A model generated the notes under the pieces. That model saw nothing but the letters and a program-made list of their open reading frames with translations, had not been told where the DNA came from and ran no database searches. From NCBI GenBank assembly GCA_965207065.1, contig OZ242260.1, positions 1,920,001-1,984,000 of the forward strand: DNA of 64,000 nucleotides, written 5' to 3'. How positions within the stretch are numbered: position 1 is the first letter of the stretch; the number at the start of each line of letters is the position of its first letter. The stretch comes from a bacterium (GTDB lineage: Bacteria > UBA8248). A program made the translations under genes and the position numbers. Positions 1 to 64,000 of the stretch are shown piece after piece.

Positions 1-2
1 GA

Positions 3-308
3 CCGGGCAAGCCGTTCACATTTTTCCAGGCGGCCGGTTTCCAGTGGGTGAACCCCAAGGCCTGGGTGATGGCTGTTGGATCGATTACGGCGTATACGAG
101 CGCCGGTGGATATTACTACCTGGAGATTGCCCTGATCGCTTTGATATTTCTCGTTGTCTGCATACCCTCCATTTCCATCTGGACGCTGTTCGGCGTCGGA
201 ATCGGGCGGATGTTGACCGCCAGAAAATGGCTCAAGATATTCAACGCTGTGATGGCGTTTCTGCTCGTCGCGTCGCTCATCCCCGTTTTTCTCGCCTGGG
301 GGCCTTGA
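3..308 (+). CDS. LysE-family translocator, 5'-truncated by the window edge
   Basis: FQWVNPKAW motif followed by hydrophobic TM segments and KIFNAVMAFLL, typical of a LysE C-terminal half. Confidence 0.8.
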   Translation, partial: PGKPFTFFQAAGFQWVNPKAWVMAVGSITAYTSAGGYYYLEIALIALIFLVVCIPSISIWTLFGVGIGRMLTARKWLKIFNAVMAFLLVASLIPVFLAWGP

Positions 309-515
309 GTAGCTCGCGAGCCACTCCTGGTAATTTAAGGCGCCAAAACGGATGATTTTTCAGTGGCGCTCTCGCGCTAAGAGGCTTATCTTAGAGAGAG
401 GCGTCGCCTTGGGTCTTCGGGCGTGTCGCTCCATATCATGAGGTTTTAGCCGTCGCGACGTGAGGCACGGAACGTCGGGCCGGGCGCAGGAGTTTCTTTT
501 CGCGGAGGATGGACA

Positions 516-950
516 TTGTTCCCCATTCCCTGGGAGGCGCGCAGCGACGCGGGCGTTTTCCTGTTCAATCAGGGGGAATACTGGTGCGCCCATGAGGCGT
601 GGGAGGGCATCTGGATGAACGCCGAGCCCATCCCCAAAAAATTCTACCAGGGCCTCATCCAGCTCGCCGCGGGCTATGTGAAGCTTCAGCAGCGCCACTA
701 CAAGGGCGCGCTCGCCAACCTGAAAAAGGGTCTTGAGCGCTTCCGCGAAGTGGATGAGGCCGTGGGCGACCTCGACGTGCCGATTCTCTACAAGAAACTC
801 GTGAACCAATCGCGCGGCGTGCGCGTGAGCCTGTTCGACCAGGGCGAGGCGCGCGTGCTCGCCAGCGCTTGGGACTTATGGCCGAAGATTGAGTACGCCA
901 ACGACGCGCAGCAGAAAAACGTTACCCTAGCCGCCGGCCAAAGGATTTGA
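516..950 (+). CDS. DUF309 domain protein
   Basis: FNQGEYWCAHEAWE and FYQGLIQLAAG motifs. Confidence 0.85.
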   Translation: MFPIPWEARSDAGVFLFNQGEYWCAHEAWEGIWMNAEPIPKKFYQGLIQLAAGYVKLQQRHYKGALANLKKGLERFREVDEAVGDLDVPILYKKLVNQSRGVRVSLFDQGEARVLASAWDLWPKIEYANDAQQKNVTLAAGQRI

Positions 951-951
951 G

Positions 952-1506
952 ATGAAACGTCTTGCCTTTTGCCTCACCATGCTGGTTTTCCTGAGCGGTT
1001 GCGGGGGTTTCGAGCTCACAGACTCCCCGTTTCTGAGGATCACCCGCGCCCAGCCGAAAGATAGTTATCTCGTGGCCGTGGAGGCCCGGCTGGTCCCCAC
1101 CGATGATCACGTCATCTCACCCCTCACCCCCGAGGAGGCCGAAGTCCGGGATGCCGCCTGCAGGGGATTGTCGTTTACTCCCCGGTTCCGCTGCGTCCGG
1201 ATAAACGAGGCCGGCGCGCCACTGGAGAAACCCGACTACGTCGTCCAGATAGAATACGACATCGTCGAACTGCGTTCTTTCTTGTCGAGACGCTTTTCCC
1301 GGGTCGTACTCGTGAGCAATTCATGGGGAGGCGAGGCTGACGAGGGAGACGACGTGGGTGATGCGAACTATGAAGTGCGCTGGGGCTTTCGGGTGATCAA
1401 GGCCGGTGAGTCGAAGCCGGTGTTCCAGGGCATTTTTCGCGAAGAAGACGCCCAGTTCTGGAGCTTCGACGTCGAGCAGTGGATGGAGCGCTATTTCTCG
1501 GGGTGA
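952..1506 (+). CDS. Hypothetical lipoprotein
   Basis: MKR, a hydrophobic stretch and an LSGC lipobox; starts 1 nt after the upstream stop. Confidence 0.7.
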   Translation: MKRLAFCLTMLVFLSGCGGFELTDSPFLRITRAQPKDSYLVAVEARLVPTDDHVISPLTPEEAEVRDAACRGLSFTPRFRCVRINEAGAPLEKPDYVVQIEYDIVELRSFLSRRFSRVVLVSNSWGGEADEGDDVGDANYEVRWGFRVIKAGESKPVFQGIFREEDAQFWSFDVEQWMERYFSG

Positions 1507-1523
1507 AACACCATTGTTCTGTT

Positions 1524-1610
1524 GTAGGGGAGGACCTGCGTGTCCTCCCTTGCTTTTTTACGTCCACTTTTCCTGATTTGATTCAAGCGGACTCGCAGGT
1601 CTGCCCCTAC
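1524..1610. repeat. Inverted pair of GTAG-type REP sequences (REPIN-like)
   Basis: GTAGGGGAGGACCTGCGTGTCCTCCC at 1524 and an inverted relative GCGGACTCGCAGGTCTGCCCCTAC ending at 1610. Confidence 0.7.
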
Positions 1611-2014
1611 GAATGACTGCGAGCGGACTCATGGGTTCGCACTTACGACTTTACCCACTCGCCGGATCGGGAGTTATTCCCGATTCCGTTTTTGGTTCGA
1701 TACGGGCGTATTACGTTTCTGCCTGCCTGCCGCGCGCCCGAGAGCATGTCGACCCCGACGCCCTTCCCGGCTCAGCCGAGAAACCGGCGCCCCTCCCGAA
1801 CAAGAGCGTGCAGAGCACCACAACGGCGGCCGCACAAGATATACCGGAAGCTGTCAGGATGACACTGGAATCCGATATCTCATGCATGACCTCGTAACGG
1901 GATTACTCCGTAGTTCGCAGGCCACCGTACGTCAAGGGCGCTTGCTCACAGAACCGGTGGAAAATCTCCACAGCACTGCTTCCGCTGCACCCCTCTGTCC
2001 CCGAACATTCTCAA

Positions 2015-4679
2015 ACGGACCCCTCAGAACCGCATGTTGAGGGTGAGGAAGAAGGTGCGGCCCCAACCGGCCGCGGTGGGCCCGTCCGCAACGGAGGGGT
2101 TGGCTGTATTCGTCGAGAGTTTGGCATCGGTGAGGTTGTACACGCCTGCGGTCACCCGCATGCTTTTCAGCCCCAGCGGCCGCTCCCAGTCGAGCGTCAA
2201 ATCGTGGCCGGTCCAGGACCTGAACCTCCCTTCGCCCGACTCACTCTCGATTTCGGAGCGGTAGTTCGTGGACCAGAAAGCGGTGAGATTGCCACGCCCG
2301 GCCGAGACTACGACGCGCACCGCATCCCGGGGGAGGGGATGCCGCCGCTTTTCGCCCGCGATTTGCTGTTCGGAACTGATGACGTGCCGCCAGAACCCGC
2401 GCAACCCGATAACGCCCCAATCCGTTCTCTTGCGCGCGCCGTATCGGAAATTCACGCCCGAAATCTCGGTATCGACAATGTTCGCAAAGCTGTCGTGAAT
2501 GGTGATGTCGCCGCCGATGCGCTCGATGCAGTCATTCCGGTTGCCGCCCTGGCATTCTTGCAGGTTCAACATGGCCCAGGTGGCGGTGTTCTGCCCCGGC
2601 TGGTCGGATATTGCGAGCCGATACCAGTCCGCAACGAGATAGAACGGCCCTTTGCGGGCCTCGGCGCCGAAAGAAAGCATCTCGGAGCCTGCAGGGTCGA
2701 GACCCGGGTTGCCGCTTGTCTCACGCGTCACCTGCCGGAAGTTCGGACTATCGCATGTGCGGGGCGGCGGTCCGCTCCCGGGGTCACAAACGACATAAGG
2801 GTGGTCCTGCGACGCTTCGCTGTAGATATGCCGCATCGAGGGCGACGTCTCGCCCGCGCTCCACGAGCCGCGCAGCGTGACGATGCCGGTCAGCCGGTAT
2901 TCGGCCCCGAAACGCCACGATTCCAATCCGCCTATATCGTCGAATTCATCGCCGCGTCCCCCGACCCTGATTTCCAGTTTGTCGGTCAGCGGCAGGGACA
3001 TCTCCGCAAATGCCGAGGCGATGTCGCGCTTGCCGGCATAGCTGGTTCCGCCGGAACCGAGCACCTCGGTCACGTTATGGGTATAGCCGTCCTTGTTCCG
3101 AAAGACCAGGAGGCGGTGCGCGTCCACGCTCCCCAGCTCGACCCCTGCGGTCCATGCCGTTTGGCGCCCGCCGATAGCGAAGCCGGAGCCCTCCAGCGCC
3201 AGCCGGGCGCCGAGATACTCCGAGCTGGAATTTTCCTCCTCCTGCAAGCTGCTGTTCTCGATCGCTGCGGAATTGCGCGGGTCTAACGGGTTTACGAGGT
3301 TGTAAGCCCCACTCTCGATATCTTCCCTGATCTTGCCGGCATGCACGAAGGTGTCGCCGGACACGGAAATGTCCAGCCGGGAGGCGCTGACGCGCACGTC
3401 ATAGCCGAGACCTTCACCCAGACGACCCTCGACGCTTGCGGAAACGTCGTATTCCTCGGTATCCGTCACCCAGTCACGGTTGCCGTGGCCGATAAAGCGG
3501 TGCCCCACGACGAACTCGTCGTTTTCTCCCAACTGGAAGTCGGAGCCGGCTGCTCGCTTGAGCTCATCCAGCAATGTCTCGTTCGGCGTAAAGGAAAACG
3601 CGTCGACCGACGGCGCGTAGCGGAACGCCCCGCGGCCCTGCCTGATGTTCGCGTCCAGATGGAGTTCGGCGTCCTCTCCGAGCGGATGCTCCAGGTTCAG
3701 GATGGCGCTCTTCTGCTCATAGCTGGGTGTATCCCACCAGATGTTTCCATAGGCGTAACCACAGCCCTTGTCGCCCGTGCGGATACCGGGCGGATTGCTG
3801 AGCGGGCCGACATAACCTTGCGCCGGGTCGCAGTCCCCCAGTGGCACCGACCTTAAGGCGGTAGGTGCTCCCTGGTCGTCTTTCTGGGAGACATAGACGG
3901 TGTTGCCGCCGACGCTGATATTCTTGGCCTGGCTGAAGCTGCCGCCCTCGACCCACTCGGAACGGCTGTGTTCCCGGTTCTTGCCGAGGATTTCCTGGCG
4001 GTCCAGTATGTCTGCGCCGATGGTCATGCGTCCTCCCTTGCCGACCGCGCCGCCCCAGAAGACACTGCCCTGCCAGCCGTCACCACCGTCCCGGCTCGGC
4101 ATCCGCGTAACCGTACGCATCTCGAAACCGTCCAAGTCCTTTCTGAGCACAATATTGAACGCGCCGTTTATGGCGGCGTGGCCGCCCAGCGTGCTCAGAC
4201 TCTCGCCTCTCAGAACCTCGATGCGCTCCACGGCCGAGAGCGGCAGGGAATCCAGATTCTGGCCGGTGGTGGCGTAGGGTCTGCCGTTCACCAGGACGAG
4301 CAGATCTCGTCCCCCGGTGAAAAAGTAGCGGATGATGCCGGTGTCCAACAACTCCTCGAGCGTCTGAGCACCCGAGCGCTCGATGAACTTGCGGTCGTAT
4401 TCGGCGATGACCTGCGGGGCCGGCGCGAGAGGTCCGGCATGAGATACCATCACCGCCAGCACTATATAAGCGGCGGCTGCCGCCAAAGCGATCCTCATCG
4501 TAATTTTCCTTTCCCGGTAAACGCAAACGAATCGGCGAAGTCCAGAGTTGATGATTGTCGATGTTATCCGCATTCTGCGCTTTGTCGCAACGGCCCGGTA
4601 TGTTCACAGGAACGCATCCGCACCATCAGGAACGTGCGATGCCGTAAAGCTTTACTCCTGCGGCTGATAGAGCTCCTGA
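2015..4679. repeat. ~2.66 kb direct repeat, copy 1 (copy 2 at 8316-10980)
   Basis: Near-identical sequence at a constant offset of 6301 nt; extra flank homology 1733-1800 vs 8215-8305. Confidence 0.95.
2024..4498 (-). CDS. TonB-dependent receptor, copy 1
   Basis: Signal peptide from MRIALAAA, plug motifs LVLVNGRP and LSAVERIEVLRG, GVYNLTD, C-terminal GRTFFLTLNMRF ending in Phe. Confidence 0.9.
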   Translation of the reverse strand: MRIALAAAAAYIVLAVMVSHAGPLAPAPQVIAEYDRKFIERSGAQTLEELLDTGIIRYFFTGGRDLLVLVNGRPYATTGQNLDSLPLSAVERIEVLRGESLSTLGGHAAINGAFNIVLRKDLDGFEMRTVTRMPSRDGGDGWQGSVFWGGAVGKGGRMTIGADILDRQEILGKNREHSRSEWVEGGSFSQAKNISVGGNTVYVSQKDDQGAPTALRSVPLGDCDPAQGYVGPLSNPPGIRTGDKGCGYAYGNIWWDTPSYEQKSAILNLEHPLGEDAELHLDANIRQGRGAFRYAPSVDAFSFTPNETLLDELKRAAGSDFQLGENDEFVVGHRFIGHGNRDWVTDTEEYDVSASVEGRLGEGLGYDVRVSASRLDISVSGDTFVHAGKIREDIESGAYNLVNPLDPRNSAAIENSSLQEEENSSSEYLGARLALEGSGFAIGGRQTAWTAGVELGSVDAHRLLVFRNKDGYTHNVTEVLGSGGTSYAGKRDIASAFAEMSLPLTDKLEIRVGGRGDEFDDIGGLESWRFGAEYRLTGIVTLRGSWSAGETSPSMRHIYSEASQDHPYVVCDPGSGPPPRTCDSPNFRQVTRETSGNPGLDPAGSEMLSFGAEARKGPFYLVADWYRLAISDQPGQNTATWAMLNLQECQGGNRNDCIERIGGDITIHDSFANIVDTEISGVNFRYGARKRTDWGVIGLRGFWRHVISSEQQIAGEKRRHPLPRDAVRVVVSAGRGNLTAFWSTNYRSEIESESGEGRFRSWTGHDLTLDWERPLGLKSMRVTAGVYNLTDAKLSTNTANPSVADGPTAAGWGRTFFLTLNMRF

Positions 4680-4719
4680 ATACACTCGAATCCAAACGGC
4701 ATATAGCAGAGTTGAACCA

Positions 4720-5275
4720 TGAAAGCCCATACCCGAGACTGCCGCTTATTGCGGCTAAGCCCTGGAGATGAGGATGCCATGACCTGAAACCTCTCGTAGT
4801 GATCCAGCGAGTTCGACTTCCGCCCGGCTAAAACAATAAGCCGAAGGAGAAGCAAGGGCAGGAAGTCGTAGCGCCCTGATAGTACCGCTGAAGGCATGGA
4901 ACCGTGGCCATCGGGAAGGGAAGCGGGGCGTCACCTGTACAGAGCCACTGATGGGAAATGTTGGAGGCAACTCTGAGTTCCACGAACACGTACACGAAAC
5001 AGCAGTGGATAGCCGAACAGGCGAGGGAGCATCAGGAACGGGTGTTCACGTCTCTGCACCACCTCATCGACGGAGAGTGGATGCGCGAAGCGTATCGCCG
5101 CACGCGTAAGGATGGGGCGAGGGGTATCGACGGCGTGAGTGCAGCCGACTACGAGAAGGGCTTGGAGATGAATCTTGACGACCTCCTGAGCCGGATGAAG
5201 CCGGGTCGTTACTTTGCGCCGCCGGTGCGTCGCCACTACATCCCGAAGGCGGACGGCACGAAACGACCGCGCGGA
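4720..5275 (+). mobile_element. Group II intron 5'/central fragment with truncated reverse transcriptase (from 4958)
   Basis: FTSLHHLID...REAYRRTRKDGARGIDGV...PPVRRHYIPKADGTKRP is the RT0-RT1 region; homology stops there with no YADD; upstream non-coding sequence resembles intron DII-DIV. Confidence 0.8.
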
Positions 5276-5472
5276 CGCTTTTCCGTAAAGTCCGTCTCCT
5301 GTTCGCGCCGCTCATTCGCGGTCGGCATCGGCGGGGCGCGCATTTGCTCGCAATATCGGTTGCCGGTTTCTTCGCGGTTCGGTCGAGAATCTCACTCGCG
5401 AAATGCAGTGTTCCGGCGATAGGAGGAGGAAAGAAAATGGAACAGGCGATTGCTAATCACTCGCGTTCGATT

Positions 5473-5522
5473 CCTCCTTCCTCAGTCGGAATCGACCTCC
5501 TTCCTCAGTCGGAATCGACCTC
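5473..5522. repeat. 23-bp tandem repeat (CCTCCTTCCTCAGTCGGAATCGA x2)
   Basis: Read directly. Confidence 0.9.
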
Positions 5523-5765
5523 TCTCCTCAATTCGATTTGCTTAAGCGGAATTTCCGAAAATATCGATTAATTATTGCCATGAACCCGATGACCACGCAA
5601 TGGTACGATTGACTCCGTTTGTCTACGATAACTGATTGTTAATAATACTATATTTCTGTTATTATCCTTCCCGACCCCCCTTGCGCTTTCGTCACACGTA
5701 TGCTCTGATACCCTCCTGTTTGATGCCTATCGTATGCGTTTTGATTACATATTTCAGGAGGCGGG

Positions 5766-6941
5766 ATGCCGAAGCGAAGCGATCTGAAACTCACCAAGCG
5801 CACCGTCGACGCGCTCGAGGCCGACGGGAAGGACGCGGTCTTCTGGGACCGGGAGCTGGCGGGCTTCGGTGTGCGCGTCCACACCACGGGCCGGAAGACC
5901 TGGGTGGTGCAGTCCCGGGGACCCGGGGGTCCCAAACGCGTGACGCTCGGCCGCCACGGGGAGTTGACCGTCGACGAGGCCAGGAAACAGGCCTCCCTCA
6001 TTATCGACCGCATCAAGCAGGGAGAAGAGCCAATACCCCCACCACACGAGGCGGAATCCACCGTATCGGGCCTCGCCGAGCGCTTCATGCGCACCCACGT
6101 GGAGCGGCATCTCAAGCCGGCCACCGCCTCGGCGTACCACACGGTGCTCGACAAATACATCCTGCCCGCCCTGGGCGGTATGGGACTGGAAGAAGTCGGC
6201 AGGGCGGAAGTCACGGCGCTCCATCACAGGCTCAGGGACACGCCCGCCCGGGCCAACGCGGCCGTCCACCTGCTCTCGCGGATGTACACCCTTGCCGAGG
6301 CCTGGGAACTGGTCCCGCCCGGGCGGAACCCCTGCCTCTCCGTTCGCCGCTACAGGACGCGCAAGAGGGAGCGGTTCCTTGCGCCTGAGGAATACCGGCG
6401 CCTGGGCCGTGCGCTCAGGCAAGCGGAGGCCGAGGGCGGGATATGGCCGCCCGCGGTCGCGGCCATCCGGCTGCTCGTCCTGACCGGGTGCCGCAGGGGC
6501 GAGATCCTCTCGTTGCGCTGGGACGACGTGGACCGCACGGCGGGAGACCTGAGGTTAAGGGACGCCAAGGCGGGTCCACGGATGGTCCCCCTGACGAGGC
6601 CCGCCCTCAGGGTATTGGACGCCATCCCCCGCTCCGGGGACAATCCCTGGGTGATAGCGGGCCAGAGGCCCGGGAAGCATCTCACGGGCCTGCACCACTA
6701 CTGGCGGCCCGTAAGAGAGCGGGCGGGGCTTGCCGACGTGCGGGTCCACGACCTCAGGCATTCCTACGCGTCGAGGGCGCTGGCGCTGGGCGAGAGTTTA
6801 TACACGATAGGCAAGCTGCTGGGCCACACGAGCGTGGCGACGAGCGCGCGCTACGCACACCTGATGCGAGAGGCCGAGAGGGAGGCGGCGGTACGGGTGG
6901 GCGGGAGCATCGGCGCCCACGTCAGGAGCCGGGGGAGGTAG
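5766..6941 (+). CDS. Tyrosine recombinase/integrase with N-terminal arm-binding domain, integrase 1
   Basis: WDRELAGFGVRV arm domain; catalytic TGCRRGE, DAK, HDLRH, LGH, RYAH; AGGAGG RBS. Confidence 0.93.
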   Translation: MPKRSDLKLTKRTVDALEADGKDAVFWDRELAGFGVRVHTTGRKTWVVQSRGPGGPKRVTLGRHGELTVDEARKQASLIIDRIKQGEEPIPPPHEAESTVSGLAERFMRTHVERHLKPATASAYHTVLDKYILPALGGMGLEEVGRAEVTALHHRLRDTPARANAAVHLLSRMYTLAEAWELVPPGRNPCLSVRRYRTRKRERFLAPEEYRRLGRALRQAEAEGGIWPPAVAAIRLLVLTGCRRGEILSLRWDDVDRTAGDLRLRDAKAGPRMVPLTRPALRVLDAIPRSGDNPWVIAGQRPGKHLTGLHHYWRPVRERAGLADVRVHDLRHSYASRALALGESLYTIGKLLGHTSVATSARYAHLMREAEREAAVRVGGSIGAHVRSRGR

Positions 6942-6942
6942 A

Positions 6943-8154
6943 GTGGAGATGAAGCAGCCCACCATGAAAACGCTGTCGAACCGCGCGGTCGGGAAGCTCG
7001 CGGTGGAGAAGGACACCGTCTTCTGGGATAAGGAGCTCACCGGCTTCGGCGTCAGGGTCTACCCCACCGGCTCAAAGGTCTACGTCGCCCAGGCGCGGGG
7101 TCCTGAGGGTCCCAAGAGGGTGGCGGTGGGCCGCCACGGGGTGATCAACGCTGATGAGGCCAGGAAACGCGCCGCCCACATCATCGCGCGTATCAAGGCG
7201 GGCGAGGAGGCGGTTCCAGAGCCGCTTATACGCAAGGAAGGCCCCACGGTGAATGAGGTGTGCGCGCGCTACCTCGCCGAATACGTCGCGGTGCGGTGCA
7301 AGCCGGCCACCGCCGCGCTCTACCGCTCGGTGATCACCCGCCACGTCCTGCCCGCCCTGGGCAGGGCGCCGATCGCTGCGCTCTCTCGCGCGCAGGTGGC
7401 GGAGTTCCACGAGAGACTGTATGAGACGCCCGCGGTGGCGAACATGGCGCTCCGAATCCTCTCCTCGATGTACCGCCTGGCCGCGGGCTGGGGAATGGTT
7501 CCCGAGGGAACCTCGAACCCCTGCAAGGCTCTGGTGAAATACCCCGAGCGCAGGCGCGAGCGGTTCCTGACGGATTCGGAGTTCACCCGCCTGGGAGAGG
7601 CGCTCGAGGAGGCGGAGGCTAAGGGCGACGTTTCCGCGTCCGCGGTGGCGGCTATCCGGCTCCTGGCCCTTACCGGGTGCCGGAGGAGCGAGGTCCTCAA
7701 GCTGCGCCGCGAAGACGTGGCGCTCGAAGCGGGCGAGCTCAGGCTGCCCGATTCCAAGACGGGCGCGCGGGCGGTCCCCTTGCCGCCTGAGGCCGTCGAA
7801 CTCCTCGCGGGCCTTCTTGGCGCCCACGGCGGCCCCTGGGTCATACCGGGCAGGAAGCCGGGGACGCACCTTGCGAACATCGACGAGGCCTGGCGTCTCA
7901 TAAGGGACCGCGCGGGCCTCGGGGACGTGCGGCTGCACGACCTGCGGCACTCCTGGGCCTCGCGGGCCCTGGCACTCGGCGAGTCGCTCCCCGTCATCGG
8001 GAAGCTCCTGGGCCACAGCAGGATGGAAACGACGGCGCGCTACGCGCACCTCGCGCGCGATTCGGCGCAGGAGGCCGCCGGGCGGGTCGCCGGGAGCATC
8101 GAGGAGGACATGCTGGAAGGCTGGCGGGAGCGCCTCCCGCAGTCTCCGAGGTGA
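6943..8154 (+). CDS. Tyrosine recombinase/integrase, integrase 2 (tandem paralog)
   Basis: WDKELTGFGVRV; TGCRRSE, DSKTG, HDLRH, LGH, RYAH. Confidence 0.93.
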   Translation: MEMKQPTMKTLSNRAVGKLAVEKDTVFWDKELTGFGVRVYPTGSKVYVAQARGPEGPKRVAVGRHGVINADEARKRAAHIIARIKAGEEAVPEPLIRKEGPTVNEVCARYLAEYVAVRCKPATAALYRSVITRHVLPALGRAPIAALSRAQVAEFHERLYETPAVANMALRILSSMYRLAAGWGMVPEGTSNPCKALVKYPERRRERFLTDSEFTRLGEALEEAEAKGDVSASAVAAIRLLALTGCRRSEVLKLRREDVALEAGELRLPDSKTGARAVPLPPEAVELLAGLLGAHGGPWVIPGRKPGTHLANIDEAWRLIRDRAGLGDVRLHDLRHSWASRALALGESLPVIGKLLGHSRMETTARYAHLARDSAQEAAGRVAGSIEEDMLEGWRERLPQSPR

Positions 8155-8324
8155 GTGCGAAGGACGGTCCCGGAAGCAGCTGCGCACGCCGATATTGAGC
8201 GATGGCATGAATGTCGCGCCCGAGAGCATGCCGACCCCGACGCCCGCACCCGGATACCACCCCGAAGCCCTTCCCGGCTCAGCCGGGAAAGCAGCACCCC
8301 TCCCGAAGCTGTCCGACGGACCCC

Positions 8325-10799
8325 TCAGAACCGCATGTTGAGGGTGAGGAAGAAGGTGCGGCCCCAGCCGGCCGCGGTGGGCCCGTCCGCAACGGAGGGG
8401 TTGGCTGTATTCGTCGAGAGTTTGGCATCGGTGAGGTTGTACACGCCTGCGGTCACCCGCATGCTTTCCAGCCCCAGCGGCCGCTTCCAGTCGAGCGTCA
8501 AATCGTGGCCGGTCCAGGACCTGAACCTCCCTTCGCCCGACTCACTCTCGATTTCGGAGCGGTAGTTCGTGGACCAGAAAGCTGTGAGATTGCCACGCCC
8601 GGCCGAGACTACGACGCGCACCGCATCCCGGGGGAGGGGATGCCGCCGCTTTTCGCCCGCGATTTGCTGTTCGGAACTGATGACGTGCCGCCAGAACCCG
8701 CGCAACCCGATAACGCCCCAATCCGTTCTCTTGCGCGCGCCGTATCGGAAATTCACGCCCGAAATCTCGGTATCGACAATGTTCGCAAAGCTGTCGTGAA
8801 TGGTGATGTCGCCGCCGGTGCGCTCGATGCAGTCATTCCGGTTGCCGCCCTGGCATTCTTGCAGGTTCAACATGGCCCAGGTGGCGGTGTTCTGCCCCGG
8901 CAGGTCGGATATTGCGAGCCGATACCAGTCCGCAACGAGATAGAACGGCCCTTTGCGGGCCTCGGCGCCGAAAGACAGCATCTCGGAGCCTGCGGGGTCG
9001 AGACCCGGGTTGCCGCTTGTCTCACGCGTCACCTGCCGGAAGTTCGGACTATCGCACGTGCGGGGCGGCGGTCCGCTCCCGGGGTCGCAAACGACATAAG
9101 GGTGGTCCTGCGATGCGTCGCTGTAGATATGCCGCATCGAGGGCGACGTCTCGCCCGCGCTCCACGAGCCGCGCAGCGTGACGATGCCGGTCAGCCGGTA
9201 TTCGGCCCCGAAACGCCACGATTCCAATCCGCCTATATCGTCGTATTCATCGCCGCGTCCCCCGACCCTGATATCCAGTTTGTCGGTCAGCGGCAGGGAC
9301 ATCTCCGCAAAAGCCGCGGCGATGTCGCGCTTGCCGGCATAGCTGGTTCCGCCGGAACCGAGCACCTCGGTCACGTTATGGGTGTAGCCGTCCTTGTCCC
9401 GAAAGACCAGGAGGCGGTGCGCGTCCACGCTCCCCAGCTCGACCCCTGCGGTCCATGCCGTCAGGCGCCCGCCGATAGCGAAGCCGGAGCCCTCCAGCGC
9501 CAGCCGGGCGCCGAGATACTCCGAACTGATATTTTCCTCCTGCCGCAAGCTGCTGTTCGCGATCGCTGCGGAATTACGCGGGTCCAACGGGTTCACGAGG
9601 TTGTAGCTCCCACTCTCGATCTCTTCCCTGATCTTGCCGGCATGCACGAAGGTGTCGCCGGACACGGAATTGTCCAGCCGGTAGGCGCTGACGCGCACGT
9701 CATAGCCGAGACCTTCACCCAGACGACCCTCGACGCTTGCGGAAACGTCGTATTCCTCGATATCCGCCACCCAGTCACGGTTGCCGTGGCCGATAAAGCG
9801 GTGCCCCACGACGAACTCGTCGTTTTCTCCCAACTGGAAGCCGGAGCCGGCTGCTCTCTTGAGCTCATCCAGCAATGTCTCGTTCGGCGTAAAGGAGAAC
9901 ACGCTGATCGACGGCGCGTAGCGGAACGCCCCGCGGCCCTGCCTGATGTTCGCGTCCAGATGGAGTTCGGCGTCCTCTCCGAGCGGATGCTCCAGGTTCA
10001 GGATGGCGCTCTTCTGCTCATAGCTGGGGGTATCCCACCAGATGTTTCCATAGGCGTAACCACAGCCCTTGTCGCCCGTGCGGATACCGGGCGGATCGCT
10101 GAGCGGGCCGACGTAGTCTTGCGCCGGGTCGCAGTCCCCCAGTGGCACCGACCTTAAGGGGGTAGGTGCTCCCTGGTCGTCTTTCCGGGAGACATAGACG
10201 GTGTTGCCGCCGACGCTGATATTCCTGGCCTGGCTGAAGCTGCCGCCCTCGACCCACTCGGAACGGCTGTGTTCCCGGTTCTTGCCGAGGATTTCCTGGC
10301 GGTCCAGTATGTCAGCGCCGATGGTCATGCGTCCTCCCTTGCCGACCGCGCCGCCCCAGAAGACACTGCCCTGCCAGCCGTCGCCACCGTCCCGGCTCGG
10401 CATCCGCGTAACCGTACGCATCTCGAAGCCGTCCAGGTCCTTTCTGAGCACGATATTGAACGCGCCGTTTATGGCGGCGTGGCCGCCCGGCGTGCTCAGA
10501 CTCTCGCCTCTCAGAACCTCGATGCGCTCCACGGCCGAGAGCGGCAGGGAATCCAGATTCTGGCCGGTGGTGGCGTAGGGTCTGCCGTTCACCAGGACGA
10601 GCAGATCTCGTCCCCCGGTGAAAAAGTAGCGGATGATGCCGGTGTCCAGCAGCTCCTCGAGCGTCTGAGCACCCGAGCGCTCGATGAACTTGCGGTCGTA
10701 TTCGGCGATGACCTGCGGGGCCGGCGCGAGAGGTCCGGCATGGGATATCATCACCGCCAGCACTACATAAGCGGCGGCTGCCGCCAAAGCGATCCTCAT
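8325..10799 (-). CDS. TonB-dependent receptor, copy 2
   Basis: Same length and motifs as copy 1, with scattered substitutions. Confidence 0.9.
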   Translation of the reverse strand: MRIALAAAAAYVVLAVMISHAGPLAPAPQVIAEYDRKFIERSGAQTLEELLDTGIIRYFFTGGRDLLVLVNGRPYATTGQNLDSLPLSAVERIEVLRGESLSTPGGHAAINGAFNIVLRKDLDGFEMRTVTRMPSRDGGDGWQGSVFWGGAVGKGGRMTIGADILDRQEILGKNREHSRSEWVEGGSFSQARNISVGGNTVYVSRKDDQGAPTPLRSVPLGDCDPAQDYVGPLSDPPGIRTGDKGCGYAYGNIWWDTPSYEQKSAILNLEHPLGEDAELHLDANIRQGRGAFRYAPSISVFSFTPNETLLDELKRAAGSGFQLGENDEFVVGHRFIGHGNRDWVADIEEYDVSASVEGRLGEGLGYDVRVSAYRLDNSVSGDTFVHAGKIREEIESGSYNLVNPLDPRNSAAIANSSLRQEENISSEYLGARLALEGSGFAIGGRLTAWTAGVELGSVDAHRLLVFRDKDGYTHNVTEVLGSGGTSYAGKRDIAAAFAEMSLPLTDKLDIRVGGRGDEYDDIGGLESWRFGAEYRLTGIVTLRGSWSAGETSPSMRHIYSDASQDHPYVVCDPGSGPPPRTCDSPNFRQVTRETSGNPGLDPAGSEMLSFGAEARKGPFYLVADWYRLAISDLPGQNTATWAMLNLQECQGGNRNDCIERTGGDITIHDSFANIVDTEISGVNFRYGARKRTDWGVIGLRGFWRHVISSEQQIAGEKRRHPLPRDAVRVVVSAGRGNLTAFWSTNYRSEIESESGEGRFRSWTGHDLTLDWKRPLGLESMRVTAGVYNLTDAKLSTNTANPSVADGPTAAGWGRTFFLTLNMRF

Positions 10800-11133
10800 C
10801 GTAATTTCCCTTTCCCGGTAAACGCAAACGAATCGGCGAAATCCAGAGTTGATGATCCTCGATGTTATCCGCATTCTGCGCTTTGTCGCAACGGCCCGGT
10901 AAGTTCACGGGAACGCATCCGCACCATCAGGAACGTGCGATGCCGCAAATCTTGACTCCTGCGGCTGACAGAGCTACTGATTCCACTCAGTTTCGCATTG
11001 GTTCCAGCTTATTGATTCATACTCTTGATTTCTGATCTTTCTGGCATTAAGACTCCAGGGCGGGCGCACGGGTCGTTTCGCTCTCAGGGCCCGCGTTCAA
11101 ACTCTTCCCGGGTCTCCCGCCCACCCCGGGGAG

Positions 11134-11268
11134 ACCTGGGTGACCCCCGGCAGGAAGCCGGGGACGCGCTTAAGGAACGTCGACGGGGCCTGACGTCTCA
11201 TAAGGGAGCGCGCGGGCATTAAGGGCGTGCGGATCCATGATCTGCGCCACTCCCGGGCCTCGCGGGCG
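11134..11268 (+). pseudogene. Integrase fragment related to integrase 2
   Basis: WVTPGRKPGTRLRNVDGA*RLIRERAGIKGVRIHDLRHSRASRA matches 7837-7968 and has an in-frame stop. Confidence 0.8.
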
Positions 11269-11338
11269 TACTGCAACGGATGAGAGGGGGCGAGGCGCCC
11301 CGACGCGGCTGCGCGTCCGGGCGAATTCCGGTCCGTGT

Positions 11339-11620
11339 CTATGCGCCGGTGAATTCCAGCTTGAACCGGACTTTTCCGGGAAGTCCCACGCGGCGGGGCC
11401 CGGCAGGCCGGATGACGCCGTAGTCGCCGGTCTCGAGGCGGCGACGCCGCTCGGGCGAATACGGAACGACATGGTCGAGGCAACCGTCAGGAACCACGAT
11501 TCCGCCCCGGATGCCGGGCTTCGCATCGTGCAGGGTCCCGGGTTTTCGGGGAACCGTCTTCCCGGTGAATACTTTGCTTCCGTAGAATCTGACGAGTCCC
11601 GCCGGCACATTCTCAATCAT
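11339..11620 (-). CDS. DUF1971/YeaR-like (TehB N-terminal cupin) protein, possibly degenerate
   Basis: VFTGKTVP...HDAKPGIRGGIVV...VRFKLEF pattern; ATGA overlap with the upstream Rrf2 gene. Confidence 0.65.
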   Translation of the reverse strand: MIENVPAGLVRFYGSKVFTGKTVPRKPGTLHDAKPGIRGGIVVPDGCLDHVVPYSPERRRRLETGDYGVIRPAGPRRVGLPGKVRFKLEFTGA

Positions 11621-11985
11621 GTGGAATCCTCCCATCCGGAACTGCGTGATGCGCCAATGACGGCGGCACGCAACATCGGCGCGACCAGGCATCCCTTTCT
11701 GCCCCCGGGAAAGCATTCGACGAGCGCGCTGCCCTGTTCCATTCGTCTCGCCACGGCTCCCACAAGAATCGCCTTCGCCGGTTTCGAGAGCCGAAGGCCG
11801 CCGCCCCGGCCCCGGGTCGTTTCGACAAACCCTGCGCGCCTCAATGAATGCGCGACCTTCATCAGATGATTTTTCGATATCCCGTATCGCTCCGCGATCT
11901 CGTGGATCGTGACCAGAGCGCCGGAGTGGCAGGACAGGTGCATGAGCATCCTGAGAGCGTAGACTGTCTGAACCGTAAGCCTCAT
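11617..11985 (-). CDS. nsrR: Rrf2-family regulator, NsrR-like, with a short/degenerate C-terminus
   Basis: MRLTVQTVYALRMLM, EIAERYGISKNHLMKV, ETTRGRGGGLRL, LVECF; GGAGG RBS. Confidence 0.75.
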   Translation of the reverse strand: MRLTVQTVYALRMLMHLSCHSGALVTIHEIAERYGISKNHLMKVAHSLRRAGFVETTRGRGGGLRLSKPAKAILVGAVARRMEQGSALVECFPGGRKGCLVAPMLRAAVIGASRSSGWEDST

Positions 11986-12099
11986 CAGACACCCTCCAAA
12001 TACATATATAACATGCATCTTTAATAGTGGATGCGCAACTTCCGGGTCCGGGAATGACGGAAATTCATTTTCATCCCGGGACGGCCGCCGCTCCGCCTC

Positions 12100-12230
12100 G
12101 GCCGGAGTAGCGGCGAAGCCGCGTATCGAAGGGGCTGTCCCGAGCCCGTCGAACGGCGAAGTTCGCGCCCGCCGGGCAGATGTGCCCCCCATCCTTCGAA
12201 ACGGCGCATACGCGTCTACTCGGGATGAGG
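12100..12230. repeat. Degenerate REP-like palindromic repeat remnants
   Basis: GTCCCGAGCCCGTCGAACGG and CATCCTTCGAAACGG...CTCGGGATGAGG resemble common intergenic palindromic repeats. Confidence 0.4.
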
Positions 12231-12365
12231 ACGTCAGGGGTTCCGCGAAGACCGCTGCCGCGCCGGCGAGAGGCGGAGCCGGGCCGTCAGGGGGTGCGGG
12301 AGCCCGGCCGGAGAGGCCGGGCGGCGCCCGCATTCCCCTCACCCGCATCCCTGGAGGCGCGACCC

Positions 12366-12701
12366 ATGAGTGACCCGAATCCTTCCCCATACGCCCGGGC
12401 CCTCGTTCTGGCGGGACCCGCTCTCGCGCTCCTCGCCACGATCTTCTCTCTCGCGGCCGGGAGCGGACTCCGCCTCCTTTGGGACGTCTGGTTCTGTGCG
12501 GCTCTCTGGGCCTTCATCGCCGCCCTCCCGTGCGTCCTGTGGCGGGGGTTCCGCCACGGGGACTGGACGGCCTTCAAGCGCTACGAACTCCCCGACGATC
12601 ACGGCGAGCGCTTCGACTGGGTGTCGAGGACAGGGCGCTATGCCTGGCGCCGGGAGCTCGAGGAGCAGGAACTTCACGGCCACGACCCGGACTTCCCGTA
12701 A
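12366..12701 (+). CDS. Small membrane protein, hypothetical
   Basis: GGAGG RBS; two hydrophobic segments. Confidence 0.55.
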   Translation: MSDPNPSPYARALVLAGPALALLATIFSLAAGSGLRLLWDVWFCAALWAFIAALPCVLWRGFRHGDWTAFKRYELPDDHGERFDWVSRTGRYAWRRELEEQELHGHDPDFP

Positions 12702-13146
12702 AAGGCCCCCGGCGCGCTCAGCACCCCGAAGAGGCCGAGCCGGGCCGGGAGGGGGGCGTCGGCGGGGCGTCCGGGAGAGGACGTTCTACGCCGCCATCAT
12801 CCATCCATTCCAAGGAGGCGCGCGATGCGGAAACCAAGACGAGAAGCGAACACCTTCCTCACCCATCTCTCAGGCCTTGGCCTGGCGGACGAGCGTTACG
12901 AGATAAGGCGCTACAAATCCTCGGGCGGGGGTGAACTCAGACCCCTGCCCGCAGGGGAGAGCGCGGGGCGCAGAAGAAAACGCGTGACGGCCTCGCGGCG
13001 TGTTGTCAGGGAGATGCGTCCCGCCCGGGACGAGCTCATCATTTGTACGGGGATCAAAATCCCCGGCAGCGGCCTGCAGCTGTGGGGCGAGCACCTCGTC
13101 TGGGGACGGATGATGAGCCGGGGATGAGCCCGCAAGACGTCTGGCC

Positions 13147-14516
13147 GTATGTGGACGACCCCGTAAATGCAAGCATGTCAGTTGAACGATTCGGGGTCCG
13201 TGGTCAGGCGCAGTCGTATGTCCGACCTCTTGGTGCGGCATATAACTTGCCGCGGGTCTGTATGGAGATGCGCGGATCGGGTCCTAATCGGCCCATCGAG
13301 CTCAAGAGCTCTCGGCCAGACCCTGGTTTTCCCGATCCTGTCTCATTGACCATTTTCCCTTACCCGTCCTCCGACCTGCTCACATTCCCGGATAATCCAA
13401 TTGTCCGCCGCTCAGGCGACCGGCGCCGGTTCCTGGTAGACTTCTTTCTTCGTCATCAGCGCCCAGGCGATGCGCGCCATTCGATTCGCCAGCGCCACCG
13501 CGACCAGCATCCGTGGCTTGCGCGCCAGCATCCGGGCCAGCCATGAACCCGCCGGCGCACCGCGCCGGACCGCGCTGCGCACCACCGCCATGGCCCCTAT
13601 GATCAACAGCCGTCTGATGTCGCGCTGTCCCATCTTCGACACTTTGCCCAGTCGGGACTTGCCTCCGCTCGAGTGCTGTCTGGGCACGAGGCCGAGCCAG
13701 GCGGAGAAGTCCCGTCCGCGCTTGAAGCTTTCCAAAGGCGGCGCGAAGGCCAGTATCGCCGACGCGGTGATCGGGCCGATTCCCGGGATGCTCATCAGAC
13801 GCCTCGCCTCCGCATCCGCGTAAGCGCCCGCGTGGAGTTGCCTCTCCAACTCCCTGATCTTCTCGTTGAGTTCGGCAATTTGATCGAGCAGAACCCCGCC
13901 CAACTCGCGGACCACCGCCGGCAACTCCGTAACCGGGTCTCCAAGAGCCGCCGCCAGGCGAGAGATATTCACCAGTCCCTGCGGAGCGATGACCCCGAAC
14001 TCCGCGAAGTGACCGCGCAACGCATTGGCAGTCTGCGTGCGCTGGCGAACCAGGAGATCGCGCGTGCGGAACATCATCCCCTGGGCCTGCTGCGCTTCGC
14101 TCTTCACCGCCACGAAGCGCATGGTCGGGCGCGAGGCGGCCTCGCAGATCGCCTCCGCGTCCGCCGCGTCGTTCTTCTGACGCTTGAGGTAAGGCTTCAC
14201 GTAGACCGGTGGCATGAGCTTCACCTCGTGGCCGATCTTGCCGATCTCGCGGCCCCAGTAGTGCGCGCTCGCGCACGCCTCCATCGCAATCAGGCAACGC
14301 GGCTGCGAAGACAGAAAACCCGGTACTTTCCCCCGGCTCAGTTTCTTGCGAAACGCGACCGAACCGTCCGGACGCGCGCCATGGAGCTGAAAACCATGTT
14401 TCGCCAGGTCGATGCCGATGATGTGAACCTGTTCCATGGGATACTCCTTCCAGGCGATTTAGAGACGCTACCTCGCCACAGTGTGATACCTGCCAGGAGG
14501 GGTCGTCCACCCCATC
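13147..14516 (-). mobile_element. IS110-family element, IS1111 subgroup
   Basis: Perfect 12-bp subterminal inverted repeats GTGGACGACCCC (13151-13162) and GGGGTCGTCCAC (14499-14510); ~260-nt non-coding region downstream of the transposase. Confidence 0.88.
13412..14437 (-). CDS. IS110-family transposase (DEDD)
   Basis: IGIDLAK, MEAC, KNDAADAEAI, SIPGIG, WLGLVPRQHSSGGK. Confidence 0.95.
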   Translation of the reverse strand: MEQVHIIGIDLAKHGFQLHGARPDGSVAFRKKLSRGKVPGFLSSQPRCLIAMEACASAHYWGREIGKIGHEVKLMPPVYVKPYLKRQKNDAADAEAICEAASRPTMRFVAVKSEAQQAQGMMFRTRDLLVRQRTQTANALRGHFAEFGVIAPQGLVNISRLAAALGDPVTELPAVVRELGGVLLDQIAELNEKIRELERQLHAGAYADAEARRLMSIPGIGPITASAILAFAPPLESFKRGRDFSAWLGLVPRQHSSGGKSRLGKVSKMGQRDIRRLLIIGAMAVVRSAVRRGAPAGSWLARMLARKPRMLVAVALANRMARIAWALMTKKEVYQEPAPVA

Positions 14517-14563
14517 GGCCCACTGCCGGCCGTACGACTTCACCGACACATGAGGAAAATCCC

Positions 14564-15379
14564 ATGCCTCACAAGGATCCGGAAACCAGGCGCGCCTATG
14601 AGCGCGAACGCCACAGGAGAAGCGCGGCCGAGCGCCGCGCGCGGGGCATGTGCCCCAGGTGCGGCAAACATCCTCCCGTGCCCGAGCGAAGCCTCTGCGC
14701 GAACTGCCTCGAGAGAGGACGCAAGTCCGAACAAGCCCGATACGCCAGAGCCAAATCAGAGGGTACTCGATATGGCGGGCGGGATCCCGAGAGCCGCCGG
14801 CGCATGGCGCGGGAGAGGAACAGGAGGCGAAGACGCGAACGACGCGAGGCGGGCCTCTGTGCGATGTGCGGACGGCAGGCGCCCGTTGTAGGAAGCGCGG
14901 TCTGCACGCCCTGCCGCGAAGAACGCCGGGCGGCCGAGAGGAAGCTCTACGCCGAAAGGCGCGCCGGGGGGCGATGCGGACGGTGCGGGGCGGAAGTAAT
15001 CGACAACGCTTCTACTTGCGCTTCGTGCACCGCAAGGGATTCGAAGCGCCGTCCGCGCAAGAACGCCGCGAGCCGGGCACGCTATCATGCAAGGCGCGCT
15101 CGCGTGGCATTTGTTGACTGCTCATCGCCGACTGATGGAGCTGCCAGGTGCGCCCGTTGCGCTTCGCGCTCCTGGCACTCCTCGGGCGTGCACAGGGGGA
15201 TGCCCGTCCATCCACCACGCTACACAGTTGTGGAGCTCGCCACGGGTATCGAGCACGGACCGTTGGACTCCTGGGAGGAGGTGGCGATGTGCCTCGCCTT
15301 CGCGAAACTCTCCCGGGAGGAGGTCGAGGTGGTTGAGGATATCTCCGTGATGGCGAAACTCACCGCGGCTCCCTGGTGA
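14564..15379 (+). CDS. Arg-rich protein with repeated CxxC zinc-knuckle motifs
   Basis: GAGG RBS; CPRC, CANC, CAMC, CTPC, CGRC, CASC, CARC and a degenerate FVDC. Confidence 0.7.
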   Translation: MPHKDPETRRAYERERHRRSAAERRARGMCPRCGKHPPVPERSLCANCLERGRKSEQARYARAKSEGTRYGGRDPESRRRMARERNRRRRRERREAGLCAMCGRQAPVVGSAVCTPCREERRAAERKLYAERRAGGRCGRCGAEVIDNASTCASCTARDSKRRPRKNAASRARYHARRARVAFVDCSSPTDGAARCARCASRSWHSSGVHRGMPVHPPRYTVVELATGIEHGPLDSWEEVAMCLAFAKLSREEVEVVEDISVMAKLTAAPW

Positions 15380-15522
15380 GCGCGCCTGCACATGCAGCCG
15401 TCCGCCCGACGGCGGGGGCCGGAACCGAGCGGGGAGGGAGGGTACGGCGTCGCCCTGCTGCGCAGCCGGCCGGCCGCCGACGGAGGGTCAGACCCGGCCG
15501 GGGAGGGAGGGTTTGACGACCG

Positions 15523-15939
15523 TCACCGGAACGGACCGCGAAACCTCCGGCTCTCCGGTCGTCGTGACGAGGGGGCGAATCCCGGGCCGCGGGGCCGCGG
15601 CGTGAGCCGCCACGCCGCCAGCCAGACCGGAAGAGAGACCAGGATCACCTGAACGCCGACGGGCAGCGCACCGGGGAGGTCCGCCACAGCGGCGGCTCCT
15701 AGCGCCAACCACGCCACCAGGGCGGGACCCGGATAGCCCGAGCGGGCCAGCCTCCGGCAGGCGAGCGCCAGCGGCAGGCCGAACGGAGCAACCGCCGGCA
15801 ACTCCATGAGCGAGGAGGGTGTCATCACCTGCTCCGCTGAGCCCGTGCGCAGAACCTCGCCCGCAATCATCCCCGCCGGCAGCCACAGGAGCGCCGGTAA
15901 CCAGAACCTGAATCTTCCCGTGCGCCTTCGTCCGTCCAT
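15523..15939 (-). CDS. Hypothetical membrane protein
   Basis: Four hydrophobic segments; GAGG RBS. Confidence 0.55.
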   Translation of the reverse strand: MDGRRRTGRFRFWLPALLWLPAGMIAGEVLRTGSAEQVMTPSSLMELPAVAPFGLPLALACRRLARSGYPGPALVAWLALGAAAVADLPGALPVGVQVILVSLPVWLAAWRLTPRPRGPGFAPSSRRPESRRFRGPFR

Positions 15940-16123
15940 GCCTCATCCGACAATAATTCAGGGCCCGATGCAAGGGCAGGCGCGTTCCGTGAGCGCTCCC
16001 CGCCGGATGAAGACCTCCCCTCGAGAGTGAGAGTGAAGCGGAGAGCCGGGCAAATGCCCGGTAGGGAGAGGGAGACGGTCTCCAGTTCCCGCCGCCGGCG
16101 ACAACGCGAGAGGAGGCCTGGCC

Positions 16124-16258
16124 ATGTACGAGAACGACTACGACGTCGACATTCCCACCGCAGATGAGTTGCTCGCAGAACTCGGACTCGACGCGTACAC
16201 GATCCGCAAGCTGCGCGACGAGGCGCAAGGCGAGACGGAGGAGTTCTGTAGCGTTTAG
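16124..16258 (+). CDS. 44-aa acidic small protein (not in the ORF track)
   Basis: GAGGAGG RBS; MYENDYDVDIPTADELLAELGLDAYTIRKLRDEAQGETEEFCSV; directly upstream of ssb. Confidence 0.6.
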   Translation: MYENDYDVDIPTADELLAELGLDAYTIRKLRDEAQGETEEFCSV

Positions 16259-16336
16259 GGCGAACCGGGGGGCGGAGAGAAAGGATTTCCGGCTCCTCGA
16301 CTTTATCATCCACACTACACTTCAAGGAGAATCAAA

Positions 16337-16777
16337 ATGGCATTCGGACTCAACAGAGCGGAACTGATCGGGCGTCTCGGCGCCGACGTCACCATCAACC
16401 ATCTCGCGAGCGGCGGACGCGTCGCCAACCTCTCGATCGCCACCGACGAGGGCTACGTCGACAAGCAGAGCGGCGACCGGGTGGACAAGACCGAGTGGCA
16501 CCGGGTCGTGACCTTCCAGCCCGGGCTGGTCGACATGTTCGAGAAGCACGCGAAGAAGGGACGCCTGGTCTACGTCGCGGGCAAGCTCCAGACCAGGCGC
16601 TGGAAGAAGGACGAGGAAGACTCCGATCGCTTCTCCACCGAGATCCTCGTAGCACCTGGCGGGCGGGTGCAGTTCCTGGAGAAGATGAACGGGAATGGAA
16701 ATGGCAACGGCGCGCACCCCGAGACGGCTGACGTGACGGCCACCGCGGGCGTAGTGGGCGAAGACATTCCATTCTGA
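16337..16777 (+). CDS. ssb: Single-stranded DNA-binding protein (mobile-element type)
   Basis: LNRAELIGRLGAD, TEWHRVV, GKLQTRRW, EDIPF tail. Confidence 0.95.
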   Translation: MAFGLNRAELIGRLGADVTINHLASGGRVANLSIATDEGYVDKQSGDRVDKTEWHRVVTFQPGLVDMFEKHAKKGRLVYVAGKLQTRRWKKDEEDSDRFSTEILVAPGGRVQFLEKMNGNGNGNGAHPETADVTATAGVVGEDIPF

Positions 16778-16784
16778 ACACGAC

Positions 16785-16819
16785 AAGGGCCGGCGCTACG
16801 GCGTCGGCCCTTTCATTTT
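16785..16819 (+). terminator. Intrinsic terminator after ssb
   Basis: AAGGGCCGGCGC...GCGTCGGCCCTT hairpin followed by a T-rich tract. Confidence 0.7.
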
Positions 16820-17172
16820 GCTGTCGACCCGGAGTAAGCCTCCCCTGGCCCGAGAAGAAGGATGAACACCCGGCCATGGACGAGACCCTCGCCTTTCCCG
16901 CCCTGCAGCCCCCCTCATCTACCGGGAACACCCGGAAAATCTCCGGTTCCGTGAACGGCAAACCATGTTCACGGAAGATCGGCAGGAACGCTGCAATCAT
17001 TCCATATTCAGGGCAGTGGCTCGGTCCACCCCCCGCTGCGGGAATTTCGGGCCGAATAACGGCCCGAAATGACCCTCTCCGCAGCATGAGAGATTGTTTC
17101 CCGATGAGCTTCGCCTTCATCGTGAAACACCCAAAAACTCTTGTGTCCCGGTGGCGGTACTAGTGTCTCTCT

Positions 17173-17371
17173 CTTAGCGTCCTCATTTTAGCACGAACGC
17201 CGGGCGAATAAAGGGTGGCCGCAGGCGGCCATCATTTGCCGGTGCCCCCCAAAAAACGATGAGGCGTGTTTTTCGGGAACCCCCCGGAAAATGACGAGCC
17301 CTTGATTCGCCCGCCTACGGGCATCGGCAACACCGCCCGATGCCCTTACGTGCTGAAAATGAGGCGCTAAG
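17173..17371. promoter_or_regulatory. Large multi-branch hairpin, candidate ssDNA promoter (Frpo/ssi-like) or structured RNA
   Basis: Outer arms CTTAGCGTCCTCATTTTAGCACG and CGTGCTGAAAATGAGGCGCTAAG enclose several nested stems. Confidence 0.55.
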
Positions 17372-17407
17372 AAGCATATCCGTTAACTCTCTGGAAAGGA
17401 GAAAGGC

Positions 17408-17779
17408 ATGGAAACCACCGTGGTGAACCTGAACACATATGTCGATGAACCCGGCAGCGGCCTGCTGGTGAGGATCGACCGCATGACGAAGTGGGGAAAT
17501 CCCTTCCGGGTCGGTACCGACGGCGACAGAGAAGCCGTCATCGAGAAATACCGGCGTTGGCTGTGGGAAAAAATTCAGCGCGAGGAGCTGGACCTCCACG
17601 AACTCGCCGACCTCCAGGGCTGCGAGCTCGGCTGCCACTGCCGGCCCCTCCCGTGCCACGGCGACGTCCTCGCGCGCGCCGCCGAGTGGGCAGCCGGGTA
17701 TCTCGACGAGATGCCCAAAGACGTGGGGCGCAACGAGCGTGGCTACGCTCTTCCCGAATTCAACCATCCCCTCGCTTGA
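17408..17779 (+). CDS. DUF4326 domain protein
   Basis: IDRMTKWGNPF, LGCHCRPLPCHGDVL. Confidence 0.88.
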   Translation: METTVVNLNTYVDEPGSGLLVRIDRMTKWGNPFRVGTDGDREAVIEKYRRWLWEKIQREELDLHELADLQGCELGCHCRPLPCHGDVLARAAEWAAGYLDEMPKDVGRNERGYALPEFNHPLA

Positions 17780-17800
17780 GGACTACCAAAGGAGTGAACG

Positions 17801-18754
17801 ATGACCGCTACACACGACCACAAGGAGAGCACCATGTTCGAGAACGATCACAACGATGCCCAGCATGAATCCTTCACCGCCATGGTCTGCGAGCAGGCCG
17901 CCCTGTTCGGCGCGACTCCCGGGCCGGATGAGTTCGACAACCGCCCCGTGTGGGACGAAGCAGAGGCGACCGCCGCCGTCATCAGGGCCTTCGGCGCACT
18001 CGCGGAAGCCGCACCCGACGGAACGCAACTCGCGGATGAGCGAAGAAACCTTCTCTGGGGCTTCGTCAACACCCTGAACGCCCAGGTACAGCGCCTCGAC
18101 CGCGCCGCCGACAAGCTCATCCCCGGGGTCCGTGAACTGCAGCGCGAGCAGGACGGCTCCGAGATCCGCTCCCGCGAACTCGAACTCATGACCGACCGCG
18201 CACAGAACCTGAATGACCGGCGCGATGCGTTCGAGGGGCTGCGCGACACGGCCGCAGAGGCCTACCGCATCGAGACCGGCGAGGTATGGCGGCCGAGGCG
18301 AGGATCACACGTCAGCCAGACCGGCAAGCTCACATCGGCGGTGATCGAGGCGCGCGACTTCCAGCGAGCCAGAAAAGACCGCGCGAGCACGGCCCATCTT
18401 CCCCAGGGAACGCTCGTCGCCGTCGCGGGTGGCAAGGAGGCGAACGATGCGGGCAAAATCATCGCACATCTCGACCGCCTCAAGGCCAAGTACGCCGACG
18501 TCGTCCTCGTCCACGGCGGCGGCCCGGGCGCCGAGAAAATCGCGGCGGGATGGGCCGAGCGCAACGGCGTCCACCAGGTCGTCTGCAAGCCCGACTGGGA
18601 CGCGCACGGTCGGGCCGCTCCCTTCAGGCGCAACGACGAGCTGTTAAACCTACTGCCCAAGGGCGTGATCGCGTTCCCGGGCAGCGGCATCACCGACAAC
18701 CTCGTCGACAAAGCTAAAACCCTCGGCATACCCGTGCAACGCGTGGCCGCTTGA
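17801..18754 (+). CDS. DUF2493 (SLOG/YspA-like) domain protein
   Basis: VAVAGG, VLVHGG, GRAAPFRRNDELL, AFPGSGIT. Confidence 0.85.
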   Translation: MTATHDHKESTMFENDHNDAQHESFTAMVCEQAALFGATPGPDEFDNRPVWDEAEATAAVIRAFGALAEAAPDGTQLADERRNLLWGFVNTLNAQVQRLDRAADKLIPGVRELQREQDGSEIRSRELELMTDRAQNLNDRRDAFEGLRDTAAEAYRIETGEVWRPRRGSHVSQTGKLTSAVIEARDFQRARKDRASTAHLPQGTLVAVAGGKEANDAGKIIAHLDRLKAKYADVVLVHGGGPGAEKIAAGWAERNGVHQVVCKPDWDAHGRAAPFRRNDELLNLLPKGVIAFPGSGITDNLVDKAKTLGIPVQRVAA

Positions 18755-19468
18755 TGCGAACACTCCTCGGGTCGCGTCGCCATCCCACCCGGCGGCGGCG
18801 CGGCCCGTTGCGACCCGTCGACCATCGCTCGCGCCACTTGCGCCGGCAACGATGAAGACTCCACCGGTCTTGCCGCAGGAACATCTCCCCGCATTGCTCC
18901 TCGCGCTCAATCGCCGCGGCGGCTCCCGCTCGCCATTCTCACCGGCATGATTCCCCTCGACTCGCGTTCCCAAGAATCCCTGCGCTAGCCGCCCTTCGGC
19001 GTTTCTTTCAGTACACCGGACGCAGCGGGCTGCAGTGTTCCGGCATACGACGACCTGGCTGCGATTCCGTCTCCTGTGGACGACACGGGGCGCCGGGCGC
19101 ATGGCGGATCGAATGTATGCTCATAGCATACACGCCCTTTCTTATCCCCGAGGGCGCATGGCTGCGCATGTCGCGCACGGATACCGGATCCGTCGCAATC
19201 GGTGGCGTTTCGTAACACGATGTATTACGGTCCGTATTACGTTTGTATGCTCCCTATTCCGGCCTTTTTGCGGCACGACGGGGCCGCCACCTGTGCGGAG
19301 CGCTCTCTCGCAGATGGCCGCAAGACCCTGAATACGGGACGTTGAATCAAGCGTAGACGGCCCCGGAAAAGCCCGGGTTTTCGCCCCGAACCAAGCCGTC
19401 GGAACCCGGAAACGGCGAGCGATGCGGTCCGTATCGCCACCCGATCTTGTCCTGAGTAAGCGAAAAAG

Positions 19469-19855
19469 ATGACGCGAACCGACCCGAATCAGCCCGGAAA
19501 GGGCAAAAAGCAGGCGGAAAAACCGGGCGAACCGAGAGCGCCGCACTCGGTTCGCTTCACCGGTACGGAATGGAAATTGATTAAACGGGCCGCCGAGTTG
19601 CACGGCATCCCGGCCGGTGAACTCGTACGCAACGGCGCGATGGCCGCCGCCGAGGAGCTGCTCGGCGAACCTCCAAAGGCCACCCTGTCGCACGGACATG
19701 CCGCCTTCATCGAGACCGTCTACCGCATGGTCTACGTGATGGCGACCCTGGATCGGGGACGAATGATCGACGCCGGGCGCGGGAAAGAGCTCGATGACCT
19801 CATCGCCGCGGCCCGCAGGACGATGGACGAGACCATGGACGAAGGCACAGGGTGA
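19469..19855 (+). CDS. Putative ribbon-helix-helix/mobilisation accessory protein
   Basis: HSVRFTGTEWKLIKRAAE...GELVR pattern; next to the relaxase relic. Confidence 0.5.
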   Translation: MTRTDPNQPGKGKKQAEKPGEPRAPHSVRFTGTEWKLIKRAAELHGIPAGELVRNGAMAAAEELLGEPPKATLSHGHAAFIETVYRMVYVMATLDRGRMIDAGRGKELDDLIAAARRTMDETMDEGTG

Positions 19856-19946
19856 ATGCAGAGGGCGGCGCGATGCGTGCGTAAGCCGGTTTATCGGTTG
19901 CGAATTTGTTGCAAGAACCCGTGAATCAGGCCCGGTCGGACCGCGT

Positions 19947-20450
19947 TCAGAGTCCCAAGTCCATCTCGATCCGCTTCCCGCGGCCGGGTTCGGGCGCCTT
20001 CGCGCGCGGCATTTCCCGTCCGTTTTTCATGCCCGGGGAAGAGGAATCGGCCAGCTCCCGCTCCGTAGTTTCGCGCTCGTGTAGCGCCTTCGCGTCGAGC
20101 CCGGGCTGCGGACGGACGGATTCATCGATGCCCTCGAGTGCCGAGATGCGCTCGCCGGTCACGGTTTCGAGCCGTTCCCTGAGCGCCTTCGCGTCGTCGG
20201 TGACGAGTTCGGCCCTGTCCCGGGCGCGCGATATCTCGACGTAAAACGCTTTCGCCGTGGTCAGTTGGGGGTGGTTCGCCTCCATCGCGGCGATGACGCC
20301 CTCGACCGTGCGCCCCTGAAAGGCGTGCACGGTCGAGGCCCAAGCGCGGTCGAGATGGCGCAGTTGCGGGTCGCCCTGGGTCAGTGTGAGCTTGCGGCCT
20401 TCCTCGAGGGTGAACATCACCCGTCCGTTCCGGACCCCCGAGACCTCCTC
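19947..20450 (-). pseudogene. C-terminal fragment of a TrwC/TraI-type relaxase-helicase
   Basis: HLDRAWASTVHAFQGRTV and FYVEISRARD helicase motifs V/VI; the 5' part is replaced by IS1380 sequence. Confidence 0.85.
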
Positions 20451-21521
20451 GGTGAGCAGAAGGGCACGGCCTATAACGGCCACTTCGGCTGCACCTGCTA
20501 TCACCCGCTGTTCGTGTTCAACCAGTTCGGCGACCTGGAGCGTTGCGCGCTGCGCCCCGGCAACGTGCACAGCGCCCACGGATGGCGTGATGTCCTGGTA
20601 CCGGTGGTCGAACGTTACAAGGGACGAGCCATCCGCCTCTACTTCCGCGGCGATGCGGCCTTCGCCTCACCGGAGATCTACGACTACCTCGAAGCAGAAA
20701 GCATGCTCTACGCCATCCGGCTGCCCGCCAACAAGGTGCTGCAAGAGAGCATCGCTCATCTCCTGAAACGCCACGTCGGCAGGCCGCCCAAGGACGTGCG
20801 CCGGTATCATGCCAGCTTCAGTTATCAGGCCGGAACCTGGGGCAAGCCCCGCCGCGTCGTCGCCAAGGTCGAGTGGCATCCGGGTGAGTTGTACCCGCGG
20901 GTTGGGTTCGTTGTCACCAACTTGGGCCGCCCCACCGAGCGGGTGGTTGCGTTCTACAATCAGCGCGGCACGGCTGAGCAATGGATCAAGGAGGGCAAGA
21001 ACGCGATCCGGTGGACACGCCTTTCGTGCCGCAAGTTCGACCACAATGCCGTTCGCCTCAAGCTTCACGGGCTTGTCTACAACCTCGGCAACTTCATGCG
21101 CACCCTCGCGCTGCCCGATGCCGTGGAACAGTGGTCACTGACCAGCCTGCGATAGAAGGTCATCAAGATCGGAGCGGAGATCGTGCGCCACGGGCGCTAC
21201 GTCACGTTCCAGATGGCCGAGGTTGTCGTTCCTCGTGACCTGTTCGCCGACATCCTGCGCCGTATCGACCGGCTCAGACCGCCGCCAGCCCCGGCATGAG
21301 CGATGGCATCCTGTTCCTTCGGGTCGCCGCCGACAAGATCGGTGCGCCTGGACCGGACCGGATCGCCGGCAAGAATGCCATTCCGGGCCACCAATGCCGC
21401 CACTTGGTGCCCAATCATCCGGATCGGCGCGAAGATGGTCGTCATTCGAAGGCGAATTGCACGTCGAGCGGTTTCGAGTCACACTCAATGGGCTGGGAGG
21501 GTTCCATATGGGGAATCCCGG
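20451..21521 (+). mobile_element. IS1380-family element, 5'-truncated; transposase pseudogene
   Basis: GTAYNGHFGCTCYHPL, FRGDAAF, YNQRGTAEQWIKEGK; in-frame TAG at 21153 with homology continuing to 21299; end-like GGGAATCCCGG at ~21521. Confidence 0.85.
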
Positions 21522-21586
21522 TCAACATCGGCCGTTAGCGCGAAAACGTCTTTCTGTCGAACACGTGGAGAGAGCAAAGGAAACCC

Positions 21587-22543
21587 ATGAATGAGTCATC
21601 CCAGAAACCGGACCCGGAAGAGGCGAACAATGCTCCGACCCCTAGAATCGTCAATGTGAATGACGACAAGTCATATGAGGATTTTGTGTACAAGTCGGTG
21701 CTGGCTACATGCAAGCTGTTCTACTTGCTGGAGTCGGTACAGACAGCACCGGATCTGAATCCGGATTCATTGGATTTTGCGCCGGGTCCACTCTCGGTGG
21801 CGTTGGAATTGCGGCCCGTGAACAAAGCCTCCGATCCTGCCAGCATATGGGGAGTGGAAGGAATGCTTGTGCAACTGGCCTATGTTGGCTGGATGGCCGA
21901 GATCGATGGCGCATGGACAAAGTACAGGGAATCTGAACCGCACGGAGACAGCGGCAACCTGAAACACGGCATAGAAACGGAATTGATGGGCGATTTCCGC
22001 AAGGTTCGCAACGATATAGTCAAGAATGGAGCTATTGCCAAAAGCCAGACCGGCAATTGCAAGGTTCTGAATTGGTTCAAGAAAGGAGAACCGATTATCC
22101 TGGGAGTACGCCATGTCGTCGACTTTCTGCACAAGCTGGGAGCGTGGTACGGAAATGACATGATCCATGCTCGGACAAGCAGTTGGCTGAAGTGGCATTT
22201 CCGTGCTGACGGCTGGAGGTCTTCCACGATCGTTTCGCATCGCGTGGAAATCGAGCAGCAAGACGGAATATGGCTGTTGCTTCTGAGCGTTGCATTCGCG
22301 GACGGCGTGTGTGGCTGTTACGCTATAGAGACCGCCAAGACAGCCGATGAATTGAAACCGCGGTACAACCGGTTGAAGGCTGCTGGATCATGCAATTACA
22401 GTCTTGTTCTTGACGACGGTGAGGAATTGCCACTTTTCGAGTTCCATGAAAAAGCCCGGGAGGATTTTCTGTCGGGTAAGAGGGTCAATCACCTGTGGAC
22501 GATTCCGATGAAGGTCCGCGACAGAAGGGAAGCCACGACATAG
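21587..22543 (+). CDS. Hypothetical protein
   Basis: 318-aa ORF with AAGGA RBS; no family recognised. Confidence 0.65.
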   Translation: MNESSQKPDPEEANNAPTPRIVNVNDDKSYEDFVYKSVLATCKLFYLLESVQTAPDLNPDSLDFAPGPLSVALELRPVNKASDPASIWGVEGMLVQLAYVGWMAEIDGAWTKYRESEPHGDSGNLKHGIETELMGDFRKVRNDIVKNGAIAKSQTGNCKVLNWFKKGEPIILGVRHVVDFLHKLGAWYGNDMIHARTSSWLKWHFRADGWRSSTIVSHRVEIEQQDGIWLLLLSVAFADGVCGCYAIETAKTADELKPRYNRLKAAGSCNYSLVLDDGEELPLFEFHEKAREDFLSGKRVNHLWTIPMKVRDRREATT

Positions 22544-22829
22544 TCGGCTTGTCCGCGGCGACGGGGCATCCTGCGGGCAACCCGATGCCGAACCAGTACG
22601 TGGTTTACGACTGAAGGTCATTCTCACAGTTCCTTGCCGAATCGTTTGCCCTCCGCCGAAGGCGATCTCGTTGACAGTCAGCGCCTCGTCGACGGTCTCG
22701 TCGGAGGTCTGGTGCTCGTAATGGGAATACAGTGTTCACTTGATGATGGGTTCTCTACGCTTCGTGCAGCCCTCGTCTGTTGGGGGCTTGGAAACAGATC
22801 ACTGCCGTTTGCGTCAGGAGGTATTGAGG

Positions 22830-23096
22830 ATGAACAACCGCAATCTGGTTCTGTCGGCAACCGAATGTGCGTACACGCCAACGCATGCATTGCTCGCCAA
22901 GGAGTCCGATCCGGACGCGCAATTCTCGACGTCTATCACGGTGTCTAGTGGTCCTTACGAGCCGACGGCAGCTATGCTTGCGAAAGAATTGCGATTTCGG
23001 AAGCGTCACATGTATTCTGTCCTGAAAGCCAATGCCGAACATGATCGCACCCCGTATCTGCCATCCCGAGAGATGCTCGCAAAGGAGGTGCGCTGA
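22830..23096 (+). CDS. 88-aa protein with three Y-x-P-[TS]-x-x-[LM]-LAKE repeats
   Basis: AGGAGG RBS; YTPTHALLAKE, YEPTAAMLAKE, YLPSREMLAKE. Confidence 0.7.
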   Translation: MNNRNLVLSATECAYTPTHALLAKESDPDAQFSTSITVSSGPYEPTAAMLAKELRFRKRHMYSVLKANAEHDRTPYLPSREMLAKEVR

Positions 23097-23173
23097 GACC
23101 GGCGGCTTCAAGAGAGCCTATTATTCGATGCACGGACCAGGTGGCCGGTTGAGTGCCAATGAGGGGGTAACCG

Positions 23174-24249
23174 ATGTCGATACGTAAGAGCGTACGCAAT
23201 CTGAGTGATGCCGAGCAAGACGAATTCGTCAGCGCAGTTCTCGCTCTGAAGAACGAAACCAGCACGGTCATGCCGGGTTTCAATACCTACGACACCTACG
23301 TCGCGTGGCACGTGCGTGCAATGGCGAACTCGACGCCGTGGGCGAGTGACGACCCAAACGATCCATCCCCCACCAGTCGCAATTCAGCGCACCGCGGACC
23401 CGCGTTCTTGCCTTGGCATCGTGAGTTCCTGCGTCGGTTCGAGGCCGATCTTCAGCGTATCTCCGGCAATTCGGACTTAGCGATTCCATACTGGGACTGG
23501 GAGAACGACAGCACGTTTCCGGCATTCCTCGGTGGGGACGGAGCTCCGCTATTGGCTCCGATCGGCCAACAAAGCCTCAGAGCCTCGTACTGGTACGGGA
23601 TCAGGAACCCATCCGGTACGTCAGGACGTATTTGATGGCGGTCGCCGAGGGACCGTTTCGGGGATGGCTCGACGATCACGGAAGCCCTCTCGGATGGCTA
23701 GCCGTCGACGGGAACGGAGCGGCGGTTGGTCCGTTGCAACGCGCTTTCGGCACCCAGGAAGTTGCTAGGCGGGATCCGGTCACGCGGCTGCCGGTTCTTG
23801 ACCCTGCAACCGGCCAGGTGGCCATGGGACCCGTCATATTGCCTACGTCCCAGGACGTTCAGCATGCACTTGGAATCGCGGAATACGACGCTCCTCCATG
23901 GGATGAGGACGGAAGGTTAGAGAGCTTCCGCAACGTCTTGGAGGGTTGGTGGCGCGGGCCCCGTTTGCACAACCAAGTCCACGTTTGGGTAGGCGGCTCC
24001 ATGGGTCCCGGTACGTCGCCAAACGATCCAATTTTTTTCTTGCATCATTGCAACGTCGACAGGCTGTGGGCTGAGTGGCAAAGGATGCACCCCTCGGCCG
24101 ACTATCAACCGCAAAGCGGTGGTCCACCGGGGCACAACGTGGAAGACCTGATGTTCCCGTGGGACGGAGTCAAGACGCCCGATACTGTAAGACCGCGGGA
24201 CATGCTTGATCTTGGAGGCGTCGTCTATGAGCCGCCACTAAGCCGGTAG
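23174..24249 (+). pseudogene. Tyrosinase (type-3 copper), frameshifted into CuA and CuB halves
   Basis: AHRGPAFLPWHR and IPYWDW in 23174-23635; LHNQVHVWVGGSM and SPNDPIFFLHHCNVDRLW in 23635-24249. Confidence 0.9.
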
Positions 24250-24340
24250 TAGTCGAGCGCTCGATTTACGCCCCGTTACCATTGTCTGAGCAGTCGCGGC
24301 CAGCTTGATCCGACGCATTCGCCTTCACCGCATGAGCAAA

Positions 24341-24386
24341 TGGGCCGGGTAGGCGGGGGCATTTCTGCGCCCCGCCTACCCGGCCA
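24341..24386. repeat. Fold-back copy of the group II intron domain VI end
   Basis: TGGGCCGGGTAGGCGGGGGCATTTCTGCGCCCCGCC is the reverse complement of 42045-42080 with one mismatch, and the stretch is itself palindromic. Confidence 0.7.
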
Positions 24387-24834
24387 GCGAATGGATGTAA
24401 ACGTTTATCCAAGCCGTGACGAAGTGGGCTTCACCATGGACCGCAAGTGCTTGGATATTTTGCTGAATTAGATGGTGCCGAAAGCATTAGTGCTGACTAG
24501 TTAAGTACGGACTGACTTCGAACTACCGCTGCTGGGGTATTGCTATCACGGCTTAAGTGAACGTTTACGAATGGATACCGACATGAACGCTCTAGGATGC
24601 GCAGAAGTTTGAATTCGCCCGCTTTCGTTTTGTTTACATATATCAGAAACCGAACTCTGTACTAGGTTCCCAAAAACCCAATATCCACAAAAGTTTCAAC
24701 AGACTACAAAGACTTCACCCCCGTTGAAAACCCCCCACTGACTCTAAACGGGCGAAAAATACCTATAGGCCTCAATATTGACCCCATTCAGATTCCTACG
24801 CATCTGCAACGGTGTTTTTCTATTGTCTGGACAT

Positions 24835-25530
24835 TTAATCAGTTTTCAAGTGTTCTCGAATTTGAGAAATGAGCTTTTCCCCTATCCAAGGAGGTTCAGG
24901 CGGAGATTGATTTAATGTCTGTTTTAATTTTTCGAACTTGATTTGCACATTTTTTTTTCGAGTTCGACATCTGGGATTCTCATTTGTGTGATTGTTCTCG
25001 AAATGACCAATACAACGTAGAAATCCATCCATTTCATTACTCATTTTATTCCACAGATTACTGGAATCATTTCCAATATAGAACATGAGAAGAGAACCTA
25101 TGGAATTCTTGCGCGTATCCCATTCTTCCCATGTTTTGTTGAATGTGAGCCTTACTTGCTCTTTTTGTTTCTTCATTATTTCCTGATCTTCTTTATTTCG
25201 GGGCTTGGCAAATAAAGGCCCCTCGATATCAATCATACTTCCGGCTCTACTCATTACTTGCCCCACAAGGTGATAAGCTTCATTCGCTATTTTTTCCCGC
25301 CCACGGAGATTTATCTTGTGGAGTTCAAGCTGATATTGACTACTTAATTGTATTATTCCATTTCTAAGCTCACGATCCTGTTGCCATCCTTGGAAGATAT
25401 TTGTCAAGATTCCCGCCCCGATACTTCCGATTAGAACTGTTATCAGTGCAGCGCAGACTTTGGAATCCAGAATTGTGAGGAATGTTTTCATTTTATGGAT
25501 AGCCCCGGCTTTAGCATTCTTCTTCCACAT
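24835..25530 (-). CDS. Low-GC hypothetical protein with one N-terminal TM helix
   Basis: ALITVLIGSIGAGIL hydrophobic segment; AT-rich; start uncertain. Confidence 0.65.
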   Translation of the reverse strand: MWKKNAKAGAIHKMKTFLTILDSKVCAALITVLIGSIGAGILTNIFQGWQQDRELRNGIIQLSSQYQLELHKINLRGREKIANEAYHLVGQVMSRAGSMIDIEGPLFAKPRNKEDQEIMKKQKEQVRLTFNKTWEEWDTRKNSIGSLLMFYIGNDSSNLWNKMSNEMDGFLRCIGHFENNHTNENPRCRTRKKNVQIKFEKLKQTLNQSPPEPPWIGEKLISQIREHLKTD

Positions 25531-25712
25531 CTCGTCGATGGCAGATTGCAGTAGAAGTATGGATGAAGATAAGCTGACGCAAGCGATGACCGCCGATTAC
25601 CTGCACGAGTGAATAGAGTGGCAAGTGCTTGTGCCTCAGAGTCATGACCTTTGATAAGTGACCGATTTTACCCACCTCACGTGCCGAGAACCAACAGGAT
25701 GCAGAGCCAATC

Positions 25713-27098
25713 ATGAACTCCAAAGACCTCTCTGAACTGATTGCGCTTGGCGAAGGTTTCACGACCGAGTTCAAACGCGCCGAGACATCCAGCTTGGGAC
25801 GGGAAATCTGCGCTTTTGCAAATGCCACCGGTGGTGTGATTCTGATCGGTGTAGAAGATAGTGGGGAGATAGTGGGAGTCGCGGACCACAACGGCCTGAA
25901 GTCCAGGGTGCAAGCCACCGCCCGCTCAGCGGATCCACCGGTTGCCATCGACGTGACGTCAGTCGACAGTGTGCTCTGTGTCAGGGTCCCGGAGCAACAT
26001 GGCAAACCCTATTCTTTCGGTGGCAGGTTCTTTATGCGCGAAGGTGCAAACTCTCAACAGATGTCGCGGGAGGAGATTCGCGAGTTCTTCTTCAAGGAAG
26101 GCCTCATCAGATTCGATGAGATGCAGTGTGGTGTTTTCCGCATCGAGAACGATTTGACAGACGAGAAGTGGGCGAAGTTCTCTCAACGTGCGGGAATACC
26201 CGAAGGACTGGAGCCTATTGCGACGCTGGAGAACCTGCATTTGCTGAAAGCCGGAGAGATGACAAACGCCGGGGCATGGGTGCTTGCCGACGACATCACT
26301 CGCTACACCTTACAGGCCAAAGTGATATGTGCAGTCTTTCGAGGAGCAACAAAAACCCACATCCTTGACCGCAGGGAATTCGACGCCGATCTTTTTTCTA
26401 TCTTTGAGGATTGTATGACGTATCTGCAGTCCAGGCTGAACACGGCTTTGATACCCCATGCCCTGGGAAGGGATGAACGTCTGGAGCTTCCCGAAGGCGC
26501 CTTGAGGGAAGCGCTGGTCAACGCCATCGTTCATCGGGATTATCGTTCCACCGCGAACGTACAGGTTCATGTCTTCCGCGACCGTCTGGAGATCGTGACG
26601 CCGGGCGGATTGCCGGCCGGGATGCGTGAAGAGGATCTAGGGACGAAGAGCGTGCCCCGCAACCCACTCCTGTTCGGTATGTTCTACCGCATGGGTCTGG
26701 TCGAGCAGGTCGGTAGCGGCATACGACGCATTCGCGAATTGTGCCGCGACTACGGGGTAACCGAGCCGACAATCAACGTCTCCGAGAATTGGGTGACCAC
26801 TATATTCGTGCGTCAGGTCGAACATGCGGCCTCGCAAGTACCCGACAAGTTCCCTGCAAGTACCCTGCAAGTCAGAAATCTCATCCGTTCTCTGGATGGC
26901 GAACGGACACGAGCAGAAATCCTTCAGAGTCTGGGACTCAAGGATCGGACGAATCTGGCCAAGGAATATATACAACCGGCTCTTGCCGCAGGACTCATCG
27001 AGATGACCATCCCGGACAAGCCCCGAAGCAGCAAACAGAAATATCGATTGACGGACAAGGGACGGGAATTGCAGGAGCACATGAAGCAGACGCGATGA
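25713..27098 (+). CDS. Schlafen AlbA_2 + HATPase_c_4 (RecG C-terminal-like) + HTH protein
   Basis: GEGFTTEFK, AFANATGGVILIGV, REALVNAIVHRDY, PRNP, MTIPDKPRSSKQKYRLT. Confidence 0.9.
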   Translation: MNSKDLSELIALGEGFTTEFKRAETSSLGREICAFANATGGVILIGVEDSGEIVGVADHNGLKSRVQATARSADPPVAIDVTSVDSVLCVRVPEQHGKPYSFGGRFFMREGANSQQMSREEIREFFFKEGLIRFDEMQCGVFRIENDLTDEKWAKFSQRAGIPEGLEPIATLENLHLLKAGEMTNAGAWVLADDITRYTLQAKVICAVFRGATKTHILDRREFDADLFSIFEDCMTYLQSRLNTALIPHALGRDERLELPEGALREALVNAIVHRDYRSTANVQVHVFRDRLEIVTPGGLPAGMREEDLGTKSVPRNPLLFGMFYRMGLVEQVGSGIRRIRELCRDYGVTEPTINVSENWVTTIFVRQVEHAASQVPDKFPASTLQVRNLIRSLDGERTRAEILQSLGLKDRTNLAKEYIQPALAAGLIEMTIPDKPRSSKQKYRLTDKGRELQEHMKQTR

Positions 27099-27242
27099 AC
27101 CTTTTCTGGTTTCACCTTGTTCCATCAAATGGACCCTGCTTTTCGCTCGGTGCGGATGCGAGCATCTTTCCGGCATCGCTGACACCTGTATCCGGTACAC
27201 GGGCGGCCTCGCCAGGGTTTTCCGGTGTGTGAGGGGGAGTGA

Positions 27243-27851
27243 ATGAAGCATATTGGGTTCTGGGCGATAATTGGCTTGAGCGTTCTCTATATCGCCTTTA
27301 TTCTCTTTTTGCGTGGAAGCGATGCCTGGCGCCTGTTAACAACAGGCGACCTGAACGAGTTGGGGGACTTCCTCGCAGGTTTTTTCACTCCATTGGCTTT
27401 CGGTTGGTTGATATACGGCTACCTCCTACAGTACAGCGAACTCTCCCTTCAGCGCAAGGAACTAGAGCTCACACGGGAACAACTCGCTAAACAGACGGAA
27501 TTGCTACAGGAGCAAGTAACAGCGGATTACCAGGATTCCATCCCCCATCTCACTATCAGAATCGTTAGATCCAATGATTGGTGGGAATGGAGAGTCGAAA
27601 ACAAAGGAGGCCCTGCGAAAGATATAAAATTACTGAATCTAAATGAAAGCTCAAAAGCCAAGATAGAGCTAAAATCCTTGGCACGTGATCAATTTTTCGA
27701 TTTCACAGTTTCTGAAATCAGCAACCCCATCAGATATGAGGCGCGTTTCAGCTCGGACCGCTCAGAAATGTTTCATCAAACCTGGGAGATCGGGAGTGGC
27801 AAGTGTAGGGAAATCACGGAAGGGCCGGAGCGGCTTGATGAAGATCGATAG
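27243..27851 (+). CDS. Two-TM coiled-coil membrane protein
   Basis: LNELGDFLAGFFTPLAFGWLIYGY followed by LQRKELELTREQL. Confidence 0.75.
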   Translation: MKHIGFWAIIGLSVLYIAFILFLRGSDAWRLLTTGDLNELGDFLAGFFTPLAFGWLIYGYLLQYSELSLQRKELELTREQLAKQTELLQEQVTADYQDSIPHLTIRIVRSNDWWEWRVENKGGPAKDIKLLNLNESSKAKIELKSLARDQFFDFTVSEISNPIRYEARFSSDRSEMFHQTWEIGSGKCREITEGPERLDEDR

Positions 27852-27950
27852 GAACCGCCAACCGACGAATAACAACCCCGCGCGGCCAAGGGATCGGCTA
27901 CCACGCCGGATGAGCACTCTTCAAATTCCATTTCTTGTAGTGGCATCCTT

Positions 27951-28535
27951 TTAAAACCACGCGTCATTCATCCGCCAGTAGTATTTCGTCCCCTTGAGCG
28001 CGGCGTTCTCTTTTGCGCAATCCCACGGCGTTTTGCCCTCTTTGTCCCCACACGCGCCGTAGCTCAAGCCTTGCGCGTATTCCGTGACTTCGCCACGACT
28101 GAGACTCTCGACCGACCAGCGCCCCGCCTCCTGGTCGGGCGCGGCCAGCGCCACCCGGGCGCCGCAAATCTCCAACACCGTCTCGGCACCATTTCGCCCA
28201 TAAAAATCGCGGAGGGTGGATATCACCTGGATACCCAGCATGTAACACTCCCGAACTGACGCGATTCGGCGAGACCGGGTTGTAAGGTCGGCACCTAGTG
28301 TAGGGTGGGGAGTTCATCCAGCACAATCCATATCCTGCGCCCATCATCCTGACCCAGGGACAAAGCGCGTTCACGGCGATCTCGAACCAGATCGAGATGA
28401 GACCCCGGAGACTCGTATGTTGATCCCCTCGCGATGTCAGGAACTGTAAGCCGGTCTCGTCCTCGCGCTCCACCCACTCCCTTATGGAAAAGGCAACACC
28501 TAAGTCGGGGAGGCACTCGAGCGCGCCCAGGTGCG
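27951..28535 (-). pseudogene. Type IV coupling protein (TraD/TrwB) fragment joined to an ankyrin-protein-like tail
   Basis: FSIREWV, RRIWIVLDELPTLH and LGIQ...YGRNGAET across shifted frames; ends GKTPWDCAKENAALKGTKYYWRMND. Confidence 0.7.
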
Positions 28536-28895
28536 CTGTCAGCATGGGGAACCTGGACACGAACCGGGCTGACCCCCGTCAACACCTTCCGCGACGGCAG
28601 ATAACCGTTGCGTACCACCGCGCGACGTCCCCGCGCGTGACGCTCGGCCGAATGCTCCACGAGGAAGGCCCCCAACTCCACTGCCACCGCCTAGCGGATG
28701 ATTCGTTGCGCGCCCTCGCGCACCAAGTCGCTCAATTCGTCCCGATAGGCTGGATTCGTAATGGGAATCGTTGTATCTTTGTGGATGGTGGCGCATCTTC
28801 TGTGTGCTGCATGACCGGGCTTCTGACAACCCTATTTCAGCAGGAATGTGGCGCCTTCTTCAATTCAGCCCATACACCAGACCTGAGTGTAACTC
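28536..28895 (-). mobile_element. IS256-family left-end fragment
   Basis: GRRAVVRNGYLPSRKVLTGVSPVRVQVP N-terminal motif, then truncated. Confidence 0.7.
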
Positions 28896-28970
28896 GGTTA
28901 ATCGAGAATCCACCCAGAAGATTCATCATTTTTCCGAGTGCAAATTATGTGGTCCGAAGGAAGAAACCCA

Positions 28971-29339
28971 ATGAAGACTATCCTCAGCGCGCTCGCATTG
29001 TGTGGGATGATGGTGCTTACGGCTGAAACGATAAGTGCTCAATCGTTCCGAGGACCTGCAAATGCAGACAAAGATAGTTGCTACAACACTATTGGCAAAT
29101 GCATATTTGCAAAATCAAAAACTAAGTCAAATGGGCAGGTTCTGCTAAAGATCACAAACAATTGCCGTGGCCGTGTATACATAAAATATCCGACTGGAAC
29201 GATCCACCAGATTTTGATTAATGGCCGGCGGCCGGGGTCCGGCTCTACGGCGGGCGCGCTCGAAAGGGAGGATAACCATGAAGTCTTCGATACTTGTGAT
29301 CTTCTTTTGCGTCATATGCATCTCGGCGATGCAGATTAG
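28971..29339 (+). CDS. Small secreted Cys-containing protein, probably truncated or chimeric
   Basis: MKTILSALALCGMMVLTA signal-like N-terminus. Confidence 0.4.
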   Translation: MKTILSALALCGMMVLTAETISAQSFRGPANADKDSCYNTIGKCIFAKSKTKSNGQVLLKITNNCRGRVYIKYPTGTIHQILINGRRPGSGSTAGALEREDNHEVFDTCDLLLRHMHLGDAD

Positions 29340-29586
29340 TGATGCACGAGCGAATGAAGATCACGACGCAGCAATGAACTCCGGAATTGCGGCTGGAGCG
29401 ACCGCCGGCGCTGCGTTGGGTACTGGAATCGGGTTCTTAGCAGGACCGTTAGGAGCAGTGGTAGGGGGAATTATAGGGGCAGGAGCGGGAGCTATTTTGG
29501 CTATTGAGGGGAATCGCAGGTATGGAAGATCGATCAAGAAGAGGCGGCTCAGGCAACATCTCTGTCCAACTCCAAATCCCTGCTAA
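29278..29586 (+). CDS. Secreted glycine-zipper peptide
   Basis: GGAGG RBS; signal peptide ending ARA; GAALGTGIGFLAGPLGAVVGGIIGAGAG; cationic tail. Confidence 0.65.
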   Translation: MKSSILVIFFCVICISAMQISDARANEDHDAAMNSGIAAGATAGAALGTGIGFLAGPLGAVVGGIIGAGAGAILAIEGNRRYGRSIKKRRLRQHLCPTPNPC

Positions 29587-30116
29587 TTTCGCGACACTTT
29601 CCTACATAAATCCCCTTGTTTGGGGAATTATATACGAAAGTACCGAAAGGAGATGGGTTCAAACAACTTTTAGTGGTAAATATTTCAATCCGTCGTAATA
29701 TCAATATTCGTGATTATAATAAGGCCATTATTTTCAAGGAACTTTAATATTTCTACTTCCTGGTCAGACACACTGATCATTCCTTCTAGATTCGACTCAT
29801 CAATTGATTCTTTCGTCATGGACTTTTCGTTTTGCACCGAGACTTTATTCGCTACGCCGAACAACATAAAAAAGAACATGGAGGCGATAAAAGGCCGACA
29901 TCAAGAAACTATGGCGGCGCTGCTGGCTCGGCGCGATGCGCGAATCGAACAGCACCGGGAAACGATAAAGATGATGGAACACCGACATCAGTAATCGATG
30001 AAGGCGCTCGAAGGTCAAAACAACGCGATGATGAAATTCATCCGGCGTACGTCGGCGTAGTCTGCGCGAGGGGATGGGTGAGGGGGGGGGGAGAAACCCT
30101 TTCACACAAGTTTTTT

Positions 30117-31553
30117 TCAATTCCCTATAGTCAACCCCACGAGTCCATATGTTTGGATTCTGCCAGTGTCGTGGCAATAGTAGGCTTGAAACAATTCGAA
30201 GTCACTCCGGTGGTTCTCATCGCATTTCTTGGAGATTATCTCGATAATTTTCAGCTTTTCGCTATCCGGCGTGCGGATTCCAAAAATAATACCCTTCAAT
30301 AAACTGAAATCGTAAGTCAGGGCACGAGAATTCTTGTCGAGATCACCTGACAAGCCATGTAGTACCAAGCGAGTTTCTTTCTCGTATTTCCAGTCGAGAG
30401 TTTTTATGGATAAAGCCGGGTAAAAACGATCCCAGTAGGCCTGTCTCCAGGCCTCGGTATCGATTCCAAAGTGAGATGCGCATTCACTCAAGTTTCCATC
30501 CTCATCGCTGTACCAGATTTCTATAAGCTTTATCTCAGGAAACATACCAAGGGAGCGAAAAAAATCGATTTCACCGGCTTTCTCTCCATATTTCACGTCG
30601 TGAAATTCCATCCGGCGAGGTCCCCATGTTTTCCCATGATTCGAATAACCCGTAACTTTGTTCAATGTCAGGCTGTTTACTCCATCTTGTGTATCCGATT
30701 CAAAAATCAAGCATACTCCTTTGTGGCCATCGCCATAATTCGCCCACATCGAAGCATTACCATAGTCTCTAGTAAAACAAGCGGCATACCAGCTTGGATA
30801 AAGCACTCGTTCAAGTTGTTGCAAATATGATTTTGGGAAATCAAAAATCAAAAATGTTAGATTACTTTCAAGATTGCTGCCAGGATTTTCCCTGCGCAGA
30901 TATTTATACTTGAGATGTATATCTTGCCACGTGCTTGAACCAATTCTCATCATATAATCAACAAATCCTTCTTCTTCGAATTGTGGCAACAGATCGAGAA
31001 TCTTGTGAAAATGTTCGAAGCTATCTGGGAACTTGCTCCATATCTCGTTACTAGATTCCAATTCGTAATCGACATATGTGTCTTGAATTTCCCTTAATGC
31101 AAGGTGGTGCAATCCCTGAAGATAAAAAAGAATCTCGTCGTGGCGGACTATTCGTTCTGCATTTACGAGTTTTTCAATAAATTTATGCAGTTTCGCTTTG
31201 TCGAATACTCTTCCATAGATATCCTCTATCAATCCACGTAACCGAGGTGCCGGGTCTTGGTCTTGGTCCGACATGACAGGAATGAGCTGAGGCCCAATTC
31301 GTTGACTGTCTCCAAGAAAACGCACAATCACGCACGTCATGTGTAAACAATAAAGGTAGTGGCGAAAAAAATTAGCCCAGACGATGTGATCACCTTTCCA
31401 AAAAATGTCTCGGAATCCTTCCATCGGGTCGTTGAGTTCTTGCGAATTGGCAAAGTAAATTGTCTGTCTCTCAAGCTCTTCGCAATCTGCACATTCTTTG
31501 AGCAATCTTTCTGTAGTCCTGAATCTGTACAATTCCGTCATTGTCAGTCTCAT
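30117..31553 (-). CDS. DUF2971 domain protein
   Basis: ELNDPMEG, MWANYGDGHKGVCLIF, KTLDWKYEKETR; low GC. Confidence 0.85.
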   Translation of the reverse strand: MRLTMTELYRFRTTERLLKECADCEELERQTIYFANSQELNDPMEGFRDIFWKGDHIVWANFFRHYLYCLHMTCVIVRFLGDSQRIGPQLIPVMSDQDQDPAPRLRGLIEDIYGRVFDKAKLHKFIEKLVNAERIVRHDEILFYLQGLHHLALREIQDTYVDYELESSNEIWSKFPDSFEHFHKILDLLPQFEEEGFVDYMMRIGSSTWQDIHLKYKYLRRENPGSNLESNLTFLIFDFPKSYLQQLERVLYPSWYAACFTRDYGNASMWANYGDGHKGVCLIFESDTQDGVNSLTLNKVTGYSNHGKTWGPRRMEFHDVKYGEKAGEIDFFRSLGMFPEIKLIEIWYSDEDGNLSECASHFGIDTEAWRQAYWDRFYPALSIKTLDWKYEKETRLVLHGLSGDLDKNSRALTYDFSLLKGIIFGIRTPDSEKLKIIEIISKKCDENHRSDFELFQAYYCHDTGRIQTYGLVGLTIGN

Positions 31554-31569
31554 CTCCTGTAGTTTCCTG

Positions 31570-31792
31570 CTACTTCCTCCGTCGTTTCCCCTTACCCCTC
31601 ACCCGCACATTAAGCGGGGTGAACATTTTCTCATGCAGGGCGAAGAGGCTCTATACGCGCTCGCGCCCGGAGGCGAAGCCAGTGCGGAGGCAGAGGCGAT
31701 CTACAGCGCGCTCCAGCACCTTATGAGCGCGACGCTGATCGGGCGGTATGAGGTTCAGGTCGTAGAGGTTGGCCAGTGTCGCTTCGGGATGC
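31570..31792 (-). repeat. Decayed copy C of the MmeI-like gene 3' end
   Basis: HPEATLANLYDLNLIPPDQRRAHKVLERAVDRL...GFASGRERV*SLFALHEKMFTPL. Confidence 0.9.
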
Positions 31793-31880
31793 CCCAGACC
31801 GCGATGTCCGGCGAGACCCTGCTCTTGGTCGGACGGTTACTTGGTCCCAAGCGGTACAGAACTAGGGCGATGTAAGCCCT
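31793..31880 (+). pseudogene. Tyrosine integrase C-terminal fragment fused to copy C
   Basis: QTAMSGETLLLVGRLLGPKRYRTRAM*. Confidence 0.7.
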
Positions 31881-31961
31881 ATCATCGTTCGGGATAAGAG
31901 ATACATCGGCCAAAAACGACGAACACTATAGCTATGAGATCGCCATTCTGCTTCGTTTTCC

Positions 31962-33095
31962 TCAAACAGTGTTCCGTTGTCTTCGCCAATCATCAAACTC
32001 TAATAGATTACGAAGAAATAGTTCGTATTGCTCATCCTCGTCCTGGCTCGGCTCAACAGGCCCGAAATCATTTTGCCGGCCAAGAAACTCGTCTAACTCC
32101 TCCTTTGAAACAACCGGAATCTTTACATGGCGTCCCCACTGCGACCGCGCTTCCATGTAACTCTCGCTATTTACCTGAATAGAAAGCGTTGTTGAATGAT
32201 CTTCTTGAACATGAGCGGCATACCACTTCTGTAAGGCGTAACCTATGCTATCCACCTCGTAATAGTAAAAGCGGCCTGCGCCGCGCGCCTTCCACTCCGG
32301 AGCCACCATTGATTTTCTGTCGTCATCAAAACTCACGTATCGTACGCGAGCCAAGCAGGTTTGATGATATCGGATTTCGTAATATCCCGCATGATTATTA
32401 TCTCTGCGAATCTCTCCGCGCGTCCACTCCTCATTACGCGCCATGAACTCTTCCGCCTCAGTAACTGCTAAAGTGAATTCGGGGAATATCTTATGGTGCT
32501 TGAACGGATTTACTCCTACCCTGTTACTCGGCACCCATGAATCAGTTTCGTTTAGGTAGAGCTTAATTCTGTCAAGTGGAGAGATATCCAGTCCGAATCG
32601 CTCCCGCCACATTCGTTCAATTTCATGAGGCTGTGCAGCATCCGTTGCTGGAGTGTTGGTATCGCAGACGCGTGTGTAAATATGATGCGCACAAAGTTTC
32701 TCATACCTTTCGACAAGGTAATATGGTTTGTGTGGTGTATCCTCAATTATCAACACATCCAGCAATGTTCCGTCTATTGTTATTTCCATCAGATGAAAGT
32801 CCGGAAATCTCGACTGAAAAAATTTGCTCGCGTTGTCGCGAAAAAGACCTGCAATATTGGCTTGCGTCCTCCGTCCGGGGTCATTGCTTATCGTGTGTAG
32901 GGAGAAATTCAAATCGTCAACTCCAAAAATCAGGAACCGACTACCTTTGTGTTTGGCATTGGCAAGGCATAGAATATCATGAATTAGATCCGCCTTGTTT
33001 GTGTGATGGCAGCTCTTGAAGTCCCAGTATGTCCCTTCAGAGCGACGAACAATGAGCGCCCTAATGTCTGCTAGTAGAGTATCGTTCCTGGTCAT
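31962..33095 (-). CDS. Schlafen AlbA_2 domain protein
   Basis: EGTYWDFK, DLIHDILCLANA, LIFGVDD, KPYYL, IYTRVCDTNTP. Confidence 0.88.
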   Translation of the reverse strand: MTRNDTLLADIRALIVRRSEGTYWDFKSCHHTNKADLIHDILCLANAKHKGSRFLIFGVDDLNFSLHTISNDPGRRTQANIAGLFRDNASKFFQSRFPDFHLMEITIDGTLLDVLIIEDTPHKPYYLVERYEKLCAHHIYTRVCDTNTPATDAAQPHEIERMWRERFGLDISPLDRIKLYLNETDSWVPSNRVGVNPFKHHKIFPEFTLAVTEAEEFMARNEEWTRGEIRRDNNHAGYYEIRYHQTCLARVRYVSFDDDRKSMVAPEWKARGAGRFYYYEVDSIGYALQKWYAAHVQEDHSTTLSIQVNSESYMEARSQWGRHVKIPVVSKEELDEFLGRQNDFGPVEPSQDEDEQYELFLRNLLEFDDWRRQRNTV

Positions 33096-33343
33096 ATGCC
33101 TCTCTTCCGAGTTTGTGAATTTCTTCTTGTCCTCCGTCTTAGTTTTTTCTTCACCCTCGCTTCAAACGGTGTGCGCATTTTCTCGTATAGGGCGTTGATG
33201 TGCTCAACGCGCTTGCGCTCAGAGGCGATGCCGCTTCGGCGATAGAGTTTGTCCACGGTGCGGTCAAGAGTATGATGGGCCCGGCGCAGATCGGGTGGCA
33301 TGCAGTACAGCTCGTAGAGGCGGTCAAAGTTGCGTCTGGGTGC
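33092..33343 (-). repeat. Decayed copy B of the MmeI-like gene 3' end
   Basis: MPPDLRRAHHTLDRTVDKLYRRSGIASERKRVEHINALYEKMRTPF; its stop overlaps the AlbA_2 start (ATGA). Confidence 0.92.
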
Positions 33344-33480
33344 GCCAGACCGTGATGTCAGGTGAAAACCTGCCCTTGTTTGGAAGGTTACTCGGAGATA
33401 AGCGGCATAGAACCACGGCGGGGTATGTCCAACTCGTCGACTCGCACCTTGCCGAAACCGCAGAGAAGGTGCGGGCGTTA
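33344..33480 (+). pseudogene. Tyrosine integrase C-terminal fragment fused to copy B
   Basis: QTVMSGENLPLFGRLLGDKRHRTTAGYVQLVDSHLAETAEKV covers the catalytic Tyr region. Confidence 0.8.
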
Positions 33481-34335
33481 TCAACGAGACGATAAATTCT
33501 GAGCGGAATATTCCCCAATTGTCGCTCGCAAAGCACTCATAAACTCGCTGGCAACATTACAGTGATTTATGAGAGAAAAATCTTTCGACCTATTAGCTGG
33601 CAAATTAGCCAAAGTCCATTTTCTCAACAAACCTGAGCCGTGCGCTTCCGGTGTCCTAATGTCATCCACCATCCCGATCACATCACCCATTATTTTCAAA
33701 AATGGGTCTGGAAACGGGATAATTAAATTGCGATTGTCAATTTCTTTAGCCGCTTCCCTTTTTTCTGAATGGATAAGCCAAGTCCTAACGATATTCGTTA
33801 GACACTTTCGGAAATGCAACGAAATTTCAGGCCAGTCTCGGGCGTGCTTGAAAAAGTAAGACTTTCTGCTTTTTGCCTTGACAAATTTCTCATACCTTCG
33901 ACATTCGTAAAGCAGAAATAATACTCCCATGTATTTATCCCAAAATGCACGAATTCGGAACGACAAAGCCGATAAAGCATATAGAATATCCGTTTTCCCA
34001 GAGAATAGCTCGAAATCTTGGAGCACTGCCCCTGACGCAATCCGTCCTCTACTGTGCAGTTGATTATATATGCCGCCAGCTAAATTCACATCTTTCATCA
34101 TGAACAGGTAGGTCAACTCAAGATCGACACAGGCATTCAACAGCTTGCCGTTGATGCGATCATCGTCGCAGTGTATGCGGGAGTACTTGTAGACGTTGCG
34201 AATGTCGTCGCATAGGTTATATCCAGTAATAGTCGCCCCTCCGTATCGGCTAATACATGTCGCAAAGTCTTCTGCATCTTGAAGAGAAGTAATACGGAAT
34301 GGTTCTGGCTCTTGAAACACACCTTCTCCGATCAT
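33481..34335 (-). CDS. Hypothetical protein, possibly HEPN-like
   Basis: Low GC; RTPEAH fits RxxxxH; helical composition. Confidence 0.65.
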   Translation of the reverse strand: MIGEGVFQEPEPFRITSLQDAEDFATCISRYGGATITGYNLCDDIRNVYKYSRIHCDDDRINGKLLNACVDLELTYLFMMKDVNLAGGIYNQLHSRGRIASGAVLQDFELFSGKTDILYALSALSFRIRAFWDKYMGVLFLLYECRRYEKFVKAKSRKSYFFKHARDWPEISLHFRKCLTNIVRTWLIHSEKREAAKEIDNRNLIIPFPDPFLKIMGDVIGMVDDIRTPEAHGSGLLRKWTLANLPANRSKDFSLINHCNVASEFMSALRATIGEYSAQNLSSR

Positions 34336-34369
34336 GAGCGTATCGTCCTAGAAGTTGGCTTGCTTCTAG

Positions 34370-34540
34370 TCAGACGTACCGCTTTTTCCTCACTCCGGTT
34401 CCCAGCGACGTGTACATCTTCTCATAGGACGCGAACAAATGCTCCACGCGCTCGCGTTGGGAGGCTATACCGCCCTAGAAGTAAAGCGCGTCCACGGCGC
34501 GATCGAGGAACTTGTGGGCTGTGAGCTTTTCAGCCGGAGG
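34370..34540 (-). repeat. Decayed copy A of the MmeI-like gene 3' end
   Basis: AHKFLDRAVDALYF*GGIASQRERVEHLFASYEKMYTSL. Confidence 0.88.
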
Positions 34541-34544
34541 CGAT

Positions 34545-35574
34545 CTATGCAACTCTGAACAGCTTATAAATTTCCTGCCTCAATTTATCATCGCAATCAA
34601 ATTCCACCGACTTCAAAGATATCATGTAATCTACCTGTTCTTTGCTGCGAAACGGTTTGCGGCGTATTTCACGGACTTCTTCGGCGCTAAAGTACCGATG
34701 GAGGTAATCATACGGATTTTTCCCCTGCCCTATTTGCTTAACAAGAAAGTTGACCCATTGCGCAGTACCCGTGCGTCTCTTCAAATCTTCGATTTCAAAA
34801 AAATCTCTCTCCGCGGCTGTTACGTTTCGGGCAAATAGGTTCTCGATTTTTTCATATAAATCTTTCAAAACTTTGAAATGTTCCCCCTACAACTATAGGC
34901 AAATCTATACTTTCCCCCATCGAACGCTCGATATAAGCCTTCGATACGCTATTCCATCTCCCAAATTTCAGGTTTTCTTTGCCAATCTTCAAAGTGCCAG
35001 CCGTCATCCCGCCTCTCCATGATATTTGCCATTCCGGAACGAAGACAACCCCATGAGATAAATTATTTCTCAACTCCCTTATGAATACGGCAACATCACA
35101 ACCAAAACTTTCTGTTTTGATTTCCTCAATGCTGGCTCTCACATCATCAGGGCACTCTCGCTGAATATTATCAAGAGTCTGTTGCAGGCCAACCACCAAA
35201 GCGCAATACGCCATCATGTCCTTTTGCGCTGCGTGCCCAACGACATGGGCTACATGCGTTTCGAAATTAGTGTCCTTCGAAAAGGCTCCAAGGGCCGCAG
35301 CATGACGGGAAATATCAATATATGCTTGGTGAGCTTCCGAGTATTGCGCTTTCAAACCTTCCTTCAATCTATTCTTTTTCCAGTAGATATGATGGCGGAT
35401 CACGCTCGTTCGCTCTGGACCTATACGCTGGTTTATGGTGTTCCGAATTTCGTCACAGGTTGGGATATCGCCACGTTTCAGATATGAAATAACTTTGCGA
35501 TTTTCAACATCTTTTCGTTGGCGTTCCATCTCTGAAGATCTCTTGAAAAGCTCCCAATTATCCGGTTCTTTCAT
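34545..35574 (-). pseudogene. HEPN-like protein, probably frameshifted (ORFs 34852-35574 and 34545-34868)
   Basis: ELRNNLSHG fits RxxxxH; two overlapping same-strand ORFs; low GC. Confidence 0.55.
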
Positions 35575-35618
35575 TATTACCTCACAATATCGTCGTCATG
35601 GATAATCAAGTTTTATTA

Positions 35619-38405
35619 TCACCCCCGCCTCCGCCGTCTCGGTTTTTTCTTCGCCCTCACTTCCAGCGGCGTGCGCATTTTCTCGTACAGGGCGAAGAGG
35701 TGCTCCACGCGCTCGCGTTCGGAGGCGAATCCGCCCCGGCGGTAGAGACGATCCACGGCGCGGTCGAGTGCCTGGTGGGCCCGGCGCAGATTGGGCGGCA
35801 TGAAGTCGGGGTCGTAGAGGTCGGCCAGCGTCGCTTCGGGGTGCGTCGCGCGCGCGTCCAGAACGGCCTGCGCGAGTGGATCCAGCTTCGAGAGGTCGGC
35901 GTCTCCTGGCGGCGTGGGGAAGGTGTTGTAGATGACACCGATTCCGTACTGGAAATCGCTCTTTAACCGCCCCCCAATGTGTCTGACCCATGCCATGTGC
36001 ATTGCAGAGGTCAGGAGTGCGAACTCCTGTAAATCAGCATTTGGTAAGACTCTTACTTTGTTGCTTGGAATCACAGGCGGTTCAAGCCAAGCAATAGGTA
36101 TATAATCTCTTCTTTCGGAGCTTACTTCGGGGATAACGAGAAACGGCGCAGTTGGGATAACCTCAACATTGTACCGCGCCGGGTAGTCAGCAACCTTAAG
36201 TGTGCTCTTCCGTTTGCTCTTCGCCCTGAAACTTTTGACAGCGCGCATTCGTTCTACAACTTTTGGCATGGCCTTGAGATCCGCTGGGCCGGCTTCTTGA
36301 AGAGCAAGAATCCAGCGTTCACCGCCTTGCAGATATTCGCGCGCGCCGACATACGGATGCATGAACTTATCTGCAGCCAGTTCTTCCGCGAGTAAGGCCG
36401 CGCGTTGGTCAGCACTGAAAATGTAATTCCCGTTGTCGATAGGTTGTGAGCCGCTCAATAGTGGAAGTAGGCCGTTAATTGGCCGACTCTCCTCCCGCAC
36501 CGTCAGATGCGGATCGGCGAGGCCGCCCGCGTCGAACAGGTAAGGCGAGAGGGCGGTGTGGCGGCTTTCCTCCGGTTCGCCGTTTATATCGGGATAGCTG
36601 AACAGGCGTTTTTCCGCCCGCGCCGCCTCCCGGGGGTCCAGGCCGATAATAACAACGTGCACGTGCGCCTTCCCGCGCGCGTCCGACCCCCATGCGAAGG
36701 TGCGGTGGGCGAAGGCAATCTCCAGCCTGCACCGCTCGAAGAGCAGAGGCCAAAGCTGCGCCGCCTGCTCACCCTGCGTAATCGAGTTGGTGGCGACGAA
36801 GCCGACCCGCGTCGCGCTCTTTTGGAGATACTCCCCCGCCCGGATGAACCACGCGGTCACGTAGTCGAGCGTTCCGCCGCTCTTGCCGAGATCGGCGATG
36901 CGGCGCACCTGCAAGCGCTGCTCGGCCGTCTGGAACTTGGCGCCCACGAATGGCGGATTGCCGAAAACATAGGAGCAATCCTCGGGCGGTAGAAGCGCCG
37001 CCCAGTCGGTCTCCAGCGCGTCGGCGCACAATATGTGCGGGGAAGTCGTAATGGGAATGCGGGTGTAGGTCTGGCCGAACTCCAGGCTCAGGCGGTTGTT
37101 CATGATGTGGTCCATCATCCAGAGCGCCGTCTCGGCGATGCGCGCCGGAAACTCGCCGAGTTCGATGCCGTAGAACTGATCCACGGTGATTTTCGAAAGC
37201 TCGGCCACGTCGAGTTCTTGCTGCGCCTCGTCGGCGCGCAGTTCGCGGATGACCTCCATCTCCAGTTCGCGCAACTCGCGATACGCGATGATGAGGAAGT
37301 TCCCGCATCCACAGGCCGGGTCGAAGAAATTCATCTCGCCGAGACGTCGCTGGAACGCTTCGAGTTCGGCGCGGCGGCGGCTGTCCCGGCGGGCTTTGAG
37401 CCGCCCAAACTCCTCGCGCAGATCGTCCAGGAAAAGCGGCTCGATGACTTTCAGGATGTTCTTCTCGGTGGTGTAGTGCGCCCCCTGCGCGCGGCGCTCT
37501 GCGGGATTCATGACCGATTGGAACAGCGCGCCGAAGATGGCGGGCGAGATGTTCGACCAGTCGAAGCGGCAGCATTCGAGCAGGGCGTTCCGCATGGCGG
37601 CGTTGAAGGAGGGAATGCGCAGGGAATCCTTGAACAAATCGCCGTTCACGTAAGGGAAGCGGGCGAGGTCCACATCCAGCGTGCTCTGGCGGCCGTTCTC
37701 CGGCGTGTCCAGCGCCTGAAACAGTTCGGCCAGCTTCGCCCCGGAGTCCGAGCCGTCCTCGCTCGTGCGCTCTTCGATGAAATCATAGAAAATATCGCGC
37801 GGCTCGAAGATGCCCGTGTCGTCCGCGAAGAGGCAGAAGACGACGCGCACCAGAAAGCGCTCGAGATCGTGCCCCTCGTAGCCCGCCTCCGCTAGGGCGT
37901 CGTGCAGGTTGCCCGCGAGTTCGGCGGCCTTGATGTTGGCGGGGTCCTGATCGCGGAACTCGCGGCGTTGCACGCCGAGAATGAAACCGAATTTCTCGAT
38001 ATTGGCGGGCAAATCGGCGAGGGTGAAGGAGGTGTGCGTATCCTCGTCCAGATTGCGTAGTTCAAATGTCTGGAAATCGCTCACGAGGATGTGTCCGGGC
38101 CGTTCTCTTTCGGGGAGGGCGTCGAAGTATTCCCCCGCCTGCCCGTAGGCTCGCTCCAGATCGCGGCCCTCGCTTTTCTGTTCGACCAGCAGGACGCGCG
38201 GCCAGAAGAGATCGATGTAGCCATGGCGGTTGTCGAGCAGTTCCACGCGCTCTTCATAGCGGGCGACGGAGCGGCGCTGGACGCCGAAGATATGGAAGAA
38301 ATCGTTATAATAACTCTGCGTCTCGCCCTTCTCGTACGCGGCGCCCGCCCAAGCGCGGGCGAAACTCGCCGCGCGCACGCGTATCTCGTTCCAGGATAGG
38401 CGCAA
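35619..38405 (-). CDS. MmeI-family type IIL restriction-modification enzyme (fused REase-N6A MTase-TRD)
   Basis: YIDLFWPRVLLVEQKS nuclease motif, GAHYT, FFDPACGCGNF (motif I), GNPPF (motif IV), TLADLYDPDFMP C-terminus; 928 aa. Confidence 0.93.
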   Translation of the reverse strand: MRLSWNEIRVRAASFARAWAGAAYEKGETQSYYNDFFHIFGVQRRSVARYEERVELLDNRHGYIDLFWPRVLLVEQKSEGRDLERAYGQAGEYFDALPERERPGHILVSDFQTFELRNLDEDTHTSFTLADLPANIEKFGFILGVQRREFRDQDPANIKAAELAGNLHDALAEAGYEGHDLERFLVRVVFCLFADDTGIFEPRDIFYDFIEERTSEDGSDSGAKLAELFQALDTPENGRQSTLDVDLARFPYVNGDLFKDSLRIPSFNAAMRNALLECCRFDWSNISPAIFGALFQSVMNPAERRAQGAHYTTEKNILKVIEPLFLDDLREEFGRLKARRDSRRRAELEAFQRRLGEMNFFDPACGCGNFLIIAYRELRELEMEVIRELRADEAQQELDVAELSKITVDQFYGIELGEFPARIAETALWMMDHIMNNRLSLEFGQTYTRIPITTSPHILCADALETDWAALLPPEDCSYVFGNPPFVGAKFQTAEQRLQVRRIADLGKSGGTLDYVTAWFIRAGEYLQKSATRVGFVATNSITQGEQAAQLWPLLFERCRLEIAFAHRTFAWGSDARGKAHVHVVIIGLDPREAARAEKRLFSYPDINGEPEESRHTALSPYLFDAGGLADPHLTVREESRPINGLLPLLSGSQPIDNGNYIFSADQRAALLAEELAADKFMHPYVGAREYLQGGERWILALQEAGPADLKAMPKVVERMRAVKSFRAKSKRKSTLKVADYPARYNVEVIPTAPFLVIPEVSSERRDYIPIAWLEPPVIPSNKVRVLPNADLQEFALLTSAMHMAWVRHIGGRLKSDFQYGIGVIYNTFPTPPGDADLSKLDPLAQAVLDARATHPEATLADLYDPDFMPPNLRRAHQALDRAVDRLYRRGGFASERERVEHLFALYEKMRTPLEVRAKKKPRRRRRG

Positions 38406-39244
38406 TTGCGGACTCAGGCGGTGCCGCGCCGGGCGGTAGTAGGGGGCAAATTAAGGAGCAATACTTGTCTCGTGATGTTCATAGTGTAGGAATATCGCAC
38501 ATTTCGGAGCGTGACTCCTAGCCGGTAAAGGTTGCGTTCCGATTTCAATCACGGATCGTAAGTATAGGGCTCGCGTCTGCTTGGAAGATAAGTTATCGAT
38601 ATTTCTCCCGCCATTCCCGTTATTTATGCTTTCCGACAAACGGTTCGGATCCAGGCGCATGAGTAGGGGCATGCCGGCTTTTGCCTGAAAATTACCGCTC
38701 CATTTTCGGTATTATACATGATCGCACAGATGGAACAGGGGATAACATTCATGTGCCCTGGCATACGGATGGCTTACTTGCCAGAGTTCAAGAAAGGTCT
38801 CCCCATCATTAAAGGAGCTTGGGGCCGTATAGCTTCACCCAGGTGCGGAGTGCCAGTAGTCGATGTAGTAGTTTTGCCCCTTTTCCGTGTACGTGTTAGG
38901 CAGCGCGACGGAAGAGTTCTCCATGACGCGTCTACGCGCCGCCGAATTTGCGGCCTGACTCTTGGCCTCTACGCTACAACTCGCCGGTACCTACGGGTGG
39001 CGGTCTCAACTGTGACGGCTGCCACCGGGAAACGACGACTGGCGGGTATCACTGTCACCGCGGCGGGAAGAGCGACAACGGGAAGACGTAGGGGCAGTGG
39101 ACTACTTGGTCGTAAGGTCACGTTTGTATGGGCTATTCTGGGGGGCACCGCGCAGCTACCGGCAGTTCGAACTCCCAGAAAGGGGCTACGGTTCACGCCG
39201 GTCCAGCAGGATCGCGAGGGCGCGTTTGTTGAGTGGAGGTGGTG

Positions 39245-39907
39245 ATGCTGCCCTACTATCTTGTCAAACTCTTCACCCACGAGGAGCATGCCGCGGCTTT
39301 CAGTTGCGGAGAGATTTACGCCCGAAAGCTGCGGTGTTTTCGCAAGGAGGAGTCTGAGGGTCGAGGGGACTAGGCTGAAGGCACGATAGTCAACCTCCAT
39401 CTGAAAGATCAGAAACTCACCCTTACCGCTATAACCCCAGAGGGTCGGAAAACGATAGATATAACCGACAAAGATATTGCGGCTCCTGTGACGATGGGAA
39501 GCGACGCTATTCTGGACCTTCATGTGTTCTGTATGGTCGGCCTTTATGGAAGCTCAGGATCAGAGAACACCCACCAAATCAATTTGCCTGAAAGGTGCTT
39601 CCGCGAATTTGGAAAGTACGCCGTAGTCATCCTTGGCGACCACGTTAAGGAGTTTATCAACAGGGTTCAGGTCGCCGCGAAGAGAGAGGGATACCAAGTC
39701 TCGTGTAACCGTGTGACGTACTACGATCCCACTAGTTTCGACGGGCTGATTCCGGAGGATCGGGCCCCTTTCAGCAAGTAAAAAAAGTTCGAGTATCAAC
39801 AGGAATTTCGGCTCGTATTCGATACGAAAAAACCGGGGACGCTCAAATTGAATGTCGGGGAACTAAGCGACATTTCGGGGGCGGCGAAAGTCGTGCTCAC
39901 CCGTTGA
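39245..39907 (+). pseudogene. Hypothetical-protein pseudogene with two in-frame stops
   Basis: One frame from ATG 39245 with TAG at 39371 and TAA at 39779; continues KKFEYQQEFRLVF, similar to DUF2971-type C-termini. Confidence 0.65.
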
Positions 39908-40719
39908 AAAAGAAGTCGCCAAGGCCTTTACGGAAATCTGCCAGCGTTCGCCGGGCACTCCACGGAGCTTCGTCTTGTACGAATAACACGTCTCGTCCCA
40001 CTCCACCGCCACCGCGCTCTGTGTGTCATCCTTGAGAGTGACCACGATGGACGCCAGCTTTTATGGGAACAGAACGACCTCGCGGGTCAGTCCGAAATTC
40101 GTTACGGTTCCGACTAACCCTGGAATTTACCCGACAGCGCGCCCTCTTGTTTCCTGAAGTGGGACACGTAGTCGTCGCGCTTTCTCGAGTCGACCTTGTT
40201 GATCTCGACGATGTCGCGCTACGCGATTTCGGCAAGGGCTACGAAGGTTAGGTCGTTGTTGCAGTCGGCGCGCTGCAACCCAATTGCGCGAGGTGTGAAA
40301 AATCATCGAGAGAATCTTCGCTCAATTACCGTGCACCCGCCAAGTGTCAATGGACCCGGTCTATCGCGTACAGGCAGCCTACCGCCCCCGGCCTGATAAT
40401 TCCAGGATTCCCTGTAATTTGGGCTGGAGTACTAGCGGGACTCGCGCTAACATTTTATCGTATTTCAGAAACCAGGGAACTTGGCCTTGACCTTTTTGAG
40501 CAGTTAATGGACATGAATTCATACGGATTGGATGAACACCTTTCGATGATTGACAGACCGGCATTTCAATCGTGAGAAAACACTCACCGAGACAGAATAA
40601 GTTAAGAAAGGAGAGAGAAAATCAACTTCCAGAAACTGTTTCAGGCTCGCCGTAGACAGACCTGACCGCGCCGAGTCCTCATCAGACACGGTGAAGAGCT
40701 TACGGAGGGTTTTTGGTCA

Positions 40720-41511
40720 ATGGCTAACCGCAAGATCGAACAAAACAGAAAGCCGACTTCGCAACCGGAAGTGGTGGAGTTTATGAAACCCCGTTTCGCC
40801 GACTATGAACATAAATTACGATCCTTGCCGGCCGACCCCACTGAACGCAATGTCACTGGAGACGACTTCCTGCTGGCTCGTGAGGGCCCTTTGGAAGTGT
40901 TCTATGCCCCGTTGCACGGCGTCACTCCAGACGCGCAAATCGTCATCGTCGGCCTGACGCCCGGAAGGTCACAGATGCTTGCCGCTTTTCGGGAGGTCCG
41001 AAGACTGCTTCAAGATGGCTTGCGCCCTCCGCAACTGTTCTGCGAGGTCAGGCGCAGGATTGCCTTCGGAGGATCCATGCGCACCAATCTGATCCAGATG
41101 CTCGACCGGATAGGCGTTGCCGATCATCTGGGATTGGAAACCTGCGCCGATCTGTTCGGCAGCGCGTCGCGCTTGCTTCATTCTACGTCCGCGTTGCGTT
41201 ATCCCGTCTTTTTCAAGGGAAACAACTATCGGGGCGCACCGAAGATCGGGAACTCAAAGTTGCTGTCGAATATCGTCAGGAGCAATCTCCCGAGTACTCT
41301 GAAACGATGCCCGAACGCCCTGATAGTTCCCTTGGGCAGAGCCGTAGAAGAGGGGTTGCAAGTCGCCGGCGTCGTCGAGTCGTCGAAAATCCTCAAGGGG
41401 TTCCCGCACCCTTCGGGCGCCAACGGACATCGAATCAAACAGTTCAAATCCGAGTATGGAAGACTCCGGAGCGCCGTGAGCAAATGGACGCCATTGTCCA
41501 CGAGCTGTTGA
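40720..41511 (+). CDS. Uracil-DNA glycosylase-superfamily protein
   Basis: IVIVGLTPG (motif A-like) and FPHPSGAN (motif B-like). Confidence 0.7.
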   Translation: MANRKIEQNRKPTSQPEVVEFMKPRFADYEHKLRSLPADPTERNVTGDDFLLAREGPLEVFYAPLHGVTPDAQIVIVGLTPGRSQMLAAFREVRRLLQDGLRPPQLFCEVRRRIAFGGSMRTNLIQMLDRIGVADHLGLETCADLFGSASRLLHSTSALRYPVFFKGNNYRGAPKIGNSKLLSNIVRSNLPSTLKRCPNALIVPLGRAVEEGLQVAGVVESSKILKGFPHPSGANGHRIKQFKSEYGRLRSAVSKWTPLSTSC

Positions 41512-41522
41512 GGACGCGTGTC

Positions 41523-41985
41523 CTACAGCTCTTCCGACTCGAAATAGTCTTCGTCTATCCGCTTTAACTCGTAAATGATTCGCGTACGCACGCCGATCCC
41601 ATACCGGACCATGAGGCGCGCCAACTCCTCACCGTCGACCAGAGCAATCCGCTTAAGGCTCAGAGCCACGTAATTTTTCGCGGCTTGCGTGAATCCGTAG
41701 GTGGTGACGAACACCCCCTTGGTCGTGCCCGCCGCGTCGATTGCGCCGGCGAAGTTGCGTAAATCGCCTTTTCCCACGGTGTTGCTGTCAGCATATTTCT
41801 TCGCCTTCAAGTAGACTTCATCCAGCCCGAGCGTGTCCTCCCGGATCTTGCCGTCGATTCCACTATCGCCTGAACGTCCAGTCACACGGCCCATCGCAAT
41901 CAGCAAGTCAACGACTACACGTTCAAGAAACGCCGGTGCGGCTGTGGTTCTGGGCATCTGCGGATCAGGATCGACAAAGTCCTTG
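41523..41985 (-). pseudogene. mrr: Mrr type IV restriction endonuclease, truncated
   Basis: GRSGDSGIDGKIREDTLGLDEVYLKAKKY, KGVFVTT, LVDGEELARLM, KRIDEDYF; N-terminus missing. Confidence 0.85.
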
Positions 41986-41999
41986 AGCGAACCTGTCAG

Positions 42000-42078
42000 A
42001 TGAAGAACCGAGTGCGTCAATCGCGCACGCTCGGGTCTGTGGGGGGCGGGGCGCAGAAATGCTCCCGCCTACCCGGCC
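42000..42078 (+). ncRNA. Group II intron 3' end (domains V-VI), isolated fragment
   Basis: GAACCGAGTGCGTCAATCGCGCACGCTCGGGTCTGTGGGGGG DV hairpin with AC bulge, then DVI ending CCTACCCGGC. Confidence 0.8.
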
Positions 42079-42490
42079 CAATGGTTGTAACGGTTCGGCG
42101 GAGGGGTGATAACTTAGTCGATGCCGGAGACATTTGTAGGAATTTCGCGGTGTAGCCAGCTTCAGCTGGTGCTTTCCTGTTCCTCATCACCCCGCGACCG
42201 AACGAATACTACACCGGCGTTCGACAGTATCCCGCCAGGGTGCGCTGGGGTTATAATGAATCCGCTTTCGTTTTGATTACATTTATTATAATGAATTTGT
42301 AACTAGCTTATAAACAATAACTTAATTTTTATATTCTGGATATATCGATAAAATACGATAAATTCGCGGTGTTTTTCGGTAAATAAACGAAAAGAGAAAA
42401 GAGAGAGGGTGAATCTACATAACTCTAATTTTTACAATAAGTTGATAGAAATGATGTTCGCCGGGCACGGCTTTTTCCACGATATGGATC

Positions 42491-43495
42491 TCAGGCGGTT
42501 TTCTTGGGGTCGTTCACCGGATATTTGGGCTTCTTGCCGCTCAGGACGCGGGCGATGTCCTCCCCCGCCCACGTGGCGATGGCTTCGAGACATTCCTGCG
42601 TGGAACCCGCCATGTGCGGCGTGAGAATAAGGTTGGGCGCATCGAAGATGGCGCTTTCGGGATCCGGCGGTTCGCCTTCCAGCACGTCGAGGGCCGCACC
42701 TGCGATTTTGCCGTTTTTGAGCGCGCCCGCCAGAGCCGCCTCATCCACCAGCGGACCTCTCGCGGCATTTACGAGAAAAGCGGATTTTTTCATTCTCGAG
42801 ATCGCTCGCCTGTCGATCAGGTGATGGGTCTTGGGCGTGTGCGGCGCGTGAAGCGAGATGAAATCGGCCCGGCCCAGGAGAGTCTCGAATCGGGCGGGCC
42901 TGGCGCCGCGCGCTCTGATATTCTCGCTCTTGAGGCCCGGGTCATGGGCGAGAACCTTCATGCCCATCGCGAGCGCCATTTTCGTGAGCCGGCTCCCCAC
43001 CTGGCCTACCCCGATGAGCCCCAGCGTCTTGTCCTTGAGCTCCATTCCCGTGTGGCGCGCCTCGCCCCATACCCGCTCCGCTCCCACCCGGGAGGCCGCC
43101 TGGGGAATACGCCTGGCCAGGGAGAGGATCAGCCCCAGCGTCAGTTCGGCTACAGCGTTCGCGTTGGCTCCCGGTGTATTTGTAACGAGTACGCCGTGTT
43201 CCGTGCAGGCAGCCACGTCGACCTGGTCCACTCCTGCTCCATGCACGGCCACCACGCGCAGGTCCGGCAGCAGCGCGAGCAAAGAGGCGGTTATGTAGCC
43301 CGGACGCAGCAGAATCGCTTCCGCACCTCTCAGCTCCTTGGCGAAAGCGGCTTCTTCCGCATTGTCCAGGGGTCTGAAGGGCAGCGCCACGGCGCGGACG
43401 GGTGCGACGCCGGTCATGGCCTGTTTCACGGGCGCCATGGCGACCGGAAAATCGGATGTGGAGGTAATGGCGGCCCACCGTTTTTTTGATGGCAT
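42491..43495 (-). CDS. D-isomer-specific 2-hydroxyacid dehydrogenase (SerA-like)
   Basis: GLIGVGQVG, VNAARG, ALDVLEGEP, TPHMAG. Confidence 0.9.
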   Translation of the reverse strand: MPSKKRWAAITSTSDFPVAMAPVKQAMTGVAPVRAVALPFRPLDNAEEAAFAKELRGAEAILLRPGYITASLLALLPDLRVVAVHGAGVDQVDVAACTEHGVLVTNTPGANANAVAELTLGLILSLARRIPQAASRVGAERVWGEARHTGMELKDKTLGLIGVGQVGSRLTKMALAMGMKVLAHDPGLKSENIRARGARPARFETLLGRADFISLHAPHTPKTHHLIDRRAISRMKKSAFLVNAARGPLVDEAALAGALKNGKIAGAALDVLEGEPPDPESAIFDAPNLILTPHMAGSTQECLEAIATWAGEDIARVLSGKKPKYPVNDPKKTA

Positions 43496-43503
43496 GGGAA
43501 GAA

Positions 43504-45165
43504 CTACATGTCGACAGCGGTGAAATCACCGTCGTAGTTGTATTCGGCTCTGGCTTTTTGAACGGAAAGCAGGCCCTCTTGCAGGTCGCGTTCGATGGAA
43601 TAGAAGGAGCGGTCCTTCGGGTCGCCATAACCGCCCCCGCTCGGCACTTCGAGCACAAGCCTGTCACTCTGGTTCATCACCCATTGACGTTTGGGGTTGA
43701 TGGGGCGCCCGTTCAGGGTCACCTTGCCGACGCGCCCGTTCTTCCCGCCGAACAACCCATAGGCGGGGTGCCGGGTTCGCTCGCTCATGAAGGTGAGGAG
43801 AATCGGCCCGTCGGAGAGTGATTTCACGATGACCTGCTGGCCGTTTCCACCGGCGTATTTTCCTGCGCCGCCGCTGTCTCTGATAGAAGCTTTTCTCTCC
43901 ACCAGCAAGGGCACGAGATGTTCGAGGATTTCGATGGGCGTGTTCGAGGTGTTCGAGGGGAAATCGAGACATACGCGTCCATCGTGCCTGTCCGTCGCGC
44001 CCTGTCCGCCATGGAGGAAGAAGTTGCCGGCGAAGTGCCTGTTTTCCTTTGTGATGCCCGCCGCGTTGATGGCCCACGTGGGGCTGCCGCTGGCCGCCTG
44101 GACGAGATTGGGCACTGCTTTGCAGAGCGCACCGAAAACGGCCGAAGGAATGAAGTGTCCCACCATGGAGCGGCCGTTCACGGGGGCCGGATAACGCGGA
44201 TTCAGGATGCTGCCCTCGGGCGCCGATACCGTCACGGGCCGGAAGTTGCCCTCGTTGTTGGGGATTTGAGGACAGAACAGGCATTTGAGCGAATAGGCGG
44301 AATAGGAATAGACATAACTCAAGACGGCGTTCAGGCCGCGGTCGACCTGCGGGGATGAGCCCGTATAGTCCACCAGAATGCTGCTGCCGCGAACCTTGAC
44401 CTCAACGCGGATGACGAGCGGCTCATCGTACCCGTCTGTGGATACCTGAAATCGGTATTCCCCATCTTCCACTTTCTTGATGGCCTCGCGCATCGCGTTT
44501 TCGGAGCGCTGGAAGATCGTGGTGGCCGGCGCATCGAGGTCGGCGAGTTTGTATTCTTCGAGCATCTCGCCGATGCGCTGGGCGGCGAGCCTGCCGGCGG
44601 ACATATGGGAGATCATATCTCCCTCCACCTGGTTCGGCACACGCACGTTTGTTCTGATGATTCTCAGGATATCCTCGTTGATTTTGCCCGCCGACATGTA
44701 CTTGCAGGGTGGAAGCTGGAGGCCTTCTTCGTAGATCTCGCGCACCTCGGGGGATCGCAGTTTTCCCCCCATGTCCGTTACCTGGGTGGTGATGCCGATA
44801 AGAGCGACCAGCTTCGATTTGTGGAACACCGGTGTGAGGGAAGTGAGATCCTGAAGATGGCCCGTTCCCATCCACGGGTCGTTCGTGAGTATGAGATCGC
44901 CGGGTTCAAGCGTTTCCTGCGGGTAAATCTTGAGAAGTTTTTTGGCCGTAATCGGCAACGCGCCCACGAAGCTGGGCATGGTGGACCTGGCCTGGGCGAT
45001 GGATTGACCGTTGGGATTCAGAATGATGACGGCGAAATTTCTCGCCTCGCGTATCGTGGTCGAAAAAGCGGTGCGGACGATCTCGGTGGCCGTTTCCTCG
45101 GCGATGGCGATGAAGCGGTTCCAGAGGACTTCCAAGGTAATTGAATCGATACCCTTGCGGGCCAT
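43504..45165 (-). CDS. Hydantoinase B/oxoprolinase family protein
   Basis: NDPWMGTGHLQD, EEGLQLPP, SGGAGKYAGG, GGGYGDP. Confidence 0.92.
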   Translation of the reverse strand: MARKGIDSITLEVLWNRFIAIAEETATEIVRTAFSTTIREARNFAVIILNPNGQSIAQARSTMPSFVGALPITAKKLLKIYPQETLEPGDLILTNDPWMGTGHLQDLTSLTPVFHKSKLVALIGITTQVTDMGGKLRSPEVREIYEEGLQLPPCKYMSAGKINEDILRIIRTNVRVPNQVEGDMISHMSAGRLAAQRIGEMLEEYKLADLDAPATTIFQRSENAMREAIKKVEDGEYRFQVSTDGYDEPLVIRVEVKVRGSSILVDYTGSSPQVDRGLNAVLSYVYSYSAYSLKCLFCPQIPNNEGNFRPVTVSAPEGSILNPRYPAPVNGRSMVGHFIPSAVFGALCKAVPNLVQAASGSPTWAINAAGITKENRHFAGNFFLHGGQGATDRHDGRVCLDFPSNTSNTPIEILEHLVPLLVERKASIRDSGGAGKYAGGNGQQVIVKSLSDGPILLTFMSERTRHPAYGLFGGKNGRVGKVTLNGRPINPKRQWVMNQSDRLVLEVPSGGGYGDPKDRSFYSIERDLQEGLLSVQKARAEYNYDGDFTAVDM

Positions 45166-45178
45166 GTCTGCATCTCTC

Positions 45179-47278
45179 CTAGAGTTCGATGATCAGATTC
45201 TGGAATTTATCGACCTGGAAGTTCGAGCGAGGCCCGATGACAGTCGTCGTCATTTTCTCTTCCACCAACGCCGGCCCCTTGAACTTCTGTCCCGGCTTCA
45301 AAAGATAGCGATCGAAGATATTCACTTTTCGGAAACCCTTGTTCTCCGGCATGTAGATGCGACGGTTGCCCTTCAAGGCGGTTTTTACGTCTTTTTCGGG
45401 TAGGTTCGAGAAATCAAATCTCACGTTGGGTTCCGGCCCGATTCCGAAGATTCGCCAACTGAACACCTGAAGCGGCACTTCGTCTATGGCGCGTCCGTGG
45501 GCAGAGGCGTAATGCTCGCGATAGGTTTCGCTGATTTCTCCGAAATGGTTCGGCGTCAGTTTTCCGCTCGGGATGGGGATGGTGAGCGGGAAGCCCTGGC
45601 CCTCGAAGCTGATGTCCGCCATGCGCTGAATCCGGATTTCACGTTCCCTCACCCCGGCGGCGGTGAGGACTTCGCGAAGCCGTTTTTCGCGCCGGTTGAG
45701 CGTGTCGTTGAGCTTGGTGAGGTTCACGTCTTCGAGCGGCATCACCTGGCTGTCCACGGTGTCCACCTTGAATGGAACGGTATGGAGCCCCAGGCTGGAA
45801 GCCAAACCAGCGCCCGGTGGGCAGACGATACGCTTGAGCCCCACCTTGCGCGCAAGCCGGAACGCATGAACGGGACCTGCGCCGCCGGTGGCCATGAGGG
45901 TAAAGTTGCGGGGGTCTTTTCCGCGTTCGGAGAGCTTGATGCGCGCGGCGGCGGCCATGGTTTCATTTACCAGTTCATGGATTCCCCAGGCCGCCTGGAT
46001 CTCTTCGATCTTCATCGGCTCGGCGATTTTGGAGCGTATGGCTTCGGATGCCGCCTCGGAGAAAACGGGCATTTCGCCACCCAGGAAATAATCGGGATTG
46101 ATGTAGCCGAGAAGCAGGTTGGCGTCGGTCACCGTGGGCTCTTCTCCACCCAGTCCGTAGCAGGCGGGCCCGGGGGACGCCCCCTGGCTCTCGGGGCCGA
46201 CCTTGAGCAGGCCCAGGTCGTCGATTCGCGCGATGCTGCCTCCACCCGCGCCGACTTCGATCAGATCGATGCACGGCACCTGGATGGGCATTCCACTGCC
46301 CCTGGTAAAGCGTTTGACGCGCGCGATCTCGAATTGAACGGACAGATGGGGTTCGCCGTTTTCGATGATGCAGGATTTGGCGGTGGTCCCGCCCATGTCG
46401 AAAGCGATGAGGTTTTCGAATCCGCCGAGTTTCCCGAAATAGGCCGAAGAAAGCGCTCCTGCAGCGGGTCCTGACTCGAACATGCGTATGGGACTGCGTC
46501 CGGCGGATTGCGCCGTGGCGATGCCGCCGTTCGACAGCATGATATAGAGCGAGACGTTTTCGAGGTTGACCTCCAGGTCTTCGAGATATTTCGAAACAAT
46601 CGGTTGGATGTAGGCGTTGGCCACAGTGGTGGAAGTCCTCTCGTATTCTCTGATTTCCGGGCAAACCTGAGAGGAGAGGCTGAAGCTTACATCAGGGAAC
46701 GATTGCGCTATCGCTTCGCCGACTTCGGTCTCATGGGCTGGATTGGCGTATGAGTGCAAGAGGCAAACCGCTATGGATTCCGCACCTTTTTCCACGAGTT
46801 CCTGAATCGTTACCCTCACCTCCTGGGTGCTCAGAGGCTGGAGTATCTCCCCGGCCGCGGAAATCCGCTCGGTCAATTCGCGGCGAAAAGTTCCGGATAC
46901 CAGAGGTTCAGGAAATTCAGGCACGATGTCGTAGATGTCATATCTGGATTCACGGCCCATCAAGAGGATGTCGGCGAATCCCTTCGTGGCGAGAAGACCC
47001 GTGGCCGCGCCTTTCTTCTCGATGATCGCGTTGGTGGCGAGGGTGGTTGCATGAATCGCCTGGCCGAGATCGCGGAACCGCAGGCTTTCTTCATCGAGCA
47101 ACGTGCGCAAACCCGCGAGCGCGCCTATGGATGGGTCGTTCGGCGTTGTGAGATACTTGCCCACCGCGGTTTTTCCGTTCGATGGATTGTAAATCGCAAT
47201 GTCGGTGAACGTGCCGCCGATATCAATCGCAGCAACGATTCGTCTTCTGGATGTGTAAGATGAAGCGGATTTGGCCAT
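45179..47278 (-). CDS. Hydantoinase A/oxoprolinase family protein
   Basis: IDIGGTFTD, ESGPAAG, DMGGTT, GAGGGSIA, PGPACYG. Confidence 0.93.
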   Translation of the reverse strand: MAKSASSYTSRRRIVAAIDIGGTFTDIAIYNPSNGKTAVGKYLTTPNDPSIGALAGLRTLLDEESLRFRDLGQAIHATTLATNAIIEKKGAATGLLATKGFADILLMGRESRYDIYDIVPEFPEPLVSGTFRRELTERISAAGEILQPLSTQEVRVTIQELVEKGAESIAVCLLHSYANPAHETEVGEAIAQSFPDVSFSLSSQVCPEIREYERTSTTVANAYIQPIVSKYLEDLEVNLENVSLYIMLSNGGIATAQSAGRSPIRMFESGPAAGALSSAYFGKLGGFENLIAFDMGGTTAKSCIIENGEPHLSVQFEIARVKRFTRGSGMPIQVPCIDLIEVGAGGGSIARIDDLGLLKVGPESQGASPGPACYGLGGEEPTVTDANLLLGYINPDYFLGGEMPVFSEAASEAIRSKIAEPMKIEEIQAAWGIHELVNETMAAAARIKLSERGKDPRNFTLMATGGAGPVHAFRLARKVGLKRIVCPPGAGLASSLGLHTVPFKVDTVDSQVMPLEDVNLTKLNDTLNRREKRLREVLTAAGVREREIRIQRMADISFEGQGFPLTIPIPSGKLTPNHFGEISETYREHYASAHGRAIDEVPLQVFSWRIFGIGPEPNVRFDFSNLPEKDVKTALKGNRRIYMPENKGFRKVNIFDRYLLKPGQKFKGPALVEEKMTTTVIGPRSNFQVDKFQNLIIEL

Positions 47279-47713
47279 TTCTAAGTTGTGGGAAAGCCTC
47301 TTGTGTGAGGATCAATAGATTTCGGCATTGTAAAATTAAGGTTAATTCTGTACACCTCAAATTCTATAAGCCAGACATAAGTATATGAAATCAGGCGCTT
47401 TGTCAATTCCTGGGAGGAGCAATGCTGCTAAAGATGTTGAAATTCAAAAGGTTACATAGATTTGCCGGACAACGGGTAAAAATGAAAATTATGAAACATT
47501 TTGATGGAATCATATTAACCTATTGATATCTTTATGGTTATTGAATGATAAACTCTCGTTTCGTCTCGTTTGGCCTAATTTTGAGAGGTGAAATACGTTG
47601 CATCACTGGGCAAACAATCATTATTTGCTTATAAAAGCCTGTCTTTCATACGATCAGATACGTGTCATAGGATCAGATACGTGAATTTGGTAAGGAGAGT
47701 GAGGTCTGAAGTG

Positions 47714-48727
47714 ATGGCGGGAAATGAAAGTGGATCACCCGTCCGATACGCCCTGGTGGATTGTGACCCTGGCGTGGATGACACGCTGGCCCTGGCGATG
47801 GGTTTCGCATCACCTTTTTTCCGATACGATGCCGTGACGACCGTACACGGCAATGTTTCCGCGCGTCTGGCTTACCGAAATGCGAGAAGGCTCACCGCAT
47901 TCTTACGTGATCATCTCGAATCCCCCATTTTGGATGTTCCCGTTTATCCGGGGGCCTCACTGGCCCTGGACGGAAGCCGCATGAACCGGAGCGAATCCCG
48001 CGCGATTCACGGTCCCGAAGGCATGGGAGCGATGTTCGATAAGAAAAGGCGTTTGCCCCGCCCGGGCAGGGGAAGTTCCAAACCGGCCTGGGAGGTAATG
48101 GTCGAGGAGGCCGCCAGACGGGGTTCGGCGTTGACCATTATCACGCTGGGCCCGCTCACGAATCTGGCTCTCGCGCTTCGGCGCGCGCCCGGGGTCTTCA
48201 CCCGCGTGAAGCGGATTGTGGTCATGGGAGGAGCCGCCCGGATGCCCGGGAACGTAACGCCTGCGGCCGAGTTCAACATCTATTGCGACCCCCTGGCGGC
48301 GAAGGAGGTGTTTTCATCAGGCCTGCCCGTCACCATGGTGGGTCTGGACGTGACGAGGCGGGCGCTCCTGCGCGTCGATGAATTCGAGGGCGGGGGACCG
48401 TTTCGCGCGGCGATACGGGACCTCATCAAAGTCTATGCGCGGTTCGCTAAAAAACGGAGGGGGGCCGAGGACATCACCTTGCACGATCCACTGGCTCTCG
48501 CCGTCGCGATGAGGCCTGATTTGGTGGAGACCACGCCCTGCCGCGTGGACGTGGATGCGAGCCGGGGCATCGCGCGCGGAATGACGGTGGTGGAGCTCAG
48601 GGAAAACAGGGGCTCGCGGGTAAAGAATCCCGTCGACGTGGCGCTGGACCTGGACGTGAAGTGTTTTCTGGCGTTTTTCATCTCGCATCTGCGCAAATAT
48701 CGCGGATGGGACGAAGATGAAAAATAA
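47714..48727 (+). CDS. Nucleoside hydrolase (IU-NH family)
   Basis: DCDPGVDD, LGPLTNLA, AEFNIYCDP, LHDP. Confidence 0.92.
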   Translation: MAGNESGSPVRYALVDCDPGVDDTLALAMGFASPFFRYDAVTTVHGNVSARLAYRNARRLTAFLRDHLESPILDVPVYPGASLALDGSRMNRSESRAIHGPEGMGAMFDKKRRLPRPGRGSSKPAWEVMVEEAARRGSALTIITLGPLTNLALALRRAPGVFTRVKRIVVMGGAARMPGNVTPAAEFNIYCDPLAAKEVFSSGLPVTMVGLDVTRRALLRVDEFEGGGPFRAAIRDLIKVYARFAKKRRGAEDITLHDPLALAVAMRPDLVETTPCRVDVDASRGIARGMTVVELRENRGSRVKNPVDVALDLDVKCFLAFFISHLRKYRGWDEDEK

Positions 48728-49691
48728 AAAACCCGCCGTCTTGGTGTTGGGAAGTTCGAATATCGACATCGTCGTTCGCGTGGATAAGCTCCCTCGTGCG
48801 GGTGAAACCGTCCTGGGAGGGGAGCGTCGTGAGTATCGGGGCGGAAAAGGGGCGAATCAGGCCCTGGCGGCAGCCCGCGCCGGTGCGGGGGTCCGCTTCG
48901 TCACTATGCTGGGAAAAGATGCGGGCGGCGATGCCTATGCCCGTCACCTGGTGGAGAGCGGGATATCGCCCGACGGGATATTGCGCTGCAATGCAAGCTC
49001 GGGGACGGCGCTGATCGTGGTGGACGATAAAGGCGAGAACCAAATCGCCGTGGCTCCGGGCGCGAACGCGCTCCTCACGCCCGGGCGAATGAGAAGTAAG
49101 CGCGGGCTTCTGGATTTCGGCGACGTCGTTCTGGCGCAACTCGAAATTCCAGTTCCATCGGTCATGGCCGCGTTCCGAAAGGGAAGAAAGCGCGGCGCCT
49201 GCACCGTCCTGAACCCGGCTCCTGCGGCGGGGGAATTACCTGATGAGTTGCTCCGCCTGACCGACGTGCTGGCGCCGAACGAAACCGAAGCGGCGCATAT
49301 CGCCGGACTCGGGAAAACGCCCGAAACCGATGAGGAGTTCCTGCGCGCCGCTCGCGCCTTGCGATCGCTGGGGCCTTCGCAGGTCGTAATAACCGCTGGC
49401 GCAAAAGGGGCTTTTTGCATGAAAGAGAAACAAGCCTCCTGGATGAGGCCTCCTCCCGGAGTCGAGGCGGTGGATACCACGGGCGCGGGCGATGCGTTTT
49501 GCGGAGCGCTGGCGGTGAAACTGGCCGAGAGTGCGGCGTTTAGAGAAGCGGTGCGCTTCGCCGTAAGCGCAGGATCGAGTTCGGTGAGAAAACGCGGCGC
49601 GCAAGGGGGTCTGCCTTCGCGCAGGCAAATTGTGAAAAATCAACGCCAAGTGCGTCAAAACAGATTCGCGTTGGTTGACTTCAATCCCTAA
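48717..49691 (+). CDS. rbsK: Ribokinase
   Basis: GGKGANQA, LNPAPA, PNETEA, DTTGAGDAF. Confidence 0.9.
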   Translation: MKNKKPAVLVLGSSNIDIVVRVDKLPRAGETVLGGERREYRGGKGANQALAAARAGAGVRFVTMLGKDAGGDAYARHLVESGISPDGILRCNASSGTALIVVDDKGENQIAVAPGANALLTPGRMRSKRGLLDFGDVVLAQLEIPVPSVMAAFRKGRKRGACTVLNPAPAAGELPDELLRLTDVLAPNETEAAHIAGLGKTPETDEEFLRAARALRSLGPSQVVITAGAKGAFCMKEKQASWMRPPPGVEAVDTTGAGDAFCGALAVKLAESAAFREAVRFAVSAGSSSVRKRGAQGGLPSRRQIVKNQRQVRQNRFALVDFNP

Positions 49692-49785
49692 CCCGCATAG
49701 GGTGGGAGCGTATAGGTCTTAAGTGTCCGTAATTTCCCATGTCGCCTCTTAAAGTCAAGAAGCGTCGCTGATAGGAGAAACACTC

Positions 49786-50832
49786 ATGCCAATGGACTGG
49801 GATGAGTTCAAATCGAGAAGACAAGGTGGTGGTAGTGGAGGTGGCGATGGAGGCGGCGGCATGCCGCAGATCAAGATGCCCCAGTTTCGTTTGCCGAATT
49901 TCAAGTTGCCCTCCGCTGCCATATTCGTGGTGGTGGCGCTGATATGGCTGGCCTCGGGTATTTTCAGCGTGGGGCCGGACGAGCAGGGCATCGTTCTTCG
50001 GTTCGGCCGCATCGACCGGGTGGTGTCCTCGGGATTGAACTATCATATGCCCTTCCCGATGGAGACCGCCTACACGCCGAAGGTGACGGAAGTGAAGCGC
50101 GTGGAAATTGGTTTCCGCACGATCGATCCCGGGCCTCCCGCCAGATATTCGGACAAGCCCCATGAATCGAGAATGCTGACCGGGGATGAAAACATGGTGG
50201 ACGTCGACATGATCGTCCAGTACCGCATCGTGGAGGCCGACAAGTATCTCTTCAAAGTGCGCAGACCCAGAGAGACGGTGGTGCACGCCGCCGAGGCCGC
50301 CATCCGGCAGGTGGTGGGCAGTAAGCCCATCGACGAGGCGCTCACCACCGGAAAGGGTGCGATCCAGCAAGAGACAATGGTGGAGATTCAGAAGATTCTG
50401 GATCTCTACGAAACCGGCTTGCGCGTGGCGGCGGTGCAGCTCCAGGACGTGACGCCTCCCAAGGAAGTCATCCACGCCTTCAAGGACGTGGCCAGCGCCC
50501 GTGAGGACAGGAACCGCCTCGTGAACGAGGCCCAGGGCTATCAAAACCAGGTGATACCGGAGACGCGCGGTAAGGTGGCCGCCGTTCTCAGAAAAGCGGA
50601 AGCCTACCGCGAGACCAAGATTCGCCATGCGCGAGGCGATGCGAACCGCTTCCTCGCCACGCTTAAGGAATACAAAAAAGCGCCGGCCATTACGCGCGAG
50701 CGCCTGTATCTCGAAATGATGCAGGAGGTGATGCCGACGGTGGACAAGGTGATCCTGGATCAGGGCAAATCCGGCGTGCTGCCGATACTCCCGCTGCGGG
50801 GTGGTGGAATAGAAGGGGTGACGAAACGATGA
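49786..50832 (+). CDS. hflK: FtsH protease modulator HflK
   Basis: MLTGDEN, AFKDVASARED, RERLYLE; paired with hflC. Confidence 0.93.
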   Translation: MPMDWDEFKSRRQGGGSGGGDGGGGMPQIKMPQFRLPNFKLPSAAIFVVVALIWLASGIFSVGPDEQGIVLRFGRIDRVVSSGLNYHMPFPMETAYTPKVTEVKRVEIGFRTIDPGPPARYSDKPHESRMLTGDENMVDVDMIVQYRIVEADKYLFKVRRPRETVVHAAEAAIRQVVGSKPIDEALTTGKGAIQQETMVEIQKILDLYETGLRVAAVQLQDVTPPKEVIHAFKDVASAREDRNRLVNEAQGYQNQVIPETRGKVAAVLRKAEAYRETKIRHARGDANRFLATLKEYKKAPAITRERLYLEMMQEVMPTVDKVILDQGKSGVLPILPLRGGGIEGVTKR

Positions 50833-51761
50833 GCGCAGAGGGAGGGGGCGTGAAATTGCCGAAAAAGACAATCGCGTTGTTTGTGCTGATCCTGATCATC
50901 GTCTTTGGGGTCAACTCGCTGTTATTCACGGTTCGCGAAGACAGGCAGGTGGTCGTCACCCGGTTCGGTAAGCCCGTGCGTGTTTTGCGCGAAGCCGGCC
51001 TCAACTACCGGCTGCCGTTCGTGGAGCAGCTCACGTTTTTCGACCGTCGCCTGCTGGAGTACGATTCCAACCCGACGGAAATCATCACGCAGGACAAGAA
51101 ATCCCTCGTGGTGGATAATTTCTCGCGATGGCGCATCGTCGACCCGCTCCAGTTTTTGCGCACGGTCCGCAACGAAACGGGGGCGCAAGCCCGGCTCGAC
51201 GACATTATCTACAGTGAATTGCGCCAGGAACTCGGCCGCAAGGATTTGATCGACATCGTGGCCAAGGATCGCGCGCAGCTGATGGCCAAGGTCACGAAAG
51301 CAAGCGACAAGAAAGCGCGCGAATACGGCATCGAGATAGTGGACGTTCGCTTGAAGCGCGCAGACTTGCCGACGGAAAACTTGAAAGCGATTTACGGGCG
51401 CATGCAGGCCGAGCGCCAAAGAATCGCCCGCCAATACCGCTCGGAAGGAAAAGAGCAGGCCCAGAAGATTCGGGCGGAAACCAACCGTGAGCGCGACGTG
51501 CTCCTGGCGGAAGCCTATGAGAAAGAGCAAATCACCAAGGGCGAGGGCGACGCCAAGAGCATCGACATCAACGCGCAGGCGTTCGGTCAGGATGAGGAAT
51601 TCTACGCGTTCTTGAAGAGCCTGGAGGTGTATGAGGGCTCCCTGAAGGACAAGACGACCCTCGTGCTGCCCGCGAGCAGTGACTTCCTCCGGTTTCTGCA
51701 AGGATCGAAGAACAGAAACGCGAATAAATCCGAGGCGAAGCCCGAGAAAAAATCCGAATAA
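50829..51761 (+). CDS. hflC: FtsH protease modulator HflC
   Basis: TQDKKSLVVDNFSRWRI, RMQAER, FYAFLKSLE. Confidence 0.93.
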   Translation: MSAEGGGVKLPKKTIALFVLILIIVFGVNSLLFTVREDRQVVVTRFGKPVRVLREAGLNYRLPFVEQLTFFDRRLLEYDSNPTEIITQDKKSLVVDNFSRWRIVDPLQFLRTVRNETGAQARLDDIIYSELRQELGRKDLIDIVAKDRAQLMAKVTKASDKKAREYGIEIVDVRLKRADLPTENLKAIYGRMQAERQRIARQYRSEGKEQAQKIRAETNRERDVLLAEAYEKEQITKGEGDAKSIDINAQAFGQDEEFYAFLKSLEVYEGSLKDKTTLVLPASSDFLRFLQGSKNRNANKSEAKPEKKSE

Positions 51762-51779
51762 ATCCGGTTTCGGAATAGG

Positions 51780-51809
51780 AAAGCCCCCTCCCTGTGAGGG
51801 GGCTTTTTT
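51780..51809 (+). terminator. Intrinsic terminator after hflC
   Basis: AAAGCCCCCTC...GAGGGGGCTTTTTT. Confidence 0.85.
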
Positions 51810-52095
51810 CGTGGTGCGTGGTTTCTGAAAAGCGCCTGATGCTTTTTCGGGCCTTTCAGAATCTTGGGGCCCCGCAGGGGGCCCCTTGGTGGGATAGGGG
51901 CATCCTCTGGAAGGAAAGGGCAGGCGATGCCCGGAAGGATGACTCTGCCGCCCGTCATCACGAACAACGTCAACGACTTGCCTGCAAAAATTACTTTTCC
52001 AGCGAAGATGAGGGGCGGATGCGCCTACCTGAACTCGTTGCGGAGTGACTATTTCTGCTACCCTTAATTATCAGTGTAGGTCGATTATTACCGAT

Positions 52096-52278
52096 TGTCA
52101 ATAAATTTAGCACAAAATATAGCATATTTTTTTCCTGCTACACAAGATATTGGGTTGATAAGGCGATCTTACCCACAGGTTATCCAGATGGGGGCAATCA
52201 AATTAGCGCATATAAAGCAATCAGTTACGGAGATTCTATATATGGTGTCGCGATGAATTGTGGATACAATATCTTGAG
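52096..52278. promoter_or_regulatory. AT-rich cluster of DnaA-box-like and NrdR-box-like sites
   Basis: TGTCAATAA, TTACCCACA, TTATCCAGA, TGTGGATAC; two pairs of C(A/T)A-ATAT-G palindromes spaced 30 and 31 nt. Confidence 0.5.
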
Positions 52279-52423
52279 ATGAAAAAGGGCGTTTTCTGGT
52301 TGATTCCTGGATTGTCTCCGCTCGTTCAGGGTAGTAATCCGGCGTCCGAACACATCCGAAAGCGCGTGAAACGACGAGGCTGCGGATACCTCGCCGAAAC
52401 GTCTACCCAGGGGGAACCCCCCG

Positions 52424-52786
52424 CTATCCGTTTCTCAGGTAATCATCGCTCCCGTCGACCCAGTCTTCGCGGATGGGGCTGAAGATGTCGTAGTCTAACG
52501 CAGGTTCATCGCCCACGACTTCCACGGAATGGGGGACGTGCGGGGGGATGAGGAGCATTTCCCCCGGCCCGATTTCCACGGTCTCATCGTCGATGAAGAA
52601 GCGGAGCCTTCCCTGGAGGACGTGGGATATCTGCTCGTGCTCATGGCTGTGCATGGGCACCACGCAGCCGGGTTTGAGCTTGAGCCAGCAAATCATCTCC
52701 TTTTCGCCCACCACCATCTTTCGCGAAAGATGGTCGGTCACGATCTCCTCGGGCATCTCATCCCAACTGTATCTTTGGGCGCGCAT
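52424..52786 (-). CDS. Cupin domain protein
   Basis: PMHSHEHEQ, IPPHVPH, DIFSPIRED. Confidence 0.88.
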   Translation of the reverse strand: MRAQRYSWDEMPEEIVTDHLSRKMVVGEKEMICWLKLKPGCVVPMHSHEHEQISHVLQGRLRFFIDDETVEIGPGEMLLIPPHVPHSVEVVGDEPALDYDIFSPIREDWVDGSDDYLRNG

Positions 52787-52848
52787 GGTTCATCTCCTTG
52801 GGGTCGGGTGTGATTCGCTTATGGAAGGCGGCGTAACCCGCCGGTGCG

Positions 52849-53127
52849 TTATTGCTTGTATTCGGGGAGCGTCCTGCTGAAACCCTCCCGCATCACACGG
52901 CCTTTCTTGAGCACGTAATAGCCCTCGCCATACCGGATGACGCTGGTGAGTGGGGGGATCCGGCATTCTTTCGAGATGATCAGGTTTTCCTGAGTCTCAT
53001 CGCGCGGGAGATAGCGCTCCGCGTCTTCATCGGACAGATGGATATCGCGGTTGCAGGCACCGGCCGCCTTTTCGTATTCGCCTTGCAGCTTGATGGTCTT
53101 GCATTCACAAGTAATCGCGTTGCTCAT
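52849..53127 (-). CDS. Small hypothetical protein
   Basis: AGGAG RBS before MSNAITCEC; four Cys. Confidence 0.55.
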   Translation of the reverse strand: MSNAITCECKTIKLQGEYEKAAGACNRDIHLSDEDAERYLPRDETQENLIISKECRIPPLTSVIRYGEGYYVLKKGRVMREGFSRTLPEYKQ

Positions 53128-53353
53128 CGAGGGTCTCCTGTGCTCATCGAGAGCCTTCTGGAAAAGTGAGCCTATGCTAAAAAGGGGGCCTCGCGGTGTC
53201 AAGACCGCCGGGGTGAAAATCGCAAAGATCATCGGCGCAAAGACTCGAGGAGGCCCGATTCGGTTTGAATTGTCCTCCCCGCAAGGGTATAAAAGGTCTG
53301 GTTTCGGGACTCATCATCTCAGGTTTTTCGTTTCATTCCAGGAGGGCGCATTC

Positions 53354-53854
53354 ATGCCACGTATGACGGACAAGATGATCGACTCGGGCGATCCATTCCC
53401 GAGCCTCGAGGTGGACCAGGCGGGGGGAGGCAAAATCTCCCTTCCCGGCGATCTCGCGGGCGATTGGGGAGTGGTTCTGCTCTACCGCGGACACTGGTGA
53501 CCGTACTGCAAGCAACAGCTTACGGCCTTCGACAGAGCGGCGAAGCTCAAAGAAGAAGGCGTCAAGGTTGTTGCAGCCTCCGTGGACACGGAGGAGAACG
53601 CGAAGGGAACGATTGAAGAGTGCGGCATCAACTTCCCCGTTGGCTATGGTTTGGACAACAAGCATATTTCCGAACTCACCGGTTGTTTCTATGAGGAAAA
53701 ACGCCAGATCATTCACAGCACGGGCTATGTCCTGAAGCCCGACGGTACGGTCGCCGTGGCCGTCTACAGCACGGGACCCATCGGCCGCCTCGTGTGGCAG
53801 GACGTGGTGGGTCTGGTGCAGTTCCAAAAGAAGATGATGGCCTCCCAGGGCTAG
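53354..53854 (+). CDS. Peroxiredoxin-like (AhpC/TSA) selenoprotein 1, UxxC
   Basis: YRGHW-TGA(53498)-PYC; frame continues through the thioredoxin fold; downstream SECIS-like hairpin. Confidence 0.85.
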
Positions 53855-53867
53855 CGCGCATCTTTTG

Positions 53868-53901
53868 AACACCCCCTCGGGTTTCGAGGGGGTGTTTTTT
53901 T
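53868..53901 (+). terminator. Intrinsic terminator
   Basis: AACACCCCCTCG...CGAGGGGGTGTTTTTTT. Confidence 0.85.
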
Positions 53902-54006
53902 GCGCGCACGTCCGGCGGGCCGGTTTTCAGAGCCTTTCATGGGATGTAACATCCCGGGCACATGAAACGGCCGCATTCATCAACTTGAACCGGATTGGAG
54001 CGCATC

Positions 54007-54537
54007 ATGCCGAAAGTGAACCAGTTCTTCCTCGACACCGGGGATGATTTCCCGAATCTCGAGATTCCCAGGGTGGGCGGCGGCAAAATCTCCCTGCCCG
54101 ATGACCTGCTGGGCGCGTGGGGCGTCGTGCTGTTCTACCGCAGTGATTGGTGACCCTACTGCGTCGCACAGATGGCGGCATTCTCCCGGGCGGGAGAAAG
54201 ACTCGAAGCAGAGGGCATCAAGGTCGTCTCGGCATCCACCGACCCCGAGGAGGAGGCGCTTCAGTCCATCGAAGCCGGCAAGGTGAATTTTCCGGTGGGC
54301 CACAGCGTGGACCCCGCGCAGATCTCGGAAGCGACGGGCGCTTTCTATGCACCCGAGGCGGGCGATAAGCCGAGGCCGTTTCTTCACGCCACCAACTTTC
54401 TGCTCTCACCGGACGGAAAGGTGAACATCTCGCTCTACAGCTCGGGCCCCCTGGGGCGTCTCGTCTGGCAGGACGTCATCCAGGCCGTGCAGTTCCGAAA
54501 GAAGCGGATGCAGGACGCCCAGGCGCAGCAGCAGTAG
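54007..54537 (+). CDS. Peroxiredoxin-like (AhpC/TSA) selenoprotein 2, UxxC
   Basis: YRSDW-TGA(54151)-PYC; paralogous on both sides of the TGA; TTCTCCC-GGGC-GGGAGAA hairpin. Confidence 0.85.
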
Positions 54538-54539
54538 AG

Positions 54540-54573
54540 AAAAAAAGCCGGTGGGATGGCCCACCGGCTTTTC
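54540..54573. terminator. Bidirectional terminator
   Basis: AAAAAAAGCCGGTGGG...CCCACCGGCTTTT between convergent genes. Confidence 0.85.
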
Positions 54574-54585
54574 TCGTTCAGCTCG

Positions 54586-54972
54586 CTAGTTCTTGAGACG
54601 CTCGTACACCTCGTCCGCATCGGACGCCTTGTTGTAGTCCTGATCCAGCGTGCCGTCGCCGGCCGGGCTCTTGACCGCGAAGAATTTCGCCGGCCCCTCG
54701 GTGATGTGGATGCCGTGGCGCGTGTTTCTGGGAATATGCACCAGATCGCCTGCGCCGATCTCGCGTACCTCCTCACCGCAGATCATGTTCATCTTTCCCT
54801 CGAGCATCAGGATGTACTGCTCCTCGTTGGGATGAAAGTGCGGCGGCGGGCCGTCTCCCTGGGGATATATCACCCAGCCCACCTTCATCAACTCACCCGC
54901 CGTCGCGTGGCTGGTGGCGGGGCCTACTTTCGAGGAGCCTTGGGGCAAGTCTTCCATTCTGTAAAACGGCAT
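54586..54972 (-). CDS. Cupin domain protein
   Basis: PPHFHPNEEQ, GDLVHIPRNTRHG. Confidence 0.88.
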   Translation of the reverse strand: MPFYRMEDLPQGSSKVGPATSHATAGELMKVGWVIYPQGDGPPPHFHPNEEQYILMLEGKMNMICGEEVREIGAGDLVHIPRNTRHGIHITEGPAKFFAVKSPAGDGTLDQDYNKASDADEVYERLKN

Positions 54973-55001
54973 TCAAAATCTCCTTGGTCTTGGATGTAAC
55001 C

Positions 55002-55394
55002 CTATAAGGTGGATTCCAGTTTTTCCCGCGCCTCGTCGGCGTCTTCGGCCTTGTTGTAGTCCTGATACAGGTCGCCGTCGCCGGCGGGGCTCTTCACCGT
55101 GAAGAAGGCGAACGGCCCCTCGGTGATGCGGAGGCCGTGGCGCTCGTTGCGGCGGATGTGCACCAGGTCGCCCGGGCCGACGACGCGGGTCTCATCCCCC
55201 AGGATCACGTTCGCCTCCCCCGACATCACCAGCAGGAACTGCTCCTCGTTCGGGTGGTAGTGAGGCGGCGGGCCGCCGTCCGCGGGATAGGTGATCATCC
55301 CGGCCTTCATGAGCTCACCGGCGACGCTTTGCGTTTGGGCCTTGCCCATGTCGATGTGCTTCGTTTCCATCTCGGATATTCTGTAAAATGGCAA
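55002..55394 (-). CDS. Cupin domain protein (tandem paralog, TTG start)
   Basis: PPHYHPNEEQ, KSPAGDG; GGAGG RBS before TTG. Confidence 0.82.
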   Translation of the reverse strand: MPFYRISEMETKHIDMGKAQTQSVAGELMKAGMITYPADGGPPPHYHPNEEQFLLVMSGEANVILGDETRVVGPGDLVHIRRNERHGLRITEGPFAFFTVKSPAGDGDLYQDYNKAEDADEAREKLESTL

Positions 55395-55411
55395 GTCCAG
55401 GTTCCTCCCTT

Positions 55412-56092
55412 TCAATCGAGACGCGCGACCACGCGAGCGGGCGCACCCTCGATCCTGTAGAGTTTCATGGGAAATGCGAACATCTCGAATTCGGTCTCCT
55501 CGAAAGTATCGAGGTTGATGACGTGCTCGATGAGCGGAACGCCCCGGCCCAGCACGGCGCGGTGGCCGGGGGAGTCCTCGTGGTGCACCACGGAGTCGGG
55601 CTGCATGCCCGGGTCGATGGCGTGGTCCATGCAAAGGGCCTTCATGCCGCAATCGCAAAGAAAGCGGCACGCCTCCTTGTCGAGGTAGGGGTTGGGACCG
55701 AAGTAATCGGGCGTGAAAATCTTCTCCTTCGACCAGCCCGTCCACGAGACGGCGATGGCGCCGTCCAGGCGTTCTGCCTGAAATCCGGGACTCGATTCGA
55801 GCATCGCCTGCGTGATGGGGCTCGCCTCGCGCGCGGTTCCTCTCAAATCTATCTTCACGGCGCGGCCGCAGAAGGTCTCGAGCGGCATCTCGTCGATAGT
55901 GACGCCGTCGGGGTAGAAATGATTCGGCGCGTCCAGGTGCGTTCCCTGGTGGATCGCCATCCGGACCGCGCTGTTCTGCCGGCCGTGCGAGGGATGTTCG
56001 TGAAACTGCCAGTATTCCACCGGGGGAAAGGTCGGCACCTCGCAAAGGTCGGGATGCCCCAGGGGGGCGGTGAGGTCAATCAATCGGCTCAT
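55412..56092 (-). CDS. Cyclase family (kynurenine formamidase-like) metal hydrolase
   Basis: HQGTHLDAPNH, GAPARVVA. Confidence 0.88.
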   Translation of the reverse strand: MSRLIDLTAPLGHPDLCEVPTFPPVEYWQFHEHPSHGRQNSAVRMAIHQGTHLDAPNHFYPDGVTIDEMPLETFCGRAVKIDLRGTAREASPITQAMLESSPGFQAERLDGAIAVSWTGWSKEKIFTPDYFGPNPYLDKEACRFLCDCGMKALCMDHAIDPGMQPDSVVHHEDSPGHRAVLGRGVPLIEHVINLDTFEETEFEMFAFPMKLYRIEGAPARVVARLD

Positions 56093-56957
56093 GGGCTTCC
56101 TCCGTCGATTTGGCGACTGAAAGATGGTGCTTTCTGAAAAAATCATGGATGAGGGCGAGCACCGCCTCGGGCCTGTCCAGTTGCGCGTAGCGGCCCGCAC
56201 CTTCGATGATAAGGGATTCGCAACGGGGAATGCCGGCGGATAGGGTTTGAACGTCCTCGTGGTATTCGGGGTCTTCCTCGCCCGTGAGCGCGAGGGCGGG
56301 GCAGGCGACTTCGCCGAGGCGCTCCGTGAGGTCGGGTGCCAGAAGCTCCGCGTATCCCGCCGAGGCGTATCCCGAAGGGTCGCCCCGCAGGAACAGGCGG
56401 TGATGCTCGGCGCGCTCCCTCGGGATCATGCCCCTGGGTTCCCTGCCTTCGCTTTTCCTGTTCCGGTAGGCCTCCTGCATCTCGCCCGCCTCGGCCAGGT
56501 GGATGCGCTCGGCGACGCCTCTGCGCACGCTCTTGGCGGCGGGCGCCGCTCCCGTCGCGATGAGGATGAGCGCGCCCGGCAGGAGGGGTTGTTCGACCGC
56601 GAGCAGGAGCGCGGCCCGCGCGCCCAGGCCGTGCCCGACCAGGACGGGCCGGTTCAAGCCCAGGCGGATGGTGACGTGTCCGATGTCACCAGCCATCTCT
56701 TCGAGCGTGTATTTGCCCTTCGGACTCGAGGAGCGCCCGTGGCCCCTCGGCTCCATGGCGACCACGCGGTGCATGCTCGAGAGCGTGGGGACGATCTTGC
56801 GCCACACCCATGTCGCATCGCCCAGGCCCGGAATGCAGAGGACCGGCGTGCCGTCTCCTGATGACTCATAGCACAGGACGATTGCCTCATCCGCCCCGGG
56901 AGGGCTGATGTTCAGGTATCTCGCCGTGCGGGAGGACTCGCCTGCGATTCGGATCAT
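56076..56957 (-). CDS. Alpha/beta hydrolase fold protein lacking canonical catalytic residues
   Basis: PRGHGRSS, LVGHGLG, TGEED, GAGRY. Confidence 0.8.
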   Translation of the reverse strand: MIRIAGESSRTARYLNISPPGADEAIVLCYESSGDGTPVLCIPGLGDATWVWRKIVPTLSSMHRVVAMEPRGHGRSSSPKGKYTLEEMAGDIGHVTIRLGLNRPVLVGHGLGARAALLLAVEQPLLPGALILIATGAAPAAKSVRRGVAERIHLAEAGEMQEAYRNRKSEGREPRGMIPRERAEHHRLFLRGDPSGYASAGYAELLAPDLTERLGEVACPALALTGEEDPEYHEDVQTLSAGIPRCESLIIEGAGRYAQLDRPEAVLALIHDFFRKHHLSVAKSTEEAHEPID

Positions 56958-57715
56958 GCCTGGAGCGCTGCCAGTTCTTCAATCAGCCCGCGCAGGCGCG
57001 CGGATACGGCCTCGAAGTATTGCGCCCCGTTTTCCGCCGTGGCCGCCGTGGGCATGCCCGCTACCCCCGAGGGCGCGCGGTTTCTGTTGAAATCCACCGG
57101 GCGGAAGAGCATTCCGCGGTGATGCATGTCCTTCGTCCCCAGGGGATGGGGGTTCGCGTTGATTTGATCCACCGCCTCGTCCATGTTCACCAGGTCGGGG
57201 CGCAGGTGGAGCATCATGGCGGTTTCGAACTCCCCGCTGTGCGCCATGCCGCCGACGGGCGATTTTCTGATCTCGCCAGAGATTTCGTTTCCCAGATGGA
57301 AGTAGGTGATCATCCAGATGGCGAGCTCGATGTCGTAGCCGATGTCGTTCAGCGTGGCCTGGAGCGGCTGCACGTTGCCGCCGTGACCGTTCACGACGAA
57401 TATCTTTTTATACCCGTGATGGGCGACGGAGCGGATGATGTCCTTGATGAGGGCGACGTAGGTTTCCAGCCGCAAGGAAATGGTTCCCGGATACTCGAAA
57501 TGGTGGTGCGACGTGCCCGTCCACACCGTGCGGGTCAGCAGCACGTTGTCCAGGCCGTCCACCGCCTTTTTGCAGACGTTCTCACAAAGGAGCGTATCCA
57601 CCACGACGGGGCTGTGCGGACCGTGCTGTTCCATCGAGGCGAAGGGGATGACGACCACGGCCCCGTTTTGGGCCATTTCCTTGTGCTGCGGCCAACTGAG
57701 TTCTTCCCAAAGCAT
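56954..57715 (-). CDS. Creatininase family amidohydrolase
   Basis: EQHGPH, PGTISL, NGHGGN, HSGEFET. Confidence 0.9.
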   Translation of the reverse strand: MLWEELSWPQHKEMAQNGAVVVIPFASMEQHGPHSPVVVDTLLCENVCKKAVDGLDNVLLTRTVWTGTSHHHFEYPGTISLRLETYVALIKDIIRSVAHHGYKKIFVVNGHGGNVQPLQATLNDIGYDIELAIWMITYFHLGNEISGEIRKSPVGGMAHSGEFETAMMLHLRPDLVNMDEAVDQINANPHPLGTKDMHHRGMLFRPVDFNRNRAPSGVAGMPTAATAENGAQYFEAVSARLRGLIEELAALQA

Positions 57716-57880
57716 AGGGGCATCCTTCAAAATTGTGTGAGTGATGGGTAAGGCCTCAAGCCTCTCAGGTTTTTCCGCATCCGGCAAGAGCCGAGCCTCA
57801 AGCGCGGGAAACACTTCCCCCGCTTGCCAGCGGTTCCGATTCGTGGTCTTTTAGGGGCCGCGAGAAAAACGGATGGAGAA

Positions 57881-58387
57881 ATGCAAGTGTATTCGACCGA
57901 TCAGATGAGAGAAGACGAGCACTGGATGGAAGAGGCGCTGGCGCTGGCCCGGATGGCCGAGGAGGCGGGCGACGTGCCCGTAGGCGCGCTGGTGGTGCGC
58001 GAGGGCAGGGTGCTGGGGCGTGGTTACAACAGGCGGGAGGCCGCCTGCGACCCCACCGCGCACGCGGAAGTCCTGGCGCTCAGAGAAGCCGCCGAGACCG
58101 ACGGCATCTGGCGGCTCGACGGCGCGACCTTGTACGTCACCCTGGAGCCGTGCCCGATGTGCGCGGGCGCGGTCGTCAACTCGCGGATCGCGCGGCTCGT
58201 CTTCGGGGCCACGGACCCCAAGGGCGGGGCCTGCGGTTCTTTGTTCGACATTCCCTCGGACCCGCGCGTGAACCACCGCGTGCCGATAACCTCGGGCATA
58301 CTGGCCGAGGAGAGCGGCGCCATGCTGCGCGCCTTTTTCGAGGAGCGACGCCGCATCGCCCGCGAGGCGAGACAGGCCGCGCGCTGA
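57881..58387 (+). CDS. tadA: tRNA adenosine(34) deaminase
   Basis: VPVGA, DPTAHAE, TLEPCPMCAGA, DPKGGA; adjacent to tRNA-Ser. Confidence 0.93.
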   Translation: MQVYSTDQMREDEHWMEEALALARMAEEAGDVPVGALVVREGRVLGRGYNRREAACDPTAHAEVLALREAAETDGIWRLDGATLYVTLEPCPMCAGAVVNSRIARLVFGATDPKGGACGSLFDIPSDPRVNHRVPITSGILAEESGAMLRAFFEERRRIAREARQAAR

Positions 58388-58402
58388 AGATACGATCCAT
58401 AC

Positions 58403-58494
58403 GGAGAGGTGGCCGAGTCCGGTTTAAGGCGGCAGACTCGAAATCTGTTGTGCAGGTAACTGCACCGGGGGTTCGAATCCCTCCCTCTCCGCCA
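58403..58494 (+). tRNA. tRNA-Ser(CGA)
   Basis: GGAGAGG acceptor, anticodon loop CTCGAAA, long variable arm, GTTCGAATC, CCA end. Confidence 0.95.
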
Positions 58495-58757
58495 TATTCA
58501 TACGGGCAGGCACAGGCGGGAAATTCGAGTTTCTCGCAGCCTTTTTCTATATTCGCGCTTCGTCCGCCAGAGAATCCACCACTTCGATATCCGTCGCGTC
58601 GAAGTTCACCCGGGCGATTGTTCCTGCACCCAGCGCGCAGACGCATCTTCGCTGCTGAATTCATGAAAATTCGATAATTCAATCTCTCGATTCCTTCCTC
58701 GAACAAGCTGCGGGCGCAATGCGGCTCTCGGGATATCCGGAGACATCCGGCGGACGA

Positions 58758-60017
58758 TCACGGGCGAGCGGCGGCATCCCGGCTGCGCTTTTCGCCGCCG
58801 CCCTCGGCCCATCTCATGGCGGCGTAGGTCCCCGCTCCAAAGACCCCGAAAGCGGCCATCAGGGCGTAGATGGTTCCATCGAAACTGTGGCCCACGAGCG
58901 CTCCGAATGGCACCGAGATAAAGGTGGAGAGCGAAGCCACCACTCCCGCTCCCACCCCGGCGATGTGGCCGAGGGGTTCCATGGCGAGCGCATTGAGATT
59001 CCCGAAGAGGAGTCCGATGCAGAGAAAAATGACGAGCAGGCAGGTCATGAACAGCCAAAACGGAGGGAGTCCCTCGAAGGCGAAGGCCAGCGTCCACGAA
59101 ACGGCCGAGACCAGCGTCAAGGACACCGTCGCCATCCTCGAGAGCCGGCGCATCCCGTACTTCATCACGAGCCACCCGTTCACGAGCGAGGCGCCTCCGA
59201 AGGCGAGCGCCAGCATGCCGAAATAGACCGGGAACAGCACGCCTGTCCCGTAGGCCTCCTGGAAGATTTGCTGGGAGGAACTGAGGTAGGCCACGAACGG
59301 CGCGAACACGCATCCGGTAGCCACGGTGTATCCGAGCGCGGCCCGAATCCGCAGCGCCTCCAGGGCGGCGCCGCCGACCGCGCGCGGGGAGAGGGGCCGC
59401 CGGCGGGCGGGGGGCAGGGTTTCCGGCTGGCGAAGTGAAAACCATGCGAACGTGAACGCAGCGATGATGAAGAAAGCTGCGAATATCGCACGCCAGCCGC
59501 CCAGCCACTGTATCCCCTGTCCGAGGACTGGAGCGACGGTGGGAACGAGAATGAAAACGGCCATCGCAAACGACATGAGACGCGCCATCTGCCGTCCTTC
59601 GTATTGATCGCGCACCAGGGCGACGGTCACGATGCGCGGTCCCGCGATTCCGATGCCCTGCAGTATGCGGCCTGCAATCATCACCTCGAAAGTGTGTGCG
59701 AAGATGCTCATGACGCATCCCAACATGAACAAGACGAGGCCGGCATTGATGGAGGGCTTGCGTCCGATTCCGTCAGAGAGAGGCCCGAAAACGATCTGCC
59801 CGAGGCCGAGGCCCAGGAGCACGGCCGTGACGACGAACTGAACGTCGTTTCTGCGCGGTGCCCCGAGGTCGTGGCCTATCGCGGGCAGCGCCGGTAGTAT
59901 CGCGTCGATAGCGAGCGCGACGAGTGCCATCAGAAGGGCGACGAGGGGAACGAATTCGCCGGGGCGAAGGGCGGGTTTGATGGTCGCTTTGCTCATTTTT
60001 CCTCCCAGGCTGTCCAT
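58758..60017 (-). CDS. Bcr/CflA-family MFS efflux transporter
   Basis: LAIDAILPALP, GPLSDGIGRKP, GRILQG; multiple TM segments. Confidence 0.9.
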   Translation of the reverse strand: MDSLGGKMSKATIKPALRPGEFVPLVALLMALVALAIDAILPALPAIGHDLGAPRRNDVQFVVTAVLLGLGLGQIVFGPLSDGIGRKPSINAGLVLFMLGCVMSIFAHTFEVMIAGRILQGIGIAGPRIVTVALVRDQYEGRQMARLMSFAMAVFILVPTVAPVLGQGIQWLGGWRAIFAAFFIIAAFTFAWFSLRQPETLPPARRRPLSPRAVGGAALEALRIRAALGYTVATGCVFAPFVAYLSSSQQIFQEAYGTGVLFPVYFGMLALAFGGASLVNGWLVMKYGMRRLSRMATVSLTLVSAVSWTLAFAFEGLPPFWLFMTCLLVIFLCIGLLFGNLNALAMEPLGHIAGVGAGVVASLSTFISVPFGALVGHSFDGTIYALMAAFGVFGAGTYAAMRWAEGGGEKRSRDAAARP

Positions 60018-60138
60018 ACCGTTTGAATCTGTGTCGATTCGATCATGGTCCGCACGGCATCAGCCAGCGCACGGTCACGCACTAGCGCCTCGCGGTCTGA
60101 TACGGAGCCAGTGTCTCACCTTTCACCACTTTATGCGC

Positions 60139-60191
60139 CTCGAAACCTGTTGTGCAGGCAACTGCGCCGGGGGTTTGAATCCCTCTCTCCC
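60139..60191 (+). repeat. Degenerate 3' half of tRNA-Ser (att copy); its CTCTCCGCCA end is displaced to 62137-62146
   Basis: CTCGAAACCTGTTGTGCAGGCAACTGCGCCGGGGGTTTGAATCCCTC vs 58437-58483. Confidence 0.9.
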
Positions 60192-60385
60192 GGGGCTGTT
60201 GAGAAAGCCTTTGTCTGGGGCATCGCCTTTAGCGGGAAGGCCGCTTTCGCGCGAACCCCCGACCCTCCCTCGTCGTAAGCAACCCCCCCTACCTCCCCTC
60301 ATCGGGGTTGTTGTCAAAAGTCTCGATTACGTGATTCGGCGTTTGGAATCAACAGATGAGAGAGAAGAACCACTCCCCCCTTGAG

Positions 60386-61905
60386 GGGTCTGTTGAAAAA
60401 CCCCCGGCATTGTGATTGGGTGTAAGGACACTATCTCGCCCGAGATGGGAGTTCCCTCGATGATAGGCAGCAAGAGGCGCGAGCAGATGGATTTGTTCGT
60501 GGCGGGCTCGCTGGATCGGCTGATCCCCGAGGATCACGTTCTGTACCGCGTGCATCAGGTGCTGGATTTGAGTTGGCTTCGGGAGGAGGTGGCGGATTGC
60601 TATTGCGCGGACAACGGTCGTCCGGGGATCGACCCGGAGGTGGCGGTTCGCCTGATGCTGGCGGGTCTTCTGCTGGGCTACGTTCACGACCGCCGTCTGC
60701 TTCGCGAGGCGCGGGCGCACCTGGCGATCCGGTGGTTCATCGGGTACGGGCTGCACGAGGAGTTGCCGGACCATTCGAGCCTGACGCGGATTCGTCAGCG
60801 CTGGGGGGAGGCGCGCTTCCGGGCGATATTCCGCCGGACGGTGCAGGCGTGCCTGGAGGCGAAGGTGGCGAAGGGGGAGGTGGTTCACGTGGACGCTTCC
60901 CTGATCCGTGCGGACGTGAGCTGGGAGAGTCTGGCGGCGCACCACGCGGACGAGGTGATTCGGGAGAATCCCGTGGAGGATAAGCCTGAGAAGAAGGGGC
61001 GTGGCCGCGGCGGCGGGGGACCGGTGAGCCGGACGGACCCCGACGCGCGGCTTGCGCGCAAGAGCGCGCGGGCGAGGTTCGAGCCGAGCTACAAGCACCA
61101 CGCGGTGGTGGACGATGAGGGGGGTGTGGTTCTCGACGTGTCGGTGACGGAGGGGACGCTGAACGAGCGGGAGATGATGGCGTCCCATATAGAGGCGGTA
61201 AGCGAGTTGTCGGGCCGCGCGCCGGAGATGGTGACGGCGGATTCGGGGTATGCGTATTCGAAGGTGTACGCGGCATTGGAGGGTCGGGGCGTGTCCGCGC
61301 TCATCCCGGCGAAGAAAGAACCCTCGCAGAGCCGGGTTCCGTTGCGGCTGTTCCGCTACGATGCGCGCCACGGGATCGTGAAGTGTCCGGGTGGCAAGAC
61401 GCTGCGTCCCCGGCGGAGCGAGGAGCGGGGGCGCTACTATGGTTCGAGGACGCGGGATTGCGCGGGCTGCGCGCTCAGGTCCGATTGTCTGCCGAAGTCG
61501 CAAACGAGCAAGGAGGTTTTGATTCCCAACGAGTACCCGGCGCTGTTGCGCGCGCGCCGGCGCCATGCGCGGTGGGGAGGGGACGAGCGCCGGCTGTGGC
61601 GTCGGCACATGGGGCGCTCGGAGGGTTATCACGGGGAAGCGAAGAGTTGGCACGGACTGGGGCGGGCGATGCGCCGCGGTCTGGAGAACGTGCGGATCCA
61701 GTCCTACCTGACGGCGATGGCGGTGAACCTCAAGCGGCTGGCCGCCGCCCTTGCGGCGCGTATATTCGCCCTGTGGAGGGCCTGTGCCGCCCGGAAACGC
61801 CGTCTGCGCGCACATGGCGCCCTCACGCGCCGATGGGGCTCCCTCTCCGCCGCCGCGTGAACCGCCATACCGCCCGCTTCAAAAACGGAGTTTTTCAACA
61901 GGCCC
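60386..61905 (+). mobile_element. IS1182-family element
   Basis: 16-bp IRs GGGTCTGTTGAAAAAC and GTTTTTCAACAGGCCC; TTGAG duplicated on both sides. Confidence 0.88.
60460..61860 (+). CDS. IS1182-family transposase
   Basis: GRPGIDP, PDHSSLTRIRQR, VDASLIRA, TDPDA, ADSGY, RRGLENV; start uncertain. Confidence 0.9.
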   Translation: MIGSKRREQMDLFVAGSLDRLIPEDHVLYRVHQVLDLSWLREEVADCYCADNGRPGIDPEVAVRLMLAGLLLGYVHDRRLLREARAHLAIRWFIGYGLHEELPDHSSLTRIRQRWGEARFRAIFRRTVQACLEAKVAKGEVVHVDASLIRADVSWESLAAHHADEVIRENPVEDKPEKKGRGRGGGGPVSRTDPDARLARKSARARFEPSYKHHAVVDDEGGVVLDVSVTEGTLNEREMMASHIEAVSELSGRAPEMVTADSGYAYSKVYAALEGRGVSALIPAKKEPSQSRVPLRLFRYDARHGIVKCPGGKTLRPRRSEERGRYYGSRTRDCAGCALRSDCLPKSQTSKEVLIPNEYPALLRARRRHARWGGDERRLWRRHMGRSEGYHGEAKSWHGLGRAMRRGLENVRIQSYLTAMAVNLKRLAAALAARIFALWRACAARKRRLRAHGALTRRWGSLSAAA

Positions 61906-62437
61906 TTGAGGGGGAGTCGCAGAAGCCGAGCGGTTTGTGCGAAGGCTGATGCGGTGGGGGGTGAATCGTGTTTATCGTGCAATTTCAATTATACCCCCCA
62001 CCGGTTCGCTTGCGGGCTTGCGCCCTTAGCTCACCGTCGGTCTTCCCGAAGAGGAAAGACCGACCCTCAAGGGGGGAGTGAACTTCAAAGGCGTGCGCGC
62101 AACCTAAATCGCTCACGAGGACTTTTCAACAGCCCCCTCTCCGCCAGATTTCATACGGTCAGGGTTGGTGATCGCCCAAACTTCACGTAGCCTCTTTCGT
62201 ATGGGCGAACCCGGTGGAGACAGAAATCTTTCGCAGCCTTCTTGCCGCTATTTCGCGTGGGTGCGCCAGGGGTCGCCATCCCCAATCAAGACAGGCCCTG
62301 GGGCGATGGCGCCGGGATTGATCCTGGCGGTGAAGTATTGACCCTTTTTTTCGTATCGAGCGACAATTTCTGGAGGTTATCGAGAACGCGTAAGTCCAGA
62401 CTCCTCCATGTAGCGACCCAATCGAGGGAGGTTACCG

Positions 62438-63430
62438 ATGATACCGGCGGATGAGACATTCGACGGCACATGGCCGTATGAGCCGCATTTTTTCGAAGGG
62501 AACGGCTTTCGCCAGCACTATATTGACGAGCGCGGGGGTGAGGAGGGCGCAGAGGACGTCATTGTCTGTCTCCACGGCGAACCGACGTGGGGTTATCTCT
62601 ACCGGAACTTCATTCCCAGGCTGCGAAAGCTGGGGCGCGTCATCGTGCCGGACCACATGGGCTTCGGCAAAAGCGAAACCCCCCAGGACAAGGACTATTC
62701 CATTCGTGAGCATAGCGATAACCTTGAGGCCCTGCTCCTGGACCTCGACGCGCGGAACATCACCTTCGTCATGCAGGACTGGGGCGGCTCCATCGGGGCC
62801 AGCTTCGCCGTGCGCCATCCGGAGCGCATCAAGTGTCTATGTATCTGCAACACCTATGCGCCCTGGGCGAGAATACCGACAGACGGAAAGTTCCCGACTC
62901 CCGAGCATAAATGGTTCAACTGGGTGCAGACGGATCAATACGAACCCACCCTTCTGAATCTCGGCGCGACGGTGCTGTCGGTGATGAAGAGAATCGGCTT
63001 CGAGCGCACCGCGCATGTGGACGAGACCTGGGTCCGCGCTTACGCCAGCCCGTTTCCCACCCCGGAGTCCTGTCGTGGCGCGCTGCAATTCCCCCGGAAC
63101 ATCACGGATCCAAAAACCTTCGAATTCTTCCAGGAGCTCGCGGAGGAGCACGACGTGGAAGTCTTGAAGACCATTCCCGCCATGTGCATTCACGGGGAAG
63201 AGGACCGGGCGATGCCCGCCAGGTATACGGTCTTTCGGTTCAAGAGCATCTGGCCCAATGGCCCGGTCGTCACCCTGCCGGGCGTCGGTCATTTCGTGCA
63301 GGAAGACGCGCCGGAGACGGTGACGGCTCTCATCGAGCAGTTCGTCCAGATCAACAATCCGCCCGTCGATGCTTTTTCCGAGCCGAGCCGGGCGTGGAAC
63401 GAAGGCGACCGGTGGACGAAAGCCAAGTAG
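62438..63430 (+). CDS. Haloalkane dehalogenase-like alpha/beta hydrolase
   Basis: LHGEPTWGYLYR, QDWGG nucleophile Asp, GHFVQED. Confidence 0.88.
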   Translation: MIPADETFDGTWPYEPHFFEGNGFRQHYIDERGGEEGAEDVIVCLHGEPTWGYLYRNFIPRLRKLGRVIVPDHMGFGKSETPQDKDYSIREHSDNLEALLLDLDARNITFVMQDWGGSIGASFAVRHPERIKCLCICNTYAPWARIPTDGKFPTPEHKWFNWVQTDQYEPTLLNLGATVLSVMKRIGFERTAHVDETWVRAYASPFPTPESCRGALQFPRNITDPKTFEFFQELAEEHDVEVLKTIPAMCIHGEEDRAMPARYTVFRFKSIWPNGPVVTLPGVGHFVQEDAPETVTALIEQFVQINNPPVDAFSEPSRAWNEGDRWTKAK

Positions 63431-63564
63431 TGATCATTCCTGTTACGGACACGGGTACTGCTCCACCGAATCTGATTTTCAGTCGTCATTCCGGCGGTGG
63501 ATTGCATCGTAACGATGGACGTATCTTTCCGCTCGTCCAGGATTGACGGTCACGCCTGAAATGC

Positions 63565-63591
63565 GGGCGGACACACGGGGTCCGCCCCTGC
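63565..63591 (-). repeat. REP-like palindrome related to 1524-1610
   Basis: GGGCGGACACACGGGGTCCGCCCCTGC. Confidence 0.55.
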
Positions 63592-63675
63592 AAGCGCAAA
63601 TGACTCGAACGGAGCATCTCTCAAGGCCAGGCGTCCCGTTTGATAACCGGCCGCAAAGCCGATATGTTGCCGCAC

Positions 63676-64000
63676 ATGAAACTCTCGACCGCGATTACCC
63701 GCATGCTGGACATCGACCACCCGATCCTGCTCGCTCCGATGGGCGGCGTCGCGGGCGGCGCGCTTGCCCGCGAGGTCTCCGCCGCAGGCGGGTTGGGCCT
63801 GATAAGCGCCGGCTACGCAGACCCCGCGTTCGGCTACGGCTCGGACGAGTGGATTCGGGGCGAGTTCGACAAAGCGGAAGAGGGCGCGGTCGGGGTCGGC
63901 TTCATCACCTGGGCGCTGAAGAAACGGCCCGGCGCGCTCGACGCCGCGCTGGAATGCAGGCCCAAGGCCGTCATGCTCTCATTCGGCGACATCGAACCCT
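63676..64000 (+). CDS. Nitronate monooxygenase family protein, 3'-truncated by the window edge
   Basis: HPILLAPMGGVAGGALAREVSAAGGLGLI. Confidence 0.85.
   Translation, partial: MKLSTAITRMLDIDHPILLAPMGGVAGGALAREVSAAGGLGLISAGYADPAFGYGSDEWIRGEFDKAEEGAVGVGFITWALKKRPGALDAALECRPKAVMLSFGDIEP

Follow-up and report, generated by a model that had tools for sequence, protein, structure and literature searches.

The window, the whole stretch of 64,000 nt that was analyzed, contains an intact gene for an MmeI-family type IIL restriction-modification protein of 928 aa on the minus strand (35619..38405), as identified with Pfam and PADLOC. The protein combines in a single chain the parts expected of an MmeI-family type IIL (IIG) enzyme, namely an N-terminal nuclease, a helicase-like spacer, a gamma-class N6A methyltransferase, a target recognition domain (TRD) and a C-terminal domain. 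The five Pfam MmeI domains (N, 3.2e-36; helicase spacer, 3.9e-26; MTase, 3.9e-85; TRD, 2.4e-62; C, 7.6e-27) together span residues 11-912, and the PADLOC type IIG model REase_MTase_IIG was aligned over its positions 2-912 of 912 (E=0, 1150 bits). This is the only full-length MmeI copy in the genome, and its GC content is 0.61, that of the whole genome being 0.595.

Downstream of the intact gene lie three decayed copies of its last 50-80 codons, all on the minus strand: copy A (34382..34537, residues ~870-921), directly after the stop of the first cargo gene; copy B (33095..33344, residues ~849-928); and copy C (31573..31794, residues ~855-928, with in-frame stop(s)). A translated search of the whole genome recovered A at 34382-34537 (E 1.1e-13, 62% aa identity, one TAG), B at 33125-33358 (E 2.7e-25, 62%) and C at 31573-31794 (E 9.6e-26, 65%, one TAG), and a repeat finder placed the three at the same positions; at the DNA level, 105/141, 171/216 and 163/217 positions, respectively, are identical to the intact end. 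The earlier note had described three repeated MmeI ends decayed by stops or frameshifts, and both searches confirm them with coordinates right within ~15 nt, the lesions being the TAG in A and C and a 1-nt deletion that shifts the frame of B. It had also placed a different co-oriented, low-GC gene within ~45 nt of each end, and this holds as well: measured from each stop, real or pseudo, the following start codon lies at 44, 34, -4 and 16 nt, in order, and the GC contents of the four genes are 0.44, 0.43, 0.47 and 0.42, versus 0.61 for MmeI. The copies are displaced MmeI ends, each tied to its own cargo. The identity of A, B and C to the intact tails of the genus is 73-79% in every comparison, whereas the intact tails are 86-89% identical among themselves, a divergence that fits old, decayed scars.

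The four cargo genes are all on the minus strand. Cargo 1 (34545..35574) encodes an Rx4H ("HEPN-like") protein and is split by an extra G (+1) in a G-run near 34887 into the frames 34852-35574 and 34545-34868, whereas in a sister genome (G013; the genome of the window is G000) it is a single 347-aa frame, 84-86% identical in amino acids. This corrects the note: the gene is broken here, and one of the four cargo genes is already inactivated. Its family comprises 73 clusters, all unnamed, with the motif LRNNLxHG; in 33 sequences H174 is invariant and R169 at least 90% conserved. Cargo 2 (33481..34335, 284 aa), a second Rx4H protein, is intact here and interrupted by a stop in G013; its family comprises 93 clusters, all unnamed or "hypothetical", R227, T228, E230, A231 and H232 being invariant (R227 and H232 in 27 sequences), and a homologue lies directly behind an intact MmeI gene, with an ATGA overlap, in the Bryobacterales locus L056. 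Both families carry the conserved Rx4-6H motif of the HEPN superfamily. Neither protein matched any Pfam, PADLOC or NCBIfam model, nor Pfam even at E<=5, nor PDB sequences below E 0.09; the Atlas pointed weakly, for cargo 2 only, to HEPN_Cthe2314 (in one cluster, 19% of its members). The names given earlier to the other two proteins were borne out. Cargo 3 (31962..33095, 377 aa) is a Schlafen AlbA_2 protein (Pfam PF04326, 8.9e-10; PADLOC PDC-S50, 8.2e-77); in genome G022 its homologue follows Vsr and Dcm-like genes, and no MmeI remnant is present there. Cargo 4 (30117..31553, 478 aa) is a DUF2971 protein (Pfam PF11185, 4.3e-08; PADLOC PDC-S31, 1.9e-18), found in 0 of the 60 relatives searched; its true start may be another ATG, four codons downstream of the first.

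On the opposite strand, the 3' remnants of tyrosine integrase genes adjoin copies B and C, at one shared joint. The remnant next to copy B (33345..33492, plus strand, convergent with cargo 2) keeps the last 49 codons, with the box II region (LLG..TTAGY); the one next to copy C (31795..31869, plus strand) is more decayed. At B and C, integrase remnant and MmeI end meet in a joint that is identical to the base, and the G013 copy shares this joint. These remnants, overlooked in the earlier note, are P4-like, and the array holds integrases only as such pieces of 25-49 codons, the full integrases of the window being located at 5766-8154, 22 kb away. Complete relatives, overlooked as well, are small elements with the order higBA-MmeI-cargo-intA-intB. 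Cargo followed by two convergent integrases was observed in 7 of 80 fetched loci and in one further locus of G013, and a full-length intA with a convergent intB follows the cargo stop in L043, L047, L056, L059, L072, L075, L091 and L129. The upstream higBA is common to the complete elements, and homology ends just past intB. The remnant at 33345..33492 is 62-71% identical in amino acids to the C-termini of the full-length integrases of the first seven of these loci, and the remnants of the window occupy the exact place of the full integrase in the complete relatives. Locus L091 carries two such elements in tandem, and L079 has two MmeI genes ~6 kb apart, each with cargo.

From ~100 nt upstream of MmeI into copy B, G000 and G013 are 85-95% identical except for the TRD (~50%), and G013 shares MmeI, cargo 1, A, cargo 2, the integrase remnant and B. 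Copy B itself is 91% identical up to a breakpoint in its last third, beyond which the sequences are unrelated: the next gene is Schlafen in G000 vs an unrelated 279-aa gene in G013, and the G013 tail past the breakpoint resembles the MmeI end that precedes the same cargo family in G008. An identical array of fixed gene order in relatives, which would have spoken against the earlier note, is not what was found; the cargo behind a given end does vary, as it had proposed. At a locus that corresponds by synteny to that of MmeI in G008, G022 and G004, the orphan ends start at different residues (884 in G008, 847 in G006, ~877 in G000), and the genes upstream of them differ among G008, G006 and G000. 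The Schlafen and DUF2971 part recurs, at ~90-92% identity, on contigs of the runs X4 and X8, which gave no cover of cargo 1, A or cargo 2. Relatives with fewer units exist (G013 and the X4 contigs). Locus L109, with a direct repeat of 133 nt (128/133 identical) around a 4.2-kb insert bearing one SIR2 gene, shows a recent case of insertion at an MmeI end. The direct repeats flanking inserts measure 141-217 nt at 74-79% in the window, 133 nt at 96% in L109 and 115 nt at 89% in G008.

The MmeI clade of the window is present in many phyla, and the position behind its stop is hypervariable. Of 110 MmeI ends, 65 are followed by an ORF in the same orientation, with a length of 90 aa or more and a start between -45 and +130 nt, and these 65 cargo genes fall into ~50 families by blastp clustering; variable cargo behind a conserved MmeI 3' end, as the earlier note had anticipated, thus extends across phyla. 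HEPN_LA2681, Schlafen, OLD-TOPRIM, DUF4238, NERD, Vsr and AAA_16 are among the domains seen in co-oriented genes, and SIR2, ApeA-HEPN, DAC and TIR-like genes occupy the slot on the opposite strand. The start overlaps the MmeI stop as ATGA in 18/65 cases and lies within 10 nt in 32/65, SD-like motifs occur within 15 nt before 23/64 cargo starts vs 10% in random 15-mers, and the cargo 2 family is found behind MmeI in two phyla. An extra MmeI end was detected in only 3/80 best loci from other phyla, which indicates that stacking is not general. Of ~22 orphan ends tallied, ~11 are followed by co-oriented cargo, one by a cargo fragment and ~10 by none. The 5' limits of the orphans surveyed vary from residue ~820 to 899, and the joints share 1-4 nt of microhomology, with no common core. 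Orphans preceded by an integrase remnant, by an IS3-like orfA piece (L035) or by the higA flank (L127), three different partners, all start no more than a few bases from one and the same pair of His-Pro codons (~residue 849-855), which hints at a preferred site.

Taken together, these results make it reasonably probable that the array arose by serial displacement through homologous and illegitimate recombination, together with the trimming of integrase-borne MmeI elements. Each decayed MmeI end and its gene would be what is left of an earlier junction between MmeI and an accessory gene, displaced downstream as DNA bearing MmeI and its own accessory gene entered upstream, so that the locus would amount to a stack of scars. 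The MmeI clade would spread between phyla, often on elements composed of higB-higA, MmeI, a variable gene and two convergent tyrosine integrases, and the position behind the MmeI stop would be a hot spot for the exchange of accessory, largely defense-type genes. Whole elements or MmeI-cargo segments might first land beside the resident one; deletions and illegitimate joints at 1-4 nt of microhomology would then remove everything but the MmeI end, the cargo and, in some cases, the 3' end of the integrase; and homologous recombination between the repeated MmeI ends, and between the integrase remnants, could finally duplicate, delete and reshuffle the units, with no need for a dedicated cassette recombinase. 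That the joints of B and C agree to the base is beyond what independent deletions can explain, and this reading would require that one joint formed and that the unit was then duplicated and its cargo replaced. The common His-Pro starts, the stacking in only 3/80 loci and the ~10/22 orphans with no cargo are points against this reading.

Among the alternatives, site-specific capture seems unlikely, even though it accounts for several observations. In this reading, which puts the model of the earlier note in concrete form, a small element made of the MmeI tail from ~codon 850, the cargo, intA and intB would enter the MmeI gene by means of its own tyrosine integrases, supply the replacement tail and push the old tail and cargo downstream. 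The joint common to B, C and the G013 copy, the orphans that start at the same His-Pro codons behind other partners, the integrase genes adjoining cargo in eight loci, the near-perfect repeat around the single-gene insert of L109 and, in G006, integrase genes ~1.2 kb upstream of the orphan starting at residue 847 all argue for it. However, comparison of the intact MmeI site with the region of the intact integrase gene gave no common core, 1-2 nt alone being shared at the B/C joint; other orphans start at residues 870, 870, 884, 893, 894 and 899, at 825, and at 820 or earlier; and in L043, L047, L072, L075 and L091 the sequence past intB contains no orphan tail. Besides, the array has integrase remnants only, and the joint motif was not found elsewhere, 9/9 metagenome matches being unrelated. 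Finally, the tail (residues 853-915) of 68 full-length MmeI genes follows the body of the gene rather than the cargo, and in the 11 same-cargo MmeI pairs the tail residual z lies between -1.4 and +1.5; the proposal of the earlier note that a moving unit of 3' end and cargo restores the gene is not supported by these data.

We regard as rather improbable a history of pure accretion and decay, in which complete MmeI elements accumulated in tandem at another attachment site and were cut down by random deletions, the MmeI ends having no role in recombination and surviving beside selected cargo whose expression signals they may hold. The tandem elements of L091 and the tandem MmeI genes of L079, the integrase remnants in their expected place, the age and decay of the orphans and the excess of SD-like motifs before cargo starts would suit it, but the identity of the B and C joints, the recombination breakpoint that separates G000 from G013 within copy B, and the 96% repeat around a single gene, with no second MmeI, in L109 would not. 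We give little credence to a functional coupling in which the cargo proteins are "guardians" of MmeI, as PrrC is of EcoprrI, silent until a phage inhibits the enzyme and hence encoded by genes fused to its stop codon. The frequent ATGA overlaps and short distances and the presence of the cargo 2 family behind MmeI in two phyla speak for it, as does the guardian concept, which a review presents (PMC12707154); against it, ~50 unrelated families share the slot, some on the opposite strand, the Schlafen homologue of G022 has no MmeI remnant beside it, and cargo persists behind dead MmeI ends. An assembly artefact of a repeat-rich region is highly improbable: although the genome is a metagenome-type single contig, the first half recurs in G013, a contig of the public run X1 (which may be the source sample) covers 28819-36516 with 0 differences and 0 gaps, and the copies, only 63-80% alike, are too diverged to collapse or misjoin.

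The array resembles several known systems in part. As in integrons, units of foreign composition, most with a single gene and all in one orientation, follow a fixed point and their content varies among relatives, but the unit borders here are pieces of a protein gene. The displaced ends with variable cargo agree with the earlier note; its integron analogy is not supported as a mechanism: there is no IntI, as the best NCBIfam integron-integrase scores (44-47 bits vs a cut-off of 265 bits) came from the window integrases 22 kb away; no attC-like hairpins, as there are no local inverted repeats and the DNA-fold z values of the four ends are -1.14, +0.16, -1.41 and +0.35 (in bottom-strand folds, one of two tested reaches z -2.66); no shared core; and the 5' limits of the orphans vary. 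Elements that enter the 3' end of a gene bring a substitute end with them, as do the islands at tRNA and tmRNA genes and phage 21 and e14 at icd. As with these, the displaced target 3' end lies on the far side of the insert, tyrosine integrases are associated and tandem accretion occurs; unlike them, the array has no att core bordering each unit at a constant place on either side, its limits are variable and nothing indicates that the tail comes with the incoming unit. What is displaced in the orphan modules of Rhs and CdiA is the variable toxin tip, partnered by its cognate immunity gene. There too a full-length gene is followed by displaced 3' pieces with their own partners, reshuffled by homologous recombination with the conserved part, whereas here the displaced piece is the conserved, non-specific MmeI_C, dead by stops or frameshift, and next to it stands an independent gene unrelated to it. 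Furuta, Abe & Kobayashi 2010 (PMC2853133) treat insertion with long target duplication, which takes place at restriction-modification genes or in their surroundings, the original Helicobacter pylori report being ref. 37 of that paper. As described there, inserted genes lack a mobility gene of their own and are bounded by target-derived direct repeats well over 30 bp and of variable length; here as well, direct repeats of more than 30 bp copy the target around the insert. The cargo 1 unit has no mobility gene, and integrase remnants are present in the units of cargo 2 and cargo 3. The paper also records that the TRD of a type IIG gene was exchanged by allelic substitution, as is seen here between G000 and G013. 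There, however, the restriction-modification system is the insert, whereas here the 3' end of the restriction-modification gene is the duplicated target and other defense-type genes are the inserts; moreover, the events here are serial, with three scars, two of them with integrase remnants. PrrC in EcoprrI, cited in the aforementioned review (PMC12707154) as a defense gene embedded in or attached to a restriction-modification operon, is likewise an accessory effector gene fused to a restriction-modification gene, but no evidence for functional dependence emerged here and the slot accepts many unrelated families.

As to function, at least two of the cargo genes, those for the Schlafen and DUF2971 proteins, are defense candidates by their sequence matches. 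MmeI would restrict unmodified DNA, and the cargo genes would act as separate second-line effectors. As the units are all co-oriented, the genes of the array, being on one strand, could be read from the MmeI promoter, and we purely infer that they are co-transcribed; promoter and terminator scans were at chance (10 found vs 9.0 +/- 2.8 expected, and 11 vs 11.6 +/- 3.7, respectively). Our best reading is that the array records repeated gene swapping at one hot spot and not the work of a dedicated cassette machine.

The only full-length MmeI copy in the 4.48-Mb genome holding the window (G000) is a MmeI-family type IIL gene on the minus strand (35619-38405, 928 aa), which carries all five Pfam MmeI domains and to which the PADLOC type IIG model aligned over its entire length. 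Downstream of it, on the same strand, translated searches recovered three displaced 3' ends made up of the last 50-80 MmeI codons, namely copy A (34382-34537, with a stop codon), copy B (about 33095-33344, with a frameshift) and copy C (31573-31794, with a stop codon), at E-values of 1e-13 to 1e-25 and with 74-79% DNA identity to the intact end. The four ends, intact one included, are followed by four different co-oriented genes (cargo 1 behind the intact gene, cargo 2, 3 and 4 behind A, B and C) at distances of 44, 34, -4 and 16 nt, and the GC content of these genes is 0.42-0.47 against 0.61 for MmeI. The earlier note had described exactly this pattern, repeated MmeI ends each with its own low-GC gene, and it is hereby confirmed. 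The structure is real, because a contig from the public run X1, possibly the source sample, spans window positions 28819-36516 with zero differences and because the copies are too diverged to have been collapsed; misassembly, a concern of the same note, is thus set aside. Whichever intact tail of the genus they are compared with, copies A, B and C show much the same identity (73-79%, as against 86-89% among the intact tails), which gives these copies the look of old decaying scars. Two of them directly adjoin plus-strand remnants of a tyrosine integrase, consisting of its last 49 codons at B (33345-33492) and its last ~25 codons at C (31795-31869), and these remnants meet the MmeI end at a joint that is base-for-base identical in B, in C and in the copy of B found in the sister genome G013. 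Copy A has no integrase remnant and begins directly after the stop codon of cargo 1.

The names proposed for the two distal cargo genes were borne out, cargo 3 being a Schlafen AlbA_2 protein (PADLOC PDC-S50, 8.2e-77) and cargo 4 a DUF2971 protein (PDC-S31, 1.9e-18). The description of cargo 1 and cargo 2 as RxxxxH, HEPN-like proteins held in part: the Rx4H motif is conserved within each family (73 clusters for cargo 1 and 93 for cargo 2, both unnamed), but neither protein had a match in any profile library searched. Kinship between the two was rejected, their profiles being unrelated (hhalign probability 0.3). Cargo 1 is disrupted near 34887, where a G-run has one G too many, five in G000 and in the X1 contig against four in G013, where cargo 1 is whole and cargo 2 is broken; the frameshift may simply reflect decay, or the run may act as an on/off point prone to slippage. 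In a Bryobacterales locus, a member of the cargo 2 family immediately follows an intact MmeI gene, and 401 sampled genomes from the phylum to which G066 belongs gave no match to relatives of cargo 2. The sole other homologue of the Schlafen cargo among 60 relatives (63% identical, with 1 stop; locus L131, G022:C1:502000-516000) stands behind Vsr and Dcm-like genes without a MmeI remnant, and it is followed by a conserved segment that also follows orphan ends, that is, displaced MmeI 3' ends lacking the gene body, in genomes G008 and G006.

Of the other 22 genomes in the genus, 10 have an MmeI orthologue (71-88% at the amino acid level), each with a different low-GC gene after its stop codon. 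Between G000 and the array locus of G013 (L027), 85-95% identity extends from ~100 nt upstream of MmeI into copy B except for the target-recognition domain (window 36000-37000), which is about 50% identical as compared with 85-90% for the remainder of the gene; this is an allelic swap of the domain, which probably gives a different recognition site. The homology stops in the last third of copy B, and the gene that follows is the Schlafen gene in G000 and an unrelated 279-aa gene in G013, so that the cargo behind a given end does vary between relatives, as had been supposed. The hybrid tail before the 279-aa gene resembles the MmeI end preceding the same gene family in G008, and a crossover inside the dead MmeI end has therefore changed the gene that follows it. 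Contigs of two runs with other host labels, X4 and X8, contain the part of the array with the Schlafen gene, copy C and the DUF2971 gene at about 90-92% identity, and one X4 contig begins within copy B; X4 and X8 do not cover 33614-35618 (cargo 1, copy A and cargo 2), nor does the run X3 cover 30406-31608, where absence of cover is no proof of absence. The X4/X8 pattern is compatible with a shorter array without proving one. A contig joint of positions 30087 and 35625 with 5 letters between them, low-complexity on both sides, was found in X1 and X4 and could represent an array-less form; the flank depth in X1 gave no sign of a second allele.

Three more orphan MmeI ends exist in G000 outside the window (C1:4118587-4118709, 2833350-2833421 and 1163138-1163188). 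The first lies behind a 327-aa gene, in the region that corresponds by synteny to where G008, G022 and G004 have their MmeI locus; the orthologous orphans of G008, G006 and G000 in this region differ both in their start residues and in their upstream genes. The last is followed by a 353-aa cargo whose family stands behind intact MmeI in three other phylum-level lineages (loci L072, L077 and L092). In genome G018 (L036, 6490-10865), an orphan MmeI end which keeps its own 263-aa cargo comes 15 nt after the end of a 1394-aa Eco57I-like type IIG gene, and here the upstream R-M gene has been replaced by one of another family. In genome G044, one MmeI gene is broken at residue 814 and its two pieces lie far apart, in L032 and L034, with an identical, putatively transposase-like 378-aa ORF at both breaks; L034 further holds two more MmeI ends and one cargo.

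The surroundings of the array have features of their own. A TrwB-type coupling protein remnant (27964-28560, minus strand) aligns in inverse orientation with a 694-aa ORF that lies downstream of the array in G013 (L027, 17398-19482), which places the array inside a conjugative element that has decayed. A direct repeat of 70 nt with 71% identity (24579-24648 and 42222-42291) encloses 17.6 kb including the array, MmeI and a Mrr_cat gene (41523-42020) and may mark the ends of an island. A second, unrelated Schlafen AlbA_2 protein (25713-27098, plus strand) has HATPase_c_4 and Fic-like C domains and weak PADLOC matches to Argonaute-associated models, and a tyrosinase gene (23174-24249, plus strand) is split in two frames (23174-23635 and 23632-24249). 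Farther away, a tandem duplication of roughly 6.3 kb (2015-11267) contains two genes for 849-aa TonB-dependent receptors, 96% identical in amino acids (2024-4573 and 8325-10874), which flank a tandem pair of P4-like integrases (5766-6941 and 6943-8154), with a third integrase fragment at 11124-11267.

The wider MmeI clade was scanned by C-terminal alignment in one genome per species, and at least 478 relatives were confirmed by tblastn among at least 601 pattern matches. The best 80 of these at least 478 have tails with 66-89% amino acid identity and come from Alpha- and Gammaproteobacteria, Acidobacteriota, Nitrospirales, Chloroflexota, Binatia, Cyanobacteria, Thermodesulfobacteriota, Bacteroidota and others. 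Behind 65 of the 110 MmeI ends examined we found a co-oriented ORF (at least 90 aa, starting at -45 to +130 nt), overlapping the MmeI stop as ATGA in 18 cases and having a GC content at least 5 points under that of MmeI in 42. These 65 ORFs fall into about 50 blastp clusters, most without a family; those that have one (HEPN_LA2681, Schlafen, OLD-TOPRIM, DUF4238, NERD, Vsr and AAA_16) are defence-flavoured. On the opposite strand, the same slot holds genes for SIR2, ApeA-HEPN, a DAC cyclase and a TIR-like protein. A ribosome-binding site in the MmeI tail was rejected as a general feature, SD-like motifs preceding 23 of 64 cargo starts and 12 of these lying in the coding tail. Extra orphan ends are rare in this set, being present in 3 of the best 80 loci. 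At locus L109, a 133-nt direct repeat (128/133 identical) covering the last 107 nt of MmeI and 23 nt beyond flanks an insert of 4.2 kb whose one gene, SIR2, is antisense; this case is recent. At L079 two MmeI genes stand in a row, each with its cargo.

In 7 of the 80 best loci among the at least 478 relatives, and in L129 of G013, two full-length P4-like integrases (intA and intB) in convergent orientation come after the cargo, and the 3' end of the first adjoins the cargo stop exactly as the remnants in the window do. Since higB-higA is shared upstream of MmeI by these loci and homology is lost just past the second integrase, the unit is a small element comprising higBA, MmeI, one variable gene, intA and intB. 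Locus L091 (6537-20188) carries a tandem of two integrase-pair elements whose left ends are repeats (6537-6808 and 13821-14098); the first contains higBA, MmeI and cargo, the second an RTX-repeat protein. No convincing direct repeats were found as element ends in L043, L047, L072 and L075. A "bipartite module" (BIM) was rejected as a description of the integrase pair, as a BIM is a single recombinase plus an unrelated protein (PMC3414803).

Since the integron tests failed, a classical att model is poorly supported and the dead ends are about equally distant from all intact tails, we read the array as a likely product of serial displacement. MmeI-bearing DNA would arrive beside a resident copy; illegitimate joints and deletions would then leave just the tail, the cargo and sometimes the end of an integrase; and homologous recombination between tails would later duplicate, delete and re-deal the units. 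The identical joints of B and C would need a single joint to have been copied along with its unit and the cargo to have been replaced afterwards.

Among the alternatives, a site-preferring process behind the orphan ends would agree with the finding that the start points of orphans with three different upstream partners coincide to within a few bases at one set of His-Pro codons, immediately 3' of a CG-repeat, these partners being an integrase remnant, an orfA piece that we take to be IS3-like and a higA flank; a recurrent limit at one codon could point to such a step, which we nevertheless consider unlikely. Similarly doubtful is a broader proposal in which the MmeI gene serves as a docking platform. 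Kept at 70-90% DNA identity across phyla, the gene may therefore offer incoming MmeI-linked DNA a homology anchor, and the His-Pro codons (about residue 850) may be a preferred break or crossover point used by the paired integrases of the element. Accessory defence genes would be captured one by one behind the enzyme, read from the MmeI promoter and kept as a reservoir re-dealt by tail recombination; if true, this would be a recombination-based "defence stacker", integron-like in its working and built from the end of a protein gene, which may be widespread in host-associated marine bacteria. The classical att model is poorly supported, because (i) an intact integrase gene and an intact MmeI site have just 1-2 nt in common at the B/C joint, (ii) the 5' limits of the orphans range from residue about 820 to 899, (iii) no orphan lies beyond intB in complete elements, and (iv) across 68 full-length genes the tail varies with the gene body (r = 0.70) and not with the cargo. 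This last result, together with 11 same-cargo pairs whose z lies between -1.4 and +1.5, also gives no support to the idea of the earlier note that an incoming unit of 3' end and cargo restores the gene. A signal of tails travelling with cargo in a 120-nt multiple alignment (mean 0.54 vs 0.44) was dropped as confounded by kinship and misalignment, the better test being null. An integron-like machine is not supported, as neither an IntI-type integrase nor a hairpin-forming border was found at the array and Rfam gave nothing, its one match (E 0.86) being far below threshold; of the integron-like reading proposed earlier, the variable cargo behind displaced ends stands but the machine does not. 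Promoter and terminator scans were both at chance level. Elsewhere, the joint motif GACATCRCGGTCTGGNGCAYCC had 9 metagenome-contig matches, all in unrelated genes and with no MmeI or integrase match.

The array formed, as we read it, by serial displacement resembles islands at gene 3' ends that bring substitute ends, and also Rhs/CdiA orphan arrays. No published array of displaced MmeI or type IIL ends with cargo was found in a literature covered mostly at abstract level. The nearest published concept is insertion with long target duplication, a process described around R-M genes and mostly in competent species (PMC2853133); like the array, it has direct repeats of its target that are long and variable in length and, as in the cargo 1 unit at least, an insert free of mobility genes, whereas the array has the end of an R-M gene as target, other defence genes as inserts and serial events. 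There is also a likeness to effector genes attached to R-M operons, of which PrrC is an example (PMC12707154).

If serial displacement holds, it would provide a concrete footprint of how defence genes join restriction genes and pile up into islands, and this footprint, displaced gene ends, would be searchable from sequence alone. The slot behind the MmeI clade would then be a place to search for new defence genes; about 50 families, most of them without a name, occupy it, and both Rx4H families of the window are among them.

Follow-up and report, generated by a model that had tools for sequence, protein, structure and literature searches.

Introduction

Integron cassettes are promoterless-looking genes that share one orientation, with a recurring spacer between them, near a tyrosine-recombinase gene, and the shufflons of type I hsdS genes hold partial extra 3' copies nearby together with a tyrosine recombinase. 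In Streptococcus thermophilus, accretion of the ICE/CIME type takes place at the fda 3' end. Orphan cdiA-CT/cdiI modules are displacement arrays, and a 2009 work by Jackson reportedly describes rhs C-terminal displacement. For the orphan immunity arrays in T6SS clusters of V. cholerae, the available part of the paper that describes them (PMC5361080) proposes the same displacement mechanism that is considered here and cites rhs C-terminal displacement. The available part of Rousset et al. 2022 (PMC9122126) sets out a hotspot of defence genes that P4-like satellites carry between psu and int.

The locus described here lies in the window, i.e. the whole stretch of 64,000 nucleotides that was analysed, which belongs to a genome designated G000; a second genome with an orthologous array is designated G013. 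The locus seems rather likely to be an array formed by sequential displacement behind a restriction gene of the MmeI family that circulates horizontally; in this array, a repeated joint between MmeI and integrase remnants would represent one old illegitimate fusion that was duplicated.

The array and its flanks

The array, from its head to its distal flank, comprises the following features.

35619..38405, minus strand: intact MmeI-family type IIG/IIL restriction-methyltransferase gene, head of the array (Pfam, PADLOC)
34852..35574, minus strand: cargo 1, a 240-aa ORF of no known family, with an RNNLSH (Rx4H) motif recognised by eye
34545..34868, minus strand: 107-aa ORF overlapping the end of cargo 1, possibly a second gene of the cargo 1 module
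34383..34537, minus strand: MmeI 3' copy A, starting at ~residue 870 (PPxxxxAH), with in-frame stops and without an integrase remnant
33481..34335, minus strand: cargo 2, a 284-aa ORF of no known family, with an RTPEAH motif recognised by eye
33092..33344, minus strand: MmeI 3' copy B, from His855, with an internal frameshift
31962..33095, minus strand: cargo 3, a 377-aa Schlafen/AlbA_2 protein, PADLOC candidate PDC-S50 (Pfam, PADLOC)
31576..31791, minus strand: MmeI 3' copy C, from His855, with an in-frame stop
30117..31553, minus strand: cargo 4, a 478-aa DUF2971 protein, PADLOC candidate PDC-S31 (Pfam, PADLOC)
29893..30087, plus strand: distal flank, 3' end, now decayed, of a small membrane-protein gene in convergent orientation (tblastn/blastn)

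The intact gene codes for a protein of 928 aa that carries all five Pfam domains (MmeI_N, MmeI_hel, MmeI_Mtase, MmeI_TRD, and MmeI_C) and matches REase_MTase_IIG in PADLOC (E=0). The final ~215 nt of the gene are repeated in direct orientation at 33128-33344 (copy B) and 31576-31792 (copy C), and copy A is shorter. The order is MmeI, cargo 1, A, cargo 2, B, cargo 3, C, cargo 4, and the distal flank; all three copies follow the intact gene, a different minus-strand ORF stands behind each of them, as in a displacement array, and the cassettes share a single orientation. Copies A, B, and C are all decayed, through a frameshift in B and in-frame stops in C and A, and the stop of copy B overlaps the start codon of cargo 3.

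The small membrane-protein gene of the distal flank was recognised at 53% identity by tblastn (E 5e-13) and at 71% over 161 nt by blastn. Elsewhere in G000, at 4118400-4118620, an "empty site" is found, where an MmeI tail with 94% identity to the tail of the window gene directly adjoins the convergent small membrane-protein gene; in the window, these two flanks correspond to 35625-35690 and 29927-30087, and the whole array separates them. The orthologous array of G013 has an identical order up to B, with orthologues of cargo 1 (in the same place) and cargo 2, each at 84% identity. The genome is a metagenome assembly with an estimated contamination of 4.95%, and the structure might be an artefact in which repeats were mis-joined; this origin is barely credible, as a 7698-nt contig of the public runs X1 and X2, which may be the source sample, spans 28819-36516 with 0 differences, the pieces available for a second sample (X3) show no differences either, and the array of G013 follows this order up to B.

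The cargo genes, probable defence genes, comprise cargo 3 (Pfam PF04326, 8.9e-10; PADLOC PDC-S50, 8.2e-77), cargo 4 (Pfam PF11185, 4.3e-08; PADLOC PDC-S31, 1.9e-18), and two unannotated ORFs. Cargo 1 and cargo 2 have no match in Pfam, NCBIfam, or PADLOC, and the 107-aa ORF has a sub-threshold Pfam match only. The protein Atlas gives HEPN_Cthe2314 as a lead for cargo 2 (rank 12, score 0.92, family on 19% of members); since the basis consists of motifs recognised by eye and this single lead, a HEPN-like identity is not claimed for cargo 1 and cargo 2. None of cargo 2, 3, and 4 turned up behind MmeI at the other ~100 loci, and the sole homologue of cargo 3 among 61 genomes lies in G022, behind a restriction-modification pair that appears different by eye.

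A scan of 29800-36000 returned 9 promoter and 7 terminator sites, compared with 8.3 and 6.3 in shuffles, and none of them on the minus strand of the MmeI fragments. As the counts are near those of shuffles and the fragments lack sites, retention of the fragments as promoters is unsupported.

In sample X3, 33416-35211 is deeper than its neighbours and 30472-31339 is uncovered; contig depth and holes are not interpretable.

The joint between MmeI and integrase remnants

Back-to-back with copies B and C, the following integrase remnants are found.

33343..33492, plus strand: integrase 3' remnant B, RQTVMSGENLPL..., the last ~50 codons through the stop, with LLGH decayed to LLGD
31792..31872, plus strand: integrase 3' remnant C, PQTAMSGETLLL..., ~27 codons, cut short on the 3' side

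The remnants represent the C-terminal ~50 (B) and ~27 (C) residues of a DUF4102/P4-type tyrosine integrase and begin right behind the RLHDLRHTAAS box. Of 304 candidate proteins, 291 matched at E<=0.001, and the full-length matches carry PF13356, PF22022, PF14659, and PF00589. The preliminary description of the window had noticed that B and C are joined back-to-back to a tyrosine-integrase 3' remnant at the same codon, and this observation holds, both copies starting at the His855 codon (HPDATL / HPEATL); likewise, the junctions lie where they had been placed, as a degenerate 29-mer over the joint matches the window at 33338 and 31787 (0 matches for the reversed control), and CCAGA occurs, as described, 12 nt beyond the equivalent point of the intact MmeI gene. 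B and C are collinear across the joint for 271 unbroken nt (70.5%, E 2e-29), and such an alignment reflects homology rather than chance.

Over the 79 nt that could be compared with five full-length integrase DNAs, all alphaproteobacterial, remnant C shows 75-80% identity to the B copies and 58-63% identity to the full-length genes, and 7 of the 79 columns are common to B of G000, B of G013, and C and absent in all five full-length integrases; the shared derived positions include the rare codons TTA and AGA. Since the two remnants have derived bases in common and each is the nearest relative of the other, their similarity reads as identity by descent, which indicates that they are probably sisters with one ancestor and that the joint probably arose once. 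The kinship may otherwise stem from a shared donor lineage rather than from a shared joint. A like sister relationship of the MmeI parts was not borne out: identity between B and C amounts to 63%, compared with 72-75% between either of them and full-length genes, so that neither is the closest relative of the other.

The joint occurs in 2 of the 51 genomes of the phylum, G000 (two copies) and G013 (one copy), and one more B-type ORF, P0001, is present in the protein database. A metagenome scan with the degenerate 29-mer returned 0 matches, which is weak evidence because the collection may hold few sponge samples. A second integrase/MmeI joint is located in G000 at 1163105-1163350, with the integrase from ~residue 314 and MmeI from ~residue 897, and its other end points imply that illegitimate joining recurs elsewhere. 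A candidate further joint at G000 3197-3292 / 4471783-4471878, with an integrase-like RKPVIWGENQPL..., has no DNA-level match to B or C.

Across loci, the 5' ends of MmeI fragments vary from residue 598 to ~897 in a non-site-specific manner, and copy A and most other fragments are without an integrase remnant and have other start points. In G006a, L056, and G018, the fragment stands directly behind the stop codon of an unrelated gene. Six independent contexts (the B/C lineage, G044b, G006a, G029, L046, and L056) have fragment starts at ~845-858, a range picked post hoc within which the ends do not fall at one nucleotide and differ by several codons; this loose clustering could hint at a preferred break region. 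MmeI codon ~855 and the region past the integrase RHT box might accordingly be fragile hotspots at which B and C formed in two separate events. Such an origin, which would suit the several unrelated contexts with starts in that range and the GC-alternating GCGCGCGC run immediately upstream of His855 in the intact MmeI gene, is very improbable: the same nucleotides on both sides of the joint in B and C and the shared derived integrase substitutions argue for one event, and the other fragment ends of the region are several codons apart.

Integrase-bearing loci

The MmeI-cargo-integrase loci for which the preliminary description had proposed a search do exist. In 5 of 80 related loci, MmeI and its cargo face a convergent P4-type integrase with an ASQAVM(A/S)GENL motif, L043 and L047 being intact and L067, L088, and L091 broken; the cargo is packed against the integrase stop in these source-type loci, as in B, and the arrangement occurs at present in alphaproteobacterial sponge symbionts. 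The ORF lists of L043, L047, and L067 hold only the integrase and a second recombinase. No MmeI 3' copy was found beyond these two genes in any of the five loci, with <500 nt available there in L043 and L047, no tRNA was detected, and the repeat search returned no att-like repeat and nothing beyond the paralogy between the recombinase genes. G000 itself holds no full-length close integrase, its best match to the P0016-type integrase being 44% identical, and matches at 79% identity or above to this integrase are confined to G042 and G044 among 61 genomes.

These loci bear on a distinctly unlikely origin of the array, namely the tandem accretion of islands composed of Mrr, MmeI, cargo, integrase, and second recombinase, with subsequent deletions, as in ICE/CIME, that would run from within the integrase of one island into the MmeI gene of the next and leave joined 3' ends as scars. 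A single deletion that takes away both 5' parts would leave remnants back-to-back, the two independent joints differ in their end points, MmeI genes occur in tandem (two full-length genes in L074 and two copies 6 kb apart in L058), and an Mrr paralogue with an MmeI tail is present at G000 4118554-4119738, all in line with accretion; however, the five loci have neither an att-like repeat nor an MmeI 3' copy on the integrase side, a tRNA is absent from them, the fragments directly behind unrelated stop codons are left unexplained, and B and C must still be duplicates of one scar.

The joint as a candidate recombination site

The preliminary description had viewed the joint as a candidate recombination site: a site in the MmeI 3' end would recombine with one in the convergent integrase 3' end, and the units would be excised as circles and integrated in tandem, like integron cassettes. 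The unit that it delimited, from the MmeI 3' end through the cargo to the convergent integrase 3' end, describes the repeat correctly, whereas its role as a recombination site or circle junction is unsupported, given that the integrase remnants are sisters and that so few genomes hold the joint. The identical end points of B and C, the existence of the convergent arrangement with intact integrases in L043 and L047, the uniform orientation of the cassettes, and the loose clustering of fragment starts would all agree with site-specific recombination, but this reading is highly unlikely. Besides the common ancestry of the remnants, the narrow distribution of the joint, and its lack of metagenome matches, it is opposed by the second joint with different end points, by the start points of copy A and most other fragments, which lack an integrase remnant, by the 44% identity of the best integrase match in G000, and by the five integrase loci, none of which holds an MmeI 3' copy past the integrase genes.

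Moreover, the features expected of a recombination site are absent. Inverted repeats are lacking at the joint, where no hairpin and no folding beyond shuffles was found (DNA folding z-scores from -0.69 to +1.75, both strands), and the entropy of four-fold sites in 82 orthologues is 1.55 bits in the MmeI 3' block compared with 1.47 gene-wide, which denotes no nucleotide-level constraint on synonymous sites of this block. Joints within the array were not found in the contigs of three public runs, a type of data that cannot display rare variants. The alternative that the preliminary description had offered, a single old fusion that was later duplicated with exchange of the cargo, fits best.

The variable slot behind MmeI

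The same MmeI gene is present, at 70-81% protein identity, in sponge-associated genomes of many phyla, and the gene behind it differs almost every time. Same-strand ORFs that reach at least 100 aa and begin no more than 100 nt from the MmeI stop amount to 43 and form 33 clusters, and several of them begin at an ATGA overlap with this stop. Some families occur both behind fragments and behind full-length genes: the MTQRS family follows the fragment of G013-B and also full-length MmeI in G008, G022, and L056; the MNxxLF...TTFEFLQRGGR family follows the fragment at G000 1163105 and full-length MmeI in L046, L089, and L112; and the MNDPHV family follows the fragments of G044a2 and G042 and full-length MmeI in G004.

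The tails of MmeI tend to co-vary with the cargo family. The B copies of G000 and G013 have a common 5' part that includes the identical frameshift, and past ...PLEA they diverge, G013-B continuing with a G008-type tail with an 8-nt deletion and then MTQRS, and G000-B with another tail and then the AlbA_2 gene. Cargo and tail are therefore mosaic, with breakpoints where the conserved block ends.

Proposed origin of the array

Sequential displacement, with a single fusion behind the B and C joints, would account for these observations as follows. The slot right after the MmeI stop would hold a variable gene, often of a defence type, that travels with the last MmeI codons (the tail). New modules, each composed of the MmeI 3' end, its tail, and the cargo, would enter through recombination for which the conserved 3' coding region of MmeI provides the anchor, and with each entry the earlier 3' end would move downstream together with its cargo. 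The joints of B and C share a common descent, and their single origin would lie in a module from a locus in which MmeI and its cargo face a P4-type integrase; the far end of this module, at integrase codon ~332, would have been joined illegitimately to codon 855 of the resident MmeI. The simplest route to the later duplication of the fused unit would be unequal crossing-over at the direct MmeI repeats of ~220 bp, and one cargo would then have been exchanged. We infer homology-facilitated illegitimate recombination for the fusion, unequal crossing-over for the duplication, and cargo replacement by double crossover as the molecular steps; the integrase remnant would be a passenger scar and not an active site.

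A broader and rather unlikely extension is that the MmeI 3' end serves as a community-wide docking platform, where modules of an MmeI tail and a defence gene would be swapped and stacked across more than a dozen sponge-symbiont phyla by recombination in the conserved final ~70 codons; in loci that have an integrase, its 3' end would provide a second arm. If so, a restriction gene would function as an integron-like collector of anti-phage genes without a dedicated integrase, and, in a stronger version, the break region near codons 845-858 may reflect a still unknown site-directed process.

On the reading of sequential displacement, an apparent new recombination site becomes an ordinary scar, which spares effort on a mechanism that is probably absent, and the array becomes a readable stack of past acquisitions. 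The displacement-array logic of polymorphic toxin loci would thus also shape the surroundings of a restriction-modification gene. As the same MmeI gene is followed by a different gene nearly every time across phyla, the slot offers an inexpensive way to search for new defence genes and is a marker of gene flow within sponge microbiomes.

Comparison with known systems

Among the papers listed for MmeI, sponge symbionts, defence hotspots, and C-terminal displacement, none was found on displaced MmeI 3' ends or on a cargo slot behind MmeI. As in ICE/CIME accretion at fda, copies of the 3' end of a protein-coding gene bound tandem units, and truncated integrase genes lie in between; in contrast, no evidence was found here of an integrase directed at the MmeI 3' end, and in 5/5 loci (two of them with <500 nt there) no second MmeI 3' copy is present past the integrase genes. 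The array resembles hsdS shufflons in that a restriction-modification gene is accompanied by partial 3' copies and associated with a tyrosine recombinase. Unlike in shufflons, the copies are direct rather than inverted, are decayed, and represent the last 30-75 codons, in MmeI_C, rather than the target-recognition domain (632-832), so that a recombination event between two copies would remove or duplicate cargo and not alter specificity. With integron arrays it shares promoterless-looking genes in one orientation, a recurring spacer, and, in the source loci, a tyrosine recombinase, but the spacer is decayed coding sequence with variable boundaries and without attC-like folding, and the array has neither an integron-type nor an intact integrase.

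As far as the available part of PMC9122126 goes, the P4 hotspot is likewise a variable anti-phage slot bounded by a P4-type integrase gene and a conserved gene, in which related elements hold different systems in the same place and exchange through recombination of the flanks is proposed. Here, the other flank is MmeI, the integrase is present in only 5/80 loci, and psu, cos, and other P4 genes were not seen in the ORF lists of L043, L047, and L067; tandem stacks with duplicated flank pieces also set the MmeI loci apart from the hotspot as that part of the paper describes it.

The closest likeness is to the T6SS (PMC5361080), rhs, and CDI arrays: an intact conserved gene stands first and is followed by a one-way string of displaced modules, each with a 3' remnant; modules resemble those on full-length genes elsewhere, here in related arrays (MTQRS, MNxxLF, and MNDPHV) but not for cargo 2, 3, and 4 of the window among the other ~100 loci; and a homologous anchor with an illegitimate far end is proposed, ordinary homologous replacement being commoner. 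Conversely, the conserved gene is here a type IIG/IIL restriction-methyltransferase and not a toxin, the variable part is a separate downstream gene with a short basic tail instead of a toxic C-terminal domain and the matching immunity gene, and the retained modules are probable defence genes, some of whose scars carry an integrase piece of the donor locus.

Anatomy and confirmation of the MmeI array

The array behind the intact MmeI-type restriction gene, in which 3' copies of that gene (A, B, and C) and cargo genes follow one another and two of the copies are joined to integrase remnants, is most likely the product of sequential displacement. The genome that holds it (G000) is a single contig (C1) of 4.48 Mb, and the array consists of the following elements:

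35619-38405, minus: intact MmeI-family restriction-methyltransferase gene, 928 aa (5/5 Pfam MmeI domains; PADLOC REase_MTase_IIG)
34852-35574, minus: cargo 1, 240-aa ORF (to which the coordinates refer) plus an overlapping 107-aa ORF
34383-34537, minus: MmeI 3' copy A, pseudogene piece with in-frame stop(s)
33481-34335, minus: cargo 2, 284-aa ORF
33343-33492, plus: integrase remnant B, back to back with MmeI 3' copy B
33092-33344, minus: MmeI 3' copy B, pseudogene piece with a frameshift
31962-33095, minus: cargo 3, 377-aa AlbA_2 protein (PADLOC PDC-S50, 8e-77)
31792-31872, plus: integrase remnant C, joined to MmeI 3' copy C
31576-31791, minus: MmeI 3' copy C, pseudogene piece with an in-frame stop
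30117-31553, minus: cargo 4, 478-aa DUF2971 protein (PADLOC PDC-S31)
29893-30087, plus: decayed 3' end of a convergent small membrane-protein gene

The G+C content is 40-49% in the cargo genes versus 55-66% in MmeI. Pfam, NCBIfam, and PADLOC give no family match for cargo 1 or cargo 2; for the latter, the Atlas offers a weak pointer to a HEPN family, and two cargo families of other loci have sub-threshold Pfam HEPN matches. Contigs of three public sequencing runs, which are blind to rare variants, confirm the array, including one of 7698 nt with 0 differences. In run X3, from a second sample, the contig depth figure for 33416-35211 (spanning cargo 2 and copy A and reaching into cargo 1) is 22.6 versus 8 and 4.4 for its neighbours, with contig breaks within integrase remnant B and within cargo 1; this pattern may reflect strain-level differences in the array, contig depth as such not being interpretable. 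Mobile-element debris recognized by eye surrounds the island at 19947-21155 and 27964-28687 (the C-terminal part of a relaxase-like protein, an ORF for a DDE transposase, and a piece of an IS256-like transposase), and a pair of recombinase genes lies at 5787-8112. Within MmeI, the target-recognition domain (codons 651-800) has a four-fold-site diversity of ~1.7 bits versus 1.2-1.5 elsewhere in the gene (82 orthologues).

Evidence for sequential displacement

Sequential displacement is supported by an "empty" configuration, by the hypervariability of the gene following MmeI, by shared cargo families, and by mosaic fragments. At G000 4118400-4118620, an MmeI tail 94% identical to that of the window gene directly abuts a convergent small-membrane-protein gene; in the window, the array separates these same flanks by 5.5 kb. 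Directly behind MmeI, 43 ORFs fall into 33 clusters; these were retained from 69 predicted next ORFs if at least 100 aa long and starting no more than 100 nt from the stop; three loci with an interrupted MmeI were left out, as was the copy that comes first in a tandem pair. Several of the next ORFs begin at an ATGA overlapping the MmeI stop. Cargo families behind displaced fragments also occur behind full-length MmeI in other genomes, and a short basic tail tends to co-occur with the cargo family. The copies B of G000 and of the related genome G013 have their 5' part in common, including one frameshift, whereas past ...PLEA the latter continues into an MmeI tail of the type of another relative, G008 (8-nt deletion), an intergenic region, and an MTQRS gene, and the former into another tail with the AlbA_2 gene behind it. 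The other ~100 loci yielded no donor of cargo 2 or cargo 3.

Isolated MmeI tail fragments against a convergent small membrane-protein gene are present at G000 C1 4118554-4119738 and 2833302-2833460. The first is preceded by a full-length 327-aa Mrr paralogue beside leuC-like genes, a position that in G008 is the chromosomal site of a full MmeI array; the window's own Mrr (41523-42020) has only 165 aa. The 61 related genomes contain a single homologue of the AlbA_2/PDC-S50 cargo (G022 C1 506359-510474, locus L122; identity 63%, with one internal stop). It is preceded by what resembles, by eye, a cytosine methyltransferase and HNH endonuclease pair, and behind it, as at the window array, comes a convergent gene from that family of small membrane proteins.

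The joint between MmeI and the integrase

The preliminary description of a shared back-to-back MmeI/integrase fusion junction is correct, since the alignment of B with C runs unbroken across the joint (271 nt, 70.5%, E 2e-29) and a degenerate 29-mer over it matches the window at 33338 and 31787, with 0 matches for the reversed control; CCAGA is likewise present in the intact gene, 12 nt past the equivalent point. Both copies start at His855, and directly past the joint the opposite strand reads RQTVMSGENL... in B and PQTAMSGETL... in C, the C-terminus of a DUF4102/P4-type tyrosine integrase from just past its RLHDLRHTAAS box.

The proposal that this joint is a recombination site did not hold, and a site-specific mechanism is improbable. 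Across 79 alignable columns, the identity of remnant C with the B copies in G000 and G013 is 75-80%, versus 58-63% with five full-length integrases, and in 7 of these columns the three remnants have in common a base, including those of the rare codons TTA and AGA, that is absent from all five; B and C therefore appear, from these alignments, to descend from one already fused ancestor. Of 51 genomes of the phylum, just two contain the joint pattern (at most 2 mismatches): G000 has it twice and G013 once; a metagenome scan did not find it, and the protein database holds one further B-type ORF (P0001).

A different joint at G000 1163105-1163350 unites the integrase from ~residue 314 with MmeI from ~residue 897. 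For other MmeI 3' fragments, the first residue is 598, 813, 833, ~843, 845-858 (in six independent contexts), 870 (in two), or 875-897 (in about ten), and to their left lie, by eye, unrelated sequences: the stop codons of a HigA-like gene, an XRE-like gene, and another restriction-modification gene, and ~28 codons from the start of an IS3-like orfA. The loose cluster of six starts at ~845-858 is a window picked after seeing the data, with ends several codons apart. Site features were sought without success: no inverted repeats flank the joint, folding there is no better than in shuffles, and across 82 full-length orthologues four-fold sites are unremarkable at codons 851-861 and as variable as the gene average at codons 888-915 (1.55 versus 1.47 bits). 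G000 has no close integrase of the remnant family (best match 44% identical), and the five integrase-bearing loci described below have no second MmeI 3' copy beyond the integrase; there is thus no sign of MmeI being a target of this integrase.

The second-joint locus (G000 C1 1161130-1167932, outside the window) lies between unannotated ORFs, with PLD-like, DUF1998-like, and helicase-like ORFs upstream (DISARM-like by eye). Its distal flank, two paralogous genes of 300 and 351 aa, is also that of the G013 array, which suggests that one ancestral array was split by rearrangement. A decayed integrase-like remnant (RKPVIWGENQPL...TTAGY), whose first integrase codon is that of remnants B and C, is present in two inverted copies at G000 C1 3197-3292 and 4471783-4471878, with a faint MmeI-tail-like translation next to them; neither matches B or C at the DNA level.

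Source arrangement and proposed history

The genome collection holds at least 559 relatives of the window's MmeI, and the best 80 loci (70-81% protein identity; 5 duplicate genomes already in the comparison set) derive from metagenome-assembled genomes that represent many phyla and in many cases are named as bins or symbionts of sponges. The source arrangement that had been postulated, MmeI followed by a variable gene and a convergent integrase, exists in 5 of these 80, all labelled alphaproteobacterial, with an integrase 64-83% identical to the remnant family and a cargo that, like cargo 2 at remnant B, touches the integrase stop or overlaps it. Integrase and second recombinase are located at:

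L043: 7165-9544 (intact)
L047: 12446-14771 (intact)
L067: 14148-16108 (broken)
L088: 6131-8328 (broken)
L091: 6658-8772 (broken)

The second recombinase, a tyrosine-recombinase paralogue ~1.23 kb behind, is always paired with the P4-type integrase, and the two may form a mobile module related to RIT elements; L088 and L091 carry an additional co-directional recombinase pair upstream of MmeI.

With remnants B and C as sisters, the alternative raised at the outset, a single old fusion later duplicated with cargo exchange, is favoured. A module from an MmeI-cargo-integrase locus would have entered through MmeI homology at its left end, while illegitimate joining at the right end would have fused integrase codon ~332 with MmeI codon 855. 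The resulting ~220-bp direct repeats would permit unequal crossing-over, duplicating unit and joint; one cargo would later have been replaced, the replacement at C also taking away the last ~25 codons of the integrase remnant, and modules without integrase pieces (copy A) could have been added in like manner.

Wider distribution and relation to known systems

The junction first noticed is real, and the wider pattern most worth following is that of one restriction gene, shared by many phyla of sponge symbionts, behind which the next gene keeps changing. The genomes carrying the best 80 loci (L041-L120) bear the labels Alpha- and Gammaproteobacteria, Acidobacteriota, Latescibacterota, Cyanobacteria (Ca. 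Synechococcus spongiarum), Chloroflexota, Gemmatimonadota, Nitrospirales, Binatia, Thermodesulfobacteriota, and others. Such sharing between phyla inside sponge microbiomes is striking; in 10 of the 80, MmeI has Mrr immediately upstream. Displacement arrays (PMC5361080) and integrase-flanked defence hotspots (PMC9122126) are already known; literature listings yielded no description of either at an MmeI-type restriction gene. Orphan arrays that follow rhs, cdiA, and T6SS effector genes share the anatomy of the MmeI array; PMC5361080 proposes for them an origin by homology-facilitated illegitimate recombination together with ordinary homologous replacement.
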